Source: a bacterium
GTDB taxonomy: Bacteria > JAAXHH01
Direction: 5' to 3'
DNA: 64,000 bases
Assembly: GCA_963693015.1 (NCBI GenBank)
Contig: OY843748.1
Span: 2,269,337 to 2,333,336 of the forward strand
Shown in pieces: positions 1 through 64,000 of this stretch; the first letter of the stretch is position 1; each line of letters begins with the position of its first letter. A model generated the notes under the pieces. It searched no databases. It worked only from the letters and a program-made list of their open reading frames with translations, and was not told the DNA's origin. The translations under genes and the position numbers were made by a program.

Positions 1-144
1 GCTCAGAAACTCGATCATATTCTCGTCAGTAGCGCGCTTAAGAAGCTGGGAGCCGGGTTCGACGTGGTCCACGTCAACTGCGAGTACCTCGACGCTCCGA
101 GCGACCACGACCCGCTGGTGGCCCGTCTGACCCTCGGGAATTGA
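1..144 (+). CDS. C-terminal fragment of endonuclease/exonuclease/phosphatase (EEP) family protein, extracellular nuclease-like (5' truncated by window)
   Basis: Frame 1 translates AQKLDHILVSSALKKLGAGFDVVHVNCEYLDAPSDHDPLVARLTLGN*; LDHIL and SDHDP are the hallmark C-terminal EEP motifs. Not in ORF track. Confidence 0.85.
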   Translation, partial: AQKLDHILVSSALKKLGAGFDVVHVNCEYLDAPSDHDPLVARLTLGN

Positions 145-479
145 TTTCTACGGCCTCGGGGCCTTGAGGTGCGCCACCGAGTTTGAGCGTTCCTCTGCCG
201 TACCCACCAGTTCCATTTATATCGATGAAGTCCTGCGGCTGTCCTGCGGCCGCGAGGAATTCACGATATATTCTCTATTATACCCCCATTATTCACACTA
301 AGGTCACTCTATTCTCTGTATATTATACATGCACCTGATGTGAATCGGCGTGCTTTGATTCCACTATCATTACCGAAGGATTTCGGGCGTATTGCGCTTC
401 GGGTGATAGATCAATTTCACAGGAGGATCAGGGGCGGGACAGTGCTCTGATTCGGAAGTCATAGATAAGGAGTTTCGTC

Positions 480-983
480 TTGTTTACTCTTTTCGGTTCA
501 TTCCGGAACGCATTGGCGTGTCTGATCACCGTAACGATCACGAGTGTCGGTTGCGGTGCGATCACGCAGGGAACCCGCCAGGACATTCCCGTACAGTCTT
601 CGCCCAACGCCGTTTCAATCGAGGTCGCCGGGCAGACGTACACTACGCCCACCACGTTGAATCTGGAACGCAAGAACGAGTACATCCTGAAGTTCTCCAA
701 AGAGGGGTACGAGTCCGCCCAGATTCATATTACCAAACACCTTAGCGGCGGCTACCTCGTGTTCGATATCCTGTTGGGATTGGTCGGGGTGATCATAGAT
801 GCCGCGACCGGCGCCTGGTACAATCTGGAACCCGAGTCGGTCATGGTATCGTTGAGCAAGATCAGCGCGGGACCCGGACCCGCCGAAATCAGGATAGCCA
901 TCGAAAATACCGCGGTCTCCAGCGAATTGGACATCGTTTCGTCCGTCCCCGACGTTCGGTTGGAGGTCATACCCTTGAAGTAA
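480..983 (+). CDS. PEGA-domain-like lipoprotein
   Basis: TTG start after AAGGAG; signal with lipobox-like SVGC; SSP..A.IEV.G...TTPTTLNL.RK...LKFSKEGYE pattern followed by hydrophobic GG..VD..TGAWY segment. Confidence 0.7.
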   Translation: MFTLFGSFRNALACLITVTITSVGCGAITQGTRQDIPVQSSPNAVSIEVAGQTYTTPTTLNLERKNEYILKFSKEGYESAQIHITKHLSGGYLVFDILLGLVGVIIDAATGAWYNLEPESVMVSLSKISAGPGPAEIRIAIENTAVSSELDIVSSVPDVRLEVIPLK

Positions 984-1058
984 GGGGATCCGGACGTTAA
1001 ACGCCGGCAGCACCCGCTGCCGGCAGAAACCACATCGAACAGGAAGGACACCGACATC

Positions 1059-2135
1059 ATGATTCAGCGATTGGGCGGCATGCTGCTGCTCGTTGCAATG
1101 CTCGCATGTGCGGGCGAACGGGGACCGACGGGACCGGCGGGTTCGAGCGGTTCGGCAGGACCGGCAGGGCCAACGGGTGCGCAGGGGCCGGCGGGTGCAC
1201 AGGGACTGCAGGGTGAGCCGGGGCAGACAGGCGCGCAGGGTCCACAGGGAGAGCCGGGACAGCCCTTGAACTGGGCGGAGGTATTGGAAAAAAAGCAACT
1301 ACCTGATGCCGTATACGCGATCGGCCTAAGGGTGCGTGGACGGAATTACGTGATAGGATCAGGATTCGTTGCCTATTTTCGAAATGCCATCTGGACGAAT
1401 GCCCATGTCGTAAATGGACTGAATGACGCAATTGAGTCCTTGGCTTCTTTGAATCCCAGGCCGTTTGCTGTCAAATCTGGAACCTCAGTCGGCGGAACGG
1501 ATACCTACTGGTTGGATCGTTTCAATTACCATATTCACCCTGAATACGACGGTACTACCTCGTCACCGGACGTAGCGGCATTCGTTATCGATGCGAGTTT
1601 TGAGACCGGTGCGTCTTTGCTGCCACGTGATCGTGTAATGAACCTTCGCACTGGGCAGCCGATTGGCACTATAGGTTTTCCCCATGAAATTGAAGATCCC
1701 TTTGCGACAGTTCCCATAGCTACCTTCAAAGAGGGTACAATAAGTGCTTTGCGACCTTTCATGGATGAGATACCTAACCCAGGCAACAGTCGATTTGTAC
1801 AGCACAACTTAGATTTGTCGGGCGGCACGAGTGGCAGCCTCATCTTCGATCACGAAGGATTCGTAATTGCAGTAAACAACGCTGGTACTGAACGCCTCGT
1901 TTTCGATCAGAACACGGGCAGGCCACAGCGCATACCGTCCGGTAACATTGGATTTGGCATCCGTGTAGATGAGGTATGGCGTCTTGTCGAGTTGACAAGA
2001 GTGAGTACGAGGGTAACCGGAATTGCAGGAAGACGCGCAAGTATTTCGTTGGAACCGTTTACTATGACAGACTACCCGCACGCCGCCTACCAACCCTTCC
2101 CCGAGAACTGGAACGGCGAGACCATATTGCCGTAA
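1059..2135 (+). CDS. Lipoprotein with collagen-like Gly-X-Y stalk fused to trypsin-like (S1) serine protease
   Basis: Lipobox MLAC; 17 consecutive GXY triplets (GER GPT GPA ... GQP); catalytic triad motifs TNAHVV, PDVAAF, GGTSGS. Confidence 0.85.
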
Positions 2136-2159
2136 CACTGCGGCAGTGTCGTGGAAGTC

Positions 2160-2220
2160 AAAACCCCGTTGGCGCGTAACGACCTTTCTTTCCTGAGGCC
2201 GGACGCCAACGGGGTTTTTT
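2160..2220 (+). terminator. Probable intrinsic terminator / long-loop hairpin
   Basis: Perfect 15-bp inverted repeat aaaaccccgttggcg (2160-2174) / cgccaacggggtttt (2204-2218) followed by T run; loop unusually long (about 29 nt). Confidence 0.55.
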
Positions 2221-2559
2221 CATTGGAAGCAAACGGTACGGACCGCCGGACTGCCGCGCGGCGTCCTCTACTACCTGCGAGGAGCCAAAGCCGGATATAG
2301 GAACACGAGGGAAATCCTACCTGCATTTCAAATTGCTTCTGGCGCGGTTCATCCCTTCCTGTAGATGCCTCCCCTCGCCGATTCAGCCTGAGCCAGAATC
2401 ACCAACTTTTGTTTATTGTTTACGAGGTTTTCAGATTTCCTCCGACCGAAGTTCAATGAGAGACGGAATCGACATGGGTGTATTCCGGATTTCCGGATCC
2501 GGATCAAATCTGCGAAGTACGCCGGACGGAAATTGATCAAACCCAGGAAAGGATAGATC

Positions 2560-2814
2560 GTGCAACCTGACTCATGGTATAATAGTCCGGTAATTGCGGC
2601 TATCGCTGGTGCCGTAGTCAGTGTCTTTCTGGGACTGGTGACCGGTTTATTGATCTTCTTCGGAACATCGATTGTTCACCGGTTGGATGACATAGATGCC
2701 AGACTCCGCACTGTCGAACAGGACGTTGCTGTCATTAAAGGCCGCTTGAAGATCAACAACACGATTTCAGCAGGTAAGGAGAAGTCATGTGGGAAAACCC
2801 GGTCACATATGTAG
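2560..2814 (+). CDS. Small membrane protein, N-terminal TM + coiled coil
   Basis: GTG start with GGAAAGGA RBS; hydrophobic VIAAIAGAVVSVFLGLVTGLLIFFG then heptad RLDDIDARLRTVEQDVAVIKGRL. Confidence 0.65.
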   Translation: MQPDSWYNSPVIAAIAGAVVSVFLGLVTGLLIFFGTSIVHRLDDIDARLRTVEQDVAVIKGRLKINNTISAGKEKSCGKTRSHM

Positions 2815-2978
2815 TAACTTTGGGCGCGATGGGAAGTCTTTTCAGCATCGGGATTTGGGTCGCCAGAATGAATGCATTCAAATCTTCGGTGGAACAGTCG
2901 CTCGTGGAGATCAAGGAATCGATCAAGGATATACAGGACACCATCAGGAAGATCCTGATCCGGCTTCCTTCTGACTGA
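2787..2978 (+). CDS. Small membrane protein, N-terminal TM + coiled coil
   Basis: AAGGAG RBS; TM VTYVVTLGAMGSLFSIGIWVA then heptad VEQSLVEIKESIKDIQDTIRKIL. Confidence 0.7.
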   Translation: MWENPVTYVVTLGAMGSLFSIGIWVARMNAFKSSVEQSLVEIKESIKDIQDTIRKILIRLPSD

Positions 2979-3085
2979 TGTCCTCCCCGTTCTGGTGAGG
3001 CCGGACGCTTGGTAAGGCCAGACGCGCGGCTAAAGATCATTGCAATCAGACGGAAAATCGACTTGCATATGGCCGACAGGTAAAC

Positions 3086-3520
3086 TTGCAAAAGGTGGAT
3101 AATATGGGCGAAATCGTCGCTGACATCGAGTTGGAGAACGCGGGAGACCACGAGCTGGTCAAGACGGGGCATCTTCGGGAGGGCGACGTCAGGCGGGCCA
3201 CCGTCAAGGCCATCGCGGATACGGGCGCCATGATGCTGACGCTCCCCAGAGACGTGGTCGAGCAGCTCGGTATCGACGTGGTGCGCAAGGCGTGGTTTGC
3301 CCTGGCCAGCGGAGCGCGGATCGAGATGCCGATAGCCGGTCCCCTCATCGTCCGCATAGGAGACCGCTGGATGTTCACCAGTTGCGTCGTCGCGCCGGCG
3401 GGCGCCGACGCGCTGATCGGGCAAATCGTCATGGAGGAACTGGATCTCATCCCGGACCCCGCGCGCCAGACGATCGGGCCACGGCCCGAGTTCCCGGACC
3501 TGCCGGGTTTGAGATTATGA
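3086..3520 (+). CDS. Clan AA (retropepsin-like) aspartic protease, AF_0612-like
   Basis: AIADTGAMMLTLP catalytic motif, C-terminal ALIGQIVMEELDLIPDP; start may be the ATG at about 3104. Confidence 0.8.
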   Translation: MQKVDNMGEIVADIELENAGDHELVKTGHLREGDVRRATVKAIADTGAMMLTLPRDVVEQLGIDVVRKAWFALASGARIEMPIAGPLIVRIGDRWMFTSCVVAPAGADALIGQIVMEELDLIPDPARQTIGPRPEFPDLPGLRL

Positions 3521-3659
3521 TCGTCATGGTCCGACCGCGTTCCCCACACTATTCCGGCGCCACGCCAACGCCGCGAATGATCAACTTCGGATCGTGATCA
3601 GGCGTGAACATCAATATCGCAGTACCACCTGAATAACGTGTCGGGAAGGGAGCAGGGAC

Positions 3660-3866
3660 TTGGCTAAGAACAGTTGGATGAGTGTAGTAATCAAAGGCGC
3701 TTTGATTACGGGCGGAATTGCGCTGTACATTTTCGTGGAATCCGGTACACGCGATCAATTGTCGAGAATGGAAGATAAGATCGACCGCGTAGAGACCAAG
3801 ATCGACGAAGTAAGCGGATACTTCAAGTATAAGGCCAACACTCCTCGCCAAGACAGTCCTCATTGA
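3660..3866 (+). CDS. Small membrane protein, N-terminal TM + coiled coil
   Basis: TTG start after GGGAG; TM VVIKGALITGGIALYIFV then LSRMEDKIDRVETKIDEV heptads. Confidence 0.6.
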   Translation: MAKNSWMSVVIKGALITGGIALYIFVESGTRDQLSRMEDKIDRVETKIDEVSGYFKYKANTPRQDSPH

Positions 3867-4019
3867 CGGGAATTGCAGATCGATTCCGATCATTGATAAG
3901 GTCTGGTATGGCTGGAGAAATCCCAGCGTGCTTACCAATGTGACCAAACAGCGACCGTCCACCGGCTGATATGAAAAAGTAGAGACGGCGGTCGCGCAGC
4001 GGGACCAACCTGACAACCA

Positions 4020-5354
4020 CTACCCGGGCGTCTCGGCGCCGCTTCCCGACAACCGGTGGGTCGCGTACATCAGGCCGCTCAGCAGGACCAGGACCAGGCC
4101 GGCGCCGACGAGCAGCGCGTATTCGTCCAGCAGCAGGACCAGGTACAGGACGGTGTAGAGCGCCGCAAGCACGACGGCTACGTACGCCGTGCTTCGGCCC
4201 GACCTGGAAGCGGTCGCCACGTAGGCGCCGTTCATCAGCGTGATCAGCGCGGCCGCGATGAGATAGCCCCATCCGAAGCCGATGTGTTCGGCCAGCGACA
4301 GGAGCGTGAGGAAGAAGACGACCAGGCCGATGCCCACCACGCCGAACTGCACGACGTGGAAGCGGACGCCCGTGACCAGCTCGATGCAGACCACGCTGAT
4401 CATGGTGAAGACGATGAACAGGATCCCGTATTGCAGGCTGCGGGTCACGGAGCGATAGATGTCATCGGCTTTGAACACGCTGAAGCCGACCCCTTTCTTG
4501 TACTCCGGCGCGCCGATCGCCCGCAGGTGGTCCATCACGGCGTTCCGTCCCCGCCCGTACGCGTCCAGGACCTGCGAATAGCCTCTCGCGAGTTTGCCCG
4601 TGGTCCACGTGGCCGTGAAACCGTCGCCGTCGACGGTCCGTTCGTCGGGCAGGATGCGTCCGTCGAAGCTCGGATGGGGCCACGTCGACGTCATGGTGAT
4701 CCGGGTCTCGTCTCCCACGGGTTCGACGCCGAACCGTTCGGTCCCCCGAAACGTCAGCGCGAGTTGGAACGTGCGGTCCCAGGCGGCCCCGTCGAAGCGC
4801 ACCGGCGCCTGCACCCCTTCGCCGATCGTACCGAAACCGGTGCCGGCCTGCAGTTCCGCCGGCGTGTCGCCGAGTCTGAGCGATCCTTCCTGTATGCCCC
4901 GCGTATCGGATACGCCCACGAGCACCGTCATGCGGTCGAGGATGAGTTCGCCGTACTGGGCCTCGAGTTCCTGGACGTCGAGATCGGGGAATGCGCCGCT
5001 GGCGTTCAGCGACGCCGTGAAGACCGGCACGTCGAAGATCCCCCTGGAGCGGATTTCGTACGTGCTGTTCAGTTCCGCGTCCAGGTCTTCGGGCAGGACG
5101 AAGACGTGCGGTTCGCCCTCTATGAAACTCTCTCCTTCGTCCTCGTTCGGCAGCCGGTAGGGAATGGCCAGGACCGGGCCCACGACGGTCTGCGGCCCGG
5201 ACCATGCGTGACTCACGTTCCGGAGCGCTTCGTCCCGGTAGCCGCTGCGGTCCGTAACCACGTAGATGAGCAGTCCCCACGGAATCATCAGGCCGACGAT
5301 CAGGATGATCGCGATCAGGAATCGAATGGTTGTCGACGAGGTGTTGATCTGCAT
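4020..5354 (-). CDS. creD: Inner membrane protein CreD
   Basis: N-terminal TM, WSGPQTVVGPVLAIPY, WPHPSFDG, YRSVTRSLQYGILFI, multi-TM C-terminus with LLLSLAEHIGF. Confidence 0.9.
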   Translation of the reverse strand: MQINTSSTTIRFLIAIILIVGLMIPWGLLIYVVTDRSGYRDEALRNVSHAWSGPQTVVGPVLAIPYRLPNEDEGESFIEGEPHVFVLPEDLDAELNSTYEIRSRGIFDVPVFTASLNASGAFPDLDVQELEAQYGELILDRMTVLVGVSDTRGIQEGSLRLGDTPAELQAGTGFGTIGEGVQAPVRFDGAAWDRTFQLALTFRGTERFGVEPVGDETRITMTSTWPHPSFDGRILPDERTVDGDGFTATWTTGKLARGYSQVLDAYGRGRNAVMDHLRAIGAPEYKKGVGFSVFKADDIYRSVTRSLQYGILFIVFTMISVVCIELVTGVRFHVVQFGVVGIGLVVFFLTLLSLAEHIGFGWGYLIAAALITLMNGAYVATASRSGRSTAYVAVVLAALYTVLYLVLLLDEYALLVGAGLVLVLLSGLMYATHRLSGSGAETPG

Positions 5355-5662
5355 GGTATCGCGTTCCTTTACGGCGAGGTTCCGGTCTACAGCAGCGGCG
5401 TCTTCATCATTCGATTAGACGACGGACCAGGGGAGATCGTTCCTGAATATGGGTCCATCTCCGTTCTGGCGTGTTTTGATATGCGCACCGTAACATGTTT
5501 TGATATGTTTACCATAAAAGCCGTTCATGGCAACTGTAATAAAAGACGGCGGTGGCTCGCGGTACTTCCTACATCCAACCTTGACGACTTCAATCGAATT
5601 TTGCTTCTTCGAATGAAGGCGGTTAACGTGTCGATCATAAGATGGAAGGCTGGGGACTGCGC

Positions 5663-6001
5663 ATGGCAACGAAAACACTGGATCAACATATTGAGATTAC
5701 TCAGGGTATGTCAGGGGGCAAGCCTCGTATTGCCGGCCATCGAATTACGGTGGAGAACATCGCCGTCTGGCACGAACATCTGGGCAGGAGTGTGGATGAT
5801 ATCGCCACGGAGCATGGGTTGACGCTGGTGGACGTATATGCGGCATTGGCATACTATTTCGATCACCGTACCGAGATTGATCAATCGCTGGAAGAAAGCA
5901 AGACCTTTTTAAAAACTGCGCGTCAACGCTCCTTTTCCAAGGTATCCGAGAAGATTCGAGAATCAGAGCAACGTGGCGAAGATCAAGTACTACACGGATG
6001 A
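5663..6001 (+). CDS. DUF433 family antitoxin
   Basis: GGKPRIAGHRITVENI...LTLVDVYAALAYYFDH motif; ATG at 5663 preferred. Confidence 0.85.
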   Translation: MATKTLDQHIEITQGMSGGKPRIAGHRITVENIAVWHEHLGRSVDDIATEHGLTLVDVYAALAYYFDHRTEIDQSLEESKTFLKTARQRSFSKVSEKIRESEQRGEDQVLHG

Positions 6002-6302
6002 ACATGTATCGAACGCCGTGGTGATGGGGCTTCGTAGAAGGGGCGTGAACGTGCTGACGGTGCCGGAAGCGGGGACACTGGGTGCCTCTGACGAAGAACA
6101 TCTGAAGAGAGCCAGAGAAGAAGGTCGCGTCATATTCACACAGGATGATGATTTTCTACGTTTGGCTGCAGCGGGTTCGGATCATGCCGGGATCGTCTAC
6201 ACGAGTCAGGAAAACACGATAGGTGAGATCATCGCCGGCTTGATGTTGGTCCACAGGGTATTGGATGACGAAGAAATGCGGGGTCACGTAGAATATTTGT
6301 GA
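5973..6302 (+). CDS. DUF5615 PIN-like toxin (VapC45-like)
   Basis: YYTDEHV...GLRRRGVNV, GASDEEHL..A..EGRVIFTQDDDF; overlaps DUF433 gene. Confidence 0.85.
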   Translation: MAKIKYYTDEHVSNAVVMGLRRRGVNVLTVPEAGTLGASDEEHLKRAREEGRVIFTQDDDFLRLAAAGSDHAGIVYTSQENTIGEIIAGLMLVHRVLDDEEMRGHVEYL

Positions 6303-6358
6303 TGAAGTTGGCGGGTTTTTAAACCAAGACACGACGCGAAGAAGCAATCCGAGGCGGG

Positions 6359-7678
6359 CTAAATATACCGTACCCAACTTCCGGGCCGTCTGGCCTTGAA
6401 GCGGCGGAACCACAGGCACAGCGGATAGAGCAGGATCAGTACGCCCAGGGCGGCCGGGTAGGCGGCGCCCAGGCCTTGATTCATGAACATGCCCAGGGCG
6501 AATGCGGCGATCATCAGAACGGGCATGTGAATCAGGTAGAAGAAAAACGCGGTCTGGCCGAATACGAGCAGGGGATTCCAGGTGCGTGCCGGACCCTTCA
6601 TCGTCCGCTGGTACCGAAAGAAACCGGCCAGGATCACGGCCATCAGGCCCAGCTCCAGCAAGGCGAAGGTCAGGCTGGGCGGGTACTTGTTGACGAACAG
6701 CCATTGCACCAGCGAGAAGTCCTCCCGCAGCAGCAGCATGTTCCCATAGCCATTCCAGGCGCGAAACAGCACGAACAGGCCCAGGGCGAGCATGCCCGTG
6801 ACGGCCAGCAGGCGTTCGGTCGACATCGGCGATCGGGTTGCGTCGGCGGCCGCTGCGTCCGTGGGCGCCGAGGCGGCGGGCACTACCGCGGTCATGCGTT
6901 GCAGCAGGAATCGACCCAGCAGCCAGCCCAGGATCATCATCCCCAGCCACGGCACGAAAGGATACTGTACCCACAGGGGTACGGGACCGATCTTGACCAG
7001 CAGCCCCGGATGAAAGAACGGGGTGAAGACGCTCATCCAGCCCAGATTGCGGATCTGGGCGCTCACCTCGTCCATCGCCTCCTGATCGAATTCCCCGCTC
7101 GGGACCGGCAAATTCGTTGCCTCGCGAATCACGTCGGCCGTAACGCCTCCAAGATGCATGACGCCCCAGAACACGGCTTCGTATAAGAACAGGATCGAAA
7201 GCGCGGTGATCAGCAGCGTGCGGGTGGTCAGTCGCCGCAGGGGGATCATGCAGATCAGGCCCATGGCGATGGCGAACAGTACCTGGAGACTGAACGGCGC
7301 CCACCACAGCAGTTCAAAGGCCAGGATGACAAGGGCCCGCTTGAACAGGTGCCAGTCCAGGTCGCGGTCCCGGGCGCCCACGAGACGGCGCCGCTCGAAG
7401 CTCAGGGCCAGCGCGGTTCCGGCCAGAAAGACGAAGGTCGGCGCGCACAGGTGGGTAATCCAGCGGGTAAAGAACTGGGCGGCCGGCAGTTCGGACCCGG
7501 CCTGGTGCATGAACCACGCATCGCCGCCGAGCCGGCCGCCGTTAAACGCAAGGCTGGCGTGGTCGATGGCCATCAGGACCATGACGAGGCCGCGCATCCA
7601 GTCGATGGCCGCCAGGCGGTTGGGGTCCGCGGTCAGCGGCATACCGGGATTACCGGCCTTGTCGACGCCAGTAGCCAC
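6359..7678 (-). CDS. DUF1624 / heparan-alpha-glucosaminide N-acetyltransferase-like membrane protein
   Basis: RLAAIDWMRGLVMVLMAIDH, TRWITHLCAPTFVFLAG, KYPPSL motifs; start could be ATG 7642. Confidence 0.8.
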   Translation of the reverse strand: MATGVDKAGNPGMPLTADPNRLAAIDWMRGLVMVLMAIDHASLAFNGGRLGGDAWFMHQAGSELPAAQFFTRWITHLCAPTFVFLAGTALALSFERRRLVGARDRDLDWHLFKRALVILAFELLWWAPFSLQVLFAIAMGLICMIPLRRLTTRTLLITALSILFLYEAVFWGVMHLGGVTADVIREATNLPVPSGEFDQEAMDEVSAQIRNLGWMSVFTPFFHPGLLVKIGPVPLWVQYPFVPWLGMMILGWLLGRFLLQRMTAVVPAASAPTDAAAADATRSPMSTERLLAVTGMLALGLFVLFRAWNGYGNMLLLREDFSLVQWLFVNKYPPSLTFALLELGLMAVILAGFFRYQRTMKGPARTWNPLLVFGQTAFFFYLIHMPVLMIAAFALGMFMNQGLGAAYPAALGVLILLYPLCLWFRRFKARRPGSWVRYI

Positions 7679-7750
7679 TCAGATTGCTCCCGGACATTCA
7701 GGTTGCCCTCGGATATTCAGATTGCTCCCGGATTCAGACTGCTCCCGGAT
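7679..7750. repeat. Intergenic tandem repeat, 4 units of 17-19 bp (tcagattgctcccgga...)
   Basis: Units at 7679, 7698, 7717, 7734. Confidence 0.9.
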
Positions 7751-7802
7751 CATGGGATTGGAAGGCTTATTCGACCCGGCCGGACTCTTCCATCCAATAC
7801 GT

Positions 7803-9173
7803 CTACAGCAGGGACATGTAGGTCTTCAGTTCGTAGTCGGTGACCTGCGAACGGTAGCGTTCCCACTCTTCCCGCTTGTTTTCGATCAGCTTGTCGAAGA
7901 CTTCTTCGCCGAGACACTTCACCAGCAACTCGCTGCCTTCCGCCAGCTTGATCGCCTCGTTCAGGTCCCTGGGCAGGGACTGTATGCCCAGTTTCCGCCG
8001 TTCTTCGTGGGACATGCCGTACAGGTCGACTTCCGCGGGGGGACCGAGTTCGTACCCGTTCTCGATGCCGGCGAGGCCCGCCGAGAGGATGACGGCGAAG
8101 GCCAGGTAGGGGTTGCAGGAAGGATCGGGGGCGCGGTACTCCACGCGCATGGCTTCGTGCTTGGCGGGGTTGTAGGTGGGCAGCCGGATCATGTCCGCCC
8201 GGTTGCGCAGCGCCCAGGAAACGAAGAGCGGCGCCTCGTAGCCGGCGATCAGCCGCTTGTACGAGTTCACCCACTGGTTCGTGACCAGCATGGTCTCGGG
8301 GGCGTGGCGCATCAGCCCCGCGATGAAGGCCCGGCCCGTTTCCGACAGGTGGTATTCCCTGTCCTCGTCGAAAAAGGCGTTCGTGTCGCCGCGGAAGAGC
8401 GAAAGATGCAGGTGCATCCCGCTGCCGTTGTGGCCGGCGTGGGGCTTGGGCATGAAGGTGGCGTACACGTTGTGCCGGAGGGCGACCTCCTTCACCACGA
8501 GGCGGTAGGTCATGGTGTAGTCCGCCATGGTCATGGCGTCGGTGTACCGCAGGGAGATCTCGCTCTGGCTGGGGCCGCCCTCGTGGTGGCTGAACTCGAC
8601 GCCGATGCCGATCTCTTCGAGGGCCATCACGGTGTCGCGCCTCAGATCCGTGGCCCAGTCCAGGGGCGTGAGGTCGAAGTAGCCGCCCTGGTCGAGGGGC
8701 TGGGGCGGACCTTCGCTGGACTTGAGGTAGTAGTATTCCAGTTCGGGCTGGACGTAGAAGGTGAACCCGTGCTCTGCCGCGCGCTGGAGGCTCCTTCGGA
8801 GGATCTGGCGCGGGTCGCCTTCGTAGGGCCGGGCGCCGTCGGGGTCCAGGATATCGCAGAACATGCTGCCCACGGCGCGCTGGCGGGCGTCCGGCCGCCA
8901 CGGCAGGACCTGGAACGTGCTGGGATCCGGCATGGCGATCATGTCCTGCTCGCTGTGCCGGATGTATCCCTCGATGGACGAGCCGTCGAAGACCTCGCCG
9001 TCCTTCAGGGCGTCCTCCAGTTCCTCCACCGTGATGGAGAAGCTCTTCAGGAAGCCCAGTATATCCGTGAACCACAACTGGATGATCTTGACGTTGTGTT
9101 CCTGGGCCGTGTGGAGGACGTAATCCTTCGGCTGGAGAACGTATTCCTTCGCCGCATCCGATGGGTCGTTCAT
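7803..9173 (-). CDS. glnA: Glutamine synthetase type I family protein
   Basis: FDGSSIEG, SHHEG, FMPKP...GSGMHLHLS, RVEYRAPDPSCNPYLAFA; gamma-glutamyl-amine ligase specificity cannot be excluded. Confidence 0.85.
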   Translation of the reverse strand: MNDPSDAAKEYVLQPKDYVLHTAQEHNVKIIQLWFTDILGFLKSFSITVEELEDALKDGEVFDGSSIEGYIRHSEQDMIAMPDPSTFQVLPWRPDARQRAVGSMFCDILDPDGARPYEGDPRQILRRSLQRAAEHGFTFYVQPELEYYYLKSSEGPPQPLDQGGYFDLTPLDWATDLRRDTVMALEEIGIGVEFSHHEGGPSQSEISLRYTDAMTMADYTMTYRLVVKEVALRHNVYATFMPKPHAGHNGSGMHLHLSLFRGDTNAFFDEDREYHLSETGRAFIAGLMRHAPETMLVTNQWVNSYKRLIAGYEAPLFVSWALRNRADMIRLPTYNPAKHEAMRVEYRAPDPSCNPYLAFAVILSAGLAGIENGYELGPPAEVDLYGMSHEERRKLGIQSLPRDLNEAIKLAEGSELLVKCLGEEVFDKLIENKREEWERYRSQVTDYELKTYMSLL

Positions 9174-9201
9174 GCCTCACCTGTCCTGGATTCCAGACTG
9201 G

Positions 9202-9312
9202 CTACTTGGACGGCTTCACCTTTCTCTTTCGCTTCATCTCGCGGACCGCGGCCTTGCGCCTCTGCTCCTTGCGGAACCGCTGTCTGCGGAGTTCCTTCTG
9301 CCGTTCGCGCAT
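9202..9312 (-). CDS. Small very basic protein (36 aa, MRERQKELRRQRFRKEQRRKAAVREMKRKRKVKPSK)
   Basis: ATG at 9312 with GGGAG RBS 5 nt upstream; directly upstream of and co-oriented with glnA. Confidence 0.55.
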   Translation of the reverse strand: MRERQKELRRQRFRKEQRRKAAVREMKRKRKVKPSK

Positions 9313-9515
9313 ACACACTCCCTGTTGCGTGTCCCGGGCGGACGTCCGGGACGGTTTAGCAGGACTCCCGCCGTTCCGGATCACAGTGTTCGACGGCGAG
9401 TATTTCCAGCTCGAATTCCAACAGATTGTCATTGATTGCAGCTTCAAGGACGATTATACAATCTAAACCGGGCCGCCCGTGGGGGCAATTGGTTTCTCGA
9501 TGGCACAACCCACCG

Positions 9516-9611
9516 CGAGAGGGGCGGCGCTGTCCCGTGAGCCCGTCTCCTGATCGGAGTCATCGAGAGGGGCGGCGCTGCCCCGTGAACCCGTCTTCTG
9601 AACGGAGTCTT
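9516..9611 (+). repeat. Two-copy 48-bp tandem duplication in 5' leader of OCD gene
   Basis: cgagaggggcggcgctg(t/c)cccgtga(g/a)cccgtct(c/t)ctga(t/a)cggagtc at 9516 and 9564. Confidence 0.9.
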
Positions 9612-9613
9612 CC

Positions 9614-10600
9614 ATGAGCCAGGTGCGTCTTCTATCAAGGTCGGATATGGCTTCCGTCCTCACCATGCCGGACGTGATCGAGGCCGTGGAAGCAGGATTT
9701 CGCTCCGCAGGCGAAAAAGACGATGTACCCGTCCGCCTGCCCGTCCGGGTCGCCGACCGTCCCTCGGTCGCCCTCTTCATGCCGGCCTATCTCCACGGTT
9801 CCGGTACGCTGGGCGCCAAGGTCGTTTCCGCCTTCCACGACAATCCTGCCAGGGGCCTGCCGATGATCACGGGGTTTTACGTCCTGTGCGACGCCGAGAC
9901 CGGCCGGCTCATCGCCCTCATGGACGCCACGTACCTCACCGGCATACGGACGGCGGCGGCGTCCGCCGTGGCCACGAAGTACCTGGCCCGTGAAGACGTG
10001 AAGGTACTGGGCATAATCGGAACGGGCGTTCAGGGCCGGTTTCACGTGGACGCGATCCGTGCCGTCCGGCCCATCGAACGGATCGTCGTGTACAACAGGA
10101 CGACCGAGCGGGGCCGTGCTTTCGTGGATGAACTGGCATCCGAGGGGACGTCCTGCCGGCTGGCAGACACCGCCGCCGAATGCGCGGGCGAAGCGGACGT
10201 GCTGGCGGTCTGCACGTCCGGCAAGACGCCGCTCTTCGACGGCGGCGCGATTCGTCCCGGCACCCACGTGAACGCCGTGGGCGTCTTCACCGCCGACTCG
10301 CAGGAACTGGACGCCAAATTGATCCGGCGGGCCCGTGTCTACGTGGATACGTACGAAGGCGCCTTCGAAGAAGCGGGCGACATCCTCGTCCCCCTGCGCG
10401 CGGGCGACCTCGCCCGGGATCACGTCCGGGCGGAATTGACCGAACTCGTCACGGGCAGGAAGGCCGGGCGTACCGGTGAAGCGGAGATCACGGTGTTCAA
10501 GTCCGTGGGTTACGCCATGGAAGACGCGGTCACCGCCAGGCTGGCCTTCGAACGGGCAACGGCTTCCGGGACCGGCGCCGTCTTCGACCTGGAAGCATGA
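9614..10600 (+). CDS. Ornithine cyclodeaminase / mu-crystallin family protein
   Basis: LTGIRTAAASAVA, GIIGTGVQG, HVNAVG, FKSVGYAMED. Confidence 0.9.
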   Translation: MSQVRLLSRSDMASVLTMPDVIEAVEAGFRSAGEKDDVPVRLPVRVADRPSVALFMPAYLHGSGTLGAKVVSAFHDNPARGLPMITGFYVLCDAETGRLIALMDATYLTGIRTAAASAVATKYLAREDVKVLGIIGTGVQGRFHVDAIRAVRPIERIVVYNRTTERGRAFVDELASEGTSCRLADTAAECAGEADVLAVCTSGKTPLFDGGAIRPGTHVNAVGVFTADSQELDAKLIRRARVYVDTYEGAFEEAGDILVPLRAGDLARDHVRAELTELVTGRKAGRTGEAEITVFKSVGYAMEDAVTARLAFERATASGTGAVFDLEA

Positions 10601-11658
10601 AGCGCGTGCTGATCATCCGGTCCGGCGCGGTCGGCGACCTCATCCTCACCCTCCCCGTACTCGCCGCGCTGAAGAAGTGCTACAGCGGCATATCCATCGA
10701 CATGATGGGCGACCCGGGCCGCCTTTCGCTGCTGAAGCAGTACGGTCACGTGGACGAGGTGCTGTCGATCGACAGCCGGAAATTCACTCCCTTGTTCGCG
10801 ACCGGCGGTGCACCCGAGACCGGCGGTGCACCCGAGACCGGCGGTGCGCCCGCGACCGGCGGTGCGCCCGCGGCCGATGCCGGTCCAGCGCTGCACATGC
10901 TTCATTCATACGACGCGATCATATCCTACCTTCCTGATGCCGGAGGGGTGTTTGAGGACAACCTTCGAAAATTCGCGTCCGGTCCGGTGCTTACAGGGCG
11001 GTCCCGACCCTCCGCCGGCCGCAGAATCCACGTGACCCGCGTGTTGATGGACGTCCTGAAGCCCCTGGACGTGGACACCTTCCCCGATCCACCCGAGATT
11101 CCTCCCATGTTGAGCGGCCCGGCGGATGACACGCGTAACCTGGCTTCGGACAGAACACCGATCGCCATACATCCTGGCAGCGGCGGACCGGCGAAATGCT
11201 GGCCGGCCGAGCGTTACACGGCGCTGATCGAATGCCTGGTCGACAGGGGCTACCGGCCGGTAGTAACCTTCGGGCCGGCGGACGACACGGTTCGCCGCCG
11301 CATTCTGCCTCGGATAAAGGCCCGTGACGCGCTTATCGTGCAGGACCGACCGCTCGTCGACATGGCCGCCCTCTACGCCCGGTGCCGGGCGATGATTGGC
11401 AATGATTCGGGTATGACCCACCTTGCCTCGGCGCTTGGCAGGCCGGTCATTGCCCTCTTCGGGCCGACCGATCCGGCCGTCTGGGGTCCCAGGGGGAAGG
11501 CGGTACGCATACTGTGGGGAGGCGGGGAGATCGGGCCAGATGTGGGCGGGTTGACCTGGATGGAGCCTTTTCGCCCACGCAGCCTTGCAGATATCGCCGT
11601 GGAAGCACCCCTCCGAATGCTATTGAATCTCGGCGTAACGGCCGGCACTGCGGTTTAA
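10597..11658 (+). CDS. Glycosyltransferase family 9 (heptosyltransferase-like)
   Basis: IIRSGAVGDLIL, IHPGSGGPAKCWP, IGNDSGMTHLA, LFGPTDP..WGP. Confidence 0.9.
   Translation: MKRVLIIRSGAVGDLILTLPVLAALKKCYSGISIDMMGDPGRLSLLKQYGHVDEVLSIDSRKFTPLFATGGAPETGGAPETGGAPATGGAPAADAGPALHMLHSYDAIISYLPDAGGVFEDNLRKFASGPVLTGRSRPSAGRRIHVTRVLMDVLKPLDVDTFPDPPEIPPMLSGPADDTRNLASDRTPIAIHPGSGGPAKCWPAERYTALIECLVDRGYRPVVTFGPADDTVRRRILPRIKARDALIVQDRPLVDMAALYARCRAMIGNDSGMTHLASALGRPVIALFGPTDPAVWGPRGKAVRILWGGGEIGPDVGGLTWMEPFRPRSLADIAVEAPLRMLLNLGVTAGTAV
10801..10872 (+). repeat. In-frame 18-bp x4 repeat (TGGAPE/TGGAPA) in GT9
   Basis: accggcggtgcacccgag-type units at 10801, 10819, 10837, 10855. Confidence 0.9.
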
Positions 11659-11735
11659 ATCAGTTTCAAGAGATAGAGGTAGTGCTACGTATATACAAAG
11701 TAGATACACAGGAAACACGACGATGTGGAAGCCGC

Positions 11736-11764
11736 TTGACACGATTTCCACGATGTGCTAAGTT
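11736..11764 (+). promoter_or_regulatory. Sigma70-type promoter, probably giving a leaderless transcript
   Basis: TTGACA 11736-11741, 17-bp spacer, TAAGTT 11759-11764, ATG 7 nt later, no SD; inverted repeat GTGGAA(11725-30)-N15-TTCCAC(11746-51) straddles the -35. Confidence 0.65.
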
Positions 11765-11771
11765 CGGCGAC

Positions 11772-12053
11772 ATGCGACCAGATCGATACACGCTGTTGCG
11801 GTTAGGCGCGGTAATCGCGCTCGCCTTGTTCGTACTCTCGACGACGCCACACAACCACGACGACGCCGAATGCGACGACTGCACCTGCGTGCCCTGCCTC
11901 GTCCAGGGCCTCCCGCTGATCGATACCACCGACCGCTCCGGCGCGCAGGAAACCCCCGATGCATCGGTACGGCGAATCCCCTTCGTCTCTGCCCTGGATC
12001 ACCCCCGCAATGCCGAGATCCACGGCAAGGACTCCCGGGCGCCGCCCGCCTGA
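11772..12053 (+). CDS. DUF2946-like His/Cys leader protein ending in RAPP (putative metal-responsive arrest uORF)
   Basis: 93 aa: signal/TM segment, PHNHDDAECDDCTCVPC, C-terminal SRAPPA*. Confidence 0.75.
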   Translation: MRPDRYTLLRLGAVIALALFVLSTTPHNHDDAECDDCTCVPCLVQGLPLIDTTDRSGAQETPDASVRRIPFVSALDHPRNAEIHGKDSRAPPA

Positions 12054-12241
12054 ATACCCCTCCAGTCCCATGGCAGGTTCATTCGCTGATGCCCCGCTCC
12101 GTTACCGGTCGATTGATGACCGCCGGTCCGTCGAGGACCACCCGGCGCATTGGCGATCGTTTTTCCCGTATTTGACGATCCACAGGTGCGCCGCCGCCGC
12201 GCCGACGATCTCGTATATCCCATTTCCCGGAGGGTGAGTCC

Positions 12242-13048
12242 ATGGAATCCGGTCTGGTATCCCGGATGAATCATGAAAACGAAGCAGGGACGGTCGATGC
12301 ACCTGACAGGCGGCCCCCGGTTGCCGATGGGGCATCGACCCCTGTGCTCGAGGCACGGGCGCTGTCCAAGCGATACGGCGAGCTGGAGGCCGTTACCGGC
12401 CTCGACCTTCGCGTGGAGCCATCGGAAATCTACTGTCTCCTTGGCCCCAACGGCGCCGGCAAGACGACTACGATCCATCTTTTCCTGGGGTTTCTGGAAC
12501 CGACGTCCGGAAGCGCGCACGTGATGGGTATGGACGTCGCCGACGAGCCCCTGAAGTCCAAAAACCACCTGGCCTATATTCCCGAGCAGGTCATGCTCTA
12601 CCGCAACCTGAGCGGCCTGGAAAACCTGGCTTACTTCTCGGCGCTGGGCGGGAAGGAGTCCCTGTCACCGGAAAGACTTTCCGAGATCCTCGTCGAAGCG
12701 GGTCTGCAGACGGAAGCGGTACATTCCCGCGTCTCCGAATACTCCAAGGGTATGCGGCAGAAAGTCGGCATCGCGATCGCCATCGCCAAGGAGGCCGACG
12801 CCCTGCTCCTCGACGAACCGACGTCGGGCCTCGATCCCCAGGCGTCGAATGAATTCTCCGAATTGCTCGAACGGCTCAAGGAACGGGGCGTCGCGGTGCT
12901 CATGGCGACCCACGACCTGTTCCGCGCAAAGGAGTCCGGCACGCGGATCGGAATCATGCGGTATGGGCGTCTCGTCGCGGAGATGACGACCGATGAAATC
13001 GGCCACGCGGACCTCGAACGCATCTACCTGGATCACATGCACGAATAG
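12242..13048 (+). CDS. ABC transporter ATP-binding protein
   Basis: GPNGAGKTT, YSKGMRQK, LLLDEPTSGLDP, ATHD. Confidence 0.95.
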   Translation: MESGLVSRMNHENEAGTVDAPDRRPPVADGASTPVLEARALSKRYGELEAVTGLDLRVEPSEIYCLLGPNGAGKTTTIHLFLGFLEPTSGSAHVMGMDVADEPLKSKNHLAYIPEQVMLYRNLSGLENLAYFSALGGKESLSPERLSEILVEAGLQTEAVHSRVSEYSKGMRQKVGIAIAIAKEADALLLDEPTSGLDPQASNEFSELLERLKERGVAVLMATHDLFRAKESGTRIGIMRYGRLVAEMTTDEIGHADLERIYLDHMHE

Positions 13049-13057
13049 GAGCCGACC

Positions 13058-14467
13058 ATGATCGGGCATATTGTCCGCAAGGAGTTTATGGACGTGGTGC
13101 GGGACGGACGCTTCCGATGGTGCGCCGCGCTGGTAGGCGCCCTGCTCCTGGTCTCGCTGGGCACCGGCTGGGTCCAGGCGCGCAACGCGCAGAAGGAACT
13201 GGCCGCCGCGCAGGCCACCGCCCGTGATCACTGGGAATCGCAGGGCGAGAAGAACCCCCATTCCGCGGCCCACTACGGCGTCTACGCCTTCAAGCCCCGG
13301 CTGGCGTTGTCCTTTGTCGACGAGGGCGTGGATTCCTACGCGGGGACGTCGGTATTTCTGGAGGCCCACAGGCAGAACGATTTCCTGCTGCGCCCGGCAC
13401 AGGACGCGACACCCGCGCAGCGCTTCGGCGCCTTGACGGCGGCGCAGGTCCTGCAGCACCTGGTGCCGCTGCTCATCATCCTTTTGACCTTCGGCGCCTT
13501 CGCCGGCGAGCGGGAGCGAGGTACGCTGCGCCAGTTGCTGGCTACGGGCGTCGGACGCCTTGAACTCGCATTCGGCAAGGCCCTCGGCGTAGCCGCCGCC
13601 CTGGCGCTGCTCCTGGTACCCGCGGCACTCGTCGGGGCGGCCGCCATCGTCATAGGAAGCCCCGGACCGGCGGCATCCCCTATGGTCCGCGGCGCCGTGC
13701 TGACCGCCGTGTACCTGGTTTATTTCGCGACGTTTATCGGGCTGTCCCTCGCCGTCTCGGCAAGGGCCCCTTCGGCGCGGGCCGCACTGGTGGTTCTGCT
13801 GGCCGTCTGGGTGGTTAACGGCCTCGTGGCGCCGCGTGTCGCGGTGGATCTGTCGAAGTGGCTGTACCCGACGCCCTCGGCGGTGGAGTTCGCTCAAACA
13901 ATTCGCAAGGAGATGGCCGGTGGCGTGGACGGCATCGAGCGTCCCGACCGGGCCGCTTCGACGCAGGAACTGCTCGATCAGTACAACCTGGAAAACGTCG
14001 AGGACCTCCCAATAAACGCCATTGGCGTCTTTCTGCAGAAGAGCGAGGAATTCGGCAACCAGATCTACGACCGCAATTACGGTGCCCTGTGGAGCACCTT
14101 CGAGCGCCAGGGATACGTGCACGAAGCGCTTGCGGTGACGGCGCCCCTGCTGGCGATCCGGACGCTATCCATGGGCTTGGCCGGGACCGACGTCGAACAG
14201 CACCGGCACTTCGCCGCCGCCGCGGAGGAATACCGCCGGGCGTTGGTGGAGCGCCTGAACAACGAGTTAACCGAAAACTCACGCACCGGTGAAGTTTATC
14301 TCGCCGCCGCCGATCTCTGGTCGCACGTGCCGCCCTTCCGCTACGACGCTCCGACGGTGGAGTGGATCCTGCAGAACCGGGTCCTGTCGCTTCTGGTGCT
14401 GGGGCTGTGGCTGGCCGGTGCGTTTGCGGCCGTAGTGGCCGCCGTGCGCCGTGCGGAGGTGGCCTGA
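13058..14467 (+). CDS. ABC-2 type permease, DUF3526 family
   Basis: KNPHSAAHYGVYAFKP, GERERGTLRQLLA, multiple TMs. Confidence 0.85.
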   Translation: MIGHIVRKEFMDVVRDGRFRWCAALVGALLLVSLGTGWVQARNAQKELAAAQATARDHWESQGEKNPHSAAHYGVYAFKPRLALSFVDEGVDSYAGTSVFLEAHRQNDFLLRPAQDATPAQRFGALTAAQVLQHLVPLLIILLTFGAFAGERERGTLRQLLATGVGRLELAFGKALGVAAALALLLVPAALVGAAAIVIGSPGPAASPMVRGAVLTAVYLVYFATFIGLSLAVSARAPSARAALVVLLAVWVVNGLVAPRVAVDLSKWLYPTPSAVEFAQTIRKEMAGGVDGIERPDRAASTQELLDQYNLENVEDLPINAIGVFLQKSEEFGNQIYDRNYGALWSTFERQGYVHEALAVTAPLLAIRTLSMGLAGTDVEQHRHFAAAAEEYRRALVERLNNELTENSRTGEVYLAAADLWSHVPPFRYDAPTVEWILQNRVLSLLVLGLWLAGAFAAVVAAVRRAEVA

Positions 14468-14469
14468 CC

Positions 14470-15918
14470 ATGGGGACCATGACTACGAAGACCATCCTGG
14501 CAAACGAGTGGCGGCTTCTTGCCGCCGACCGTATCCTGCGGATCGTACTGCCGCTTTTTGTCGTCCTCTTCGCCTACGCGCTGGCCAACGGCATGGCCTG
14601 GGTCCGTTTCCAGGAACGTACGGTGCAGGTCGTGCGTGACGGGAACGTCGAACGGACCGACGCGTTGGAACGCGAACTGATCGCCATTGAAAACGGAAGC
14701 CAGCCGTCCTCCCCCTTCCGCGACCCCCGCGCCGCCAACGTGATGGGCGGCGCACGGGGGGCCCGGTCCGTCGCGCTGGACCCCGGACCCCTGACCGCCC
14801 TGGCGGTGGGGCAAAGCGATCTCCTGCCTTATTACTACGATGTCAGCATCAACACCAACGAGTCCACCTTCCTTCAGAACGGCGAGGTGGAGAATCCCCT
14901 GAACCTCATGGTCGGACGATTCGACCTGGCCTTCGTGGCGGTCTACCTGCTGCCCCTGCTCGTACTGGCCCTGAGTTTCAACGTGCTGTCCGGGGAGCGG
15001 GAGCAAGGCACCCTGGCGCTGACGCTTTCGCAACCCGTGTCGGTGCGCCGCGTCGTGGCCACGAAACTCGCCTTCCGGGCGCTGCTGGTCATGGCCGTGG
15101 CCATCGGGGTGTCGGCACTCGGAATACTGATCACAGGCAGCCTCGGATCGTCGGAGCCTTCCGGCAGGGCGCTGCTGTGGTGTGCGGCGCTGACCGTATA
15201 CGCACTGTTCTGGTTCTCGCTTACCGCGTGGGTAAACAGCCTGGGTCGGTCCTCCGCGTGGAACGCCACGGTGCTGGTGGGCGCCTGGCTCGTACTGGTG
15301 GTGGTGCTGCCGGCCGCAATCAATATCGCGGCGGGCCTGTTCCACCCGTTGCCCTCCCGCGTGGAGATGATCACTGCCCAGCGCGAAGCCTCGAACGATG
15401 CGGTAAGCCGCCGCAGCGAACTGCTCGCCCGCTACCTCGAGGACCATCCGGAACTGGCGGGTGGCGCGGTTGCGGATGAGTCCAACAGGGCGGCCCTCGC
15501 CTGGGCCGCCACGGAAGCAGTCAACCGGCGCCTGGAGGAGGTGTCGGCGCAGCACCGGCTACGGCGCGAAGAGCAAAGTGAACTGGTCCGTCGATACCGG
15601 TTCCTTTCCCCCGCGCTCCTGGTCCAGGAAATGCTTATCGACGCGGCGGGAACAGGTGACGCGCGGTACGCCCGGTTCCAGTCGCAGGTACGCGGATTCG
15701 CAGATCAGTGGCGTTCCTTCTTCGTGCCGGCGATACTGGCCGGAGAGAAGATGTCGGCGGAGGTGCTTCCCAAGGTACCGAAGTTTCAGTTCGTAGACGA
15801 GTCATTCGCTGACGTGAGCCGGCGCGCCGCGGTACCGTTTTCGACGCTGACCATACTGGTCGGACTGGTGAGCGCGGGTGCCTGGATCGGTCTGGGAAGG
15901 GTGCGCGGCGCCGGATGA
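14470..15918 (+). CDS. ABC-2 type permease, DUF3526 family (second paralog)
   Basis: LAVGQSDLLP, NPLNLMVGRFDLAFVAVYLLPL, GEREQGTL; ATG at 14470 just after upstream stop. Confidence 0.85.
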   Translation: MGTMTTKTILANEWRLLAADRILRIVLPLFVVLFAYALANGMAWVRFQERTVQVVRDGNVERTDALERELIAIENGSQPSSPFRDPRAANVMGGARGARSVALDPGPLTALAVGQSDLLPYYYDVSINTNESTFLQNGEVENPLNLMVGRFDLAFVAVYLLPLLVLALSFNVLSGEREQGTLALTLSQPVSVRRVVATKLAFRALLVMAVAIGVSALGILITGSLGSSEPSGRALLWCAALTVYALFWFSLTAWVNSLGRSSAWNATVLVGAWLVLVVVLPAAINIAAGLFHPLPSRVEMITAQREASNDAVSRRSELLARYLEDHPELAGGAVADESNRAALAWAATEAVNRRLEEVSAQHRLRREEQSELVRRYRFLSPALLVQEMLIDAAGTGDARYARFQSQVRGFADQWRSFFVPAILAGEKMSAEVLPKVPKFQFVDESFADVSRRAAVPFSTLTILVGLVSAGAWIGLGRVRGAG

Positions 15919-15955
15919 GCCGGCTTCGGCAGTCTTCCAGAGATATGGAGAAGAT

Positions 15956-16354
15956 ATGATACGATATATCAGTCGAGGAGCCGTCGACAACGCCGGCGTG
16001 TTCCTTTCCTCGGCGTGCGCGGTCCATTGCATGGCCGTGCCGCTGCTGGTGACGTTCCTGCCGCTTGTGGGGCTGGGTTTTCTTGCCAGTGAACCCGCCG
16101 AATTCGCCATAGTCGGCGCCGTCCTGCTGGCAGTCGGGAGCGTGGTCGCGGGCGTCAGGTACCACAGGCGATACCGGGCGTTTCTCACGCTCGTGTTGGC
16201 CGTGGGGGTTATCACAGCGGGTTACATCGCGGCCGAAGGGAGCTTCGAGGTGATCCTCCATGTAACCGGTGGTGTCCTGCTCGCGGCAACCCATCTGCTG
16301 AACCGGCACCTGTGCAGGACGTGTCCCGCGGCGGAATGCGGACCGGCTCGTTAG
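15956..16354 (+). CDS. MerC-domain membrane protein
   Basis: DNAGVFLSSACAVHCMAVPLL, four TMs, HLLNRHLCRTC C-terminus. Confidence 0.8.
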   Translation: MIRYISRGAVDNAGVFLSSACAVHCMAVPLLVTFLPLVGLGFLASEPAEFAIVGAVLLAVGSVVAGVRYHRRYRAFLTLVLAVGVITAGYIAAEGSFEVILHVTGGVLLAATHLLNRHLCRTCPAAECGPAR

Positions 16355-16396
16355 ACTTCCTGTACGTCATAGCATCGGCAGGGTCTACCGAGCTTC

Positions 16397-16999
16397 TCAA
16401 GGTGAGATGGCGTTGGGATTCCTTGTCCTGATCTGTTCGACCAACGTGTCGAAGAATACATCGAACGGCTGTGACACCCGCAGTATTGCCGGCCCTGTAT
16501 TGAAATCCACTTCCACCAGCGCGAAGTCTTCTACTGTCCCAGTAGTCCAGGACGGAGGGCGTCGGCCCGATAGGGAGCGAACACGATTTCGAAAGAGATC
16601 GCACCATGTAGAACCGTGCTTAGTGGAATAGCTGTCCTCGGCAACGTTGAAGATCATGATGTAGCCGATCACGATCTCCGGTGAGTGAAGCTGTGCGTTC
16701 GTGACTTCGCCGATCATGTCGTCAATCCGGTTGGGGACGGTCCCGCCAAGGTTTTTCAGAATCGATTTCATAGAGACTCCCAGCCGGTATTTGCCGTCGT
16801 AGCGCCAGGCGACGTCCCATTTTTTGTCGCGACCTCCACCAGGAATCGTGGCTTCTTTCTCGACGTCTGTCAAGCCGCGCCGATTAAACTCCTGCACGCA
16901 GAAATCTGCTAACACTTCAAGTCGTGCGGTCGAAGTTGCCTTTTTCTCCGTGACGGCAATGCGGTACAGATCGTCGACAGCCGCCTGAGCAGTTATCAA
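16397..16999 (-). CDS. Putative Type II restriction endonuclease (PD-(D/E)xK fold)
   Basis: KKWDVAW...GVSMKS...NRIDDMIGE resembles XhoI/PaeR7I-like D...xK(S)...NR.EE..G layout; TTG start overlaps the methylase stop. Confidence 0.65.
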   Translation of the reverse strand: MITAQAAVDDLYRIAVTEKKATSTARLEVLADFCVQEFNRRGLTDVEKEATIPGGGRDKKWDVAWRYDGKYRLGVSMKSILKNLGGTVPNRIDDMIGEVTNAQLHSPEIVIGYIMIFNVAEDSYSTKHGSTWCDLFRNRVRSLSGRRPPSWTTGTVEDFALVEVDFNTGPAILRVSQPFDVFFDTLVEQIRTRNPNAISP

Positions 17000-18009
17000 G
17001 CGCTTACCTCCCTCCCAGCCACAGGTAATCCCCTTTTCGCTTCGATCTCACCAGTACGTATTTCAACCTTTTTTAACAGGCTGGCAGTCTTTCTAACGAA
17101 ACGATCTACGGCCTTACCGTAGTAGACAGGGTCGACTTCGATGCCGATACTGTTACGGCCACACTTGGCGGCGGCAATCTGGGTCGACGCCGTCCCGGTA
17201 AAAGGATCAAGTACCGTGTCACCTACAAAGCTGAACATCCTGACTAAACGATCGGCCAGGGCGACCGGAAAAGGGGCAGGATGGTCTCGGGTCGATGCGC
17301 CGGCTATGTCGGTCCAGATCTGGCGGAAGTGTGTTTTAAAACTCTCCTCGGATAGCAGACTCAGTGTCCTCGCGGCCACGCTTGGTTTTCGGTAGCCACC
17401 GGGCTTCCGTTGCATCAATATGAACTCTATGTCGTTCTTGATCACGGCATTGGGTTCGTACGGTTTGCCCAGGAAACCGCCTGTCCCACGCTCCACTTCA
17501 TGTGCTACGTTTGCGATCTTGTGCCATATTATAGGCGCAAGATTGTCGAACCCGATTTTTCTGCACCTGTCCTGAATGGAAGCGTGCAGGGGAACTACAG
17601 TATGGCGGCCATCGTTCTTGCGGCGCGAAAGGCAGACGTCACCTACCACGCAGATGAGCCGTCCCCCGGGCACTAGCGCTTGATGGCAAACGCTCCATAC
17701 CTCATCCAGTTGTTCGAGGAACTCATCGTAGTGCGTGATCCAACCCAATTGACCTTCCGTACGCCGGTATTGCTTCAGGGTCCAGTACGGTGGCGACGTA
17801 AGCACGAGATGGACTGATGCTTCGGGCAGGACTGCGCGGCGCGCGTCTCCGAGCAGGAGTCGATGATGCGTCGGTATCTGTTCCACCGCGGCCGAAATCA
17901 TCGACATGCCGGCAGGATCTTTCGCGATCCTCGGCAGGTCGCGCGAGGGATCGTCCAGATGCCTGAACTGTTCTGGTACGAAAGCGGCGAGCGGCACAGG
18001 TTCGTTCAT
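16996..18009 (-). CDS. Site-specific DNA amino-methyltransferase, beta class (N4-C likely)
   Basis: Motif IV LTSPPY precedes HPAPFP and motif I VLDPFTGTAST. Confidence 0.9.
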   Translation of the reverse strand: MNEPVPLAAFVPEQFRHLDDPSRDLPRIAKDPAGMSMISAAVEQIPTHHRLLLGDARRAVLPEASVHLVLTSPPYWTLKQYRRTEGQLGWITHYDEFLEQLDEVWSVCHQALVPGGRLICVVGDVCLSRRKNDGRHTVVPLHASIQDRCRKIGFDNLAPIIWHKIANVAHEVERGTGGFLGKPYEPNAVIKNDIEFILMQRKPGGYRKPSVAARTLSLLSEESFKTHFRQIWTDIAGASTRDHPAPFPVALADRLVRMFSFVGDTVLDPFTGTASTQIAAAKCGRNSIGIEVDPVYYGKAVDRFVRKTASLLKKVEIRTGEIEAKRGLPVAGREVSA

Positions 18010-18201
18010 CTTTCTGTCTGTGAGTCTGCTGTGATAGTAGATTAGGGTACAAATACAGACCGGGTCCGATTTCCCTCTTTAGTAGAAATTACCCGATTTG
18101 TCTAGTCGACACAAAGCAAATCAGATGTTCAATGCCGAAATAGGAGTCCACAAGACGAATGTGCTCGAAGCGGACGGCGTACCGTCTCAGTCTTGCAATG
18201 G

Positions 18202-19224
18202 CTACTCGCCGAAGGACCATGCTGCTTCGCCCGATTCACGGATGGTAAGGCGGCACGCGGGTCCGAAGGTATGGGTCGTGGTTACGGAGACCGGTTGTGT
18301 TTCCATGGTAAAGGCGGTGATGCCCCCGATTCCGCCGCCTGCTCCAACGCGCCCTGATCCATCACGGTTGCTCCCTGGTCCATCACGGTTGCTCCCTGGT
18401 CCATCACGGTTGCTCCCTGGTCCATCGCGGTCTTCGTCCTTCGGCATCCGCTCCACCACGATATCGAGATTGGGTCCGCGGAACTTCGTCCGTTCAGGAC
18501 AAGCAGTCGCCTCGGCCTCGGTTTCGCCACTTTCCTCAGGACCCGCGTCCCGCCTCCACGAATCCGCGGCAAAGTCCGATCCCGCCGCGACATATCCATA
18601 GACACCTAGTTCCGCTTCGAGCCGGTCGGCCTCGTCGGGCGGCAGGGATACGGTCACCGAGGTGATGTCCCGGAAGAGCCGGTTGTCAAGATCGTCGCCG
18701 ATGGCGGCACGGTAACGTGTGAGGAAACCGCTACGTGTGATGTCCGCCTGATCCGTAACCGACTGGCGCGGAGGCAGGTTCGGCGCCCACCTGCCCAGGA
18801 ACCCGGGATCGTATTCCATCACCCAGGAGATCAACCGGGCATCGTCTGAGCGCGGGATTTCGACGGACCAGAACCACGGGATGTCCTGATCCCGGTCCCT
18901 TCGGTTGCGTTTGTACCGCCTCACTTCCCGATCCGTGGCTGGTTCCAGTCGCCGCGCCAGCGCTACCGATCCGCCCTCCGACTCGATGCCGAACGCCAGG
19001 CCGTCGCGGGGCGCCCAGGAGGTCCTGTCCGGATTCATGAACTCGAAATAGGTATGGCGGCCGTAGTAGTACCGGCCCGTCCACGACATGCCCGTGGCCT
19101 GGTCGTGGGTCGTCCGCTCCTCTGAACAGGCGAAGTGTTCGTTCAGGAACCCGGACGCGGACAGGGCGCGGTAGGTGTCCCGGTCGACGAATACGAGGAG
19201 GTGGTTAAGATAGACAGGGTGCAT
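18202..19224 (-). CDS. DUF5829-like protein
   Basis: YLNHLLVFVD..TY..L..S.FL...F...EERTT...W.G.YY.G..TYFEF pattern. Confidence 0.65.
   Translation of the reverse strand: MHPVYLNHLLVFVDRDTYRALSASGFLNEHFACSEERTTHDQATGMSWTGRYYYGRHTYFEFMNPDRTSWAPRDGLAFGIESEGGSVALARRLEPATDREVRRYKRNRRDRDQDIPWFWSVEIPRSDDARLISWVMEYDPGFLGRWAPNLPPRQSVTDQADITRSGFLTRYRAAIGDDLDNRLFRDITSVTVSLPPDEADRLEAELGVYGYVAAGSDFAADSWRRDAGPEESGETEAEATACPERTKFRGPNLDIVVERMPKDEDRDGPGSNRDGPGSNRDGPGSNRDGSGRVGAGGGIGGITAFTMETQPVSVTTTHTFGPACRLTIRESGEAAWSFGE
18358..18430 (-). repeat. In-frame 21-bp repeat x3.4 (DGPGSNR)
   Basis: tccatcacggttgctccctgg at 18358, 18379, 18400, partial 18421. Confidence 0.9.
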
Positions 19225-19254
19225 GGCTCAGACAGAGTGCATGGCTCAGACAGG
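19212..19254 (-). repeat. 18-bp duplication of the sulfatase-stop / DUF5829-start junction
   Basis: agacag(g/a)gtgcatggctc at 19212 and 19230, partial at 19248. Confidence 0.9.
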
Positions 19255-20571
19255 ATACTGGGGGTCATCGGCCGCCGACAGGTCGTCGGGACGGTTCAGC
19301 ATGCCCCCGGGATCCGGGGGAACGACCTCGTGTTCGACCAGGGGATCGCCCGTGGAAGCCATCCAGCGGTCCAGGCGGGCGCGCAGGTCGCGCAACGTGT
19401 CGGCCGCTTCGGGCCGGTCGGCCAGGTTGTTGGTCTCGCTGGGATCGAAGAGGGTGTCGTAGAGCCTTTCACGGGGGACAGTCCTGTCCCGCCAGCCCGA
19501 CTCGATCAGGGTCGATTTCGTGATCGACGCATCGCAGTTCGTCATGACGGGCAGGTCGCGTCCTCCGTATCGCCGGATGTACTTCCATCGGCGGGTCCGC
19601 ACGGCCCGCTGGGGCTCGTAGGCCGCGTGGTAGTTTACCTCGGCGAAGACCTCATCCCGTATCTCCGTTGCCTCGCCCCGCACCAGCGGGTCCAGGGAAA
19701 CGCCCTGCAGCCAGTCCGGGCGGTCGATCCCGGCCAGATCGCACACCGTGGGGAATACGTCGATGTGGCTCACCATGCCGTCGACGACCTTGCCGCCGCC
19801 GTATCCCGCGGGGCCGCGCAGGATGAGCATGACGCCCATGCCGTGGTCGGTGAGGTGGCACTTCATCATGGGGAAGGCGATGCCGTGGTCGGTCGTGCAG
19901 ACAACCAGGGTCTTTTCCCGCCACCCGTACCGGTCTATCGCCTCCAGCACGCGTCCCATTTTCTGATCCAGCGTACGGGCGGCATCGATGAAGAGGCCCA
20001 TGTCGCGGCGAAAATCGGCAGAATCCGGGAAAGGCGCCGGCGGGCGCACGAAACGGGGATCGGTCGGCGCTTCCCCGTCCGGCTGCGGCGTGAAGCCCGC
20101 GCCCCTGCGATGGGTTTCGCCGAATCCCACGTCCAGGAAGAAGGGCCGGTCATGGGGTTCCGACAGGAAGGACACGGCAAGTTCCTCGGCGGGTGCCTTT
20201 TCGTTGCCGGCCTCCCGCGGCATGACGCGGGACCAGCCTGCGTCGTCGAGGTCCTTGACGACGTGCTGGAATCCGGCCATCACCGTGTCGTACCCCGCCC
20301 TTCGCAGGGTGTGCATGATGAGCCGCTCGGGGTGGTGGATCGACCAGCCCCGGTTGACCAGGCCGAACATGCCGCAACTGTGGGGCCACTGCCCGGTGAG
20401 CAGGGCCCCCCGGCTCGGGGAACAGGTCGGGTTCGCGCAGAAGGCCGACCGGAACAGCACCCCCGCCTCCGCCAGATGCTGCAGGGCCGGTGTCGGAATG
20501 GCGTGACCGTAGGGCTGGATGTACCGGCCGGTGTCGTGAGAATGCAGGTAGACGATGTTCATGGGATGCAA
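19246..20571 (-). CDS. Sulfatase (Cys-type, formylglycine-dependent)
   Basis: SHDTG, CSPSRGALLTG, TTDHG. Confidence 0.92.
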   Translation of the reverse strand: MHPMNIVYLHSHDTGRYIQPYGHAIPTPALQHLAEAGVLFRSAFCANPTCSPSRGALLTGQWPHSCGMFGLVNRGWSIHHPERLIMHTLRRAGYDTVMAGFQHVVKDLDDAGWSRVMPREAGNEKAPAEELAVSFLSEPHDRPFFLDVGFGETHRRGAGFTPQPDGEAPTDPRFVRPPAPFPDSADFRRDMGLFIDAARTLDQKMGRVLEAIDRYGWREKTLVVCTTDHGIAFPMMKCHLTDHGMGVMLILRGPAGYGGGKVVDGMVSHIDVFPTVCDLAGIDRPDWLQGVSLDPLVRGEATEIRDEVFAEVNYHAAYEPQRAVRTRRWKYIRRYGGRDLPVMTNCDASITKSTLIESGWRDRTVPRERLYDTLFDPSETNNLADRPEAADTLRDLRARLDRWMASTGDPLVEHEVVPPDPGGMLNRPDDLSAADDPQYPV

Positions 20572-20682
20572 GTTGCCTCGGTACGTCTTCCGGATTCCGT
20601 TACCTGATCGACCCGCCCGGTTTTGTCCGGGCTTTCCCCCGGGCGTATCTCCCGATTCGGGCGGAACAACACCAACGCCGCG

Positions 20683-22515
20683 CTACATACGCCTCGGCAC
20701 CTCGATGCCGAGCAGGTCCAGCGCCCGTTCCAGCGCCCGCAGCGTGACCCCGGACACGGCGAGCCACGAGGCGCGGCGTTCGCCGTCCTCCTCGCTCAGG
20801 ATGTGATGGGTGTGGTAGAACCGGTTGTAGGCCGTGGCCAGCTGGAAGGCGTATTCGCACAGGTGGTTCGGCGCGCGGGTCTCGAAGGCCAGGCCGATCA
20901 CCGCGGGCAGCTCGGACAACTTGAGATCCAGTTCGCGTTCCGATTCGCTCAAGGGGGCCATGATCCGGCCGGCTTGAAGCCCTCGGTCACCCGCCCGTCG
21001 CAGCACGGATTTGATCCGCACGGCGGCATAGAGGATGTAGGGACCCGTACGGCCCTCGAAGGACGAAAAGCGGTCCAGGTCGAACACGTAATCCTTCGTG
21101 CGGTGGTTCATCAGGTCGGCGTATTTAAGCGCGGCTACGCCCACGATTCGGGAAATGGTCTCCTTCTCGTCCTCGTCGTATTCCCGGACCGATTCGATGG
21201 TCTCGATCCGGGCCCGGGCGTGTCCGGTCACCAGTTCGATCAGGTCTTTCAGCTTCATGACCCCGCCCTCGCGGGTCTTGAAGGGCTTCCCGTCCTTTCC
21301 GTTCATGGTCCCGAAGCCGTCGTGCTCCAGGTGCGTCGACGCCGGCGCCACACCCGTCTTCCAGGCGGCCTTGAAGACCTGCCTGAAGTGCTGCTGCTGG
21401 CGGTTGTCGACCACGTATAGGATGTAATCCGGCTGGAACTCCTCCACGCGCTGGTCGATGGTCGCCAGGTCGGTCGTGCCGTAGAGCACCGCACCATCGG
21501 TCTTCTCCAGCATCAGCGGCGGGATCTCTTCACGGTCACCGGATTCACCTACTTCGACGACCAGAGCGCCCCGGCTTTCCCGGGCAAATCCTTCCGCCTT
21601 CAGACGCGCGATCAGGCCATGAACCCGGTCCTGGGTATCGCTCTCGCCGAGCCACAGGTCGAAGCGGATATTCAACTGCTCGTAGCTCTGCCGGAGGTCC
21701 TCGACGGACACGTCCCGGAAGTGCTTCCACAGGGCGCGGTAGCCCGGTCGACCGGCCTGAAGGTCCACCGTGGCCTGCCGCGCGGCCTCGGCGAAATCCG
21801 GGTCGTTCTTTTCTCTTTCGCTGGCCTGTGGATACAATTCCTCCAGGTCGGCGATGTCCACGGGAGGCGCTTCAGGATAGGGTCCGGTGTTCGCGGGATT
21901 GAAATAGGGCAGATCCGGCTGGCGGTCTCGTAGACCTTCGATGATGAGTCCCATCTGCAGGCCCCAGTCGCCCAGGTGCACGTCGCCGATCACCTCGTGG
22001 CCCACGAAGCGGCAGATCCGCACGATGCTCTCGCCGATGATGGCGGCGCGGAGGTGGCCGACGTGCAGCGGCTTGGCCACGTTGGGACCCCCGTAATCGA
22101 CGATGATCCGCGCGGGAGTGCCGATGGTTTCGCAACCCAGCCGCTCATCCTCGTACACTTCCTGGACGTGGGCGGCGATGAATTCATCCTTCAGCAGGAT
22201 GTTGATGAAACCGGGTCCGGCGAGGGACAGGTCGTCGAACACTTCAGGCGCGGCGCGGCCATCGACCGTTTCGGTGAGGCCGTCGACCGATCCGGCGCGG
22301 CCATCGACCGTTCCGGTGAGGCCATCGACCACGTTCTGCGCGATCTGCCTCGGGTTGGTCCGGTATTGTTTAGCCGCCGCGAGCGCCCCGTTGCACTGGA
22401 ACTGGCACAGGTCCGGGCGGTCGGAAACCCGCACTTCGCCGTAGCTTCGGTCATAGCCGGCCGATTCGAAGGCGTCCGCAAACACGACCGTCAGTTTGTC
22501 CGCCAGGGTTCCCAC
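20683..22515 (-). CDS. argS: Arginine--tRNA ligase
   Basis: PGFINI, DYGGPNVAKPLHVGHLR (HIGH), GDWGLQMG, FSSFEGRTGPYILYA. Confidence 0.97.
   Translation of the reverse strand: MGTLADKLTVVFADAFESAGYDRSYGEVRVSDRPDLCQFQCNGALAAAKQYRTNPRQIAQNVVDGLTGTVDGRAGSVDGLTETVDGRAAPEVFDDLSLAGPGFINILLKDEFIAAHVQEVYEDERLGCETIGTPARIIVDYGGPNVAKPLHVGHLRAAIIGESIVRICRFVGHEVIGDVHLGDWGLQMGLIIEGLRDRQPDLPYFNPANTGPYPEAPPVDIADLEELYPQASEREKNDPDFAEAARQATVDLQAGRPGYRALWKHFRDVSVEDLRQSYEQLNIRFDLWLGESDTQDRVHGLIARLKAEGFARESRGALVVEVGESGDREEIPPLMLEKTDGAVLYGTTDLATIDQRVEEFQPDYILYVVDNRQQQHFRQVFKAAWKTGVAPASTHLEHDGFGTMNGKDGKPFKTREGGVMKLKDLIELVTGHARARIETIESVREYDEDEKETISRIVGVAALKYADLMNHRTKDYVFDLDRFSSFEGRTGPYILYAAVRIKSVLRRAGDRGLQAGRIMAPLSESERELDLKLSELPAVIGLAFETRAPNHLCEYAFQLATAYNRFYHTHHILSEEDGERRASWLAVSGVTLRALERALDLLGIEVPRRM
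22251..22330 (-). repeat. In-frame 42-bp duplication inside argS (VDGLTGTVDGRAGS / VDGLTETVDGRAAP)
   Basis: Copies at 22251 and 22293. Confidence 0.9.
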
Positions 22516-22524
22516 GTAGATACC

Positions 22525-22953
22525 TCAGGCTGGATTGCCGTAGATGGTGACCACGAGCCGCCGCGCGCCGCCGCGGTCCCGGTGTTCGCAGAGATAGATG
22601 CCCTGCCAAATACCCAGGTTCAGCCGGCCGCCGGTGACGGGTATGGACACGCTGCTCCCCATCATCGAAGCCTTGATGTGCGCCGGCATGTCGTCCGACC
22701 CCTCCTCGTCGTGCCGGTAATGGGGCTGGTTTTCGGGAACGAGGACGTTCATGTGGCGCTCGAAGTCGCCCCGGACGTCCGGGGCCGCGTTCTCGTTGAT
22801 GGTCAGCGAAGCGGAAGTATGGCAGATGAAGACGTGGGCGATGCCGACCTCGATGCCGGCCAGTTCGGGGACCTGGCTGGTGATTTCACCCGTAACCAGG
22901 TGAAAGCCCCGGGGTCTGGGAGACAGGTTGATCTGTTTCTGAATCCATTGCAT
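22525..22953 (-). CDS. yjbQ: YjbQ / UPF0047 family protein
   Basis: HTSASLTINEN..P.V..D, DDMPAHIK, LGIWQGIYLCEHR; ATG 22953. Confidence 0.9.
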   Translation of the reverse strand: MQWIQKQINLSPRPRGFHLVTGEITSQVPELAGIEVGIAHVFICHTSASLTINENAAPDVRGDFERHMNVLVPENQPHYRHDEEGSDDMPAHIKASMMGSSVSIPVTGGRLNLGIWQGIYLCEHRDRGGARRLVVTIYGNPA

Positions 22954-22988
22954 CAGCGTACGCACCGCCTCAGGAAACGGTCCACCGG

Positions 22989-23064
22989 GCGAGGCGCGTG
23001 GGAATGCCCGGCGAACTGCGCGCATTGCGAGGCGCGTGGAAATGCCCGGCGAACTGCGCGCATT
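22989..23064. repeat. Two-copy 38-bp tandem duplication at S9 peptidase stop
   Basis: gcgaggcgcgtgg(g/a)aatgcccggcgaactgcgcgcatt at 22989 and 23027. Confidence 0.9.
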
Positions 23065-24925
23065 ACAGCACGTATCTCTTCAGGAAACGTTCCACGTCGT
23101 CGTAGAAGGCGACGATCGTTTCCACCTTGCGCCAGCCGTGCCCCTCGCCTTCGTACAGCCGGTAGATGTGGGACACCTTGTTCTGCTTCAGGACCTCGAC
23201 GATGGATTCGGCCTGGTCCCGCGGGACGACCTTGTCCTCGCTGCCCTGGAAAATGGCGACCGGGTCGCGGATCCGGTCCGCGTGGAAGAGCGGCGACCAG
23301 GCCTGGTACCGGTCGCTGTGCTCGGGCAGCGTCCCGACCATCAGGTCCAGGTACTTCGCCTCGAACTTGTGGGTGTCCGTGGCCAGGCCGAAGAGATTGG
23401 TCACGCCGTAAAGGCACAGGCCGGCCCGGAAGACCCCGGGATGATGGATGAGGACGTTCAGCACGGTGAATCCGCCTGCGCTGCCGCCCTTGATGACGAT
23501 ACGGTCCGGATCGGCGAGTCCCCGTTCGACGAGGGCAAGCGCGCCGCTGACGGCGTCCTCCGTGTCGTACTCGCCCCAGTGTTCCCGCAGGGCGGTCATG
23601 TAAGAGCGCCCGTAACCCGTACTCCCGCGGTAATTCACGTACAGGCAGGCATAGCCCCGGCTGGTGAAGAAGGGCACTTCGGCCGCGTAGTCGGCCCTGG
23701 ACTGGCCCGTCGGCCCCCCGTGGATGCTGACGATAGCCGGCGGCTTGCCCGAGCCGGTGAACCGGCTGCTGGCCGGCGGGTAATAGAGTCCGTGCACCTC
23801 GCCGCCACCCGGACTCCTCCATGTAATCGATTCGGGAACGGACAGGTCCGCCTCGGGGATCATCTCCGACTGGCTGCGGCGATGTACCGTATGGACGCTT
23901 TCATCCAGGGTGACCACGCGCTCGGGGACGGTGGACGACGAGGCAATGCACGCCAGGGTATCCCGGACCGGCGAGACGGCGAGCTGCATCATCCAGGTAT
24001 ATTGGGGCGTGTCCAGTTTCGTACTCCGACCCGTGGCCAGGGAGACTTTCCACAACGACGCGAATCCCCCTTCGTTGCTGCGGCAGTACAGGGAATCGCC
24101 GTCGGGCCCCCAGCCGTGGACGCGCACGCCCTGCACCCAGGCGGGGTCGGCCAGGGTCGTTCCCTCTACCAGGGCGCGTCGCTCCCCTGTGTCCAGGTCG
24201 AGCACGACCAGGCTATCCCACTCTCCTTCCGTGATGATGTAGGACAGCCACTTCCCGTCCGGGGAATAGGCCGGTTGAAAGACCGGTGTATCCGCGTCTC
24301 CCGCGATCAACCGCTCCTCCGACAGGGTGCGGCGATCAATATCGATCCGCCCGGTCTTCAGCCTCGTCCCGTCCCAGGGCATCTGGGGCTGGTCCCATTC
24401 GATCCACGCGATCCGTTCGCCGTCGGGATGCCAGGCCGGCTGCATGTAGAAATCGGCGCCGCGCACCAGGTTGACCGGCCAGCCGCTGCCCGCGCCGTCG
24501 ACCAGGGCGATGACGTCGACGGACTCGCAGGTATGGACGTAGAGCACCCACGCACCGTTTCGCGACACGGCCGGAGAAGCGGCCGCTCCGAAGGCGGGCG
24601 TGATCGGCCTGGCCGATCCCGGGGCCAGGGACTGTCGGTACAGCCTGCCGTCCTTTTCGGCGAAGACGACGAAGTCGTCCGCCACGGTGAAATCGCCGCC
24701 CCCATAACCCACGCCGCCCCGGACCGGATGTCCGTCCGTCAGGTCGTAAGGCGCATCGTTTCCACGGCGGCATACGAGCACGCCGGTGTCCGAACGCTGT
24801 TCCAGCCAGACCAGGCCGGTGCCGTCGCCGTTCCACTGCACGTCGTAGAGCGGCGTTCTTGCGCCCATAGTCTTCGCCGAAATGGCGCTTTTCCAGTAAC
24901 CGTACGCGACGGATATGCGATTCAT
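23063..24925 (-). CDS. S9 family peptidase (acyl-peptide hydrolase-like)
   Basis: Propeller N-terminus; HGGPT, GGSAGG nucleophile, QGSED, EGHGW. Confidence 0.92.
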   Translation of the reverse strand: MNRISVAYGYWKSAISAKTMGARTPLYDVQWNGDGTGLVWLEQRSDTGVLVCRRGNDAPYDLTDGHPVRGGVGYGGGDFTVADDFVVFAEKDGRLYRQSLAPGSARPITPAFGAAASPAVSRNGAWVLYVHTCESVDVIALVDGAGSGWPVNLVRGADFYMQPAWHPDGERIAWIEWDQPQMPWDGTRLKTGRIDIDRRTLSEERLIAGDADTPVFQPAYSPDGKWLSYIITEGEWDSLVVLDLDTGERRALVEGTTLADPAWVQGVRVHGWGPDGDSLYCRSNEGGFASLWKVSLATGRSTKLDTPQYTWMMQLAVSPVRDTLACIASSSTVPERVVTLDESVHTVHRRSQSEMIPEADLSVPESITWRSPGGGEVHGLYYPPASSRFTGSGKPPAIVSIHGGPTGQSRADYAAEVPFFTSRGYACLYVNYRGSTGYGRSYMTALREHWGEYDTEDAVSGALALVERGLADPDRIVIKGGSAGGFTVLNVLIHHPGVFRAGLCLYGVTNLFGLATDTHKFEAKYLDLMVGTLPEHSDRYQAWSPLFHADRIRDPVAIFQGSEDKVVPRDQAESIVEVLKQNKVSHIYRLYEGEGHGWRKVETIVAFYDDVERFLKRYVL

Positions 24926-25111
24926 TGGGTGATCGGGTTAAACCTGGCTGTATGAATCCGCCAGGACCGTGTTTACCGCTTGTCTTGATCGTTTTCAGAT
25001 TCTTTCTTGAATATACCGCGACGCGTTGCCAAAGCAACCGTTTATAGGCCGCCGGAAGTCCGGTCCGGCCATCGAAATCACGTCATACCGATCCAGGGTT
25101 AAGATCCGTCC

Positions 25112-26851
<1,740 letters not shown>

Positions 26852-26878
26852 CGCGACCGGGCATACGCCCAGCGTACG

Positions 26879-27742
26879 TCAGACGATCTTAACGCCGGCA
26901 TCCGCCGCGATCCGCCGGACGTTTGCGACCGCAGTCGGGATCTTGTCCTCGGGCAGATGCTCGACCAGCATGTAGCCCTCGGGATGGAGGGCTTCCCAGC
27001 GCCGCACGGCCGTGACGAGGTCGAGCTCGCCGGCACCGGGCACTTCTTCGTTCATGTGGAGGACGAACCCGGGTTCCAGGCTGATGTCCTTGATATGGGC
27101 AACAGTGGAGATCGGCCCCATGACGTCGAAGATGTGGTTCAAGCGATCCGTGCTGTCGTATACCTGCGCCAGGGACTGGAAGTGGTTGACGAAATCCATG
27201 ACCACGCGCAGGCGGTCGGAACCGACGGCCTCGATTACCTGCCGGTTGATCTCGGGCGACCCCATGATGGTGAGCACGTGGGTCTCGACCACGACGGTCA
27301 TCCCCTCCTCCTCCGCCTTTTCCGCGACCCGCGACAGGGTGTCGATCAGCACGTCGAGACGCCCTGGCTCGTGGTTCTCGGGGGCGGGGTCGTAGGACCC
27401 CGACGGGTTCAGGCTGCCGGTTCGGATCAATACGTTGTGTGCCCGGAGCGCACTGCCCACTTCCAGGCCGCGGTGAATGGTCCGGACGACCCGGTCCCGG
27501 ACCGTCTCGTCCGGGTCGAAGAGGCACTTGCGGTACCCGATGCCGAACTGGGCCAGTTCCAGGCCCAGGTTATCATAGAGGTCGTTGGCCCGGTTGCAGT
27601 CCGAAGTCGTCAGTTCGTCCAGGATTTCGCCGGGACCGTGATAGCAGACGGACGTGACGCCCAGTTCCAGGCCCTTTCTCAGTACCTCCTCCGTTACGGC
27701 CCGGGGATCTCCCGGCGCGTATCCCACAACGCCCAGTCGCAT
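26879..27742 (-). CDS. Sugar phosphate isomerase/epimerase family (xylose isomerase-like TIM barrel)
   Basis: VVETH, VMDFVN, AHIKD, LVEH metal-binding pattern. Confidence 0.8.
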   Translation of the reverse strand: MRLGVVGYAPGDPRAVTEEVLRKGLELGVTSVCYHGPGEILDELTTSDCNRANDLYDNLGLELAQFGIGYRKCLFDPDETVRDRVVRTIHRGLEVGSALRAHNVLIRTGSLNPSGSYDPAPENHEPGRLDVLIDTLSRVAEKAEEEGMTVVVETHVLTIMGSPEINRQVIEAVGSDRLRVVMDFVNHFQSLAQVYDSTDRLNHIFDVMGPISTVAHIKDISLEPGFVLHMNEEVPGAGELDLVTAVRRWEALHPEGYMLVEHLPEDKIPTAVANVRRIAADAGVKIV

Positions 27743-27757
27743 GGATTTACCTTTCCT

Positions 27758-28264
27758 TTAGTTCCCGATGACCACCAGCACGGCGTTCTTGTCTACCGTA
27801 TCCCCTTCGCCGACGCGGATCTCCTTGACCCTGCCGCCCGAATGGGCGCGCAATTCGTTTTCCATCTTCATGGCTTCGATGACGACCACGCCCTGGCCGG
27901 TCTCCACCGTGTCGCCCACGGCTGCGGATATCGACACGACGCGGCCGGGCATGGGGGCCTTGATCTGTTCCCCGCCGGTGCGTCGCCGGGACTTGACCTG
28001 GCCGCGCAACCGGGCCAGTTGCTCGTCTTCGACGGCCACCGCGGAGGATACGCCGTTGACCGTGACCTCCCGCTGCTCGCCCTGTATCGCCGCCACCGCC
28101 GTGTATGACCGCCCATCGATGAGCAGGGAGTAGGAATGATCCCCTTGAAGCAAGGCCATGTCGACTTCCAGCGGCCTGCCGTCGACACGCAGCGCTACCT
28201 GGTCTTCCCGGTCATCCAGGCTGACCGTGTACGTCGTACCCTGAATCGTGACGAGATAGCTCAA
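27758..28264 (-). CDS. Biotin carboxyl carrier subunit of acyl-CoA carboxylase
   Basis: APMPGRVV, EAMKMENE; likely TTG start at 28264 with GGAG RBS. Confidence 0.9.
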   Translation of the reverse strand: MSYLVTIQGTTYTVSLDDREDQVALRVDGRPLEVDMALLQGDHSYSLLIDGRSYTAVAAIQGEQREVTVNGVSSAVAVEDEQLARLRGQVKSRRRTGGEQIKAPMPGRVVSISAAVGDTVETGQGVVVIEAMKMENELRAHSGGRVKEIRVGEGDTVDKNAVLVVIGN

Positions 28265-28382
28265 ATTCGCTCTTTCTCCGTCCCTTGCGTCGGACCGTCT
28301 GCGACAACTTTCACCGTGCGGCATGCGATGCGACGGCTCGTACGGCATGTGAAAGCCTGTACCGCATGCGGCAGTAAGACCG

Positions 28383-29897
28383 TCAGCGTTCCCTTCGCAT
28401 GGCGTCGCGCCGGCCGGTGAGTTTCCACGGACTCTCTCCGGAGCCGTCGGTTCCATCCCCGCCGACCCCGGCCGGCATCGCCCTTCTCGCTTCCCGGTGT
28501 TTCACGATCGCGGCGAAGGCGGCGGCGATATGACGCTCATCGGCCCCGGCATCCTCGTCCGGTCCCATGGTCTCGACGAAGGACGTCGAATAATCGCCGG
28601 AGGTAAACCTGGGGTCCGATAGGGCCCGGACGTGGAAGGGGATGGTGGTCTTGATCCCGCCGATGTCGTATTCACCCAGGGCTCTTTTCATGCGGGCGAT
28701 GGCCTCCTCCCGCTTCTCGGCCCACACGATCAGCTTGGCGATCATGGGGTCATAGTAGATCGGAACCTCGTACCCCGCGAAGAAACCGCTGTCCAGGCGG
28801 ACGCCGGGTCCCCCGGGCTCGCTCAGGCGCGTGACCACGCCGACCGAGGGCATGAATTGCGCATTGGGGTCTTCGGCGGAGATGCGGCATTCCAGGGCCG
28901 CACCGAGCAGCCGCACGTCTTCCTGTCCGAAGGGCAGGGGCATGCCGGCGGCGATTTCTATCTGCCGCCTGACCAGGTCCTGTCCCGTCCTCAGTTCCGT
29001 GACCGGGTGCTCGACCTGGAGGCGGGTGTTCATCTCGAGGAAATAGAACTGGCGGTTCCGGTCCACGATGAACTCCACGGTACCCGCGTTGGTGTATCCA
29101 ACGGCCTCGGCGGCCCGGACGGCGGCTTCGCCCATGGCGTCTCTCATGGCATCGTCGAGTACGCAGGAGGGCGATTCCTCGATGAGTTTCTGGTGACGGC
29201 GCTGTACCGAACATTCCCGTTCGCCGAGGTGCACCACGTGCCCGTGGTGGTCGGCGAGCACCTGGAACTCCACGTGACGCGGCTCCACCAGGTATTTCTC
29301 CAGGTAGACCGTGGCATCGCCGAAGGCGGACCGTGCCTCGGACCGCGCGGTGCGGAGCGCGGCGGAAAGATCGTCCGGGGAATCCACGACGCGCATGCCC
29401 TTGCCGCCACCGCCCATGGCCGCCTTGACCAGGACCGGGTAGCCGATGGATTCCGCCGCGCCGATGGCGTCCTCGTCGCTTTCGATCCCTTCTTCGGTTC
29501 CGGGCACGACGGGCACCCCGGCGGCGACCATCGTCTTGCGCGCCTCGGTCTTGCTCCCCATGGACCGTATGGCCTCGCCGGAAGGACCGATGAACGTGAT
29601 CCCCGCCTCGGCGCAGCGGTCCGCGAAGTCCCCGTTCTCGGAGAGAAACCCGTAACCCGGGTGTACCGCGTCGGCCCCGGCCTTTCGCGCCGTTTCGATG
29701 ATCCGGTCCGTGCGGAGATAACTGTCCGAGGACGGCGCGTCGCCGATGCGGTACGCCTCGTCGGCGAACTGTACGTGCAGGGCGGTCCGGTCCGCTTCCG
29801 AGAAGACGGCCGTCGTTTCGATGCCCATCTCCCGGCACGTGCGGATGACGCGCACCGCGATCTCACCCCGGTTGGCGATCAGTATCTTCTTGATCAT
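28383..29897 (-). CDS. accC: Biotin carboxylase subunit
   Basis: MIKKILIANRGEIAVR, HPGYGFLSEN, ERECSVQRRHQK, FLEMNTRLQVEHPVTE; real start ATG 29897 inside the longer ORF. Confidence 0.95.
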   Translation of the reverse strand: MIKKILIANRGEIAVRVIRTCREMGIETTAVFSEADRTALHVQFADEAYRIGDAPSSDSYLRTDRIIETARKAGADAVHPGYGFLSENGDFADRCAEAGITFIGPSGEAIRSMGSKTEARKTMVAAGVPVVPGTEEGIESDEDAIGAAESIGYPVLVKAAMGGGGKGMRVVDSPDDLSAALRTARSEARSAFGDATVYLEKYLVEPRHVEFQVLADHHGHVVHLGERECSVQRRHQKLIEESPSCVLDDAMRDAMGEAAVRAAEAVGYTNAGTVEFIVDRNRQFYFLEMNTRLQVEHPVTELRTGQDLVRRQIEIAAGMPLPFGQEDVRLLGAALECRISAEDPNAQFMPSVGVVTRLSEPGGPGVRLDSGFFAGYEVPIYYDPMIAKLIVWAEKREEAIARMKRALGEYDIGGIKTTIPFHVRALSDPRFTSGDYSTSFVETMGPDEDAGADERHIAAAFAAIVKHREARRAMPAGVGGDGTDGSGESPWKLTGRRDAMRRER

Positions 29898-29905
29898 GCG
29901 CCCTC

Positions 29906-31456
29906 TTACAGTGGGATATTCCCGTGTTTCTTGGGTGGATTCGCGTCTCGCTTGTTCTTCAGCATCTCCAGCGCGGATATGATGCGGGGACGGGTTTCCC
30001 GGGGCTGGATCACTTCGTCGATATAGCCGATTTTCGCCGCGACGTAGGGATTGTCGAACTTCTCCCGGAACTCGGCGGTCAGCTTCTCCCGCAGGGCGTC
30101 GGGATCGTCCGCCTCGGCCAGTTCCCGGCGGTAGAGCACGTTCACCGAGGCTTCCGGACCCATGACCGCGAACTGCCCGGAGGGCCAGGCGTAGTTGACG
30201 TCGGCGCGGATCTGCTTGCTGTTCATCACGCAGTAGGCGCCGCCGTAGGCCTTGCGCGTGACCACGGTCAGCCGCGGCACCGTGCTCTCGCAGAACGCGT
30301 AGAGCAGCTTGGCGCCTTCCTTGATGATGCCGCCGTGTTCCTGGCCGACGCCGGGGAGGAACCCGGGCACGTCCTCGAAGACCACCAGGGGGATGTTGAA
30401 GGCGTCGCAGAAGCGCACGAACCGCGCGCCTTTCACCGAGGCGTCGATGTCCAGCACGCCGGCGAGCGAAGCGGGCTGATTGGCGACGATGCCGGCGGTC
30501 CGCCCGTTGAACCGGGCGAATCCCACGACGATATTGTCCGCGAATTCGCCCTGCACTTCGAAGAAGTCGCCGTGGTCCACCACCCGGTGGATCACGTCCT
30601 TGATGTCGTAGGGTTTGTTGGCGTCGTCCGGCACGATACGGGCGAGTTCCTCGTCCATGCGGTTGGGGTCGTCCGTGGGGGCCAGCCGGAGCGGGTCCTC
30701 CATGTTGTTCGAGGGCAGGAACGCCAGGAGTTCCTTCACCATGGTCAGGCACGCGGGTTCGTCGGGCGCGGAAAAGTGGGCCACGCCCGTCACGGAATTG
30801 TGGACGTGGGCGCCGCCCAGTTCGTCGAAAGTCACCTCTTCGTGGGTGACCGCGCGGATGACGTCCGGGCCGGTGATGAACATGTAGCTGGTATCCTCCA
30901 CCATGAAGACGAAGTCGGTCATGGCCGGCGAATAGACCGCGCCACCCGCGCAGGGCCCCATGATCACCGAAATCTGCGGGATCACGCCGGAAGCCAGGAC
31001 GTTGCGCAGGAAGATGTCGGCGTACCCCGCGAGGCTGACCACCCCTTCCTGGATGCGCGCGCCGCCCGAATCCTTGAGACTGATGACCGGCGCCCCGTTC
31101 TTCATGGCCAGGTCCATGACCTTGCAGATCTTCTCCCCGTAGGCCTGGCCCAGCGAACCGCCGAACACCGTGAAGTCTTCGGACACGACGTAGACGCTCC
31201 GGCCGTCGATGGTGCCGTAGCCCGTGATCACGCCGTCGCCGAGGATCTCCTTGCCCGCCATGCCGAAGTCACGGCAGTCGTGGGTCACGAAGGCGCCGAT
31301 CTCCTCGAAGCTGCCTTCGTCCAGGAGAAAGGCCACCCGTTCCCGCGCGGTCCATTTTCCCGCCTCGTGCTGCCGGGCGACGCGCTTCGCGCCGCCGCCT
31401 TCCGCCGCCTTCTTCCGCAGCGCGTCCAGATGCTTCATCTTGTCGGCCATGGACAT
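29906..31456 (-). CDS. pccB: Acyl-CoA carboxylase carboxyltransferase (propionyl-CoA carboxylase beta-like)
   Basis: DFTVFGGSLG, DSGGARIQEG, GPCAGGAVYSPA, KKHGNIPL C-terminus. Confidence 0.93.
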   Translation of the reverse strand: MSMADKMKHLDALRKKAAEGGGAKRVARQHEAGKWTARERVAFLLDEGSFEEIGAFVTHDCRDFGMAGKEILGDGVITGYGTIDGRSVYVVSEDFTVFGGSLGQAYGEKICKVMDLAMKNGAPVISLKDSGGARIQEGVVSLAGYADIFLRNVLASGVIPQISVIMGPCAGGAVYSPAMTDFVFMVEDTSYMFITGPDVIRAVTHEEVTFDELGGAHVHNSVTGVAHFSAPDEPACLTMVKELLAFLPSNNMEDPLRLAPTDDPNRMDEELARIVPDDANKPYDIKDVIHRVVDHGDFFEVQGEFADNIVVGFARFNGRTAGIVANQPASLAGVLDIDASVKGARFVRFCDAFNIPLVVFEDVPGFLPGVGQEHGGIIKEGAKLLYAFCESTVPRLTVVTRKAYGGAYCVMNSKQIRADVNYAWPSGQFAVMGPEASVNVLYRRELAEADDPDALREKLTAEFREKFDNPYVAAKIGYIDEVIQPRETRPRIISALEMLKNKRDANPPKKHGNIPL

Positions 31457-31546
31457 GGGATAGCGTTCTCCTGCCGGATCGTTCGCACTAAAGGTAGGTG
31501 TACGTTGAAACGACGATTACCGCCGCCGCGCTCATGACGGGGCCGT

Positions 31547-32440
31547 TCACGCTACGTCGAAATCCAGCGCTTCCAGCCCGGCGCGCAACCGGGCCTCCCC
31601 ATCGGCGGTCAGTCGGGCCAACGGCGGGCGCGGCGGACCCACGGGGATTCCCCGCCATTCGAGCATCGCCTTGATGCCGGCCAGGACGCCCACCGAGATC
31701 AGCAGCGCGATGACCCGGTTGGCCTGGACCTGCAGTGCCATGGCTTCCCGTATGCGGCCGCCGCAAAACGCCTCGTACATGCGCCGGAACATCCGGGGCA
31801 TGACGTTGTAGGTGGAACCGATGGCTCCGTCGCTGCCCATGACGAATCCCGCCACGCACATCTCGTCCGGCCCGGTGATGGCGTTCAGCCCGCCCCCGGA
31901 CAGGTCGACGAGCTGCTGGAAGACGAAGAAGTTCGGGTCCGTGAACTTGATGCCCGCGAAGTTGGGCACCGCGTCCATGGCCTCCAGGAACTGCGCGGGC
32001 GTAACCTGCCCGTCGACGTCGCGCGCGAGCCAGTAGACGTAGAAGGGGACCTCGGAGGCCCCGCCGATGGCGGCGTAGTGCCGGACGGCCGCCGCCAGGT
32101 CGTTGGGTTGATCCGCGGGCGCGACGGATGCCACCGCGTCCGCGCCCAGCGACCCCGCTTCCGACGCGAGGGCCACGGCGTCCTCCGTGGTCGTGCCGCC
32201 CACGTGAAAGATCACCGGAACCTGGCCCGCCACGTCGCGGGTCACGGTCTCGCACATCTGCCGGCGTTCCGCCACCGACATCTGCCGGCCCTCGCCCGTG
32301 CCGCCGGTGATGAAGAAGCCGTCGCTGCCGGCGTCAACCAGGTGACGCACCAGGGGCGCCACCCGCCCGGGCGACAGATCGACCCCGTCATCGAAGGGCG
32401 TGCAGAGCGCCGGCCAGATGCCTTGAACCAGTTTGGACAT
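31547..32440 (-). CDS. DHDPS / N-acetylneuraminate lyase / KDG aldolase family protein
   Basis: GIWPALCTPF, GGTGEG, YVYW, GIKFT, G.DE, GAIGST; start inferred at ATG 32440. Confidence 0.85.
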   Translation of the reverse strand: MSKLVQGIWPALCTPFDDGVDLSPGRVAPLVRHLVDAGSDGFFITGGTGEGRQMSVAERRQMCETVTRDVAGQVPVIFHVGGTTTEDAVALASEAGSLGADAVASVAPADQPNDLAAAVRHYAAIGGASEVPFYVYWLARDVDGQVTPAQFLEAMDAVPNFAGIKFTDPNFFVFQQLVDLSGGGLNAITGPDEMCVAGFVMGSDGAIGSTYNVMPRMFRRMYEAFCGGRIREAMALQVQANRVIALLISVGVLAGIKAMLEWRGIPVGPPRPPLARLTADGEARLRAGLEALDFDVA

Positions 32441-32462
32441 GATGGGGGAGCGGCAGCCGGTG

Positions 32463-33842
32463 TCAGAAATGGTAATTGATACCGAGTTGAACGAAACCGT
32501 CCCGGCGCAGATCATAGTACAGATCCGCCGGGTCGATATTGGTAATCGCGACCGCGCCCAGGTCCAGGGAAAACGCATCCGTCAGCCGGCGCGCCAGTTC
32601 CAGTCCGAAGATACGCTGACTTTTGTCCAGGTCGTAAAGCACGCTCGCGGTCATCTCCGTACCCTGGACGTCGTTCAGCATGAGCCGCAGGGCGGCGAAG
32701 AGGTCGTTTTCGTAAAAACTGGTCGCGCGGCGGCCCCGGCCGTCACGGTCCCATTCGGCGAAGAGGGTAAGGTCGGCGGCCGAATCCCACAAGGAAAAAA
32801 ACGTGTACTCGCCGCCCAGTACGAAGGCGTTGTAGGTCTCTTCCATGCCCGCCAGGTTACGTGCACCGGACCTTCGAATCGCCTCGAGCTTCAGCAGCAG
32901 GGACCCGGTGGTCCACTGGGCGTCCAGTCCGTACTGGCGGATCTGATCGTAAATCGGATACAGCACCGGTGGACCGGACAGGCCGGGCGGAGCGGGCAAG
33001 CCAGGGGTCCCGGAAGGGCCGCCCGTGCCGGGCGAAACGAGCGGTGCGGATGGTACGGATGGTGCGGATGGTACGGATGGTACGGACGCGACAGGCGGAT
33101 CCACGCCCAGGGCGGGCTCCCTGGCCGTACCATCGAAGACACTGATGCCGATATCCATCAGGCCGACGGCATGACTGTACCGGGCGGCGAAGTCCGGATG
33201 CCATTTGCCGAACGAACTCTCGTATTCCACTCGATCTTCGTCGACGACGAGCGATGCGCGCAAACGTCCCTTGCTGCCCGGAAACGTGCGTTTCCGGTGG
33301 TAGGGCATGCCCAGCAGTTCCACCACGCCCCAGTCCGACGACCAGGTCACGTAGGCCATGGGCTGCCCCATCCGGGTCTTTTCGTCGGGATGTTCGACCA
33401 GGTCGATCTGGTTGACGATATCCACCAGGTGGCGGGACTCTACCACGCCCCAGAAAACGCGGTCTATGCCCAGGCGCAGTTCCCATTCCCCGTCGCCGAG
33501 GGCGCCGGAAAGGAGGATATACGCCTCGCGCAGGTCGAAATGGGTACGACGGTCGTCCGCGCTGTCGTAGCGGAAGAAGGGGGTCACGTTGAGGATGCGG
33601 CCCCCTTCGTCTTCCAGGTAGAGGTTGGGTTGCGCAACGAATCCGCTCGCGTGGGAACCCTGCCCGGGGAAAAGGGCGGCCCGGGGAAACCACCGGCTTT
33701 CCGCGCTCAGCCGGCCCGTGAAGTCGATTTCGGCGATCCCGGCCTGGGCGCGCGCGGAAGCCGGATGCATCGCGACGGTGCCGCCGATCCCGATCACGCA
33801 GACTGCGAACCACAGTGAGCGAAGCATGATCCGCGAGGGCAT
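32463..33842 (-). CDS. Outer-membrane beta-barrel protein associated with MMPL/LolA-like module
   Basis: Signal peptide, DLREAY, RVFWGVVESRHLVDIVNQ, C-terminal VQLGINYHF. Confidence 0.7.
   Translation of the reverse strand: MPSRIMLRSLWFAVCVIGIGGTVAMHPASARAQAGIAEIDFTGRLSAESRWFPRAALFPGQGSHASGFVAQPNLYLEDEGGRILNVTPFFRYDSADDRRTHFDLREAYILLSGALGDGEWELRLGIDRVFWGVVESRHLVDIVNQIDLVEHPDEKTRMGQPMAYVTWSSDWGVVELLGMPYHRKRTFPGSKGRLRASLVVDEDRVEYESSFGKWHPDFAARYSHAVGLMDIGISVFDGTAREPALGVDPPVASVPSVPSAPSVPSAPLVSPGTGGPSGTPGLPAPPGLSGPPVLYPIYDQIRQYGLDAQWTTGSLLLKLEAIRRSGARNLAGMEETYNAFVLGGEYTFFSLWDSAADLTLFAEWDRDGRGRRATSFYENDLFAALRLMLNDVQGTEMTASVLYDLDKSQRIFGLELARRLTDAFSLDLGAVAITNIDPADLYYDLRRDGFVQLGINYHF
33043..33087 (-). 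repeat. In-frame 9-bp x5 repeat (SVP/SAP)
   Basis: ggt(g/a)cggat units. Confidence 0.85.
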
Positions 33843-34678
33843 CAACGCACCCGTCTCAGCCCGGTACGGGTGAAGTCGCGGTCGTCGACGTCGGTCCGGA
33901 ACCGGTAATCCGTCCATATCAGGTCGGTGCTCTTGCCCGTGAGATGATTTACCATGACCATCTTGCCGGCTCGCCAGTAACCGTCCAAATACTGCTGGTA
34001 TTCACCCACGGTCAGCGTCTTCAGATGAGCGTCCTTGCGGTCGAAGTACTCCACCTTCCAGACGCGGAGCGCCGACTTGTCGCGCCAGACCAGCTGGCGG
34101 CGGTAGACCGATCCCTTTTCCACCGGGACGCGTTCGGTCACCACGCAGTCCAGACCGTCGCCGCAGGATTCGTCGCGCAGGTACCGGTAGGTGTATTTCT
34201 CCACTTCCTGGATCGTCATGTCCTCGTAGGTAAACTCGCTTCCCATGAAGGAACCCGAACGGTTGGACGAACTGATGCGCTTGACGCGTTTGAGGGCGGG
34301 CAGGTAGAGCCACTGGTCGTCCGGCCGGTCCTTGTGGCCGTGGATGAGCAGCGCGGTGCCGCGGGCGTCCCGCGGCTGGTCGAAGACGAAGAGACTCTTG
34401 AAGCCGTCGTCTACGGTTTCAAGCATTTTCACGCGCACTTCGCGGAGGCTTTCCTGGCCCTTCTTGTTGCGCAGGACCATGGCCATGCTGGCCGTGAAAT
34501 TGCCGAACCCTTCATCCTGCTTCCGGGCGTCGCGGGCGATCTGCAGCCCGCGTTCTTCAGACGTGTTGGCCGCCGACGCCGCGGAGGGCGGGACGCAGGG
34601 CAAGAAGAAAGTCGCCAGCAGGCAAAGACACGCGGCCCGGACTCCGCCCATGGATCGCGCTTGTTTTTCGCGGTTCAT
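33842..34678 (-). CDS. Outer-membrane lipoprotein-sorting protein (LolA-like periplasmic)
   Basis: F..P.D.RGTALL, DDQWLYLPALKRVKRI, SFMGSEFTYED; ATG 34678. Confidence 0.85.
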   Translation of the reverse strand: MNREKQARSMGGVRAACLCLLATFFLPCVPPSAASAANTSEERGLQIARDARKQDEGFGNFTASMAMVLRNKKGQESLREVRVKMLETVDDGFKSLFVFDQPRDARGTALLIHGHKDRPDDQWLYLPALKRVKRISSSNRSGSFMGSEFTYEDMTIQEVEKYTYRYLRDESCGDGLDCVVTERVPVEKGSVYRRQLVWRDKSALRVWKVEYFDRKDAHLKTLTVGEYQQYLDGYWRAGKMVMVNHLTGKSTDLIWTDYRFRTDVDDRDFTRTGLRRVR

Positions 34679-36960
34679 GTTTTTCTCCTGTCGAGTGCCA
34701 TGAGCAGGGGAGGAAGCAGCAGGAAATCTGCGATGATCGCAAAGGCGATGGTGATGGTGACCAGCAGCCCGAGGGCCCAGGAAACCTGGAAGCCGGACCC
34801 CGCGAAGGCAAGGAATCCGGCGGACAGGACCACCGTCGTGGTCCACAGGGCCTTCCCCACGTACCGGAACGTAACCCGCACCGCTTCTTCCGCCGACAGC
34901 CCGTTCTCCTTGCGCGCCTTGAGGTACTTGCTGAGAAAATGGATCGTGTCGTCCACGACGATGCCGAACGCCACGACGATGACCACCGAAGCGGCGATGC
35001 CCACTTCGCCGACCAGGTGCCCCCACAGTCCGAAGCTCATGGCCGCCGGCACGAAATTGGGCAAGAGGCTTATGAGACCGAAGCGAAGGCTCCTGAAGAC
35101 CAGGACCAGGATGACCGATATGAGCGCCATGGCGATCACCGTCCCGCGCAGCATCGATTCGATATTGCGCTGGGAAATATGGGCGAAGACCACGCTCAGT
35201 CCGGTCGCCTCGGTGGCAAGGGCCGGGGCGTTTTCGCGGAGCCAGGCCTCCCCCCGGCCGGCCAGGTCCTGCAGATCCCGGCTCGATCGTCCGCGGATCA
35301 CGACGGTCATGCGGGTCGCGGACTTGGAAACGTCGATCCGATCGTTCAGGTCGCTGCCGAAGGGCAGGGACAGTTCGTAGAGCAGCAGGTACTGCGAAGC
35401 GAGGTCCCGCGCGTCTGGAATCCGGAAGAAGGCGGGATCGTCGTCGTGCATGTTCTCGTTCAGCCGTTTCATGACGTCCGAAAAGGCCTGCACGTGGCTC
35501 ACCTCGGGCTGACTCCGGTTCCATGCCGCGAAGGCTTCCACCTGCCGCAGGTAGTCCGGGTCGGTAATCCCGCCCTCTTCCTCCGCGTTGAGGGAATACT
35601 CCAGCGACAGCAATCCGGTCAGGTTGTCCATGACGAAATCCGTATCGCGCCGGAATTCGTAGCGTTCATCGAAATAGTCCGGCCAACTGTCCGTCAGCTG
35701 GTTCCTGGGCACTCCGGTGATCAGGACGATGGTCATGATGCCGACGAGCCAGAGCAGAGGCTTCCGACGCGAAACGACGAAACCACCCAGGCGGTCGAAG
35801 AAGACGGGTTGCCTGGCGCCGCCGGCGCGGGCCCGCAGCGGCAGGACCGACAGGAGCGCGGGCAGGAGCGTCATGGCGTAGACGAAAGTGATGACCACGC
35901 CGAAGGCCACGAAGTTGCCGAGGATGTGAAAGGGCGGCGAATCCGAGAAGTTCAGGCTGAGAAATCCGATCGCGGTGGTGATCGAGGCCAGGAACACCGG
36001 GTAGGCGTTTGTTTTCAAGGATTCCGCGACCGCCTCGTGCCGGGTTGCACCGCGTCTTATCCCCGAAAGCGTGTGGGATATGATGTGGACCGCCTGGGCG
36101 ACGGAAATCGCCATGACGATGATGGGCACGCCGGAATTGACCGGACTGAAAACGGTGTGGAACCAACCCGCGAACCCCATGGTGGTCGCGATGACGAAGG
36201 CGATCATGACGACGATGACGCCCGTACCCAGCAACGACCGCAGGAGTATGGTCGAGGCGATCACGATGAGGCCGAATACGATCGGCAGGAGCGTTTCCAG
36301 GTCGTCTTGCGTGGCATCGGCGAAGGCCCGGTTCATGACCACTTCGCCCGTCAGGAAGAAATCCATTCCCGCGTTGGCCGCCCGCGCCTCTGCCAGCATG
36401 GTGTCCAGGTAGTCGGTAAGCTCGAGTACCGCGAGGTCCGGATTATCGCCCAGCGCGAAATTGATCGCCAGCCCGGCCACGCGTCCATCCGGTGAAACGA
36501 GGCGTCCGACCACTTCCGGCGAATCCAGCGCGATCGATTCGATTCGTTCCAGGTCGGCATCGCTCTGCGATCGGGCGTCCTCGACGAGCGGACCGACGAC
36601 GAGATCGTCTTCCATCGCTTCGCTGTGAAAGTAATTCGTAAGGGAATTGACCCGGGTGGAGTATGGCGCGAGCCACGCGGCGTCGGTGAGATCTTCGACG
36701 ACGCCGAGCACGTCGCGGGTGAAGACGGAACCGGCCCGGGGCGCGATGGCGATCAGCGCGGTATTCGATACGGAGTAGGTGTCCTCCAGCGCGTCGAAGG
36801 CGGCGAGCTGCGGGTTGTCCTCGCCGAACATGATGCGATGCTCGTTGGACACCGTGATGAAACGGGCGCCGGCCGCCATGGCGAGCATGAACAGGGCGGC
36901 GACCGCGATTACCAGCCAGCGGCGACGCAGTACCAGATCGATGTAGCGATTCAGTTGCAA
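34675..36960 (-). CDS. MMPL/RND family membrane exporter
   Basis: Two TM repeats with periplasmic domains; LASITTAIGFLSL, GIVVDDTIHF. Confidence 0.9.
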   Translation of the reverse strand: MQLNRYIDLVLRRRWLVIAVAALFMLAMAAGARFITVSNEHRIMFGEDNPQLAAFDALEDTYSVSNTALIAIAPRAGSVFTRDVLGVVEDLTDAAWLAPYSTRVNSLTNYFHSEAMEDDLVVGPLVEDARSQSDADLERIESIALDSPEVVGRLVSPDGRVAGLAINFALGDNPDLAVLELTDYLDTMLAEARAANAGMDFFLTGEVVMNRAFADATQDDLETLLPIVFGLIVIASTILLRSLLGTGVIVVMIAFVIATTMGFAGWFHTVFSPVNSGVPIIVMAISVAQAVHIISHTLSGIRRGATRHEAVAESLKTNAYPVFLASITTAIGFLSLNFSDSPPFHILGNFVAFGVVITFVYAMTLLPALLSVLPLRARAGGARQPVFFDRLGGFVVSRRKPLLWLVGIMTIVLITGVPRNQLTDSWPDYFDERYEFRRDTDFVMDNLTGLLSLEYSLNAEEEGGITDPDYLRQVEAFAAWNRSQPEVSHVQAFSDVMKRLNENMHDDDPAFFRIPDARDLASQYLLLYELSLPFGSDLNDRIDVSKSATRMTVVIRGRSSRDLQDLAGRGEAWLRENAPALATEATGLSVVFAHISQRNIESMLRGTVIAMALISVILVLVFRSLRFGLISLLPNFVPAAMSFGLWGHLVGEVGIAASVVIVVAFGIVVDDTIHFLSKYLKARKENGLSAEEAVRVTFRYVGKALWTTTVVLSAGFLAFAGSGFQVSWALGLLVTITIAFAIIADFLLLPPLLMALDRRKT

Positions 36961-37003
36961 GGAATCCGAGTCCTCGTTTTAGTCCCTCGCGGGACCGGCC
37001 CGG

Positions 37004-38185
37004 CTACCACTCGCTTGATTCGGCAGCCTTGACCCGATCCGGCAGCCGGTAGCTCATGCCGATCTCATCGTAGGCGGAAAGCTGGAGCATCTGCGAGAAA
37101 TTGTCCAGCTTCGTCTGCCGGCCCCGGGTTTTCAGCACCCGGTTCTTCATCCGGTTTACGCGGTTCTTCAGGCGATGGGCGAACAGGACGCCGAATGTCC
37201 TGCTTTTCGGGTAGTTCAGTGCGTCGGCCAGTCGGTGCCCCAGCAGTGCGCGGGAGATATTGTACAGTGTCTTGAGGGCGGCAGCCACCTCGTCGGGATC
37301 CGTGACGTTCAACAACGCCGGCCCGGCCTCGATCAGGGCATTCGCGTTCGCGATCGAATGCTCGTCGGGCGGAGGTTCGCAGGTGAAGCCGATATCGATC
37401 ATCGTCCGGGCTTCCTCCTCGTCCTTCATGAGAATGCTTTCGGGGACGCCCATGATATAGCCGGTGTAGCGAAAGACCCTGACGAAGCCCTCCCTTTCTT
37501 CCGGCGTGTAGACGGCGCCCAGCGAGATCGAGTGCTTCAGGATCTGCGCGGAGAATATGCTGACCGCAAGGCCCACGTGGGCTGCGCTCAGGGGCGTGCC
37601 CCAGGCCCGGGCATCCCATACGTCGGCGTCTTTAAGCATGTGGCGCACCATGGCGTGCACGAACCGGATACGGGCGGAGAGCCGGTATCCGTCTCCTTCC
37701 CTTCGAAGTCCGCCGGGCAGAAAGATCTCCAGCAGGTGGCGGTTGTTCTGCTTGAATCGACGCGTAGCGTGGGGAGAGTGAACCCGCCCCGTCAGGTAGA
37801 ACGACTTGCTGATGAGCGTCGTGAACCCTTCCAGCAGGGCCGCGGTCACGAAGGCCACGAGTATCTCCGGCATGTTCTTGTGGAATCCGATCACGGCGGG
37901 GTGGAAGTCCTCGAACCGGACCCATGCCGGAATCTTCGAATCGACTTCCCGGAAATAGCGCCGGAGGGATTCCGGCGCCTTCTTCAACGTATCCTCTTCC
38001 TGGTGCAGGCCGGCGTGAATGTACTGGTGCATCTCGCCGGGCGGCATGCCGGACAGGTCGTCCATCACCGGGTCCAGGTCGGCGTCGCCGATCATGGTGT
38101 GTCTGATGTAGTTGTCGGCGAATTCCGGATTCAGGGGCCGGGCCTGCGCGTAACCCGGTGAGTAGGCTGAAGGGATCTGTAACAT
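37004..38185 (-). CDS. MpaB/Lcp-like (DUF2236) heme oxygenase family protein
   Basis: RIRFVHAMVR, WD..AWGTPLS, RYTGYIMGVPE. Confidence 0.8.
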   Translation of the reverse strand: MLQIPSAYSPGYAQARPLNPEFADNYIRHTMIGDADLDPVMDDLSGMPPGEMHQYIHAGLHQEEDTLKKAPESLRRYFREVDSKIPAWVRFEDFHPAVIGFHKNMPEILVAFVTAALLEGFTTLISKSFYLTGRVHSPHATRRFKQNNRHLLEIFLPGGLRREGDGYRLSARIRFVHAMVRHMLKDADVWDARAWGTPLSAAHVGLAVSIFSAQILKHSISLGAVYTPEEREGFVRVFRYTGYIMGVPESILMKDEEEARTMIDIGFTCEPPPDEHSIANANALIEAGPALLNVTDPDEVAAALKTLYNISRALLGHRLADALNYPKSRTFGVLFAHRLKNRVNRMKNRVLKTRGRQTKLDNFSQMLQLSAYDEIGMSYRLPDRVKAAESSEW

Positions 38186-38859
38186 CGCACCGTCCCCGGA
38201 TGTGACGATCGGCGTACTGTTAACACGACTTGAAGGTAAATCAAATCAGGATAGTGTCAATAAATTAGAAATTGTACGAGTTTGTACAGGTTTCTCCGAC
38301 TAATCCTTTATGTCGTTCAGAATCACTCTTTAAGGCTATGCACACGTGAACATCATTCGCCGTTGGATCGCACCAACGCTATGAGCAAATAGCCGGGTGA
38401 TCGGAACGACCGGTACGGACCACGATTCGGCAACCGCCCAATCCGGTCGAAGAAACCGTATCGAAACCTTGAAACCGGTCCGCCGCGATGAGGCGCCACG
38501 CGGCCGTCGCCGGTTGCGCTTCGAAGGCCTGGCAAGGTCGGATTACCCGGTCTTCCCTTCGAAGCACTCGGGCGCGTACTATCTACCGCCTTGACAATGA
38601 ACACGGATCGAACGTCGTCCCGCCGCGGCGGGAGCGGCTTTCGGTAACTGTGTACCAAACCGATGACGAGTCGATTGGCGGCTTGAGGACAGGAAACCGT
38701 CCGGACTTCAGCCAAACGGTCCGTACAGGGAACCGGGTGGATGAGGCTTCGGCCTCGGCCGCTTCGTTGCCGGTAATCAAACCACGTCGGATGCACCCGT
38801 TGCGCCTGAGCAGTCGTTCGCAATCAGGCGCTTTAATGGAAAGGTGTTATTTTGGAGCT

Positions 38860-39567
38860 ATGAACACGCGATCAAGAAGCCCAAAGGACGCGAATCTGAT
38901 ACACGCCTGCCTGGAGGGTCGATCGGATGCGCAGAGCCAACTCTACGAACTGTATTTCACACCGGACAAGCCCGTTCACTTCTGGGTCTTTCAGAAGGCT
39001 TACTGGATTCCCGCTGGCGAAAAGGAAGATATCCTCAATGACATATTCATTGCCGTCATGCAGAGCCTTCCGCAATTCGAGTTCCGAAGTGCGCTGAGCA
39101 CCTACATTACCCGCATTGCGAAGATCAAGTGCCTGGACGCCATGCCTTCGCGCCTGGGCGTCGCCAGGGGAAGGGGCATCAAATTCGTCGATGTCGACTG
39201 GTACACGGCGAGCAGCGACACGGGGTTGCAGATCGAAGATACCAATCCAAGCAGCATGCCGGATCGGTTCTTCAGGGTTATGGAGGAAGAAGAACAGGTA
39301 TATCTGCTGCATACGGCCCTGAAGTACTACACGGGCCCGAAGTGCAGGGACGTCCTCAAAATGTACGTCCACGAACTGAAAGGGGAAATGAGCAGGGAAG
39401 ACATCGCGGAAGTGTTCGGGGTCTCGGTGCAGCGCATGGGACAGATGATCTACGACTGCATGTATCGACTCAGGCGCAAGATGCAGAATCGATTCCGGGA
39501 TTACGAACACTTTACCAACTGCGTCTGTGAAGGGTTCCTACGCCCCAAACCAAAAAACAAGGAGTAG
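38860..39567 (+). CDS. ECF-type sigma-70 factor
   Basis: ATG 38860 with GGAG RBS; region 2 EDILNDIFI..MQSL..F.F.S.LSTYI.RIA; region 4 SREDIAEVFGVS. Confidence 0.8.
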   Translation: MNTRSRSPKDANLIHACLEGRSDAQSQLYELYFTPDKPVHFWVFQKAYWIPAGEKEDILNDIFIAVMQSLPQFEFRSALSTYITRIAKIKCLDAMPSRLGVARGRGIKFVDVDWYTASSDTGLQIEDTNPSSMPDRFFRVMEEEEQVYLLHTALKYYTGPKCRDVLKMYVHELKGEMSREDIAEVFGVSVQRMGQMIYDCMYRLRRKMQNRFRDYEHFTNCVCEGFLRPKPKNKE

Positions 39568-39569
39568 TC

Positions 39570-40256
39570 ATGCATCAGCGAGTTACGGGGTGCGACAACA
39601 TAGGCAGGTTGCCGGATCGTACTCAGATCGCTGACCTCCTGCGCAGATACAGCGAGCCACTGCTGTCTTCTTGTCCTTCATCGGAAACGCTGGTCGTTTA
39701 CTATGAAGACCCGGAGCAGCTTTCCGCTGCGGAACGAGAGGCCCTGGACGACCATCTGGGGATATGTCTCGATTGCCGGGACAAACTGAGGTGGTTGGAA
39801 GAATCCGAGACAGCGTCCTATGCCGTGTATTTCGCCCGCGTCATCTGGTACGTGCTCAGAGTGCGCCATCCAACCGGGGTTGAGGTGGCAGGGCCCGTCT
39901 ATTCCGGCGGCGGGGCGGTCATACCGGCCTCGCGTACCCCGCCGTCGGAGCAACCGGGTATTTCGCGCGGCGCCGGAGTCGATCGGGCTTCGGCGCCGTA
40001 CGTCGTCAGCGGGGACGGAGCGCTTTTCGGAGATATCCGTCAGGACCGGTATCGCCGGATATACTTCCGAATGACCCGGTTGCCCAGGTCCTTTCAGTGG
40101 CATGCCCTGCATATTCGCGCGCTGACGTTCGACCGGCGCGTGCTGGTGAGCGGAACCAGGACCATATCGGGACCGAAATTCCATATCGACCATCCTCCCC
40201 GTATCAAGCCCGGGGATCTCGACCAGGTCGAACTCGGATTGATCCCGTTGCGCTGA
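39570..40256 (+). CDS. Zinc-binding anti-sigma factor (ZAS), cytoplasmic
   Basis: CPS.E.L..Y...HLGICLDC (HxxxCxxC); no clear TM; 2 nt after sigma stop. Confidence 0.7.
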   Translation: MHQRVTGCDNIGRLPDRTQIADLLRRYSEPLLSSCPSSETLVVYYEDPEQLSAAEREALDDHLGICLDCRDKLRWLEESETASYAVYFARVIWYVLRVRHPTGVEVAGPVYSGGGAVIPASRTPPSEQPGISRGAGVDRASAPYVVSGDGALFGDIRQDRYRRIYFRMTRLPRSFQWHALHIRALTFDRRVLVSGTRTISGPKFHIDHPPRIKPGDLDQVELGLIPLR

Positions 40257-40261
40257 ACGGA

Positions 40262-40297
40262 GTCGGCGGCGTTCCGATTGCCCCGGACGCCGCCGAC
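40262..40297 (+). terminator. GC-rich hairpin after anti-sigma gene
   Basis: gtcggcggcgt / acgccgccgac 11-bp stem; no U tract. Confidence 0.4.
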
Positions 40298-40345
40298 CGG
40301 CGTTCGGGTTTCGAGACATCGGGCGTTGATTCGGGCATTAAGAAG

Positions 40346-40373
40346 TTGACAAAAGGCCGGTTCCGGGTACGTT
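40346..40373 (+). promoter_or_regulatory. Sigma70-type promoter upstream of ispG
   Basis: TTGACA 40346-40351, 16-bp spacer, TACGTT 40368-40373. Confidence 0.5.
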
Positions 40374-40497
40374 ACGTAGCGTAGCGATTACGCGCGAGAC
40401 CGGTCTGGCGCGTACCCATGACGGGAAACCCGGGTATGGTGGAACGGTCCTGTATGGTGATCCGGTCCATCGTGTCCTCATCGAAGGAATCGACCAC

Positions 40498-41670
40498 GTG
40501 GAGATGATCTGCCCGCGTCGAAAGACCCGTGAGGTCCGCGTCGGAAACGTCACGATCGGCGGCCGGAATCCCATCGTCGTGCAATCCATGATCACGGAGA
40601 ACACCCGGGACGTGGCGGCCTGCGTGGACGCGATCATCAGGCTGCACGAACTGGGCTGTGAAATCGTACGCGTGACCACGCCCACGCTGGCGGACGCCCA
40701 TTGCCTTCAGGAGATCAAGCAGACGCTGGTGCGCCGCGGAATCGACGTGCCCCTGGTAGCGGACGTGCACCATCAGGGCACGAGGATAGCCGAAGAAGTC
40801 GCCCGGTCGGTCGACAAGGTACGCATCAATCCCGGCTTGTTCGTATTCCAGCGATTGTCCGACACCATCGAGTACACGGCGGAGGAATTCGAAGAAGCAA
40901 GGCGCAAAGTGGAGGAAGACCTCGCCCCCGTCATCAGGGTGTGCCGGGAACGGGACATCGCGATGCGCATCGGCGTGAATCACGGTTCCCTGTCCGATCG
41001 TATGACCGTAACCTACGGGGATACGCCGCTGGGCATGGTGGAATCCGCCCTGGAGTTCATTCGGATCTGCGAGTCGAACGACTACCGGAATCTGGTCGTT
41101 TCGCTCAAGGCCTCCCGCGTTCCGGTCATGATACAGGCCAACCGCCTGATGGCCGGCCGCATGGACGAAGAAGGCATGGACTATCCGCTGCACCTGGGCG
41201 TCACCGAGGCCGGCGACGGCGAATATGCCCGGGTGAAGTCGACCTCCGGCATCGGCACCCTGCTGGCCGAGGGACTTGGGGATACCATTCGGGTCTCCCT
41301 CGCCGAGGATCCGGCCAACGAGATTCCCGTCTGTTACGACATCCTCCAGGCGCTGGGCCTGCGCCGTACCAAGGTGGAGTTCATCGCCTGCCCCTCCTGC
41401 GGGCGCACCAAGTTCAACCTGGAACACGTGCTGGCCGAGGTCAAGTCGGCCACCGATCATCTCGCCGGGCTCGACATCGCCGTCATGGGATGCATCGTCA
41501 ACGGCCCCGGAGAAATGGCCGATGCCGACTACGGATACGTCGGCCGCGCCAATGGGATCATCTCACTCTATCGCGGCCGGGAATGCGTGAAGATGAGCGT
41601 GCCCCAGGAACGGGGCGTCGAGGAACTGGTCGATTTGATCAAGTCGGACGGTCGCTGGGTCGATCCCTAA
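40498..41670 (+). CDS. ispG: (E)-4-hydroxy-3-methylbut-2-enyl-diphosphate synthase
   Basis: [56 protein letters not shown]. Confidence 0.97.
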
Positions 41671-41769
41671 TTTGGTTGACCGATCTGACGCGAACCGTTA
41701 AGTTGTTGCTTTCACGGCGCGCCTATTCCGGCAGTCGATCCATCTCTACCCAGGCCAGTTACCAGGAGG

Positions 41770-43080
41770 TTGTACGGAATGCCCGACACGTTGACCGTCA
41801 TTGACAACCGGACTGGCAAACAGTACGAGATCCCGATCATATACGGGACCTATCCCAAGTACGGCGCCGCGATCCCCACCACGGACTTTCGCCAGATCAA
41901 GGTGTCCGAGGACGATTTCGGGTTGCTGGGATACGATCCGGCCTTCAACAATACCGCCTCCTGCCGGAGCAGCATTACCCACATCGACGGCGAGAAGGGC
42001 ATTCTCCGGTACCGGGGTTATCCCATCGAAGACCTGGCGGTCAAAAGTTCCTTTCTCGAAGTCGCCTTCCTGATCGTCCACGGCGTGCTGCCGACCAGGA
42101 CCGAACTCGATGAATGGTCCTACGACATCACCCATCACGCCATCGTCCACGAGAACATCAAGAAGTTCATGGATGGATTCCGGTACGACGCCCATCCCAT
42201 GGGGATCCTGATCAGCACGGTCGCCGCGCTATCCACCTTCTACCCGGAAGCCAAGCGGATACGCGACGCGGCCATCCGAAACGAGCAGATCCACCGGCTC
42301 ATCGCCAAGATACCGACCATCGCCGCCTTCGCGTACAGGCACAGTCAGGGCTTTCCCTACACCTATCCGGACAACGGCCTGGGTTACTGCGGCAACTTCC
42401 TGTCCATGATGTACAAGATGACGGAGCAATACACCCCCGATCCCGTGCTGGAAAAGGCCCTGGACGTGGTGTTCATCCTGCACGTGGACCACGAACAGAA
42501 CTGCAGCGCCAATGCGATGCGAAGCGTCGGAAGTTCCCTGCCCGATCCCTACGTGTCGGTTGCCGCCGCGGCGGCCGGGCTGTACGGCCCCCTGCACGGC
42601 GGCGCGAACGAGCAGGTGCTGCACATGCTGCAGGAGATCGGACACATCAGCCGGGTACCCGCCTACGTCAAGAAGGTCAAGCAGGGCGATATCCGGCTCA
42701 TGGGGTTCGGCCACAGGGTGTACAAGAATTACGATCCGCGGGCCAGGATCCTCAAGGAGATGACCCACCGGGTCCTGGGCGTGACCGGCAAGAACACCCT
42801 GCTCGACGTCGCCGTGGAACTGGAGCGCATCGCCCTCGAAGACGACTATTTCGTCAATCGGAAACTCTATCCCAATGTCGATTTCTATTCGGGCCTCATC
42901 TACCAGGCCATGGGCTTTCCGCTTGAGATGTTCCCCGTGCTGTTCGCGATCCCCCGCACCGTGGGCTGGCTGGCGCAGTGGGCGGAAATGCTGGATGACC
43001 CGGAGCAGAAGATCGCGCGTCCCCGCCAGATTTATTCCGGTGACGACGTCTGCCACTACGTGCCGATAGAGGATCGGTAG
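41770..43080 (+). CDS. gltA: Citrate synthase
   Basis: DGEKGILRYRGYPIE, LYGPLHGGANE, LMGFGHRVYKNYDPRA, YPNVDFYSG; start TTG 41770 or ATG 41779. Confidence 0.95.
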   Translation: MYGMPDTLTVIDNRTGKQYEIPIIYGTYPKYGAAIPTTDFRQIKVSEDDFGLLGYDPAFNNTASCRSSITHIDGEKGILRYRGYPIEDLAVKSSFLEVAFLIVHGVLPTRTELDEWSYDITHHAIVHENIKKFMDGFRYDAHPMGILISTVAALSTFYPEAKRIRDAAIRNEQIHRLIAKIPTIAAFAYRHSQGFPYTYPDNGLGYCGNFLSMMYKMTEQYTPDPVLEKALDVVFILHVDHEQNCSANAMRSVGSSLPDPYVSVAAAAAGLYGPLHGGANEQVLHMLQEIGHISRVPAYVKKVKQGDIRLMGFGHRVYKNYDPRARILKEMTHRVLGVTGKNTLLDVAVELERIALEDDYFVNRKLYPNVDFYSGLIYQAMGFPLEMFPVLFAIPRTVGWLAQWAEMLDDPEQKIARPRQIYSGDDVCHYVPIEDR

Positions 43081-43126
43081 CCGGTCAGGCATCTGTCAGC
43101 TACGCGGCGCCCCCGACTGAGGTCCA

Positions 43127-43960
43127 TCAACTGCGCGGCACCCACCCGTAGGCTTCCCGGCTGTTCTTCCCCATGATTTTGTCCAGGACTTCCGAACCCC
43201 GCGGCTCGAAGCAGGCCATGGCCAGCGATTGCACCTGGCGGTAGGTCGCGTATCTCCAGGATACGGGCCAGTTGCTGGCATACAGCAGCCTGTTCTCCCC
43301 AAAGGCGTTCCAGAGCGCGTCCAGGACCGGCCCGTAGTAAGCCGGGTCCTCCGGCGGCGGGGAAGCCTGCGCCAGTTCCACCATGCCCGATATCTTGCAG
43401 AAAACGTGGGGATGGGCCGCGGCAGATCTGATGCCGGCCACCCATTCTTCGTCCGGCTGCCCACCGGTCACCGGCACGTGGGCCAGGTGGTTCAGCACGA
43501 TCCTCAAGTCGGGGAAACGCGCGGCGCAGTCGGCCACGCCGGGCAGCCATTCCTTGCCCACGAGCAGGTCCAGGGTCAGGCCGTGGGCCGCGAGTTGCTC
43601 CATGGCCCCGAGATACACCGGATCGTCGATCGGCGCCTTGCCCAAACGGATGCCGTAGAAGAGATCGTGCGCCGCAAAACGTTCCAGGTCCGATTCGAAA
43701 CGGGCATCCGGAGGCTCCAGGTGTCCCACCAGGCCCAGCAGGAAGGGATCGTCCTCGGCCAGATCCAGGATCCACTGGTTGTCCTCCACCCAGGCGCTGG
43801 CTTCCACCACGACGGTGCCCGTGACGCCTTCCGGTCGCGCTTCGCGCTTGAAATCCTCCGGCATGATGCGCCGGTATAGAAAATCGTCCTCGGGGCCCGG
43901 CCATGGCACGCCCTGCGGCCGGGCGGGATCGTAGAAGTGGGTATGGGTATCGACGATCAC
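43127..43960 (-). CDS. Amidohydrolase family protein (sugar lactonase-like)
   Basis: DTHTHF, VLNHL, KISG, ASNWP; GTG at 43960 overlaps the upstream stop. Confidence 0.8.
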   Translation of the reverse strand: MIVDTHTHFYDPARPQGVPWPGPEDDFLYRRIMPEDFKREARPEGVTGTVVVEASAWVEDNQWILDLAEDDPFLLGLVGHLEPPDARFESDLERFAAHDLFYGIRLGKAPIDDPVYLGAMEQLAAHGLTLDLLVGKEWLPGVADCAARFPDLRIVLNHLAHVPVTGGQPDEEWVAGIRSAAAHPHVFCKISGMVELAQASPPPEDPAYYGPVLDALWNAFGENRLLYASNWPVSWRYATYRQVQSLAMACFEPRGSEVLDKIMGKNSREAYGWVPRS

Positions 43961-44766
43961 GACGCGTTCCTTTCCGAAACCTTCCGGCAACTCTCGAAGA
44001 AGTCCTCGTTGGACGCCGAAAAACCGAACTGCTGCTCTATTTCGCGGATCGCGATCTCCGTTACGAAGAGATCATCGAGCGTATCAGGAAATTCGACCCC
44101 CGCGGTACAGTCGCGCAGGAACACGATATTGTACCCGTACCGCGCCATGGAACGGATGCCGTAGTCCCTGCCCAGGACGCACCAGTTGGTGGCGAAACCC
44201 GCGTAGACCAGGTGGAGCACGTTCCGTTCGGCCAGCACCTCGTGCAGCTCGGCGCCGTTTGTGATCACTACGTCCTCGTCACGGACCTCGACGGCCGGTG
44301 AGATGGTCAGGTCGTCGCTGATGGGGTCCCAGTGCAGGCCGATGCCGGGCGGTTGGCTCCTGGGTCCGCGATAGGCCTGGTATTCGCCCGCCCTGCTCCG
44401 AAATGCCTGGGGCGGCCAGTCCGCACTCCAGCCCGGCGGGTCGGGCGGCGTTGGATTGCGCGTCGATTGGGGAAACTGCCGCGCAACCTCGGGCGAAGGG
44501 GCGTGAATTACGGTCAGGCCGGCTCTCCGGCTCATTTCGATGGCCGGCACGATCGCCTCCCGGGTGACCCGGGCGGCCCGTTCGATCCAACTGTCGATGA
44601 AATGGGTATTCCACAGGTCCACCAGGACGAGTGCCGTCTGCTCCACCGGTAGCTTCATCCGGATTTCCCTGCGGATGAAGTGCTCCTCTCTGCAGGGTAC
44701 ATCGGCCGGGGTGCTGTCCTGGTAGTATCTTACGTTCAGATCGAGTGCTGACGGGCTATTTGCCAT
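43957..44766 (-). CDS. Isochorismatase / cysteine hydrolase family protein
   Basis: [14 protein letters not shown] catalytic Cys; ATG 44766. Confidence 0.75.
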
Positions 44767-46846
44767 TTTTTCCTGCTCTCGCCTTAGTCTTTGATGGCTT
44801 ATGGGGCGCCACCGCCTTCCTGGACGACGCTCGAGCCGCCTCCTGTGACGGTTCCCGGACCCCGGTCTGTCCGCCGTTTCGCATACGATGGACGATTTCA
44901 TCCACGTCGTACACACATCCGCCCCACGGGCCGCCGCCGGCCTGTTGCAGGACGGCCCAGAGCCGGGTGTCGTCGGGAAGATTCGGGTCGGCGGCCAGGT
45001 CGGGCCGCGGCGGCCGCCCGGCGAGCTGCCTGGTACCCTCCTCCGTGCCGAAGGTGCCCTCCTCATTCCCGACCAGGTTGATGGAACCCGTCAGGGCGTT
45101 CCGGTCTATGACGATCTCGACCAGGTCGCCGTCGGTTACCTTTCCGATGGGACCGCCAGCCAGGGCCTCGGGTCCGACGTGACCGATGCACGCCCCCGTC
45201 GAAATGCCGGAAAAACGGGCGTCGGTCACCACGGCCACGTGCTTGCCGAAGGACAGGTGCCTCAGCGCGGCGGTAATCTGGTACGTTTCCTCCATCCCGG
45301 CGCCCATGGGACCGCGGCAGATGAGGACCAGCACGTCGCCGGGCCTGATCCGGTCCTCGCCCCGGCTCTTGATGGCGGCGATGGCGTCCCGCTCCCGCGT
45401 GAATACCCGCGCGGGGCCCGTCTTCCGGTATACCCCGTCCGGGTCGACGACGTCCGGGTCGATCGCCGTGCTCTTGATCACCGAGCCTTCCGGCGCGAGA
45501 TTGCCCACGGGAAACGTCACCGTGCTCGTCAATCCCCGGTTCCGCGCCCGATCGGGGGACATGATGACTTCCTCCGGGTCGATCCCGTCCACTTTCTTCA
45601 ACCGCTCGCGGACCAGCCGCCGTCTTTCGGACCCCCGCCACCAGTCCAGGACCTCTCCCAGGGGACATCCGGCCGCGGTGAGTACCTTTTCGTGCAGCAG
45701 GCCCGCTTCGCGGAGGTGCAGCATCACTTCCGGCACGCCGCCGGCGAGGAAGGCGATCACCGTGGGATAACCCGTGGGGCCATTCGGCAATACGTCCACC
45801 AGCCGGGGCGTCCGGCGGTTTATCCTGACCCAGTCCTCTATCGTGGGACGGCGCAGTCCGGCGGCGTGGGCGACCGCGGGGACGTGTAGCAGCAGGTTGG
45901 TCGAACCCCCGAAGGCGGCGTGGACCGTCATGGCGTTTTCGAGGGCCTCTTCGGTCAGGATCTTCCGGACGGTCAGTCCCTCGGCGTCAAGCCGCATCAG
46001 CGCCCGGGCCGAACGCCGGGCCATGTCGGTCCAGATGGGCTGGCCGGACGGGGCCAGCGCGCTGTGGGGCAGCGAAAGGCCGAAGGCTTCCCCCACGACC
46101 TGCGAGGTCGCCGCCGTGCCCAGGAACTGGCAACCGCCGCCCGGCGACGCGCAGGTGCGGCAGCCCATGTCCGCCGCGTATTCCAGCGAGATCTCCCCGT
46201 GGGCGTACCTGGCGCCGATGGACTGGATCTTGCCCGCGTCCTCGCCCTCTTCCGCCGGCAGCGTAACGCCGCCCGGCACGAGCACGCACGGCAGGTCATG
46301 GGTCGCCGCCAGCGCAATCATCATGGCGGGCAGGCCCTTGTCGCACGTCGCCACGCCGATCACGCCGCGGCGCGTCGGCAGGGACCGGATCAACCGGCGG
46401 AAGACCATGGCCGCGTCGTTCCGGTACGGGAGGCTGTCCATCATGCCGGGCGTGCCCTGCGTACGGCCGTCGCAGGGATCGGTGCAGTAGCCGCCGAAGG
46501 GGATGCCGCCCAGGGCCGTCAGCTCCTCGGCGGCCGCCTGCATGAGCAGGCCGACCTCCCAGTGGCCGGTATGGTATCCCAGGGCCACCGGCGTTCCATC
46601 GGATGCGCGGATACCGCCCTGGGTGCTGAGGATCAGGTATTGCCGTCGGTTCAGGGCGTTGGGGCTCCACCCCATGCCCACGTTCTGGGACAGGGCGAAC
46701 AGGTCGCCGCTGGGGCTTTCCCTCAGCATGTCGTCGGTGAGCGGCAGGCTGCCTTCGGGACCGGGCGCACTGGACTGGATGTCGTAAATGCCCGGATCGG
46801 AATGGCCGACGACGGCTTCGAAGGAGAGCAGGGAGGGTGTTTTCAT
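44756..46846 (-). CDS. YjhG/YagF-family D-xylonate dehydratase (IlvD/Edd family)
   Basis: [37 protein letters not shown]. Confidence 0.9.
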
Positions 46847-46848
46847 GG

Positions 46849-47853
46849 CTATGCCTTACCGTTGCCGATTCGCCCGACGTTGTCCAGGAGCGCTTTCATG
46901 TAGCCCAGCGCGTAGGCCCTGGAAGTACTATGGCGGCCATCCGGGTCCAGAGCCAGCCGCGGCACGTGATCGTCGATCATGGGACAGTCCACGCCGGCTT
47001 CCGCGTAGGCCATCAGGGATTCCATGGGATCCACGTGGCCCTGGTCGATGAAGGTCTCCGAGAACGCGGGAACCGGTCCCGAAACGAACCGGAAATGAAC
47101 GTAGTTTATTTTGTCACGCTTCCCGAAGTACCGGATGGCGTCAAGCGCGTCGCCCGGCATTTCGGACACCGTGCCCTGGCAGAAACCCAGGCCGTTGCAT
47201 GCGCTGGGGACGATTTCGACGAGCCGCTTCAGCGCTTCGTGGCTGCGGAAGACCCGGGCAATTCCGGCGATGGGCGAAATGGGCGGGTCGTCGGGATGCA
47301 GGCTCATGCGCACGCCGGCCTTTTCGGCCACCGGTATGACCGCCTTCAGGAAATAGGCGATATTGCTCCACATGTCCTCGTCGGACAGTTCCAGGTCCGG
47401 AGGAACAGGCGGTTTCCAGTAGTCCTGCCTTGCCCCCTTGATCCGCTCGTAGTCGAAACGGGTGACGACCGCGCCGCCCCGGCTCGGGGTCGATTTCGAC
47501 GTGCGCAGTCCGTAGTTGCCGCCCACGTTGCGCAGGCTGAAGAAGTAGCCGAGCACGGGAATGCCCACGGCGCCCATGTGCTCGAGCGTCCTGCACCAGT
47601 TTTCGATCTGCGCGTCGCGCCCCGGCAGCCCCAATTTGATCTTGTCGCACCACTCGGGCGGCACGCCCTCGAGCACCGACCAGGTCAGCCCGGCGTCTTC
47701 GATGCGCGCCTTCTGGAGCGACAGGTCATGGAAATCGTAATAACCCTTTGCGAGGTCGCAATCCGGTACCCCGTTTACTACGTCCGTCACCCCCAGTTGC
47801 CGGGCGAAGGCGAGATGTTCGGGGTCCATCCTGCCGTTGACCGCGAGCTTCAT
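46849..47853 (-). CDS. Mannonate dehydratase (UxuA-like)
   Basis: [24 protein letters not shown]. Confidence 0.8.
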
Positions 47854-47918
47854 GGCCGGATCTCCTGAGGTCGGCTGATTTCGTGCCCGTTCGCAGGCCG
47901 ATGCGACCGGGGTTTACC

Positions 47919-47947
47919 TTGACAGGGCCGCCGGTGAACCGTATAAT
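47919..47947 (+). promoter_or_regulatory. Consensus sigma70 promoter of tRNA-Pro
   Basis: TTGACA (47919-24), 17 bp, TATAAT (47942-47). Confidence 0.9.
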
Positions 47948-47960
47948 TGCCCGAGTTCTA

Positions 47961-48035
47961 CGGGGTGTAGCGCAGTCCGGTCAGCGCACCTGCTTTGGGA
48001 GCAGGGGGTCGGGGGTTCAAATCCCCCCACCCCGA
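47961..48035 (+). tRNA. tRNA-Pro (anticodon TGG), CCA not encoded
   Basis: cggggtg acceptor stem, anticodon arm cctgc-TTTGGGA-gcagg, T-loop GTTCAAATC. Confidence 0.97.
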
Positions 48036-48117
48036 TTAACCCTTCCCCTGTACGCACCGCGTATCCCGGCCGGCGCGCTCCTCGGCCAGTGCGCTTCCCT
48101 CCTGGCGCGCTTCCCTC

Positions 48118-48822
48118 CTACGGATCCTGGCTTCGGATTTCCACGTATCTTTCCAGCCGGGCCACCTCGCCGTCATCCACGTACTTACCGATCTCGCGAC
48201 GGAACTGCTCCATGCCGGAATAGGGTCGGTATTCCTTGAACTCATGGGCCATGCGTTCGCCGACACCCGGTACCGCCAGGATTTCCTCGTCGGTGGCCGT
48301 GTTCAGATCGATGGGAACGAACACGTACTGCTCCATGCGCGCGACCTCGGCATCGTCCACGTACTTGCCCATTTCCCGCCGCCACTGGCCGATGGCGAGA
48401 TAGGGTCGGTATTCCTTGAATTCGTGGACCATGCGATCTCCCACGCCCGGTACGAGACGCATTTCATCATCGGTGGCCGTGTTCAGGTTCAGCGGAATGA
48501 ACATCCGGGCGTAGAGCGCGGCCGCCTCCTCTTGGTCCATGTGCGCCGAAATGAGCCCATTCAGTTCGATCATATCCGGGAAGGGTCGTGCGTCCACAAC
48601 CATGTCCGCAAGTTCGGCGGTCATCCCGGGCAGCGTGGCAAGTTCGTCGCCTCCGGCGAGATTGGGATTGACGACCGCTTCCGGCGCCGACTCAGTCTGC
48701 GGTTCATGCTCGGCAGGATCGGTCTGGTCAGCCGTTTCGGAACTGCCGCATCCTCCGAGTACGAAGAGGCAGGCAACGAGCGATAACAGCAGGGCGGGTC
48801 CTGGTCGCTTGAATGTGTTCAT
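48118..48822 (-). CDS. Lipoprotein with three ComEA-like helix-hairpin-helix repeats
   Basis: Lipobox LGGC; repeats NPNLAGGDELATLPG, NLNTATDDEMRLVPGVG, DLNTATDEEILAVPGVG; ATG 48822. Confidence 0.8.
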   Translation of the reverse strand: MNTFKRPGPALLLSLVACLFVLGGCGSSETADQTDPAEHEPQTESAPEAVVNPNLAGGDELATLPGMTAELADMVVDARPFPDMIELNGLISAHMDQEEAAALYARMFIPLNLNTATDDEMRLVPGVGDRMVHEFKEYRPYLAIGQWRREMGKYVDDAEVARMEQYVFVPIDLNTATDEEILAVPGVGERMAHEFKEYRPYSGMEQFRREIGKYVDDGEVARLERYVEIRSQDP

Positions 48823-49301
48823 GGTTTCTCCATGGTTTTTGGGGCGATGCGATTTGCATTCAGGGCCGGGTGGCGAAAACAGGCGGCCATCCCCAGCAGA
48901 CCCATCAGCGTCATGGTGCCCGGCGCAAGAGACGGATAGGCTCCTCCCAACGCCTCCCAGATCAGTTCCAGCCCTTCCCGCGACGGATACATTTCCAGTT
49001 CGAATTCCACGTTGCCCTGGTAATGCAGCCATTGCCCGACGAACCCGGACAGGACGAACAGTCCCATCAGGACCTGGTACGCCCGTATGATCGCATGCCC
49101 GGGCGAGAGGATGAGCCAGACCGAAACCGGAAGGGCGGCCGCCAGGAGCACGAGCGGCACCCGCTGCCAGGTGTCCTCCGTGTGATCCAGGAGTACGAGT
49201 TCGAAGCCCACGCCCACGATGCCGATCGTCAGCACGATCAGGACGAGCCGGCGAAGCGTGGCGGCATCGTCTCGCTGAATCCCCCCGTTTGGTCGAACCA
49301 T
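48819..49301 (-). CDS. Hypothetical four-TM membrane protein
   Basis: Hydrophobic segments, ELVLLDHTE, LH..GN.EFELE, P.LAPG; stop overlaps HhH start. Confidence 0.6.
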   Translation of the reverse strand: MVRPNGGIQRDDAATLRRLVLIVLTIGIVGVGFELVLLDHTEDTWQRVPLVLLAAALPVSVWLILSPGHAIIRAYQVLMGLFVLSGFVGQWLHYQGNVEFELEMYPSREGLELIWEALGGAYPSLAPGTMTLMGLLGMAACFRHPALNANRIAPKTMEKP

Positions 49302-49340
49302 GGCATGGACCCCGCGTGCGCTCGCGTGCGGCTGGAACAC

Positions 49341-50027
49341 TCAGAACAACGTAGTCGTCTCTACGGGCGAGAGGATATCCGCCGTGTCGTTGGACACCCG
49401 GTTTACCCTGTCGCTCACAGGCCGGATCTCGTAGGGCCCCTCGTGGGGCGGTCCGATGATTTCCTGCAGCGTTGCCAGGGGCGTTCCGGGATCGAGCCAG
49501 TCGGTGAAGTCGTCGGGATCGACCACCACGGGCTGCCGGTCGTGTATATCCGAAAGCGCGGGCGAGGCTTCGGTCGTTATGATCGTGAACGTTTCGAGCT
49601 GCCGGCCGTCCCGGCCCCACTGCTCCCACAGCGCCGCAAAGGAAACGGGAGAACCGCTTTCGAGCGCCAGGAAACAGGGTTGCCTGCGGCCCCCGGTCCG
49701 CTTCCATTCGAACCATCCATTCGCCGGGATGAGGCACCGCCGCGCCCGGAACGCCGATCGAAAAGCGGGTTTCTCCCTTACGGTCTCCGCTCTCGCATTG
49801 ATGAGCCGCGCGCCGATCTTTACGTCTCTGGCCCAGGACGGCACCAGTCCCCAGCGGAGCGCGGCCAGGGATCTCGTCCCGCTTTCATCCAGGCGGCACA
49901 AGACGAACGCCTGGGTCGGCGCGCCGTTGTACCTCGGCTGCGGATCGAGGCGCGGCGCCGAATCAGGCAAGGTATACAACGTGTATATTTGCTGTTCCGT
50001 GAGGATTTGGGAGAGGCGGCCGCACAT
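49341..50027 (-). CDS. SOS response-associated peptidase (SRAP/YedK, abasic-site protector)
   Basis: N-terminal MCGR, RYNGAPTQ, LINARAET, CLIPANGWFEW, IHDRQP. Confidence 0.93.
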   Translation of the reverse strand: MCGRLSQILTEQQIYTLYTLPDSAPRLDPQPRYNGAPTQAFVLCRLDESGTRSLAALRWGLVPSWARDVKIGARLINARAETVREKPAFRSAFRARRCLIPANGWFEWKRTGGRRQPCFLALESGSPVSFAALWEQWGRDGRQLETFTIITTEASPALSDIHDRQPVVVDPDDFTDWLDPGTPLATLQEIIGPPHEGPYEIRPVSDRVNRVSNDTADILSPVETTTLF

Positions 50028-50212
50028 CGACTCGGTCCTCCGATGCTCAGTCTTCCTTCAGCGTTGCTACCTATCTGATTCTGTTGTAGAGTTTTAAACA
50101 CGTATGGATAACTTTACCTTGCCTTATTACCATATATATATCAATTAAACAGCGAAGATACGTCGCTTTCCCTTGGGCGCAAGTCCTATCAGGCAAGAAC
50201 GGGAGGTTTTAC

Positions 50213-51829
50213 TTGAACTACAGCCTGGACACGTTCCGCGGCGACCTGTTCGGCGGGATTACCGCGGCGGTAGTGGGTCTCCCGGTCGCGCTCGCCTTCG
50301 GCGTCGCGTCGGGCATGGGCGCGGCGGCCGGGCTGTACGGCGCGATCGGCGTGGGCTTCTTTGCCGCCGTATTCGGGGGCACCCGGTCCCAGATTTCCGG
50401 TCCCACGGCCCCCATGACCGTGGCGATGGCGGTCATCATCGCGAACAATGCAGGTTCGATCAGCGAAGCGCTGACCGTCGTGATCATGGGCGGCCTGCTG
50501 CAGATTCTGCTGGGCACGTTGCGGTTCGGGCGTTACGTGGCATACACCCCCCACGTGGTGATCTCGGGGTTCATGTCCGGCATCGGGCTCATCGTCATGC
50601 TGATCCAGGCGCTGCCCTTCATCGGCGCGCCCGCCGCGCCTGGCGGGGCCGTGGGGACCATCCGGGCGCTGTCGGAAGCCCTCGGGGACGTAAACTACGG
50701 CGCCTTCGCGATCGCGGTCACCACCCTGGCCGTCGGCGTACTCTGGCCCCGGCGGCTGTCCGGACTGCTGCCGGGCACGCTGGTTGCCCTCATCGTCGGT
50801 ACGACGCTCAGCGTGCTCTGGCTGTCCGACGTACCGGTGATCGGAACCATACCCTCCGGATTGCCTGTGATCCACCTGGTGCCGCCCTCCGCCGATTTCA
50901 TCATCCACGCCATCGAACCCGCGCTGATCCTCGCGCTGCTTGGTTCCGTGGACAGCCTGCTCACCTCCCTGATCGCCGACTCGCTCACCGGAACCAGACA
51001 CAACGCGGACAAGGAACTGGTGGGACAGGGCCTGGGCAACATGGTTGCCGGGCTGATAGGCGGTCTGCCCGGCGCCGGGGCCACCATGGGCACGGTAACC
51101 AATATCAGGGCCGGCGGTACCACCCGGGTGTCCGGCGTAATCCGCGCAGTCATACTGCTTGTGCTCCTCATGGGCCTGGGCTGGGTCGTCGAGCCGATCC
51201 CGCACGCCGTACTCGCAGGCATATTGATGAAGGTCGGCTGGGACATCGTCGACTGGCGGATCCTGACGCGCATCCACCGTCTCCACCGGGAGCATCTCTT
51301 CATTCTGCTGATCACCCTGGGATTGACCGTGTTCGTCGACCTGGTCACCGCGGTGGCGATCGGATTGATCGTCGCGGGCATGGCCCACGCCAGGAAACTG
51401 GAAAACCTGGAACTCGACAGCGTGGTGTCCGTACCGCTGCTGGACCGTCAGTTTTTCACGCAGGAAGAAGAAACCTCCAGCATAGACGATTTCACAGCCC
51501 GCGTAGGGCTCGTGGCGCTCCGGGGCAGTTTCACCGTGGCGTCGTCCAAGAAGCTCGTGGGGGTGATCTCCGAGGACATCAAGGACCATGACGTCGTCAT
51601 CTTCGACTTCTCCGGCGCCACCTACATCGACGACAGTGCGGCCATGGTCGTGGAACAACTCATGGACGTCGCCACGAGCGAGGACACCCGGTTCATCGTC
51701 ATGTCGCTCTCCGGGTCCGTCGAGGAGACCCTGTCCGCTCTCGGCATCATCCAGCGCGTTCCGGAAGCGCATATCGTGGACACGCTGGATGAAGCGCGCG
51801 AAATCGCCGGGAAGATGCTCGAAATGTAA
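50213..51829 (+). CDS. SulP family inorganic anion transporter with STAS domain
   Basis: DLFGGITAAVVGLPVALAFG, QISGPT, C-terminal STAS DFSGATYIDDSA. Confidence 0.93.
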   Translation: MNYSLDTFRGDLFGGITAAVVGLPVALAFGVASGMGAAAGLYGAIGVGFFAAVFGGTRSQISGPTAPMTVAMAVIIANNAGSISEALTVVIMGGLLQILLGTLRFGRYVAYTPHVVISGFMSGIGLIVMLIQALPFIGAPAAPGGAVGTIRALSEALGDVNYGAFAIAVTTLAVGVLWPRRLSGLLPGTLVALIVGTTLSVLWLSDVPVIGTIPSGLPVIHLVPPSADFIIHAIEPALILALLGSVDSLLTSLIADSLTGTRHNADKELVGQGLGNMVAGLIGGLPGAGATMGTVTNIRAGGTTRVSGVIRAVILLVLLMGLGWVVEPIPHAVLAGILMKVGWDIVDWRILTRIHRLHREHLFILLITLGLTVFVDLVTAVAIGLIVAGMAHARKLENLELDSVVSVPLLDRQFFTQEEETSSIDDFTARVGLVALRGSFTVASSKKLVGVISEDIKDHDVVIFDFSGATYIDDSAAMVVEQLMDVATSEDTRFIVMSLSGSVEETLSALGIIQRVPEAHIVDTLDEAREIAGKMLEM

Positions 51830-51865
51830 CACTGACCGGATGCGCCGCGGATAAGGCGAGGGCAC

Positions 51866-53617
51866 ATGCTCGCACAAAGGAGATCATACCTCCCGCTCTA
51901 TCTGAATGGTCTCGTTGCCCTGTCGTTGACTCCGGCCTGCGGCGACGGTCCGTCCGATCTTCCCGGACGTCCATTCGTAGAGACCATCCCAGCGGAAGAA
52001 GCGGCGGCCAGGCCGCTCCCGGGGGACGCGGCGCCGCCCGAACGCCAGGTGTACCGCTACTTCTCCAACGAACCCTCCAGCCTGGACGTCAGCGTCGCCC
52101 TGTACGAATCCCTGGGCAGCGCGTTCCTCTTCGAACGCCTCTGCATGGTCGACGAAAACGAAGCGCTCATCCCGGGCGCGGCGGACCGGTGGGAGCGTTC
52201 GCCCGACGGAAGGACCTGGACGTTCCACCTCCATCCCGGCGCCCGCTGGAGCGACGGCACGCCCGTCACCGCCCACGACTTCGTATACACGTACAAGCGC
52301 CTGCTCCATCCGGACAGCGGCAACGTGTACGCCTTCTTCTATTACGATATCAAGGGCGCCAGGGCGCACAACCAGCGCATGAACGACGATTCCGACCTGC
52401 TCGGCCTGCGGGCGATCGACGACCTGACCTTCGAAATCGAAACCGAAGAACCCTGTGCCTACCTGCCGTACGTTACCTCGTACACGGCCTCCTCGCCGGT
52501 ACCGCGATGGCAGGTGGAGAAATACGGCAATCGGTGGACGGAAGCCGGGCGGTGCGTGAGCAACTCCGCCTTCCGGCTGGACGAATGGGTCCAGGGCAGG
52601 TACATGACCTTCCGGCTCAATCCTTACTACGAAGGCAACAATCCCGGACGTCTCAGAAAGATCGTCCGCCTCTTCTCGGGTACGGCGGGGACCGGCAGCG
52701 CGTCCGGCGGCGTGGGCCTGCTGCCCTACGAGAACGACGAGGTGGATCTGGTCGGCGTGGGGAGCCCGGCCGACCTCGACCGCATCAGGAACGACCCGGA
52801 CCTGCGCGGCCAGTTGTGGAAGTTCAACGGCGTGTCCACGGCGTACCTGTTTTTCCGGACCCGGGAACCGCCCTTTAACGATATCCGCGTCCGCAGGGCT
52901 ATCGCGAAAGCCATCGACAAGCAGACCATCGCCGCCGTCCTTTTCAAAGGGGCCGTTCGACCGGCCCGCGGCATGCGTCCCCCCAATTTCCCCGGATATG
53001 CCGGCGAACGCCTGAAGCATCTCCAGCAGTTCGATCCGGAAGCCGCCCGCCAGCTGATGGCCGAAGCCGGATTCCCAGGCGGCAGGGGATTCCCTGCCGT
53101 CGATATCTGGCTCCGAGACGCGCCGCCGTCGTCGCAGAGCGGTCAGGCCGCGCAGATGATCCAGGAACAACTGCTCGAAATCCTCGGCATCCGGCTCGAA
53201 ATCCAAAACATGCAGGCGAATGCCTTCAACCGGCTGATGTACGATTGGGAGATACCGATCGGCATGGTAGGCTACGGAGCCGACTTCTCCGACCCGCAGA
53301 GCCTACTCGGCGTTCCCTGGCGGTCGCAGCCCCGGGGATTCACCCGGCACGACTGGAACAACGCGCGCTTCAACGACCTGATCGACCGGGCACGGGGGGA
53401 ATCCGACCGCGGCCGGCGGATGCAGCTATACGAAGAGGCGGAGAGGATACTTACTTCCGACGTCGGCGGAGCGTTTCTGTGGCACGACCACCGGTTCCAG
53501 CTCCGCAAACCCTGGCTCAAGGGGCTGAAACAGGACCGCGCGGGATTCTATCCCTTCTGGGAAAACAACACCGTATACACCGAGATGTACATCGGCAAAG
53601 AGAGACTGGACGATTGA
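51866..53617 (+). CDS. ABC transporter substrate-binding protein, family 5 (peptide/nickel), standalone
   Basis: PG.A..WE.S.DG.TWTFHL...ARWSDGTPVTAHDF. Confidence 0.88.
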   Translation: MLAQRRSYLPLYLNGLVALSLTPACGDGPSDLPGRPFVETIPAEEAAARPLPGDAAPPERQVYRYFSNEPSSLDVSVALYESLGSAFLFERLCMVDENEALIPGAADRWERSPDGRTWTFHLHPGARWSDGTPVTAHDFVYTYKRLLHPDSGNVYAFFYYDIKGARAHNQRMNDDSDLLGLRAIDDLTFEIETEEPCAYLPYVTSYTASSPVPRWQVEKYGNRWTEAGRCVSNSAFRLDEWVQGRYMTFRLNPYYEGNNPGRLRKIVRLFSGTAGTGSASGGVGLLPYENDEVDLVGVGSPADLDRIRNDPDLRGQLWKFNGVSTAYLFFRTREPPFNDIRVRRAIAKAIDKQTIAAVLFKGAVRPARGMRPPNFPGYAGERLKHLQQFDPEAARQLMAEAGFPGGRGFPAVDIWLRDAPPSSQSGQAAQMIQEQLLEILGIRLEIQNMQANAFNRLMYDWEIPIGMVGYGADFSDPQSLLGVPWRSQPRGFTRHDWNNARFNDLIDRARGESDRGRRMQLYEEAERILTSDVGGAFLWHDHRFQLRKPWLKGLKQDRAGFYPFWENNTVYTEMYIGKERLDD

Positions 53618-53630
53618 AAGGATCTGCGGC

Positions 53631-54449
53631 ATGGACGACCCACATCGCATAGACGGGGCCGTAGCGGTCGTGACCGGCGCGGCGCAGGGTCTCGGCCTGG
53701 GTATCGCGGAGCGGCTTGCACGCAACGGCGCGACCGTGGTGATGGCGGATCTGCAGCGCGAGAAGGCCGGGGAGGAGGCCGGGAAACTCCGTGAGTTGGG
53801 ATTGGCGGCATATCCCGGGTACCTGGACGTTTCGGACAGCGCCTCGGTCAGCGTGTGCTTCGACGCGGTGGCCGAAGCCCACGGCAGGCTCGACATCCTG
53901 GTCAACAACGCCGGGGTCGGCCAGAAGGTAACGCCCGTCGTCGAACTGGACGACGGAGAGTGGGACCGGGTGATCCGGGTCACGCTGACCGGGACCTTCT
54001 ACTGTTGCCGGACCGCGGGCGCGATCATGGAACGGCAGGAGTCCGGTTGCATCGTGAACATCTCATCCATCAACGGACAGAATCCGGCGGCCCTGGTGGC
54101 GGCCTACAACGCGGCCAAGGAAGGCGTCATCAGCCTTACGCGTACATTGGCCCTGGAACTCGCGGCGTACGGTGTCCGGGTGAACGCCGTCTGTCCGGGC
54201 CCCGTCTATACTGAGTTCAATCGATCCAACATGGCCCAGCGCAGCAAGGCGCTGGGGCTGACCGAGGAAGAGATGATCGAACGGATTCGGGGCGCTATCC
54301 CGCTGGGCAGGTGGGGCGAGCCGGAGGACGTCGCCAACGGGGTGGCGTTCCTGTGCAGCCCGGCGGCGGGCTGGATCACCGGAGAAGTGCTGCGGGTGAG
54401 CGGCGGCATGGAAGGCGTGGCGGCCGCGCCGGGGAGGCGGGGTGAGTGA
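53631..54449 (+). CDS. SDR family oxidoreductase
   Basis: TGAAQGLG, NNAG, YNAAK, VNAVCPG. Confidence 0.93.
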   Translation: MDDPHRIDGAVAVVTGAAQGLGLGIAERLARNGATVVMADLQREKAGEEAGKLRELGLAAYPGYLDVSDSASVSVCFDAVAEAHGRLDILVNNAGVGQKVTPVVELDDGEWDRVIRVTLTGTFYCCRTAGAIMERQESGCIVNISSINGQNPAALVAAYNAAKEGVISLTRTLALELAAYGVRVNAVCPGPVYTEFNRSNMAQRSKALGLTEEEMIERIRGAIPLGRWGEPEDVANGVAFLCSPAAGWITGEVLRVSGGMEGVAAAPGRRGE

Positions 54450-56456
54450 GATGACCAGTATGACATCGGCAACGTATTTAAACTAATTGCGTTGTCGATA
54501 GTTCTCTTGACCACAGCACGGTTGAAAACGCAGTTAGTTATCGAAAATCCGACTACATCCTCTTTGAGCACTTTACTGAATCACTCGAACGCCTTGTCGC
54601 AGTATATCATTAGCTATCCGTGCACCGGTCTTGTTATGCCCGGCGAAGATAAGGTAGTAAAGTGGTCGACCGCGAGTGTTTTGGATTTCGCGTGCAGCGG
54701 AAACATGACCGAAAACGTGTTTGAGCCTCTTTCGATACCATCTCACAAGGGTATCTCCAGCACGTTGAGTTTTCTGGGTCTGCTTACCGAACAGATTCTG
54801 CTCAGAGCTATACAGTACATCAAACCACTCTTCTGTTCCGAAGTATTGGTTAAGTTTATTCCGTTGCGCGCGGGTGAATACACCACTATTGGGCAGTAAC
54901 CTTTGTATAGCCATTCCTACAGGGAAGTTAACAAACACTTCTATTGCCCCTGTTTTTCCGATTTCAGCTACAGTACTCCAAGGAACTTGCATACCAAAAG
55001 GATCCAAGAAAACGACACCTCGCCAACTACTCCATTTGGTGTCTTTGAGAAGTTTAGTCAGATAATCGTTACAGTCTAGTTTGCGAATATGTATACGTCT
55101 AGACGGTATCTTGTCCTTGTAGCTATCCTTCAGTTCTTGTAACTGATGTAGTCTGTTAGTTTCTATTTCGATGAATACGTAGTCAGTAAATGGGTATTTG
55201 GTATCAAGTGCGACATTTGGAGATCCGCTTATGTACTCTGTCGCACCAGCATCCTCAGCAAGATGATCAGAGATCTTAATAAGTGACTGTTGAGATGAAC
55301 CAGTTGTTTGTTGTCTGCGAATCCTGAGAGTTCCTGGTCCAGCGAATGCATCTATATAGAAATAGCCTTTGAAGTTCTGCTTGCGAAGTATAGTGGTGTA
55401 GGCATTGAGGTATTTACTAAGGCAGTCGAGTTTCTCTTTTGCCCATGGGCCAACTTCCATAGGTTCTCTTGAGTTGTGTTTAGGCGCGCCAGCTGCTTGC
55501 AAAGTAGCCCCTTGTACTTTGTAGTTCTCAACTACAGGGTATTCCTGCCATATCTGCCCGTCTAACATATTGCCACCAGCCTTGGGAGTACGTCCACCCC
55601 ACTGTTTGAAAAAAAACGCCACATGTTGATTCTTGCATTGATCGCGCAATTCCCTCAGCCATTCTGTCTTTACTGGTCTTGCTCTCGGACCGCTTTCACC
55701 ACCGGCTATAACCCAATGAATATCCGTAAGATTTACCGTGCCTAATGCACCAATAAGCGGCTCGAACGACACAAATCGGACCGAAGCGTTAATTTGCTTC
55801 AGTTGGTGAAGTCGTATCATCGCAGATGAGTTTTCGATGGATACTCCAAGCCAGATATGCGGCGGCACAGGCGATTCACTATATCGTTGGCGTACGAAAC
55901 GACGCATTATCGAACTACGTTTGGTAAGCACCTGATACACATGCCAGTTGGCTTGTTCCATCGAGTCAAAAACTTGATGTATATATCCAACTGGGATGTC
56001 TTTATGGAACAGATCGCTCATCGAATTAACAAAAATGAGTTGTGGACGTCGCCAAAGTTTAGGTTGTGCAAGACGATCTGGTCGAAGTGTCAGATCAAAC
56101 CCACTTTCGAATGGATGACCTATAACACCACGAAATCGTTCGGAGAACCGTTCGGCATAGCAGTGATCACAGCCCGAACTAACCTTGGTGCATCCTGTGA
56201 TCGGGTTCCATGTGGTATTCGTCCATTCGATTTGACTGTTGGTCGCCATGAGAAATACCTTCTAAATGGTGTCCATCACATTATTACTTAACAATTGATT
56301 AGTATAATGTCAAGTCTACAATCTACTTAGTTCTAAACGGATATATGAAAGCCATCAGTTTGTTTTGGCTGATTCTAATCTACATACCAAATCTGAGTTA
56401 CAAAATCCGGTACGCAGTAGTTAAAACAGGTTCTTAGCAAATGAGTCCAGACAATC
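54450..56456. other. AT-rich horizontally acquired islet between convergent genes
   Basis: Visible drop in GC and codon GC3 relative to flanks; no mobility gene. Confidence 0.8.
54573..56249 (-). CDS. Fused DUF5131 (three-Cys, radical-SAM-like) - TcmP (three-Cys-motif partner, SAM methyltransferase-like)
   Basis: N-half IEWT..TWNPITGCTKVSSGCDHCYA (CX6CX2C), IFVNSMSDLFH, GGESG, FFKQWGG; C-half GPWAKEKL, YIDAFAGPG, FLDPFG; no stop between. Confidence 0.85.
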   Translation of the reverse strand: MATNSQIEWTNTTWNPITGCTKVSSGCDHCYAERFSERFRGVIGHPFESGFDLTLRPDRLAQPKLWRRPQLIFVNSMSDLFHKDIPVGYIHQVFDSMEQANWHVYQVLTKRSSIMRRFVRQRYSESPVPPHIWLGVSIENSSAMIRLHQLKQINASVRFVSFEPLIGALGTVNLTDIHWVIAGGESGPRARPVKTEWLRELRDQCKNQHVAFFFKQWGGRTPKAGGNMLDGQIWQEYPVVENYKVQGATLQAAGAPKHNSREPMEVGPWAKEKLDCLSKYLNAYTTILRKQNFKGYFYIDAFAGPGTLRIRRQQTTGSSQQSLIKISDHLAEDAGATEYISGSPNVALDTKYPFTDYVFIEIETNRLHQLQELKDSYKDKIPSRRIHIRKLDCNDYLTKLLKDTKWSSWRGVVFLDPFGMQVPWSTVAEIGKTGAIEVFVNFPVGMAIQRLLPNSGVFTRAQRNKLNQYFGTEEWFDVLYSSEQNLFGKQTQKTQRAGDTLVRWYRKRLKHVFGHVSAAREIQNTRGRPLYYLIFAGHNKTGARIANDILRQGVRVIQ

Positions 56457-57956
56457 TCACACCCCCGCCATCATCCGCATCACCGCGCCCTGGTCCGCTT
56501 CTTCGCGGGAGAGTTCACCGGCCACACGACCCGCCCGCAGCACCATGATGCGCGTCGACAGATTGAGCACCTCGGGTAGCTCGCTCGACACGAGCACGAT
56601 GGCCGTGCCTTCATGGGCCAGCCGGTCGATCAGGGCGTGTATCTCCGACTTCGCGCCCACGTCCACGCCCCGGGTGGGCTCGTCGATCAGGAGGACCGGA
56701 CACCGCGCGGCCAGCCACTTGGCCAGGACCACTTTCTGCTGATTGCCGCCCGACAGGCCCGCCGTGTCGTACCGGATGTCGTCCGGCCGCACCGACAGCC
56801 GCTTCACGTATTCCCGGGCCAGGTCTTCTTCCCGGCTGCCGCGGATCCACCCGAAGCCGGACCGGTGCGCCAGGGTGGGAAGACCAATGTTCTGGTCCAC
56901 GCGTAGAGACAGGACGAGACCGAACCGCTTCCGGTCTTCGGGCACGAGCCCGATGCCCCTTCGCATGGCGTCGATAGGACGTCGGATGCTCACCGGCCGT
57001 CCCGCGACTCGTATCCGTCCCGTGACCATGGGGTCCAGGCCGAACAGGGCCTGCAGCACTTCGGTCCGTCCGGCGCCCACCAGGCCGGCCAGGGCCAGGA
57101 CCTCCCCGGACCGGACGGAAAAAGACACGCCATCGAACTTGCCCGGACTCGAAAGCCCGTCCGCGGCCAGCATCTCCGCGCCGGGTCCGGTCTCCACGTG
57201 GGAAGGGAAGTACGCTTCGAAGGTGCGCCCGATCATCAGGTTGATCAGCGTGGGCCGGTCCAGTTCGGCCACCGGCCGGGTCGCCACGTGCCGGCCGTCG
57301 CGAAGCACCGTCACGACGTCGCACAGGCGGAAGATCTCGTCCAGGTCGTGGGAGATGTAGATCGACGTCACGCCCTTCGCCCTGAGATCCCGGATATTTT
57401 CCCGCAGCCGTTCGGCTTCCACGTGCGAAAGACTGCTGGTCGGTTCGTCGAAGACGATCACGCGGGCACCGCTGCCCAGGGCGGCGGCGATCTGGACGAG
57501 TTGCTGCTGGGCGACGGGCAGATCGCCGATAGGCGTTGCCACGTCCATCTCTGCGTCTACTGCCTCCAGCATCTTCCGGGCCCGGTCTTCCATCTTCCGG
57601 TCGGAGACGAACACGCCCCGGGCGGGCAGGTCGCCCAGGCAGAGATTCTCGGCGACGGACAGGTTCTCGCAGAAAACGAGTTCCTGGTGGACCATGCCGA
57701 TGCCCATGTCCAGGGCGTCGCCCGGCTCGATCATCTGCACGGGTCGGCCGTCGATACGAATCTGGCCGCCGTCGAGGTCGTAGATACCGGTCAGGATCCG
57801 TCCCAGCGTACTCTTGCCCGCGCCGTTTTCGCCGACCACGGCGTGGCAGGTACCCGCTTCTATGGCGAAGGTCACGTCATCGAGGGCCGTCACGCCCGGA
57901 AACCGCTTGGTGATGCGGTCGAATTCGATGTACGGGTTCGGCGGGTTGCGGTCCAT
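56457..57956 (-). CDS. Sugar ABC transporter ATP-binding protein (RbsA-like, two NBDs)
   Basis: GENGAGKST, FDEPTSSL, LSGGNQQK, IDEPTRGVDVGAK. Confidence 0.95.
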   Translation of the reverse strand: MDRNPPNPYIEFDRITKRFPGVTALDDVTFAIEAGTCHAVVGENGAGKSTLGRILTGIYDLDGGQIRIDGRPVQMIEPGDALDMGIGMVHQELVFCENLSVAENLCLGDLPARGVFVSDRKMEDRARKMLEAVDAEMDVATPIGDLPVAQQQLVQIAAALGSGARVIVFDEPTSSLSHVEAERLRENIRDLRAKGVTSIYISHDLDEIFRLCDVVTVLRDGRHVATRPVAELDRPTLINLMIGRTFEAYFPSHVETGPGAEMLAADGLSSPGKFDGVSFSVRSGEVLALAGLVGAGRTEVLQALFGLDPMVTGRIRVAGRPVSIRRPIDAMRRGIGLVPEDRKRFGLVLSLRVDQNIGLPTLAHRSGFGWIRGSREEDLAREYVKRLSVRPDDIRYDTAGLSGGNQQKVVLAKWLAARCPVLLIDEPTRGVDVGAKSEIHALIDRLAHEGTAIVLVSSELPEVLNLSTRIMVLRAGRVAGELSREEADQGAVMRMMAGV

Positions 57957-58015
57957 GGTGTTACCGGGGAAGCGTTACCGGGGAAACGATGCGGGATCCG
58001 GCGCATGCATCAAGA

Positions 58016-59077
58016 TCACTCGCCTGAAGCTGGCGGATCCTCCGGATTCTCCATCTCCAGGTCCAGGTACCGCTGGGGCACGTCCGTGAATCCCCATCCC
58101 TGGAGCATCTTCGCCCATTCGCCCAGGTTTTCCTGGGACACGTGGACCAGTTCGAGGGGATTGATGACGGGGACGTCCTGCTTCAGGTGGATCTTCTCGA
58201 CGATCAGGCGCACGGACTCGTACCCCCACAGGTAGGTGGGCTGGCCCCAGAGCACGGGCACGATGCCCTGCTCTATGTAGGTCAGCTGGGGCGGCAGCGC
58301 GTCGACGGAGATGATCTTCATGCGATCGGGGTCCAGGTCGGTCAGCAGGGACTGGGTGAACAGCGCCCACCCGCCCACCATGGCCCATCCGTCGATATCC
58401 GGGTAGGCGTTGTTTACCCGCACCACTTCGGCGGCGGCGTCCTGGGGGGTCTCGATGTGGTAGAAAGTCCCCACGATGGAGATCTCCGGGTACTCCGCGG
58501 CCTTCTGCAGGACGCCTTCCACCCGCTTGCGCAGGTTCGGCGCGTTCTGGTTGCCCGCGAGGATGGCCACGCGGCCTTTGCCGTCCATCGCCTTGGCCAG
58601 TTCTCCCATGATCAGTCCGCCGGTCTTGATGTCGTCCACTCCGAAGAAGGCGAACCGCCGGGAATCGGGGGCATCGCTGTCAAAGGTCATGACCGGCACG
58701 CCCCGGTCCACCGCGTCATTGATGGCGCCCGTGACCTTGGCGGCGTCCGAACAGGAGATTAGGACCACGTCGGCCCCTTCGTTCACGGCCTGCGCGATAC
58801 GCTGCGCCTGGACCTGGCCGTCCTCCGTCGGCGGCGTGCGCCAGTCGATCACGATGTCGACGCCGTGCTCCTCCGACAACGCCCTGGCCGCGGCCTCCGC
58901 CCCGGTCCGGGAGGAGAGGAACACGGGGTTGGTCGTGCTCTTGGCGATCATGGAGATCACGAGCCGGTTGTCGTCGGGGGGCGCGGTCCCGCCGCAACCC
59001 GTTCCGATAACGAACATGCCCGCGATCAAAACAAGCCGTGTCTGCATACTCCTCATCAGGCGTATCATCGATCTCAT
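58016..59077 (-). CDS. Sugar ABC transporter substrate-binding lipoprotein (RbsB-like)
   Basis: Lipobox GTGC; KSTTNPVF, VMTFDSD, GVDD. Confidence 0.88.
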   Translation of the reverse strand: MRSMIRLMRSMQTRLVLIAGMFVIGTGCGGTAPPDDNRLVISMIAKSTTNPVFLSSRTGAEAAARALSEEHGVDIVIDWRTPPTEDGQVQAQRIAQAVNEGADVVLISCSDAAKVTGAINDAVDRGVPVMTFDSDAPDSRRFAFFGVDDIKTGGLIMGELAKAMDGKGRVAILAGNQNAPNLRKRVEGVLQKAAEYPEISIVGTFYHIETPQDAAAEVVRVNNAYPDIDGWAMVGGWALFTQSLLTDLDPDRMKIISVDALPPQLTYIEQGIVPVLWGQPTYLWGYESVRLIVEKIHLKQDVPVINPLELVHVSQENLGEWAKMLQGWGFTDVPQRYLDLEMENPEDPPASGE

Positions 59078-59134
59078 TCCTTTCTGCGCAGGGCGAATGC
59101 TTCAGGGACCTCTCTCGCTCGCTTCAGGCTGACT

Positions 59135-59243
59135 CGTCCAGCCCGTGCCTATCCCGCTCCGTCCAGCCCGTGCCTATCTCGCTCCGTCCAGCCCGTGCCT
59201 ATCCCGCTCCGTCCAGCCCGTGCCTATCCCGCTCCGGCCAGCC
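59135..59243. repeat. 25-bp x4 tandem repeat (VNTR) built from the permease stop-codon region
   Basis: cgtccagcccgtgcctatcccgctc at 59135, 59160, 59185, 59210, partial 59235; no spacers. Confidence 0.92.
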
Positions 59244-60273
59244 TGCGCGCCGTGAGCCGGCGGTTCACCTGGTCGAGAACCACCGCGATGATGATCGCGC
59301 AGCCGATCACGACCCACTCGTAGTTCTGGTCCAGGTGCAGGGTGCGGATGGACTGGCGGATCAGGACGATCAGCATGGCGCCGAGCATGGCGTTGACCGC
59401 GCTTCCCCGGCCGCCGCGAAGGCTTGCGCCTCCGACGACCGCGGAGGCGATCACGTAAAGTTCGTATCCCGTGGCGTCGGCGCAGGAAGCCGAACCGTAG
59501 TAGCTGCTGCCCACCAGCGCGGCGATGCCCGCGGTAAGCCCCGAAACCACGTATACGCCGACCAGAATGCGGTCGATCCGCAGTCCCGCGTAGCGTCCGG
59601 CTTCCACGTTGCCGCCCACGGCGAAAATATGGCGGCCCATGACGGTCCTGGACAGGTATACGGCGCCAGCGGCCGTGATGGCGAGCATGATGATCATGGG
59701 CATGGGATAGAGGGCGTCTGAACCGAAGGACAGCTTGACCGCGTCGGTCAGGGACTGCGGCACGAGGATGCTTTCCGCCTCGCTGGCCACGAAGGCGATG
59801 CCCCGGAACACCCACATCGTGCCGAGCGTGACGATGAAGGGGTGCACGCGGAGTCCGACCACCATGATACCGTTCAACAGGCCGCACAGCACGCCCAGGC
59901 TGACGCACGTCACGACGGCCAGCGCGACCACCGCGAAGGGACCGTCCGGCGCCACGGACCGCAAAACCATGGCGGTCATGACGCCGGACAGGGCGTAGAT
60001 CGAACCGACCGACAGGTCGATCCCGCCGGAAATGATCACCATGGTCGCCCCGACCGCCATGATCACGAAGAAACTGGCGTCGGTGGCCGTCTGCATCAGG
60101 GTACGGGAATTCAGGAAATTGTTGACGAGTTCGCCCGTGGAGCGATCTGCGTGATACCCCGCGAAGACGGAGAGTACCGTACCGAGCAGCAGGATGACGA
60201 GGATCAGTCCCGTCTGCTGGGAGCCGAGCAGGATGCGTAGTATGGGCAGTGTCGGTGTTTCGGGCGTTTGCAT
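59224..60273 (-). CDS. Sugar ABC transporter permease (RbsC-like)
   Basis: ISGGIDLSVG, PFIVTLG, GR.IFAVGGN.EA...AG, IASAVVGGASL.GG.G. Confidence 0.93.
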   Translation of the reverse strand: MQTPETPTLPILRILLGSQQTGLILVILLLGTVLSVFAGYHADRSTGELVNNFLNSRTLMQTATDASFFVIMAVGATMVIISGGIDLSVGSIYALSGVMTAMVLRSVAPDGPFAVVALAVVTCVSLGVLCGLLNGIMVVGLRVHPFIVTLGTMWVFRGIAFVASEAESILVPQSLTDAVKLSFGSDALYPMPMIIMLAITAAGAVYLSRTVMGRHIFAVGGNVEAGRYAGLRIDRILVGVYVVSGLTAGIAALVGSSYYGSASCADATGYELYVIASAVVGGASLRGGRGSAVNAMLGAMLIVLIRQSIRTLHLDQNYEWVVIGCAIIIAVVLDQVNRRLTARRLAGAG

Positions 60274-60389
60274 GGTATTCGCTGGTGGACCGGGTGTCCT
60301 GAAATAGTAGGGGAGTGCAGGTCTAAATCAAGGGAAACGTGAAGTCCGGAGGACCGGCCGGTCGGCGGAAACACGTGCGGACCGTCGGC

Positions 60390-60427
60390 AAAGAAAACCC
60401 CGACATGCGTCAGCGGCATGCCGGGGT
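60390..60427 (-). terminator. Intrinsic terminator
   Basis: Minus strand accccggcatgc-cgctgac-gcatgtcggggt followed by tttcttt. Confidence 0.75.
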
Positions 60428-60465
60428 CAGTTGAAACCGGTAATCCTGCACGCGGCGACGTCGCG

Positions 60466-60804
60466 TCAGGAAGCTTTCTTCTCCGCGCGTTCCGCATCCT
60501 CGCGGCGCAGTTCTTCCTCCCACTCTTCTATGTTCCCCTGCAACGCCTTGATGCGGTCCAGGATGCCGGCCACCTCCGTGTCTCCCGAAACATCGGTGAT
60601 TCCGTCCTCGACCACCATCTGGTGTACGCGCCCGCCCAGTTCGGTCAACTGGTTGCGGATATCGGCGCGGGCCGACTGGATCTCCAGCTTGATGCGTCCT
60701 TTCCGCGTGAGATCTTCCGCCATGTCCAGGGCGCCGGACAGGCTTTTTCGCACGGTTTCGAACGGACCGTCCAATTCCGACTTGATCGTTTGCCAGAGGT
60801 TCAT
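60466..60804 (-). CDS. Hypothetical coiled-coil protein
   Basis: AAAGGAG RBS; helical KGRIKLEIQ...ELGGRVH pattern. Confidence 0.7.
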   Translation of the reverse strand: MNLWQTIKSELDGPFETVRKSLSGALDMAEDLTRKGRIKLEIQSARADIRNQLTELGGRVHQMVVEDGITDVSGDTEVAGILDRIKALQGNIEEWEEELRREDAERAEKKAS

Positions 60805-60828
60805 GAGGGTACTCCTTTTATCTGGATC

Positions 60829-60917
60829 CTTCGTGGATCTTCGAGCTGCGGTTCGCCGGACGACAAGGTCTCTTCGTGGATCTTCGAGCTGCGGTTCGCC
60901 GGACGATAAGGTCTCTT
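60829..60917. repeat. Two-copy 43-bp intergenic tandem duplication
   Basis: cttcgtggatcttcgagctgcggttcgccggacga(c/t)aaggtct at 60829 and 60872. Confidence 0.92.
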
Positions 60918-60977
60918 ACCGGTTTAGACGCCTGTTTCGCCTTCCGGGTTTCAGTATACCGCCCCGGCGTCCCCGCG

Positions 60978-61667
60978 TCAACGATAGAGCGCGTAGGCGA
61001 TGATGTTGATGCCCATTCTCAAGGCGGTCTCTCGTTTCGCCGCCGGGTCGTTGTGGGTCTTTTCGTCGGCCCAGCCATCGCTGACGTTGCTTTCGTACGT
61101 GTAATACACGACCAGGCGTCCGTCGTGGAAGAGTCCGAACCCCTGGGGCGGCTTGCCGTCGTGCTCGTGATGTTTGGGCGGGCCGGCCGGGAAATCGTAG
61201 ATGATGTGGTAGATCGGGTGGGTGAAGGGGAGTTCGACGAATTCCTGGTCGGGGAAGACCTTTTTCATTTCCCTTCGGAATGCCTTGTCCATGCCGTAGT
61301 CGTCATCGGCGTAGAGGAAACCGCCGCGTGTCAGGTACGTACGGAGGTTCCGGGCTTCCGAATCGGTCCACCTCACCTCTCCGTGGCCGGTCATGAAGAG
61401 TATGGGCGAAGAGAACAGCAGGTCGTCGTTCAGGGTGACGACGCGCTGCTCCAGGTTCGTCTCGATGCCCGCGCGCAGTTGCAGTTCCCGGGCCAGGTTC
61501 GGAATCGCCTCGGGGTCGTTGTACCAGTCGCCCCCGCCGTCGTACTTCATCCGCGCAATGGTCAGCCTGCCGTTTTCGCTCTCGGCAGCCAGCCCCTCGG
61601 AATGGGTCCACCCGGAGGAGAGGCCGAAGAGCACGAGGGCGGCCAGGCCCCTGCGAAGGGAGGTCAT
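60978..61667 (-). CDS. DUF4159 domain protein
   Basis: Signal peptide; ARMKYDGGGDWY.DP, LFMTGHG, GGFLYADDDYG, KHHEHDG; ATG 61667. Confidence 0.85.
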   Translation of the reverse strand: MTSLRRGLAALVLFGLSSGWTHSEGLAAESENGRLTIARMKYDGGGDWYNDPEAIPNLARELQLRAGIETNLEQRVVTLNDDLLFSSPILFMTGHGEVRWTDSEARNLRTYLTRGGFLYADDDYGMDKAFRREMKKVFPDQEFVELPFTHPIYHIIYDFPAGPPKHHEHDGKPPQGFGLFHDGRLVVYYTYESNVSDGWADEKTHNDPAAKRETALRMGINIIAYALYR

Positions 61668-61683
61668 TGCGCGTAACTCCGGA

Positions 61684-61851
61684 TCACCTGCGGCCACCCG
61701 CTCCGGCGGGCCGCGGTCTGCCCGCCGAGCGCCGCCCGGTCGCCCGTACGCGCTGGCCGCCCCCCGCGAGGGCCATGAGGTAGACCAGGCCGATCGCCAC
61801 GAGACCCAGGATGATCGTACCAATCACGCTGAAACCAATCGTCGCCAGCAT
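61684..61851 (-). CDS. Small single-TM protein (55 aa), absent from ORF track
   Basis: GGAGG RBS; MLATIGFSVIGTIILGLVAIGLVYLMALAG then Arg/Gly-rich tail, TGA at 61684. Confidence 0.6.
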   Translation of the reverse strand: MLATIGFSVIGTIILGLVAIGLVYLMALAGGGQRVRATGRRSAGRPRPAGAGGRR

Positions 61852-61914
61852 GCCGCCTCCTTACTGTTTAAGATGCGTCCAAAGGACACACCCCTCGATC
61901 AAGTGCGGGTCGCT

Positions 61915-62919
61915 TCACCCGTCGACGCCCCCGGGCCGCCCGCCGTCCTTCATGCTCCAGTCCAGCAGGCGCCGCATGTCCGTGAACCGGGTTCGGCTGG
62001 TCGGTCCGCCAAGGATTACGGCGTAAATGTCATCGCCCGCTTCGCCGAGCGCGCGCATGACGAGACAGTATCCGGCCCGGCGGATATAGCCGGTCTTGCT
62101 CCCGACACTCACCCACTGCCGTTCAGATACCGTATCGCGCACCAGCCGGTTGGTGGTCCGAATGGTATGCACGCGCCGGTTCGTTCCGAACCGGTACTCC
62201 CTGGCCAACAGGATTTCCGCCAGCAATTCATCCTGCAGCGCGGTCCACAGGAGCGCCACGCAGTCCACGGCCGTGGATATATTGCCCGCGTCCAGCCCGG
62301 TAGGTTCGGTAAAACGTGAGTTCGACAGGCCAAGGGAGGCCGCCGTTTCATTCATACGGTCCACGAATGCCTCCATGGCGAGCCCCGATGCGCGTGCCAG
62401 TGCGCGCGCCGCCACGTTGTCCGAAGCGACCAGCGTGGCGTAGAGCAGATCCTGCGCCGAGACCTGTTCCCCGTACCTGAGTTTCGTCCAGTTGGCCCGG
62501 TATACGTCCTTTCGGGTAATACGCACGCGCTTTTCAAGATCCGGATTTTCCCGCATGTAGGTCACCGCGGTCATCAGTTTCGTGATACTCGCGACCGGGA
62601 ACGGCGACGTGGCGTTCTTCTGATAGATTACCTCGCCCTTCTGAATATCGATCACGAGGGCGGCCCGTGCGCGTACGCGGATTCCGCCGTCGCGCGCGGG
62701 CGATCTGGCCGGGAGCGTCTCGACCCTGTCGGAGGAGGCTTCCCGGGCAGCCGGCGCGGGCGCATGTACCGCTTCGACCGGGACTTCAATCCCCTTCGGC
62801 AGGTCCTCCGGCGCAAGTCCGAAGACGGGTCCCGCGTTCGCGGATGCCGAAACGGCTGAAAGCAGCAAGGCGCAGCATGCCCACGCTGCCATTGAACGGA
62901 TCGATACGGCATGGCTCAT
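61915..62919 (-). CDS. Peptidase S11 D-Ala-D-Ala endo/carboxypeptidase (PBP7-like)
   Basis: SxxK (ASITK), SxN (SDN), KTG motifs; signal peptide. Confidence 0.9.
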   Translation of the reverse strand: MSHAVSIRSMAAWACCALLLSAVSASANAGPVFGLAPEDLPKGIEVPVEAVHAPAPAAREASSDRVETLPARSPARDGGIRVRARAALVIDIQKGEVIYQKNATSPFPVASITKLMTAVTYMRENPDLEKRVRITRKDVYRANWTKLRYGEQVSAQDLLYATLVASDNVAARALARASGLAMEAFVDRMNETAASLGLSNSRFTEPTGLDAGNISTAVDCVALLWTALQDELLAEILLAREYRFGTNRRVHTIRTTNRLVRDTVSERQWVSVGSKTGYIRRAGYCLVMRALGEAGDDIYAVILGGPTSRTRFTDMRRLLDWSMKDGGRPGGVDG

Positions 62920-62953
62920 AGGCTGGGATTATAGGACGGGGGATAGCGCTGAG

Positions 62954-64000
62954 TCAAGGTGAATCAAGCCGGTTATCCGGGCCTGCCCGCGGGGAAGATG
63001 CAACCTGCGTCAGGCCGTCTGCCTCTTCCGAGACCGACTGACCCTCTCCGGCGGGTTGCAGGTCGATATGGACCCTGACCTCGCGGTCCTCGATGGTGAA
63101 CGAGGTAAAGGACAGGTCCTGCGGCAGGATCTTCAGCCGGCAATCGAAGACCCGGCTGGCGGTAAGCTCGGAAAGATCGATCGTGGGCGCCGCCACCACC
63201 CGCTCGATCTGGTCGATTTCCATTTCCCGGCCCGTTATCGGTACCGAAGGCGGTTCGACGGTGACACGGGCGATTTCCAGACCCTCCGGAAGTTTCCCCG
63301 CCAGTTCGTGGTCGATCATGATGCGTCTGTTCACGATTCGATCGGACGTGATGGTGAGGCTCGTTGGATCGATCGAGGTGGCTTCGATACCGGAAGGCAA
63401 TTCAACGTTCGCTTCCGTGAGCTGCATGGTATGGGTCCCGGGTTCGATATCGTCCAAATCGACTATTACGCGTACCTGGTCCGCCGTGAGCGTGGCTATA
63501 CTGCCCTCGGGACCCCGCACCCACACGTTCACCTCGCTGGTCGAATTGCTGATCATTTCGAAGTTCGCCGGGACGTTCTGAAACGCCAGGGCGGCGGTGA
63601 CCGCTATTTCGGAGCGTTGCTGTCCTCCGATCAGGGTGAACCAGAGCAGGCAGGACACCCCGATGGCCGCCAGTTTGGCGGTAAGGTTGCTGCGATTGAA
63701 CCGGTATTCCGGCCGAAAGGCGAGGATTTTCGCCATTGCTTCCCGCAACGACGGCCTGCTCCGGGGAATCTCGATCGGCAGCAACGATTTTTCCAGCATC
63801 TGCCATAGTTTCTCCCGATCGGCCACGGCGGTGATATCGCCGCCGGAAGCTACGGACACCTCGCCGCTTTCCTCCGACACCACTACGCAGAACGTATCGC
63901 CGAGTTCCGACACGCCCAGCGCCGCCCGGTGCCGCGTGCCGTACCGGGGGGGAAGATGATCCCTGGTCGAAAGGGGGAGATAGGTGGCCGCTTCGGCCAC
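62954..64000 (-). CDS. Diadenylate cyclase (DisA_N/CdaA) fused to YbbR/CdaR domains (5' end beyond window)
   Basis: GTRHRAALGVSE..D..CVVVSEESG.VS DAC motif, then KLAAI..S..LW TM and V.V.V.GP / V.V.G YbbR-like repeats. Confidence 0.85.
   Translation of the reverse strand: MAEAATYLPLSTRDHLPPRYGTRHRAALGVSELGDTFCVVVSEESGEVSVASGGDITAVADREKLWQMLEKSLLPIEIPRSRPSLREAMAKILAFRPEYRFNRSNLTAKLAAIGVSCLLWFTLIGGQQRSEIAVTAALAFQNVPANFEMISNSTSEVNVWVRGPEGSIATLTADQVRVIVDLDDIEPGTHTMQLTEANVELPSGIEATSIDPTSLTITSDRIVNRRIMIDHELAGKLPEGLEIARVTVEPPSVPITGREMEIDQIERVVAAPTIDLSELTASRVFDCRLKILPQDLSFTSFTIEDREVRVHIDLQPAGEGQSVSEEADGLTQVASSPRAGPDNRLDSP

Follow-up and report, generated by a model that had tools for sequence, protein, structure and literature searches.

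A small exported His/Cys peptide ending in RAPPA as a probable regulatory leader of an ABC-2/DUF3526 transporter and MerC operon

The window analysed here is a stretch of 64,000 nucleotides of bacterial DNA (GCA_963693015.1, OY843748.1:2269337-2333336). Within it, a 93-codon ORF is followed on the same strand by genes for an ABC transporter ATPase, two DUF3526 permeases and a MerC-family membrane protein (Table 1); sequence and Pfam searches place all five where a first-pass annotation had put them. The Pfam scores of the ATPase and of both permeases all exceed their cutoffs; the best NCBIfam match of the ATPase, to the drrA subfamily, is below cutoff. Permease 2 is read from ATG 14470, as in the 482-aa gene calls of three related loci (L001, L003 and L005); GTG 14362, the first possible start in its ORF, was rejected. 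Homologues of permease 1 that are 76-99% identical are named as Gemmatimonadetes or Acidobacteria MAG proteins. The MerC protein, of the family that includes the mercury importer of mer operons, scores 73.6 bits against a cutoff of 27.6 bits and carries CAVHC in its first helix and a CxxC...C tail. Its downstream neighbours are genes for a hypothetical protein, a DNA methylase, a DUF5829 protein and a sulfatase, and no mer genes (MerR, MerT/P, MerA) lie beside it or in the related loci that were examined.

Table 1. Features of the leader-transporter-MerC locus, in window coordinates
Feature	Position	Strand	Details
Promoter-like element	11736-11764	+	TTGACA 11736-11741, 17-nt spacer, TAAGTT 11759-11764
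Leader ORF	11772-12053	+	93 aa; homologue family, dN/dS
Export signal	residues 2-24 of the 93-aa leader		N-terminal, basic then hydrophobic
C-rich, G-poor transcript stretch, candidate Rho loading (rut) region	11802-12093	+	118 C vs 74 G
Putative metal-binding segment of nascent chain	11850-11897	+	H27-x-H29 11850-11858; C39-x-x-C42 11886-11897
Leader-side strand of possible SD-masking helix	12029-12039	+	GGACTC-CCGGG, Asp-Ser-Arg codons; RNAalifold, window clade
Putative arrest site	12036-12053	+	R89-A-P-P92 12036-12047, Ala93, TGA stop
Conserved intergenic spacer	12054-12241	+	188 nt; column identity, RNAalifold structure
CCCCTCC box in spacer	12057-12063	+
Long hairpin, then T5 run, in spacer	~12083-12157; T5 12160-12164	+
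GC hairpin in spacer	12185-12203	+
Shine-Dalgarno GGAGGG	12229-12234	+	7 nt upstream of ATPase ATG
GAGTCC at spacer end	12236-12241	+
ABC transporter ATPase	12242-13048	+	DrrA/ABC-2 type, 268 aa; Pfam ABC_tran 94.3 bits
Permease 1	13058-14467	+	ABC2_membrane_2 + DUF3526, 469 aa; Pfam 94.1 and 93.8 bits
Permease 2	14470-15918	+	ABC2_membrane_2 + DUF3526, 482 aa; Pfam 78.8 and 104.8 bits
MerC-family membrane protein	15956-16354	+	ORF from 15878, likely ATG 15956; Pfam MerC (PF03203)

The ORF at the head of this array encodes a peptide with three parts. By inspection, its export signal has arginines at positions 2, 5 and 10, then LGAVIALALFVLS, and then a signal-peptidase site, VLS/TT, that conforms to the -3/-1 rule (the Vicinamibacterales homologues introduced below have ALA/TT instead). 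Two motifs follow, PHxH at residues 26-29 (H27-N-H29) and CxxC at residues 39-42, the latter preceded by two further cysteines (C34-D-D-C37-T-C39-V-P-C42). A variable linker then leads to SRAPPA-stop (R89-A-P-P92 and a last alanine); the first-pass annotation had RAPP as the very end of the peptide, and one residue must be added to it. The HxH...CxxC.CxxC pattern that had also been pointed out is present, but only part of it characterizes the family: H27, H29, C39 and C42 are invariant, whereas C34 is kept only in the window's own clade and C37 is private to the window and a 99%-identical relative.

Searches for homologues recovered 123 cluster representatives (~120 clusters) with the signature PHxH-x9-CxxCH-x41-46-SRAPPA-stop. 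R[AG]PP is found in 122 of the 123 (121 with RAPP and one with RGPP), and CxxC is found in exactly the same 122, among which the RAPPA-stop ending occurs in 114 and a gap of 9 residues between HxH and the first cysteine in 113. The arginine and both prolines of RAPP are, with the four His and Cys residues, the invariant positions of the leader alignment (A2). The spacing from CxxC to RAPP is 46 residues in the window's clade and 41-46, with a mode of 42, across the family. Conservation is poor over the approximately 40 residues that separate CxxCH from SRAPPA and almost complete over the final 6 residues and the stop. With dN/dS at 0.35 in the window's clade and 0.44 in Vicinamibacterales, the family is under purifying selection. 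In all 20 loci found by protein similarity, the codons TCC-CGG (Ser-Arg), the GCC of the final alanine and the TGA stop are identical; the remaining conserved residues differ synonymously.

The promoter-like element ends 7 nt before the leader ATG, and the leader mRNA is therefore predicted to be leaderless; no Shine-Dalgarno sequence precedes that ATG. In 30 of 30 distinct upstream regions from three clades, TTGAC begins 35-38 nt ahead of the leader ATG, and in most of them exactly 36 nt, the distances having been counted after correction of two miscalled starts; further upstream the regions are unrelated to one another. A simple consensus scan called no promoter and no terminator at the leader or the spacer, and missed the promoter because its -10 box fits at only 3 of 6 positions. 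The RNA is skewed in composition from the leader into the first part of the spacer: the GC skew of the C-rich stretch, -0.23, is in the lowest 0.4% of same-size windows in the 64 kb, and in the other clades C likewise exceeds G over the 3' half of the leader ORF and the beginning of the spacer. The spacer itself has a mean column identity of 75-78% (78% across five members of the window's clade), and the distance from leader to target is ~100-260 nt in other loci. Its folds are no more stable than those of shuffled sequence (z -0.1 to -1.3), and an Rfam search of it returned no family.

Three diverged clades have the leader and the transporter together: the sponge-symbiont clade to which the window belongs, Vicinamibacterales and a third, metagenomic clade. 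The neighbourhood survey proposed by the first-pass annotation bears out the association, with the leader heading ABC/DUF3526 genes in every locus of the three clades and the ATPase and two permeases following it in every complete locus, in the midst of differing flanking genes. MerC is present in all loci of the window's clade and absent from the operons of the other two. At two further loci (L030 and L034) MerC comes directly after the leader, without the transporter. The promoter-leader-spacer module also stands, by duplication or retention, before other genes (in a second copy at L015, at L147 and at L030).

NosFY(D/L) is a copper-trafficking system for nitrous-oxide reductase maturation whose partner is a copper chaperone in the periplasm. 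Among solved structures it comes nearest to the permeases (PDB 7o0y, 7znq), and it shares with the window's transporter a DrrA-like ATPase and the lack of a substrate-binding protein. The resemblance of permease 1 to NosY is weak (sequence E 0.033; Foldseek E 7e-3, TM 0.26-0.45, for a model with pLDDT 59). In contrast to NosFY, the window has two different permease genes, whose products each carry an additional DUF3526 domain and C-terminal helix, and it has no NosD, NosL or NosZ near the operon. To call the operon a Zn/Ni/Co/Cu transporter amounts to guesswork. An ABC-2 fold is what exporters typically have, and it fits poorly with the logic of an uptake system.

Closer in architecture are operons of Proteobacteria and Bacteroidota that combine a TonB receptor, an ABC ATPase and two DUF3526 permeases, the transporter proteins being 30-40% identical to those of the window. 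Six such plasmid loci (in Comamonas endophytica, Hymenobacter canadensis, Blastomonas and Spirosoma) were inspected. In two of the six, those of Comamonas and Hymenobacter, the operon is headed by a small exported His/Cys ORF that ends in RGPP, 2-4 further residues and stop. They differ from the window in that the TonB receptor lies between leader and transporter or adjoins the transporter; the window's clade has no receptor and adds MerC.

The first-pass annotation had likened the ORF to the leaders of the DUF2946 family (PF11162). The order of motifs and their spacing agree with that assignment, but the HMM comparison that was proposed as a check does not: the window peptide has no match at E<=1 or E<=10, and none of its relatives scores above 21 bits, the gathering score being 23.7 bits. 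PF11162 is nevertheless the sole family that recurs, sub-threshold, in 12 of 20 relatives (best 21.0 bits, E 6e-4), and these matches are always colinear, running from CxxC to the last position of the profile. A canonical DUF2946 locus, L083, served as the positive control and scored 30.1 bits. Bona fide DUF2946 proteins encoded ahead of TonB receptors (L083, L105, L136) have the identical SRAPPA-stop end, with a CxxC-RAPP spacing of 42 residues in L083 and L105. A small profile-profile comparison of the leader with DUF2946 aligned only the last 12 residues.

That RAPP is a ribosome-arrest motif, as had been said at the outset, is established experimentally and structurally (PMC10951233), and in vitro work has demonstrated arrest by CruR (PMC12992588). 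Proteomes strongly avoid RAPP, and the motif is enriched where small exported uORFs end (PMC12992588). In CruR (Bp2923), from Bordetella pertussis, the CxxC-RAPP spacing is 45 +/- 1-2 residues; lengthening it by 5 abolishes regulation, and the rut site of cruR is a 'C>G bubble' (PMC9426467). Proteomics has detected the operon partners of Bp2923 but not Bp2923 itself (PMC9426467). The window's leader resembles CruR in being the small exported product of the first gene of its operon, in its CxxC followed after ~45 residues by an RAPP that lies a few residues before the stop (3 in CruR, 1 in the window), in the long spacer and in the C>G-rich leader RNA. The differences are that the window peptide escapes the Pfam model and its relatives stay sub-threshold; that its family has an invariant PHxH 9 residues before CxxC; that CruR has 145 aa and the window leader 93; and that cruR transcription starts 45 bp upstream, whereas the window leader is predicted to be leaderless. 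CruR targets are a TonB receptor and a PepSY_TM protein rather than an ABC-2/DUF3526 transporter (with MerC), and the hosts of the window's family, Gemmatimonadota-like sponge symbionts and Acidobacteriota, are missing from the CruR taxon table.

CutF of Rhodobacter capsulatus had been cited as another CxxC/RAPP leader; its own preprint instead gives it CxxxC and an EF-P-sensitive PPP motif (bioRxiv 10.1101/2025.02.05.636593). According to the same source, cysteines outside the tunnel sense the metal, the stall unfolds an mRNA stem-loop in which the downstream RBS is hidden, and the target, the multicopper oxidase CutO, serves detoxification and is switched on by metal. The window shares with CutF an exported leader of the DUF2946 type and a C-terminal proline motif. 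It differs in having CxxC and RAPP, with two prolines only (RAPP is reportedly insensitive to EF-P; PMC12992588). A helix that would mask the RBS/SD can be drawn for the window too, but it shows no covariation and is not conserved in all clades.

The survey of RAPP/RGPP uORFs by Fujiwara et al. (2025, PMC12992588) describes the same broad class: small and exported, with a C-terminal RAPP/RGPP and conserved Cys/His, and upstream of metal-related genes, with TonB receptors, YcnI, PCuAC, PepSY and copper-resistance proteins encoded downstream. The first-pass annotation had taken the target class of the window's leader to be undescribed. ABC, DUF3526 and MerC are indeed not named as targets in the accessible text and supplements of the CruR paper (PMC9426467) and of the survey (PMC12992588), but the RGPP-headed TonB-ABC-DUF3526 operons on the Comamonas and Hymenobacter plasmids limit that claim.

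On these grounds we consider it likely (a probability of about 0.7) that the ORF acts in cis as a regulatory leader like CruR and CutF and belongs to a divergent branch of DUF2946. The ORF might instead encode a functional secreted metal-binding protein, a metallochaperone or a partner or substrate of the ABC-2/MerC proteins, that does not regulate the operon; in that case the function of the RAPPA end would lie in the mature protein, or only in tuning the peptide's own synthesis. The plausible signal-peptidase site (VLS/TT or ALA/TT), the invariance of HxH and CxxCH, the purifying selection on the ORF and the periplasmic chaperone that accompanies NosFY are all consistent with such a protein. 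It is unlikely as the whole explanation: the linker is poorly conserved next to a nearly invariant C-terminus and stop, promoter, leader and spacer travel together as one module to positions before unrelated genes, the RAPP end is of the kind that proteomes avoid and exported uORFs accumulate (PMC12992588), and the Bp2923 product goes unseen in proteomes that contain its partners (PMC9426467). The two roles are not mutually exclusive. Searches for transcript, Ribo-seq or proteomic evidence of expression of the leader locus matched only sponge-metagenome contigs.

The regulatory scheme that we infer, comprising stalling of the leader, metal sensing, a route of coupling and a direction of control, would run as follows. 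Transcription of the leader would start from the promoter that ends just before its ATG, probably giving an mRNA that lacks a 5' untranslated region, and the nascent chain would present in succession a Sec-type export signal, PHxH, CxxCH, the variable linker of ~45 residues and SRAPPA. Peptide-bond formation would stall at R-A-P with the codon for the second proline in the A-site, a position borrowed from cryo-EM of ApdA/ApdP (PMC10951233) and from toeprinting of CruR (PMC12992588). At the stall the linker would fill the exit tunnel and probably the translocon too, so that the His/Cys site would just have emerged. By analogy with CruR (PMC9426467), H27, H29, C39 and C42 would bind metal, most likely copper, and occupancy of the site would alter the duration of the stall. 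The stalled ribosome would sit on C-rich RNA, adjoining sequences complementary to the ribosome-binding site of the ATPase gene, and from that position the duration of the stall would set the expression of the ATPase, the two DUF3526 permeases and MerC.

How the stall would be coupled to the downstream genes can be pictured in several ways. We would give a little under even odds to the CruR-like route, in which the stall blocks Rho-dependent termination in the 188-nt spacer. A coupling like that of CutF and SecM, in which the stall holds open an SD-masking helix, is a more tentative proposal. Such a helix can be drawn at the leader-spacer region, the leader-side strand pairing with GAGTCC and with CCCGG (12226-12230), and CCCCTCC pairing with GGAGGG. 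When ~150-200 windows per locus are ranked by duplex formation with the SD region, the region of the arrest codons comes 1st to 5th at 16 of 17 loci from two clades; at 3 of the 4 third-clade loci it does not. Across three clades, pairing of the 5-bp core is allowed in 94.7% of cells, no better than in column shuffles, and the pairs of spacer and helix provide no covariation because every one of them is either invariant or changed on one side only. In Vicinamibacterales, the SD-like box instead forms part of a local hairpin and lies 35-40 nt ahead of the called start. The masking helix is best regarded as possible.

A classical attenuator would be an alternative to this coupling step only, and not to the identity of the leader: transcription would end at the long hairpin with its T5 run or at the GC hairpin, except when a ribosome held where the leader ends favours another fold of the RNA. 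A hairpin followed by a T5-6 run does recur in 4 of 5 members of the window's clade, as does, in all three clades, a GC hairpin with a pyrimidine-rich tract after it. Yet the T runs are short or interrupted (in Vicinamibacterales they start 2 nt after the stem), the consensus scan yielded no terminator, the z-scores of the folds are not significant, no anti-terminator pairing can be identified, and the 5' arm of the hairpin lies >30 nt past the stop, beyond the reach of a stalled ribosome. We regard attenuation of this kind as distinctly unlikely.

A secretion monitor built like the RAPP/RAGP arrest peptides SecM, ApdA and ApdP, in which pulling by Sec or YidC releases the stall, would report the capacity for membrane insertion and not metal. 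The window's leader has, like ApdA and ApdP, an export signal and a C-terminal RAPP, with a variable 'regulator module' on the N-terminal side of an arrest core (PMC7897499, PMC10951233), and the downstream products are membrane proteins. The known monitors regulate Sec or YidC components, however; the window's leader stands ahead of ABC and MerC genes, and no secA, secDF or yidC lies downstream. Those monitors also lack a conserved Cys/His sensor set at a constant spacing from the core: HxH and CxxCH would have no role there, whereas they match the copper-sensing CxxC of CruR. The family's sub-threshold DUF2946 matches count against a secretion monitor as well, and we hold it to be very improbable. 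Finally, although long ORFs arise readily by chance in GC-rich DNA (an 11-kb stretch here is overlapped by 85 ORFs of 50 aa or more), the notion of a chance open frame with coincidental motifs is refuted by the comparative data, that is, by ~120 homologous clusters with a common start, frame, motifs and stop, by dN/dS values below 0.5 and synonymous variation at conserved residues, and by a conserved promoter positioned on the leader ATG.

For the regulatory leader, the direction of control can be approached through the company that DUF3526 systems keep elsewhere. TonB receptors, MerC and a periplasmic binding protein are components of uptake, and we therefore lean toward the logic of CruR, in which the operon would be off in metal-replete cells; this is a weak inference. 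The ABC-2/DUF3526 transporter is only partly new as the target of such a leader, since similar plasmid operons are headed by RGPP leaders. What the analysis suggests is that a metal is what this transporter handles, and that the leader peptide turns the transporter on or off.

Five co-directional genes occupy positions 11772-16354 of the plus strand (see the table). The first-pass annotation described their content correctly, but not the RAPP motif as terminal: the leader peptide (MRPDRYTLLRLGAVIALALFVLSTTPHNHDDAECDDCTCVPCLVQ...HGKDSRAPPA*) has one more alanine before its stop codon. The operon's 5' flank is a housekeeping one (glutamine synthetase, an ornithine cyclodeaminase-like gene and a heptosyltransferase), and its 3' flank consists of a methylase with a hypothetical gene, DUF5829 and a sulfatase. 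The first two of these (16397-18009, minus strand; a 200-aa hypothetical gene and an N6_N4 DNA methylase, 114 bits) lie directly 3' of the MerC gene, at 57% GC compared with ~65% in the surroundings. The pair is also found in locus L012; only the methylase is called in L003, and both are absent from L001. The pair has the look of a variable restriction-modification-like insertion. Three tandem repeats lie in the neighborhood: an 18-nt unit repeated 4.4 times within the heptosyltransferase gene (10797-10876, encoding GGAPET/A repeats), a 21-nt unit repeated 3.8 times within the DUF5829 gene (18352-18431, encoding PGSNRDG repeats) and a 48-nt unit repeated twice 5' of the ornithine cyclodeaminase-like gene (9516-9609). 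Window DNA is matched almost exclusively in sponge metagenomes. A Logan contig search gave matches in sponge, coral and marine metagenomes, its one metatranscriptome match covering generic ABC motifs only. The nearest named permease homologue (89% identity, in a syntenic locus) is labelled 'Gemmatimonadetes bacterium'.

Features of the leader-transporter operon, and second leader copies in related loci
Feature	Position	Strand	Assignment or source
Leader ORF, 93 aa	11772-12053	+	open reading frame
Spacer, 188 nt	between leader and ABC ATPase	+	
ABC ATPase	12242-13048	+	Pfam ABC_tran, 94 bits
Permease 1, paralogue of permease 2	13058-14467	+	ABC2_membrane_2 + DUF3526
Permease 2, paralogue of permease 1	14470-15918	+	ABC2_membrane_2 + DUF3526
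MerC-family membrane protein	ORF 15878-16354, likely ATG 15956	+	MerC, 73.6 bits
Second, paralogous leader copy	L015 2818-3087		Vicinamibacterales
Second, paralogous leader copy	L147 9001-9267		Vicinamibacterales

The leader is a genuine and conserved gene. An initial search found 11 orthologues, 65-99% identical and located in syntenic loci. With a profile search over 1.8 billion representatives and a word-indexed search using a broader alignment, the family grew to about 120 clusters, none with a precomputed Pfam annotation. The motif R[AG]PP is present in 122 of 123 representatives (121 RAPP, one RGPP), is preceded immediately by serine in 117, and forms the exact ending RAPPA* in 114 of the 122 leaders that bear it. 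All 122 also have CxxC, mostly as CV[LP]CH, and 113 representatives have HxH 9 residues ahead of its first cysteine. CxxC and RAPP lie 41-46 residues apart, most often 42 and, in the window's sponge-symbiont clade, 46; the linker from CxxCH to SRAPPA is the least conserved part of the peptide. Residues H27, H29, C39, C42, R89, P91 and P92 are invariant family-wide; C34 is specific to its clade, and C37 is private to the window. Pairwise comparisons give dN/dS values of 0.35 for the window's clade and 0.44 for the Vicinamibacterales, and the codons of conserved Pro, His, Val, Leu and Gly residues vary synonymously. It follows that this frame is translated and subject to selection. Predicted 105-aa versions starting 12 codons upstream (proteins P0002 and P0004-6) were rejected: in other clades the additional stretch is conserved -35/-10 DNA and not conserved protein.

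The first-pass annotation had pointed to DUF2946 (PF11162), the family of CruR of Bordetella pertussis. A Pfam and NCBIfam scan of the window peptide gives no match, PF11162 being absent even at E<=10, and membership was therefore judged through relatives. Among 20 diverse family members, 12 match PF11162, with a best score of 21.0 bits against a gathering score of 23.7, and no other family matches more than two of the 20. The PF11162 matches always run from the CxxC region to the last profile position, aligned on RAPP. An hhalign comparison of the family with four canonical DUF2946 sequences (too small a template) aligned no more than the last 12 residues, at a probability of 15%. CruR itself has an export signal, CxxC, RAPP three residues from its end and a CxxC-RAPP spacing of 45 residues that is conserved within 1-2; it is first in its operon and is followed by a long intergenic region, and its leader RNA, richer in C than in G, acts as a rut site (PMC9426467). 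Of these properties, those that can be read from sequence are all shared by the window leader, whose own C>G-rich RNA is a candidate rut site; the HMM threshold alone is missed, and we therefore treat the family as a divergent, so far unrecognised branch of the CruR-type kind, and not as a formally demonstrated Pfam member. The DNA-pattern scan described below also recovered bona fide DUF2946 genes (L083, 30.1 bits). These have the same SRAPPA* ending and a CxxC-RAPP spacing of 42, and downstream of them come genes for a TonB-dependent receptor and a PepSY_TM protein, in the classical order cruR-bfrG-bp2921. CutF of Rhodobacter capsulatus, cited earlier as another CxxC/RAPP leader, was imprecisely described: its own preprint gives CxxxC and PPP, in contrast to the CxxC and RAPP of the window leader.

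Related loci were gathered by protein identity look-ups, a genome scan (yielding 12 Vicinamibacterales MAGs), a metagenome DNA-pattern scan with the invariant 3' end of the leader, TCCCGGGCNCCNCCNGCCTGA (115 matches, of which 22 are real leaders), plasmid tblastn and tblastn re-annotation. Transporter proteins are 87-92% identical within the window's clade; in the Vicinamibacterales the leader is about 50% and the transporter 75-84% identical, and in a third, metagenomic clade the corresponding figures are 35% and 73-81%. The order leader-spacer-ATPase-permease 1-permease 2 is found in every complete locus of the three clades despite differing flanks. MerC follows the transporter in the window's clade only. 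In two third-clade loci, however, a MerC gene (28.6 bits) and a gene for a Peripla_BP_2 binding protein come immediately after the leader and spacer, in which a 5' remnant of the ATPase gene persists (L030 514-2807 and L034 9441-11542). Here the transporter has been lost, and MerC kept under the leader. MerC is thus tied to the leader twice, independently. Some Vicinamibacterales have a second copy of promoter, leader and spacer ahead of a 1051-1445-aa Calx-beta/GLUG protein, near recombinase genes: the L015 copy keeps an ATPase 5' remnant in its spacer, with ATG changed to ATC, and the L147 copy adjoins resolvase, integrase and transposase genes. The promoter-leader-spacer cassette evidently travels as one unit, and it seems to have been copied ahead of a different gene.

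The cassette's promoter is recognizable by comparison. Once two miscalled starts are set right, each of the 30 distinct upstream regions has a TTGAC box, whose first base lies 35-38 nt (mostly 36) 5' of the leader ATG. Between box and ATG come a 17-nt spacer, a hexamer that contains A/T (TAAGTT, CTACAA or AAGAAT) and a final 6-7 nt; the DNA 5' of the box is unrelated between clades. This geometry places the predicted transcription start at or beside the A of the ATG. No Shine-Dalgarno sequence precedes the ATG in the upstream regions compared, and the leader mRNA is probably leaderless. A consensus scan for promoters and terminators called none; the weak -10 box explains why the leader promoter escaped it, and the claim accordingly rests on comparative geometry. 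Transcription of cruR, unlike that predicted for the window leader, starts 45 bp 5' of the start codon. Three canonical DUF2946 loci that lie before TonB receptors (L083, L105 and L136) have a GATAAAAT element 6-8 nt 5' of the ATG, and their leaders, unlike cruR of B. pertussis, may likewise be translated from leaderless or nearly leaderless mRNAs.

In vitro translation and toeprinting have demonstrated that CruR arrests at the RAPP position, and arrests of the RAPP/RGPP kind are refractory to EF-P (PMC12992588). Were the window leader to stall as established for RAPP elsewhere, the CCG codon at 12042-12044 would be in the P-site, with about 30-35 residues held in the exit tunnel. In a chain undergoing export, a further 12-15 residues would span the translocon, and the 42-46-residue spacing would put CxxCH and PHxH just outside it. 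On this geometric argument, the conserved CxxC-RAPP spacing would reflect the placement of the sensor at the moment of stalling.

There is some evidence for two routes by which a stall could be coupled to expression of the transporter. The spacer is strongly conserved (column identity 78% in the window's clade and 75% in the Vicinamibacterales), and no known riboswitch or leader RNA turned up when 11500-12500 was scanned against Rfam at E<=1. In the window, the spacer has an 18-nt insertion at ~12123-12140, a perfect hairpin (GGTCC-GTCGA-GGACC) that the four other clade members lack. Rho-dependent termination is our tentative first choice, held at somewhat less than an even chance. The transcript 11802-12093 has 118 C to 74 G, a skew of -0.23 that is among the lowest 0.4% of same-size windows across the 64 kb and matches the 'C>G bubble' of the cruR rut site; in the other clades a like bias marks the leader's 3' half and the beginning of the spacer.

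Masking of the ATPase Shine-Dalgarno sequence is possible but more doubtful. For the window's clade, RNAalifold draws two pairings: GGCA.GGACUC, from the codons immediately 5' of RAPP, with GAGUCC.AUG..CCG, and CCCUCC, 4-10 nt past the leader stop, with the Shine-Dalgarno sequence GGAGGG. With a ribosome at RAPP, both strands on the leader side would be covered or unwound. Among possible duplex partners of the SD region, the arrest-codon region ranks between first and fifth in 16 of 17 loci from two clades, and a GRCUC:GAGUC core can pair in 94.7% of cells when three clades are taken together, although the loci are related and shuffled controls do equally well. The evidence is weak on further counts: the pairs show no covariation, all being invariant or changed on one side only; three of four third-clade loci do not show the arrest-codon/SD pairing; and the SD-like box of the Vicinamibacterales is part of a local hairpin, 35-40 nt 5' of the called ATPase start. 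Spacer folding energies are no better than those of shuffles, and thermodynamic and covariation tests give no statistical support for any particular spacer RNA structure. Other routes are unlikely, but several routes could act together. An intrinsic attenuator, formed by a hairpin and T5 run (12083-12164) or a GC hairpin (12185-12203), is rated below both Rho and SD masking.

The Vicinamibacterales spacers have features of their own. In L014-L025 (columns 138-185 of alignment A5) a conserved GGAGGGAGGAG box lies 35-40 nt 5' of the called ATPase ATG, and between box and ATG is a hairpin, CCCCGG-N7-CCGGGG, whose arm lengths change together (CCCGG/CCGGG). A GTG 8 nt past the box opens a 10-14-codon mini-ORF ending ATGA on an ATPase ATG in 10 of 15 loci; its absence from the other five led us to reject it as a conserved feature.

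The ATPase is of the DrrA/ABC-2 type. The closest solved relative of the permeases is NosY, weakly by sequence (E 0.033) and again by Foldseek with the AlphaFold model of permease 1 (E 7e-3; a poor model, pLDDT 59). The NosDFY(L) machinery, to which NosY belongs, matures the copper enzyme N2O reductase. A predicted extracytoplasmic loop after the first helix of permease 1 (residues 58-107) contains HWESQGEKNPHSAAHYG and LEAHRQN, all of whose histidines are invariant in 27 aligned homologues (76-90% identical); they are a possible metal site.

The term 'DUF3526' occurs in no paper of the literature searched. The claim that such a target class is undescribed for these leaders was overstated, because related leader-TonB-ABC-DUF3526 operons exist. 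Plasmid DUF3526 systems, 30-40% identical, adjoin TonB-dependent receptors in Hymenobacter, Comamonas, Blastomonas and Spirosoma (Proteobacteria and Bacteroidota), and in two of six plasmid loci inspected a small exported His/Cys ORF ending in RGPP heads the operon, ahead of a TonB receptor, an ABC ATPase and two DUF3526 proteins. The Comamonas endophytica leader (L144 4525-4875) reads ...CLWC...DPRGPPLA* and scores 13.8 bits with DUF2946; that of Hymenobacter canadensis (L142, ORF ending at 3467) reads ...HLHTH...HKHCH...LRGPPAGRV*. The Hymenobacter gene is annotated too short, its hydrophobic N-terminus and HLHTH lying 5' of the called start. DUF3526 transporters thus already fall within the kind of regulon known from CruR, although in the text examined they are named as leader targets by neither the CruR study nor the 2025 survey of RAPP/RGPP. 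The MerC, Peripla_BP_2 and plasmid associations point to a thiophilic or borderline metal, most simply copper.

Overall, the reading of a CruR/CutF-like metal-sensing arrest leader for an uncharacterised transporter is supported in kind and is, as regards function, a proposal; we put the probability of the general mechanism at about 0.7. What appears new is a subfamily that Pfam does not detect and that has PHxH in addition, a transcript that is probably leaderless, new phyla, and the proposed direct control of an ABC-2/DUF3526 (+MerC) operon. That an unrecognised leaderless PHxH+CxxCH subfamily senses a non-copper metal (for example Zn, Ni, Co or, considering the MerC partner, Hg) or Cu/Zn balance, and controls a NosFY-like ABC-2 machine that would handle periplasmic metal instead of pumping a solute, is as a joint reading improbable. 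If true, it would provide the first non-copper RAPP metal sensor and the first functional assignment for DUF3526 transporters, which are widespread and usually paired with TonB receptors; if the leader is an ordinary CruR-like copper switch, the gain is incremental.

Metal-sensing arrest leaders are a recently discovered form of gene regulation without a protein regulator and, to our knowledge, only CruR and CutF have been studied. The present family would extend the class to Acidobacteriota and Gemmatimonadota-like sponge symbionts, to a sensor with an extra HxH and to an ABC-2/DUF3526 transporter as immediate target. DUF3526 is associated with a Cys/His arrest leader in the present family, with TonB receptors and RGPP leaders in Proteobacteria and Bacteroidota, and with MerC in two arrangements; together these associations suggest the testable hypothesis that these transporters function in metal, probably copper, homeostasis, and the promoter-leader-spacer cassette may be a portable metal-responsive switch.

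Follow-up and report, generated by a model that had tools for sequence, protein, structure and literature searches.

Introduction

BREX PglX, Dnd/Ssp phosphorothioation and Dpd 7-deazaguanine modification all mark DNA chemically, sometimes through Fe-S or S-adenosylmethionine (SAM) chemistry. Radical-SAM enzymes are also found in defence, as in the prokaryotic viperins, which make inhibitory nucleotide analogues. Ophion is another radical-SAM defence system (10.1101/2025.09.30.679545), unrelated to the locus described here. The closest described counterpart is PDC-M41, a candidate of the PADLOC collection that pairs two protein families, DUF5131 and TcmP. One classification (PMC9477430) lists DUF5131 in the radical-SAM Megacluster-5-2, next to spore photoproduct lyase, and COG4422, which corresponds to DUF5131, is enriched in sponge symbionts along with restriction-modification (R-M) genes (PMC5649159). 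No functional study or experiment on any DUF5131, TcmP or PDC-M41 member was found in the literature.

Here we analyse a gene in which the two families are fused. The original prediction presented it as a candidate novel nucleic-acid modification system. That claim of novelty is overstated, because both PADLOC models match the gene almost end to end (PDC-M41A, E 6e-78; PDC-M41B, E 3e-101) and the fused form is present in more than 110 public clusters. A published function was looked for in the literature on DUF5131, TcmP, PDC-M41 and their synonyms, and none was found. The fusion is thus a handle on an uncharacterised enzyme, not a new system.

Results

A single reading frame joins two domains

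The DUF5131-TcmP fusion gene lies at 54573..56249 on the minus strand of a 64,000-nt stretch of DNA (the window) and encodes 558 aa from an ATG start, with matches in Pfam, NCBIfam and PADLOC. Its host is a sponge symbiont. Translation and profile searches place DUF5131 at aa 4-238 and TcmP at aa 268-551 of the one ORF (316 and 204 bits, respectively), so that the 558-codon frame and both domain assignments were read correctly at the outset, and the CX6CX2C, FAGPG and DPFG motifs can all be seen directly in the translation.

The domains are connected by a linker of 29 aa (aa 239-267; 55449..55535, minus strand), recognised by a pLDDT below 50, by comparison with split pairs, by a conservation of 0.34, the lowest anywhere in the fusion protein, and by a dN/dS of 0.18. 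Two of its codons are potential internal starts. The TTG at 55502 that had been proposed to start TcmP alone is indeed in frame, as codon L250 (55500-55502), and falls within the linker. An ATG, M264 (55458-55460), is preceded by AAGAGA and sits where, from comparison with the split pairs, TcmP ancestrally began; it is replaced in some fused members, for example by P in L008.

Verification of the junction in reads had been recommended. In Logan contigs from three other runs, belonging to two studies, nt 55448-55538 are crossed without a stop or an indel. Both borders of the surrounding AT-rich islet (see below) are also spanned by contigs of other runs, at a depth equal to that of the flanks. 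Because the junction and both borders are spanned by independent contigs, neither the fusion nor the islet is an assembly artefact.

Sequence divergence shows strong purifying selection. The dN/dS ratio is 0.05-0.07 in the domains and, for the whole gene, 0.07-0.09 against orthologues at the same chromosomal site; dS is saturated between these same-site alleles. The gene is genuine, intact and under selection. The suggestion that the fusion might reflect a recent stop-codon loss does not survive these values, given also that the fused clade spans 57-99 % identity. Judged by its divergence, the fusion is old rather than recent, and it marks a clade centred on Latescibacterota-like bacteria.

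The DUF5131 half resembles radical-SAM enzymes

The DUF5131 domain (55536..56240, minus strand) matches Pfam PF07505 at E 2e-94 (316 bits against a gathering cut-off of 28.9) over model positions 1-243 of 243, in addition to PDC-M41B. It also matches PHROG 2045 at E 5e-93, which together with the proviral contigs described below bears out the statement that DUF5131 occurs in phages. The NCBIfam family 'radical SAM mobile pair protein A' matches at E 4e-20, a score below that family's equivalog cut-off.

The canonical cysteine spacing of radical-SAM enzymes is CX3CX2C. The spacing here is non-canonical, CX6CX2C: the putative [4Fe-4S] ligands form a C20-x6-C27-x2-C30 triad (56160..56192, minus strand), and all three cysteines are invariant in 48 fused and 59 diverse DUF5131 proteins. 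A second motif, G183-G-E-S-G187 (55689..55703, minus strand), is what we take to be the 'GGE'-type SAM-binding motif of radical-SAM enzymes. G183 is invariant and residues 184-187 are nearly so among the 48 fused proteins, and all five are invariant among the 59 diverse ones.

Solved radical-SAM enzymes have a partial (beta/alpha)6 TIM barrel. The AlphaFold2 (AF2) model of DUF5131 contains six beta/alpha units. When the AF2 model of the N-domain only (mean pLDDT 68, first 53 residues poor) was searched with Foldseek, it gave weak matches to generic beta/alpha barrels (E >= 5e-3), with no solved radical-SAM enzyme among them, and the DUF5131 profile had no match among PDB sequences. The radical-SAM-like reading is based on the invariant CX6CX2C and GGESG motifs, the NCBIfam match and the listing in Megacluster-5-2 (PMC9477430). 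The lack of a Foldseek or PDB match and the non-canonical cysteine spacing count against our best explanation.

The TcmP half has a predicted methyltransferase fold

The TcmP domain (54597..55448, minus strand) is predicted to have a class-I SAM-methyltransferase fold, Rossmann-like and seven-stranded. It matches TIGR04474 at E 4e-60 (204 bits; cut-off 53), covering model positions 1-260 of 263, as well as PDC-M41A. Motif I, the putative SAM-binding loop after beta1, reads D300-A-F-A-G-P-G306 (55332..55352, minus strand), aligns with YLDTHAGAG of RlmJ, and is nearly invariant in 109 diverse TcmPs. Motif IV of amino-methyltransferases is (D/N/S)-P-P-(Y/F/W). The putative catalytic loop after beta4 is D416-P-F-G419 (54993..55004, minus strand), which aligns with D-P-P-Y of RlmJ and is presumably the Trm1 variant of the motif; its D is invariant and its P nearly invariant across the 109 TcmPs. 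The residues surrounding D300 and D416 in these motifs are held across the same set, and FAGPG and DPFG are invariant or nearly so in the 48 fused homologues. The acidic residue E361, at the end of the strand 356-360 (beta2), is nearly invariant as well.

A disordered, variable insert (aa 303-341; 55227..55343, minus strand), with a pLDDT of 29-39 and a conservation of 0.38-0.57, separates motif I from the helix that follows. RlmJ also has an insertion at this place in the alignment. The insert is possibly a target-recognition element.

Foldseek searches with TcmP returned Trm1 (3axs, rank 2), EgtD, SpeE and RsmD (2fpo), with probabilities of 0.99-1.0. The TcmP profile matched RlmJ in the PDB at a marginal score (E 3e-4, 24 bits) with motifs I and IV aligned, and members of the TcmP family also match PF04378 and PF03602. 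In a viral structure library, the only matches were uncharacterised proteins and generic methyltransferases. The proposal that the C-terminal half belongs to the amino-methyltransferase class, with a D-P-[PF]-[YFG] motif IV, agrees with the Trm1 and RlmJ matches, and an amino-methyltransferase-class Rossmann fold of the RlmJ/Trm1/RsmD type is supported by both the profiles and the structural model.

Split pairs are the rule and fusions the exception

In a GTDB sample, 54 of 81 loci have DUF5131 and TcmP as an adjacent pair (49 in N>C order, 3 in C>N order and 2 on opposite strands), against 3 fusions. The corresponding figure in an IMG/VR sample is 38 of 80 loci (19 N>C, 17 C>N, 2 opposite-strand), with no fusions. 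On plasmids, which include Pseudomonas aeruginosa megaplasmids, all 439 records of the pair are split, carry the NCBI names Gp37/Gp68 and TcmP, and have the pair alone as the conserved unit. Many proviral contigs carry the pair as well. These counts agree with the description of the two families as normally separate neighbours.

The search for other fusions that had been called for was productive. The fused clade comprises more than 110 full-length protein clusters in public data, at 57-99 % identity, and a second, independent fusion is present in an acidobacterial genome (L074), which strengthens the Rosetta-stone argument that the two proteins act together. In many N>C pairs a single stop separates the genes, or the ORFs overlap. 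From the pair counts in both samples, these closely spaced pairs and the two independent fusions, the partnership would be obligate. TcmP has 3029 representatives (E <= 0.001) in a library of 1.84 billion proteins, counted as representatives at 50 % identity, and the number of copies per genome varies from zero to several.

Two readings were rejected. Programmed read-through of the split pairs was considered, and in-frame pairs with a single stop make up 11 of 31, which is the chance expectation. P0151, taken at first sight for a fusion in reverse order, is actually a TcmP-TcmP tandem.

The gene forms an AT-rich islet at a fixed site

The fusion gene is the only gene of a 2-kb AT-rich cassette (54450..56456) whose limits are the stop codons of an SDR gene (plus strand, ending at 54449) and an ABC ATPase gene (minus strand, ending at 56457). 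The cassette was delimited by its GC shift, by border-spanning contigs and by alignment with two syntenic loci (L001 and L083), which in both cases collapses exactly at the flanking stop codons. The GC content of 54500-56500 ranges from 0.42 to 0.47 and that of the flanks from 0.62 to 0.69 (0.45 for the islet against 0.63 around it), and GC3 is 0.41 for the fusion gene against 0.79-0.88 for its neighbours. The shift behind the original description of foreign-composition DNA is therefore real; foreignness is a less comfortable label for an islet that three diverged lineages carry at one identical site. The divergence of the gene between these lineages far exceeds that of the flanks, and its GC3 stays near 0.4.

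Within ~5 kb lie an ABC sugar-transporter operon, the SDR gene and genes for a peptide-binding protein, SulP and SRAP. Neither the cassette nor the ~5 kb around it in the window encodes a nuclease, as had been noted. The upstream spacer of 206 nt (56250..56456, minus strand; GC 0.34) is presumed to contain a promoter belonging to the cassette and is not alignable with L001 or L083; it contains no Rfam family and no consensus sigma-70 site on the coding strand. A TTGACA at 56306-56311 in the spacer was spotted by eye only. Neither a terminator nor a consensus promoter on the coding strand was found at the islet, and of signs of mobility there were no flanking direct repeats, tRNA, integrase or Rfam element. 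Short repeats near the islet look like chance. When metagenomes were scanned with the adjacent ABC ATPase for an empty site, meaning an ABC/SDR junction that lacks the cassette, only paralogues at <=59 % identity came back and no such junction was found.

Relatives are found in varied genomic contexts

Several fused relatives are located beside R-M or defence genes. One is embedded in a type I R-M locus, where it precedes hsdM by 9 nt (L251); another overlaps the start of a DUF1156 methylase by 4 nt, in a DUF499/DUF3780/N6_Mtase island (L253); a third has HsdRMS and a Multi_ubiq/ThiF/JAB cluster close by (L085); and a fourth is in an island with HNH, Dcm plus HATPase, and AAA_15 (L002). Stand-alone DUF5131 genes that nest in the fused clade (L009 and L002) adjoin a C5 DNA methylase, a GHKL ATPase and Fic, and another stand-alone DUF5131 is followed by a TPR-HEPN protein (L010). 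In the lineage of the window and in L252 and L254, the gene is among housekeeping genes with no defence neighbours, which speaks against a role in conflict. Variable regions are so rich in R-M genes that the adjacency may be a coincidence.

Discussion

Proposed function and its alternatives

The explanation that we favour, to which we attach about as much confidence as doubt, is that the single-chain DUF5131 plus TcmP module is a bifunctional SAM-dependent nucleic-acid base modifier that functions in phage or mobile-element conflict. On this reading the gene is a functional one-chain form of a widespread mobile two-gene module consisting of DUF5131 ('phage Gp37/Gp68') and TcmP, and the fusion arose long ago, when a stop codon was lost between two adjacent genes. 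The analysis establishes an intact gene with two identified domains and conserved motifs, purifying selection on it, an old and widespread fusion and a set of genomic contexts; we infer the SAM and Fe-S chemistry, what the substrate is and which role the protein plays in the cell. The Rossmann module of TcmP would bind SAM and would recognise and flip out a purine or cytosine of a nucleic acid, most likely DNA, while DUF5131 would bind a [4Fe-4S] cluster through C20, C27 and C30 and cleave a second SAM to give a 5'-deoxyadenosyl radical. This radical would act on the nucleotide that TcmP has flipped out, giving a base modification that goes further than N-methylation alone. No other dedicated partner would be needed by the module, and in conflicts among phages, plasmids and hosts it could mark or protect DNA or disable invading DNA. 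At the present locus it would stand by itself as a cassette under its own promoter, always at the same place in the chromosome, with alleles that turn over faster than the surrounding genome.

The methyltransferase part of this proposal is drawn from the Foldseek matches to Trm1, RsmD, SpeE and EgtD (probabilities ~1.0), the RlmJ profile match, and the PF04378 and PF03602 matches among family members. A role in conflict is suggested by the PDC-M41A and PDC-M41B matches, the R-M and defence-island contexts, the carriage on plasmids and proviruses, and the enrichment of COG4422 with R-M genes (PMC5649159). Against the proposal stand the RNA rather than DNA substrates of the closest enzymes to TcmP with solved structures, and the fact that no effector or sensor is evident with the module, which counts against immunity by modification. 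We are more tentative about a bolder version, which is possible but rather doubtful: a self-sufficient two-SAM enzyme, with the methyltransferase-like domain offering a flipped base to a minimal radical-SAM domain, that adds or removes a new nucleobase modification as a widespread, nuclease-free layer of conflict, often in cooperation with R-M methyltransferases, with the cassette serving as a diversifying immune allele in sponge symbionts.

Alternatively, the protein could leave polymers unmarked and act in abortive infection or produce an antiviral metabolite, with the radical, once infection occurs, damaging host or phage RNA or DNA, or converting a free nucleotide to an inhibitory analogue, and TcmP serving as a nucleotide-binding module. 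The precedents for radical-SAM defence, viperins and Ophion (10.1101/2025.09.30.679545), the absence of a nuclease or other effector beside the module, and the TPR-HEPN protein that follows a stand-alone DUF5131 in L010 are all in keeping with such a function; we nevertheless think it unlikely, because TcmP retains the full motif set of amino-methyltransferases, including the base-binding motif IV typical of polymer modifiers, there is no sensor or antitoxin domain, and in the classification (PMC9477430) viperins are further from DUF5131 than is spore photoproduct lyase, which acts on DNA. That DUF5131 and spore photoproduct lyase are adjacent in the sequence network of radical-SAM enzymes (PMC9477430) would fit DNA repair or demodification. 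Here the DUF5131 radical, like that of spore photoproduct lyase, would reverse a lesion in a base bound and flipped by TcmP, or strip it of a methyl or alkyl group, and mobile elements and hosts would use this to mend damage or to erase an opponent's protective marks. The repeated adjacency of DNA methyltransferase genes and the carriage on plasmids and proviruses point the same way, but all of the SAM-binding motifs of TcmP are kept, which argues for a methyl donor role instead of a pure reader, and the marks of a neighbouring R-M system would be endangered. We know of no precedent for nucleic-acid demethylation by a radical-SAM enzyme, and we judge a function of this kind to be quite improbable.

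A housekeeping enzyme of rRNA or tRNA modification, comprising an RlmJ/Trm1-like methyltransferase with a radical-SAM partner and operating outside conflict, would account for the substrates of RlmJ, Trm1 and RsmD, which are all rRNA or tRNA, and for the housekeeping neighbours in the window and the retention of the gene across species under strong purifying selection. It is very unlikely in view of the patchy and mobile distribution over plasmids, proviruses and defence islands, the GC3 of 0.4 against 0.8 and a divergence incongruent with the flanks, the zero to several copies per genome, and the 3029 representatives in 1.84 billion proteins, which are few for a universal function. There remains the reading that the gene is an assembly chimera, a decaying gene or a recent stop-codon loss with a non-functional read-through product, or that only an internally started TcmP is made. 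It could draw on the single in-frame stop that separates split relatives from the fusion, and on M264 with its upstream AAGAGA at the place where stand-alone TcmPs begin. This reading is already largely refuted and can be given hardly any credence: the junction is unchanged in independent contigs of three runs, more than 110 fused clusters at 57-99 % identity exist with the dN/dS values given above for linker and domains, M264 is missing in some fused members, and the in-frame split pairs, at chance frequency, give no sign of programmed read-through.

Of the uncharacterised gene pairs that mobile elements and defence islands carry, DUF5131-TcmP is one of the larger. A natural single chain fixes the stoichiometry and proximity of the domains and is therefore a practical entry point for producing the protein, reconstituting Fe-S clusters, solving a structure and analysing nucleosides. 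Should its product prove to be a new mark on DNA or RNA, another modification pathway would be gained, and perhaps a new principle of immunity or anti-restriction; a blank result would allow an often-predicted 'defence candidate' to be down-weighted.

Comparison with known systems

DUF5131 shares with radical-SAM Megacluster 5, which includes spore photoproduct lyase and MJ0683-like proteins, three cysteines close to the N-terminus, the GGE motif, a beta/alpha core of ~240 aa and the curated classification; it differs in having CX6CX2C rather than CX3CX2C and in the lack of a significant Foldseek or PDB match. TcmP has in common with RlmJ (23S rRNA m6A2030, PF04378) and with Trm1 and RsmD (N2-guanine of RNA) the class-I Rossmann fold, a D-x-x-A-G-x-G motif I and the insertion after motif I, and its D-P-F-G aligns with their D-P-[PF]-[YFG] at the place of motif IV. 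TcmP differs from these enzymes in a W-x3-K-L helix at its N-terminus and in its C-terminal subdomain, and it always travels with a radical-SAM-like partner.

As a system, it is closest to PDC-M41, with which it shares the N>C order of the commonest split arrangement and the same kind of mobile and defence-island neighbourhood. PDC-M41 is a computational candidate. The present gene differs in encoding one polypeptide with a 29-aa linker and in standing alone among housekeeping genes. A two-gene rule for PDC-M41 might miss the one-gene form, since both models match a single gene.

In contrast to restriction-modification, a cognate nuclease is absent from the cassette and ~5 kb around it, and the unit on plasmids is the pair only. 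The likeness to BREX PglX, Dnd/Ssp and Dpd is that of DNA-marking enzymes (as proposed here) that are nuclease-poor and occur on mobile elements and within defence islands. By sequence the fusion protein is unrelated to these systems, each of which needs several further components, ATPases or nucleases among them; here, unlike in BREX, Dnd/Ssp or Dpd, one two-domain protein is the entire conserved unit.

Integrity of the fused gene and its islet

The gene at 54573-56249 on the minus strand encodes a protein of 558 aa, and its reading as DUF5131 and TcmP in one ORF is borne out: Pfam places a DUF5131 domain at aa 4-238 (316 bits, E 2e-94), and the PADLOC-DB models PDC-M41B and PDC-M41A match the DUF5131 half (E 3e-101) and the TcmP half (E 6e-78), respectively. 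The pair is thus already catalogued as a phage-defence candidate, PDC-M41, and the novelty claimed in the original prediction cannot be maintained. All of the predicted motifs lie in the one translated frame: a CX6CX2C triad (C20-x6-C27-x2-C30) in the DUF5131 half, and FAGPG (F302-A-G-P-G306) and DPFG (D416-P-F-G419) in the TcmP half. The foreign composition of the islet is equally clear, with a GC content of 0.42-0.47 for the 2-kb block of gene and two spacers versus 0.62-0.69 for the surrounding DNA, and a GC3 of 0.41 versus 0.79-0.88 for neighbouring genes. As had been noted, there is no nuclease among the neighbours in the window, which are an ABC sugar-transporter operon, an SDR, a peptide-binding protein, SulP and SRAP.

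The window derives from a sponge metagenome. In three further runs, drawn from two studies, independently assembled contigs read through the domain junction (nt 55448-55538) without a stop or indel, and both islet borders are spanned by contigs at the same depth as the flanks. The fusion is therefore confirmed, and an assembly artefact is excluded. Run X4 (library type unknown, labelled 'organism A') contains 42 % of the gene's words over 54579-56111, including a 345-nt contig over the junction; if X4 was made from RNA, the two halves share one transcript. Over 55992-56042, which codes for the invariant IFVNSMSDLFH motif, depth rises to as much as 32 versus about 8. The excess comes from many unrelated short contigs, found in all four runs, and shows that there are numerous further DUF5131 genes in the same sponge metagenomes.

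Two other features of the window may be mentioned. Its sole RNA gene, tRNA-Pro(TGG) at 47961-48035 (+), is 6.4 kb away and unassociated with the islet. A second compositionally atypical region (1-6000; GC 0.52-0.57) contains an ORF at 1059-2135 (+) that joins collagen triple-helix repeats to a trypsin-like peptidase domain, a eukaryote-like protein type reported in sponge symbionts.

Frequency and origin of the fusion

The two families were said to be normally separate neighbouring genes, and this is the case. The 80 best species-representative loci of GTDB, profiled with HMMs from our own alignments, include 49 pairs in the order DUF5131>TcmP, 3 in the order TcmP>DUF5131 and 2 on opposite strands (54 in all) versus only 3 fusions; for 24 DUF5131 genes in this sample no TcmP was detected. 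Among 80 IMG/VR loci there are 38 pairs and no fusions, and the pair is present on 439 plasmids in PLSDB.

A search of 5.8 billion proteins nevertheless recovered more than 110 clusters of full-length fused relatives (550-585 aa, 57-99 % identity), many of them on megabase contigs. The entire fused clade collapses to one representative at 50 % identity, among about 3000 for TcmP, and forms a single long-stemmed clade in a rough neighbour-joining tree of the DUF5131 domain. The window gene is therefore neither a one-off nor, as had been suggested, a recent stop-codon loss, but belongs to an old clade of fused genes. A second fusion, in Acidobacteriota (L074; 634 aa, divergent TcmP), branches elsewhere in the same tree, so that fusion arose at least twice.

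The split relatives indicate how the linker was formed. In these, the DUF5131 gene stops 10-20 codons past a conserved (E/G)(Y/F)P, and TcmP opens at an ATG or GTG 1-3 codons beyond the stop, just ahead of a conserved VGPWA. The linker of the fused protein (aa 239-267) thus combines the former DUF5131 tail, the spacer and the former TcmP N-terminus, with M264 at the position of the former TcmP start codon. The proposed internal TTG start at 55502 does lie in the linker (codon L250), but M264 is the likelier vestigial start; M264 is absent from some fused members. The linker is disordered in the predicted model and is the least conserved part of the protein, yet it remains constrained (dN/dS 0.18). 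Programmed read-through was considered and rejected, because same-frame split pairs (11/31) are no more frequent than expected by chance. Nine pairs (L004, L006, L007, L011, L012, L058, L061, L065 and L070) share a frame with a single TGA, TAG or TAA between the genes and a TcmP start 1-5 codons on; given the chance frequency, they show a route to fusion rather than recoding.

A fixed site with a decoupled history

A 99 % identical strain (L087) and two related lineages (L001 and L083), the latter with flanking proteins 84-90 % identical to those of the window, have the cassette at exactly the position it occupies in the window, flanked by the ABC ATPase and SDR genes; it lies at about 9600-11800 in all three loci. 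Between lineages, dS is 0.45-0.7 for flanking genes. Between the window and L001/L083 it is about 2.3 (saturated) for the fused gene, whose dN is three-fold above the flanks, whereas L001 and L083 differ from each other in this gene by a dS of only 0.74. Against L087 the values are 0.01 for the fused gene and 0.02-0.06 for the flanks. The spacers are unalignable between lineages, with alignment resuming exactly at the flanking stop codons, and GC3 of the fused gene is 0.38-0.41 in every lineage versus about 0.8 in the flanks. The history of the gene is therefore decoupled from that of its flanks. Either the site is a fixed hotspot of allele exchange, or the cassette has evolved in situ with an AT-biased mutation and without the GC-maintaining forces that act on the rest of the genome. 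Purifying selection is strong throughout (dN/dS 0.05 for DUF5131 and 0.07 for TcmP).

Neighbourhoods in other hosts

In unrelated hosts, fused-clade genes have a GC content of 0.49-0.62, usually lower than the host, and often lie within defence islands. In L251 (10001-13318) the fused gene is inside a type I R-M locus, with hsdM starting 9 nt downstream, and in L253 (10001-15654) it shares 4 nt with the start of a gene for a DUF1156 methylase of 1318 aa, in a DUF499/DUF3780/N6_Mtase island. Such layouts suggest that the fused genes are co-transcribed with the methylase genes and may cooperate with systems of DNA methylation. Elsewhere the gene adjoins HsdRMS and a Multi_ubiq/ThiF/JAB cluster (L085), lies amid HNH, Dcm+HATPase, AAA_15 and Fic genes (L002), or is a lone insertion amid housekeeping genes (L252 and L254).

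Stand-alone DUF5131 genes nested in the fused clade adjoin a C5 DNA methylase, a GHKL ATPase and Fic (L009 and L002), which looks as though TcmP was lost or exchanged for a Dcm-type methylase as partner. The order GHKL/HATPase protein, C5 DNA methylase, DUF5131, Fic is conserved (L009 5828-11900; L002 13479-18948), and this DUF5131 is 77 % identical to the N-domain of the window protein; L002 carries both the module copy and a fused gene. A Latescibacterota contig (L010) has two DUF5131 genes (10001-11961 and 14193-16212). One is nested in the fused clade and is followed by a single TPR + LA2681-like HEPN protein; the other precedes a protein of 448 aa that weakly matches a GMT-like wHTH and in which the TcmP profile detected nothing.

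Discussion

The window gene is a member of a known, functionally uncharacterised candidate module. We found no experimental work on the DUF5131/TcmP pair in the literature, where the names appear in tables only, and published tests of PDC candidates concern other candidates than PDC-M41. COG4422 is the COG of the DUF5131, or 'bacteriophage protein gp37', family. It belongs to the COGs for which sponge-symbiont genomes show significant enrichment, together with R-M genes (PMC5649159), in agreement with the sponge origin of the window.

The radical-SAM assignment of DUF5131 is well motivated. The three cysteines and G183-G-E-S-G187 hold throughout the fused clade as well as in 59 diverse DUF5131 proteins, the AF2 model has six beta/alpha units, and the domain matches NCBIfam 'radical SAM mobile pair protein A' (E 4e-20, below that model's equivalog cut-off), although neither profile search nor Foldseek gave a solved radical-SAM relative. 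RadicalSAM.org places DUF5131 in Megacluster-5-2, beside spore photoproduct lyase (PMC9477430).

We consider the chances about even that the protein is a self-contained bifunctional SAM enzyme that modifies a base beyond simple N-methylation. The TcmP domain would bind SAM and flip a base, while DUF5131, with an Fe-S cluster and a second SAM, would generate a 5′-deoxyadenosyl radical acting on the same nucleotide, and the enzyme would serve in phage, plasmid and host conflict. DNA is favoured as the substrate mainly because DNA methyltransferases recur as neighbours.

A viperin-like or abortive-infection effector is improbable; about as improbable is a repair or demodification enzyme with a logic akin to that of spore photoproduct lyase. 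The likeness of TcmP to RNA methyltransferases could point to a housekeeping rRNA/tRNA modifier, which we regard as quite unlikely, and an artefact or a product of the internal start only is very improbable indeed, the junction being crossed by independent contigs. The fused gene offers a natural single-chain form of the module for biochemistry, and the cassette is of interest as a fixed-locus, non-ameliorating element.

One protein (P0151; 552 aa) has two TcmP domains in tandem and no DUF5131 domain; on the P. aeruginosa megaplasmid pJB37 (L089, 2417-5574) TcmP is 438 aa long with an extra C-terminal region of ~140 aa, and on such IncP-type megaplasmids a site-specific integrase precedes the pair. 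A Methylobacterium TcmP (L011, 10751-11848) has a weak C-terminal wHTH match (23 bits, below cut-off), and a DNA-binding extension may be present in some TcmPs.

Finally, the full-length AF2 model (domain cores pLDDT 80-95) matches class-I SAM methyltransferases with a probability of about 1.0, with Trm1 at rank 2 alongside EgtD, spermidine synthases, cap N7-methyltransferase and RsmD/YhhF. D300, D416 and neighbouring motif residues are invariant or near-invariant family-wide, and E361, at the end of beta2, is near-invariant within the fused clade. A profile of 109 diverse TcmPs finds the rRNA m6A methyltransferase RlmJ (E 3e-4), in register over motif I (YiDAFAGtG versus YLDTHAGAG), GS-x-x-A and motif IV (FLDPFG versus LIDPPYE). 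RsmD-type proteins match more weakly, and a few family members match PF04378 (RlmJ) or PF03602 (RsmD family) directly. From these motif and fold matches, TcmP appears to have the complete motif set of a base-flipping amino-group (N6-A, N2-G or N4-C) methyltransferase. The analogy to Trm1 in the original prediction was reasonable, but the closest known enzyme by sequence is RlmJ.
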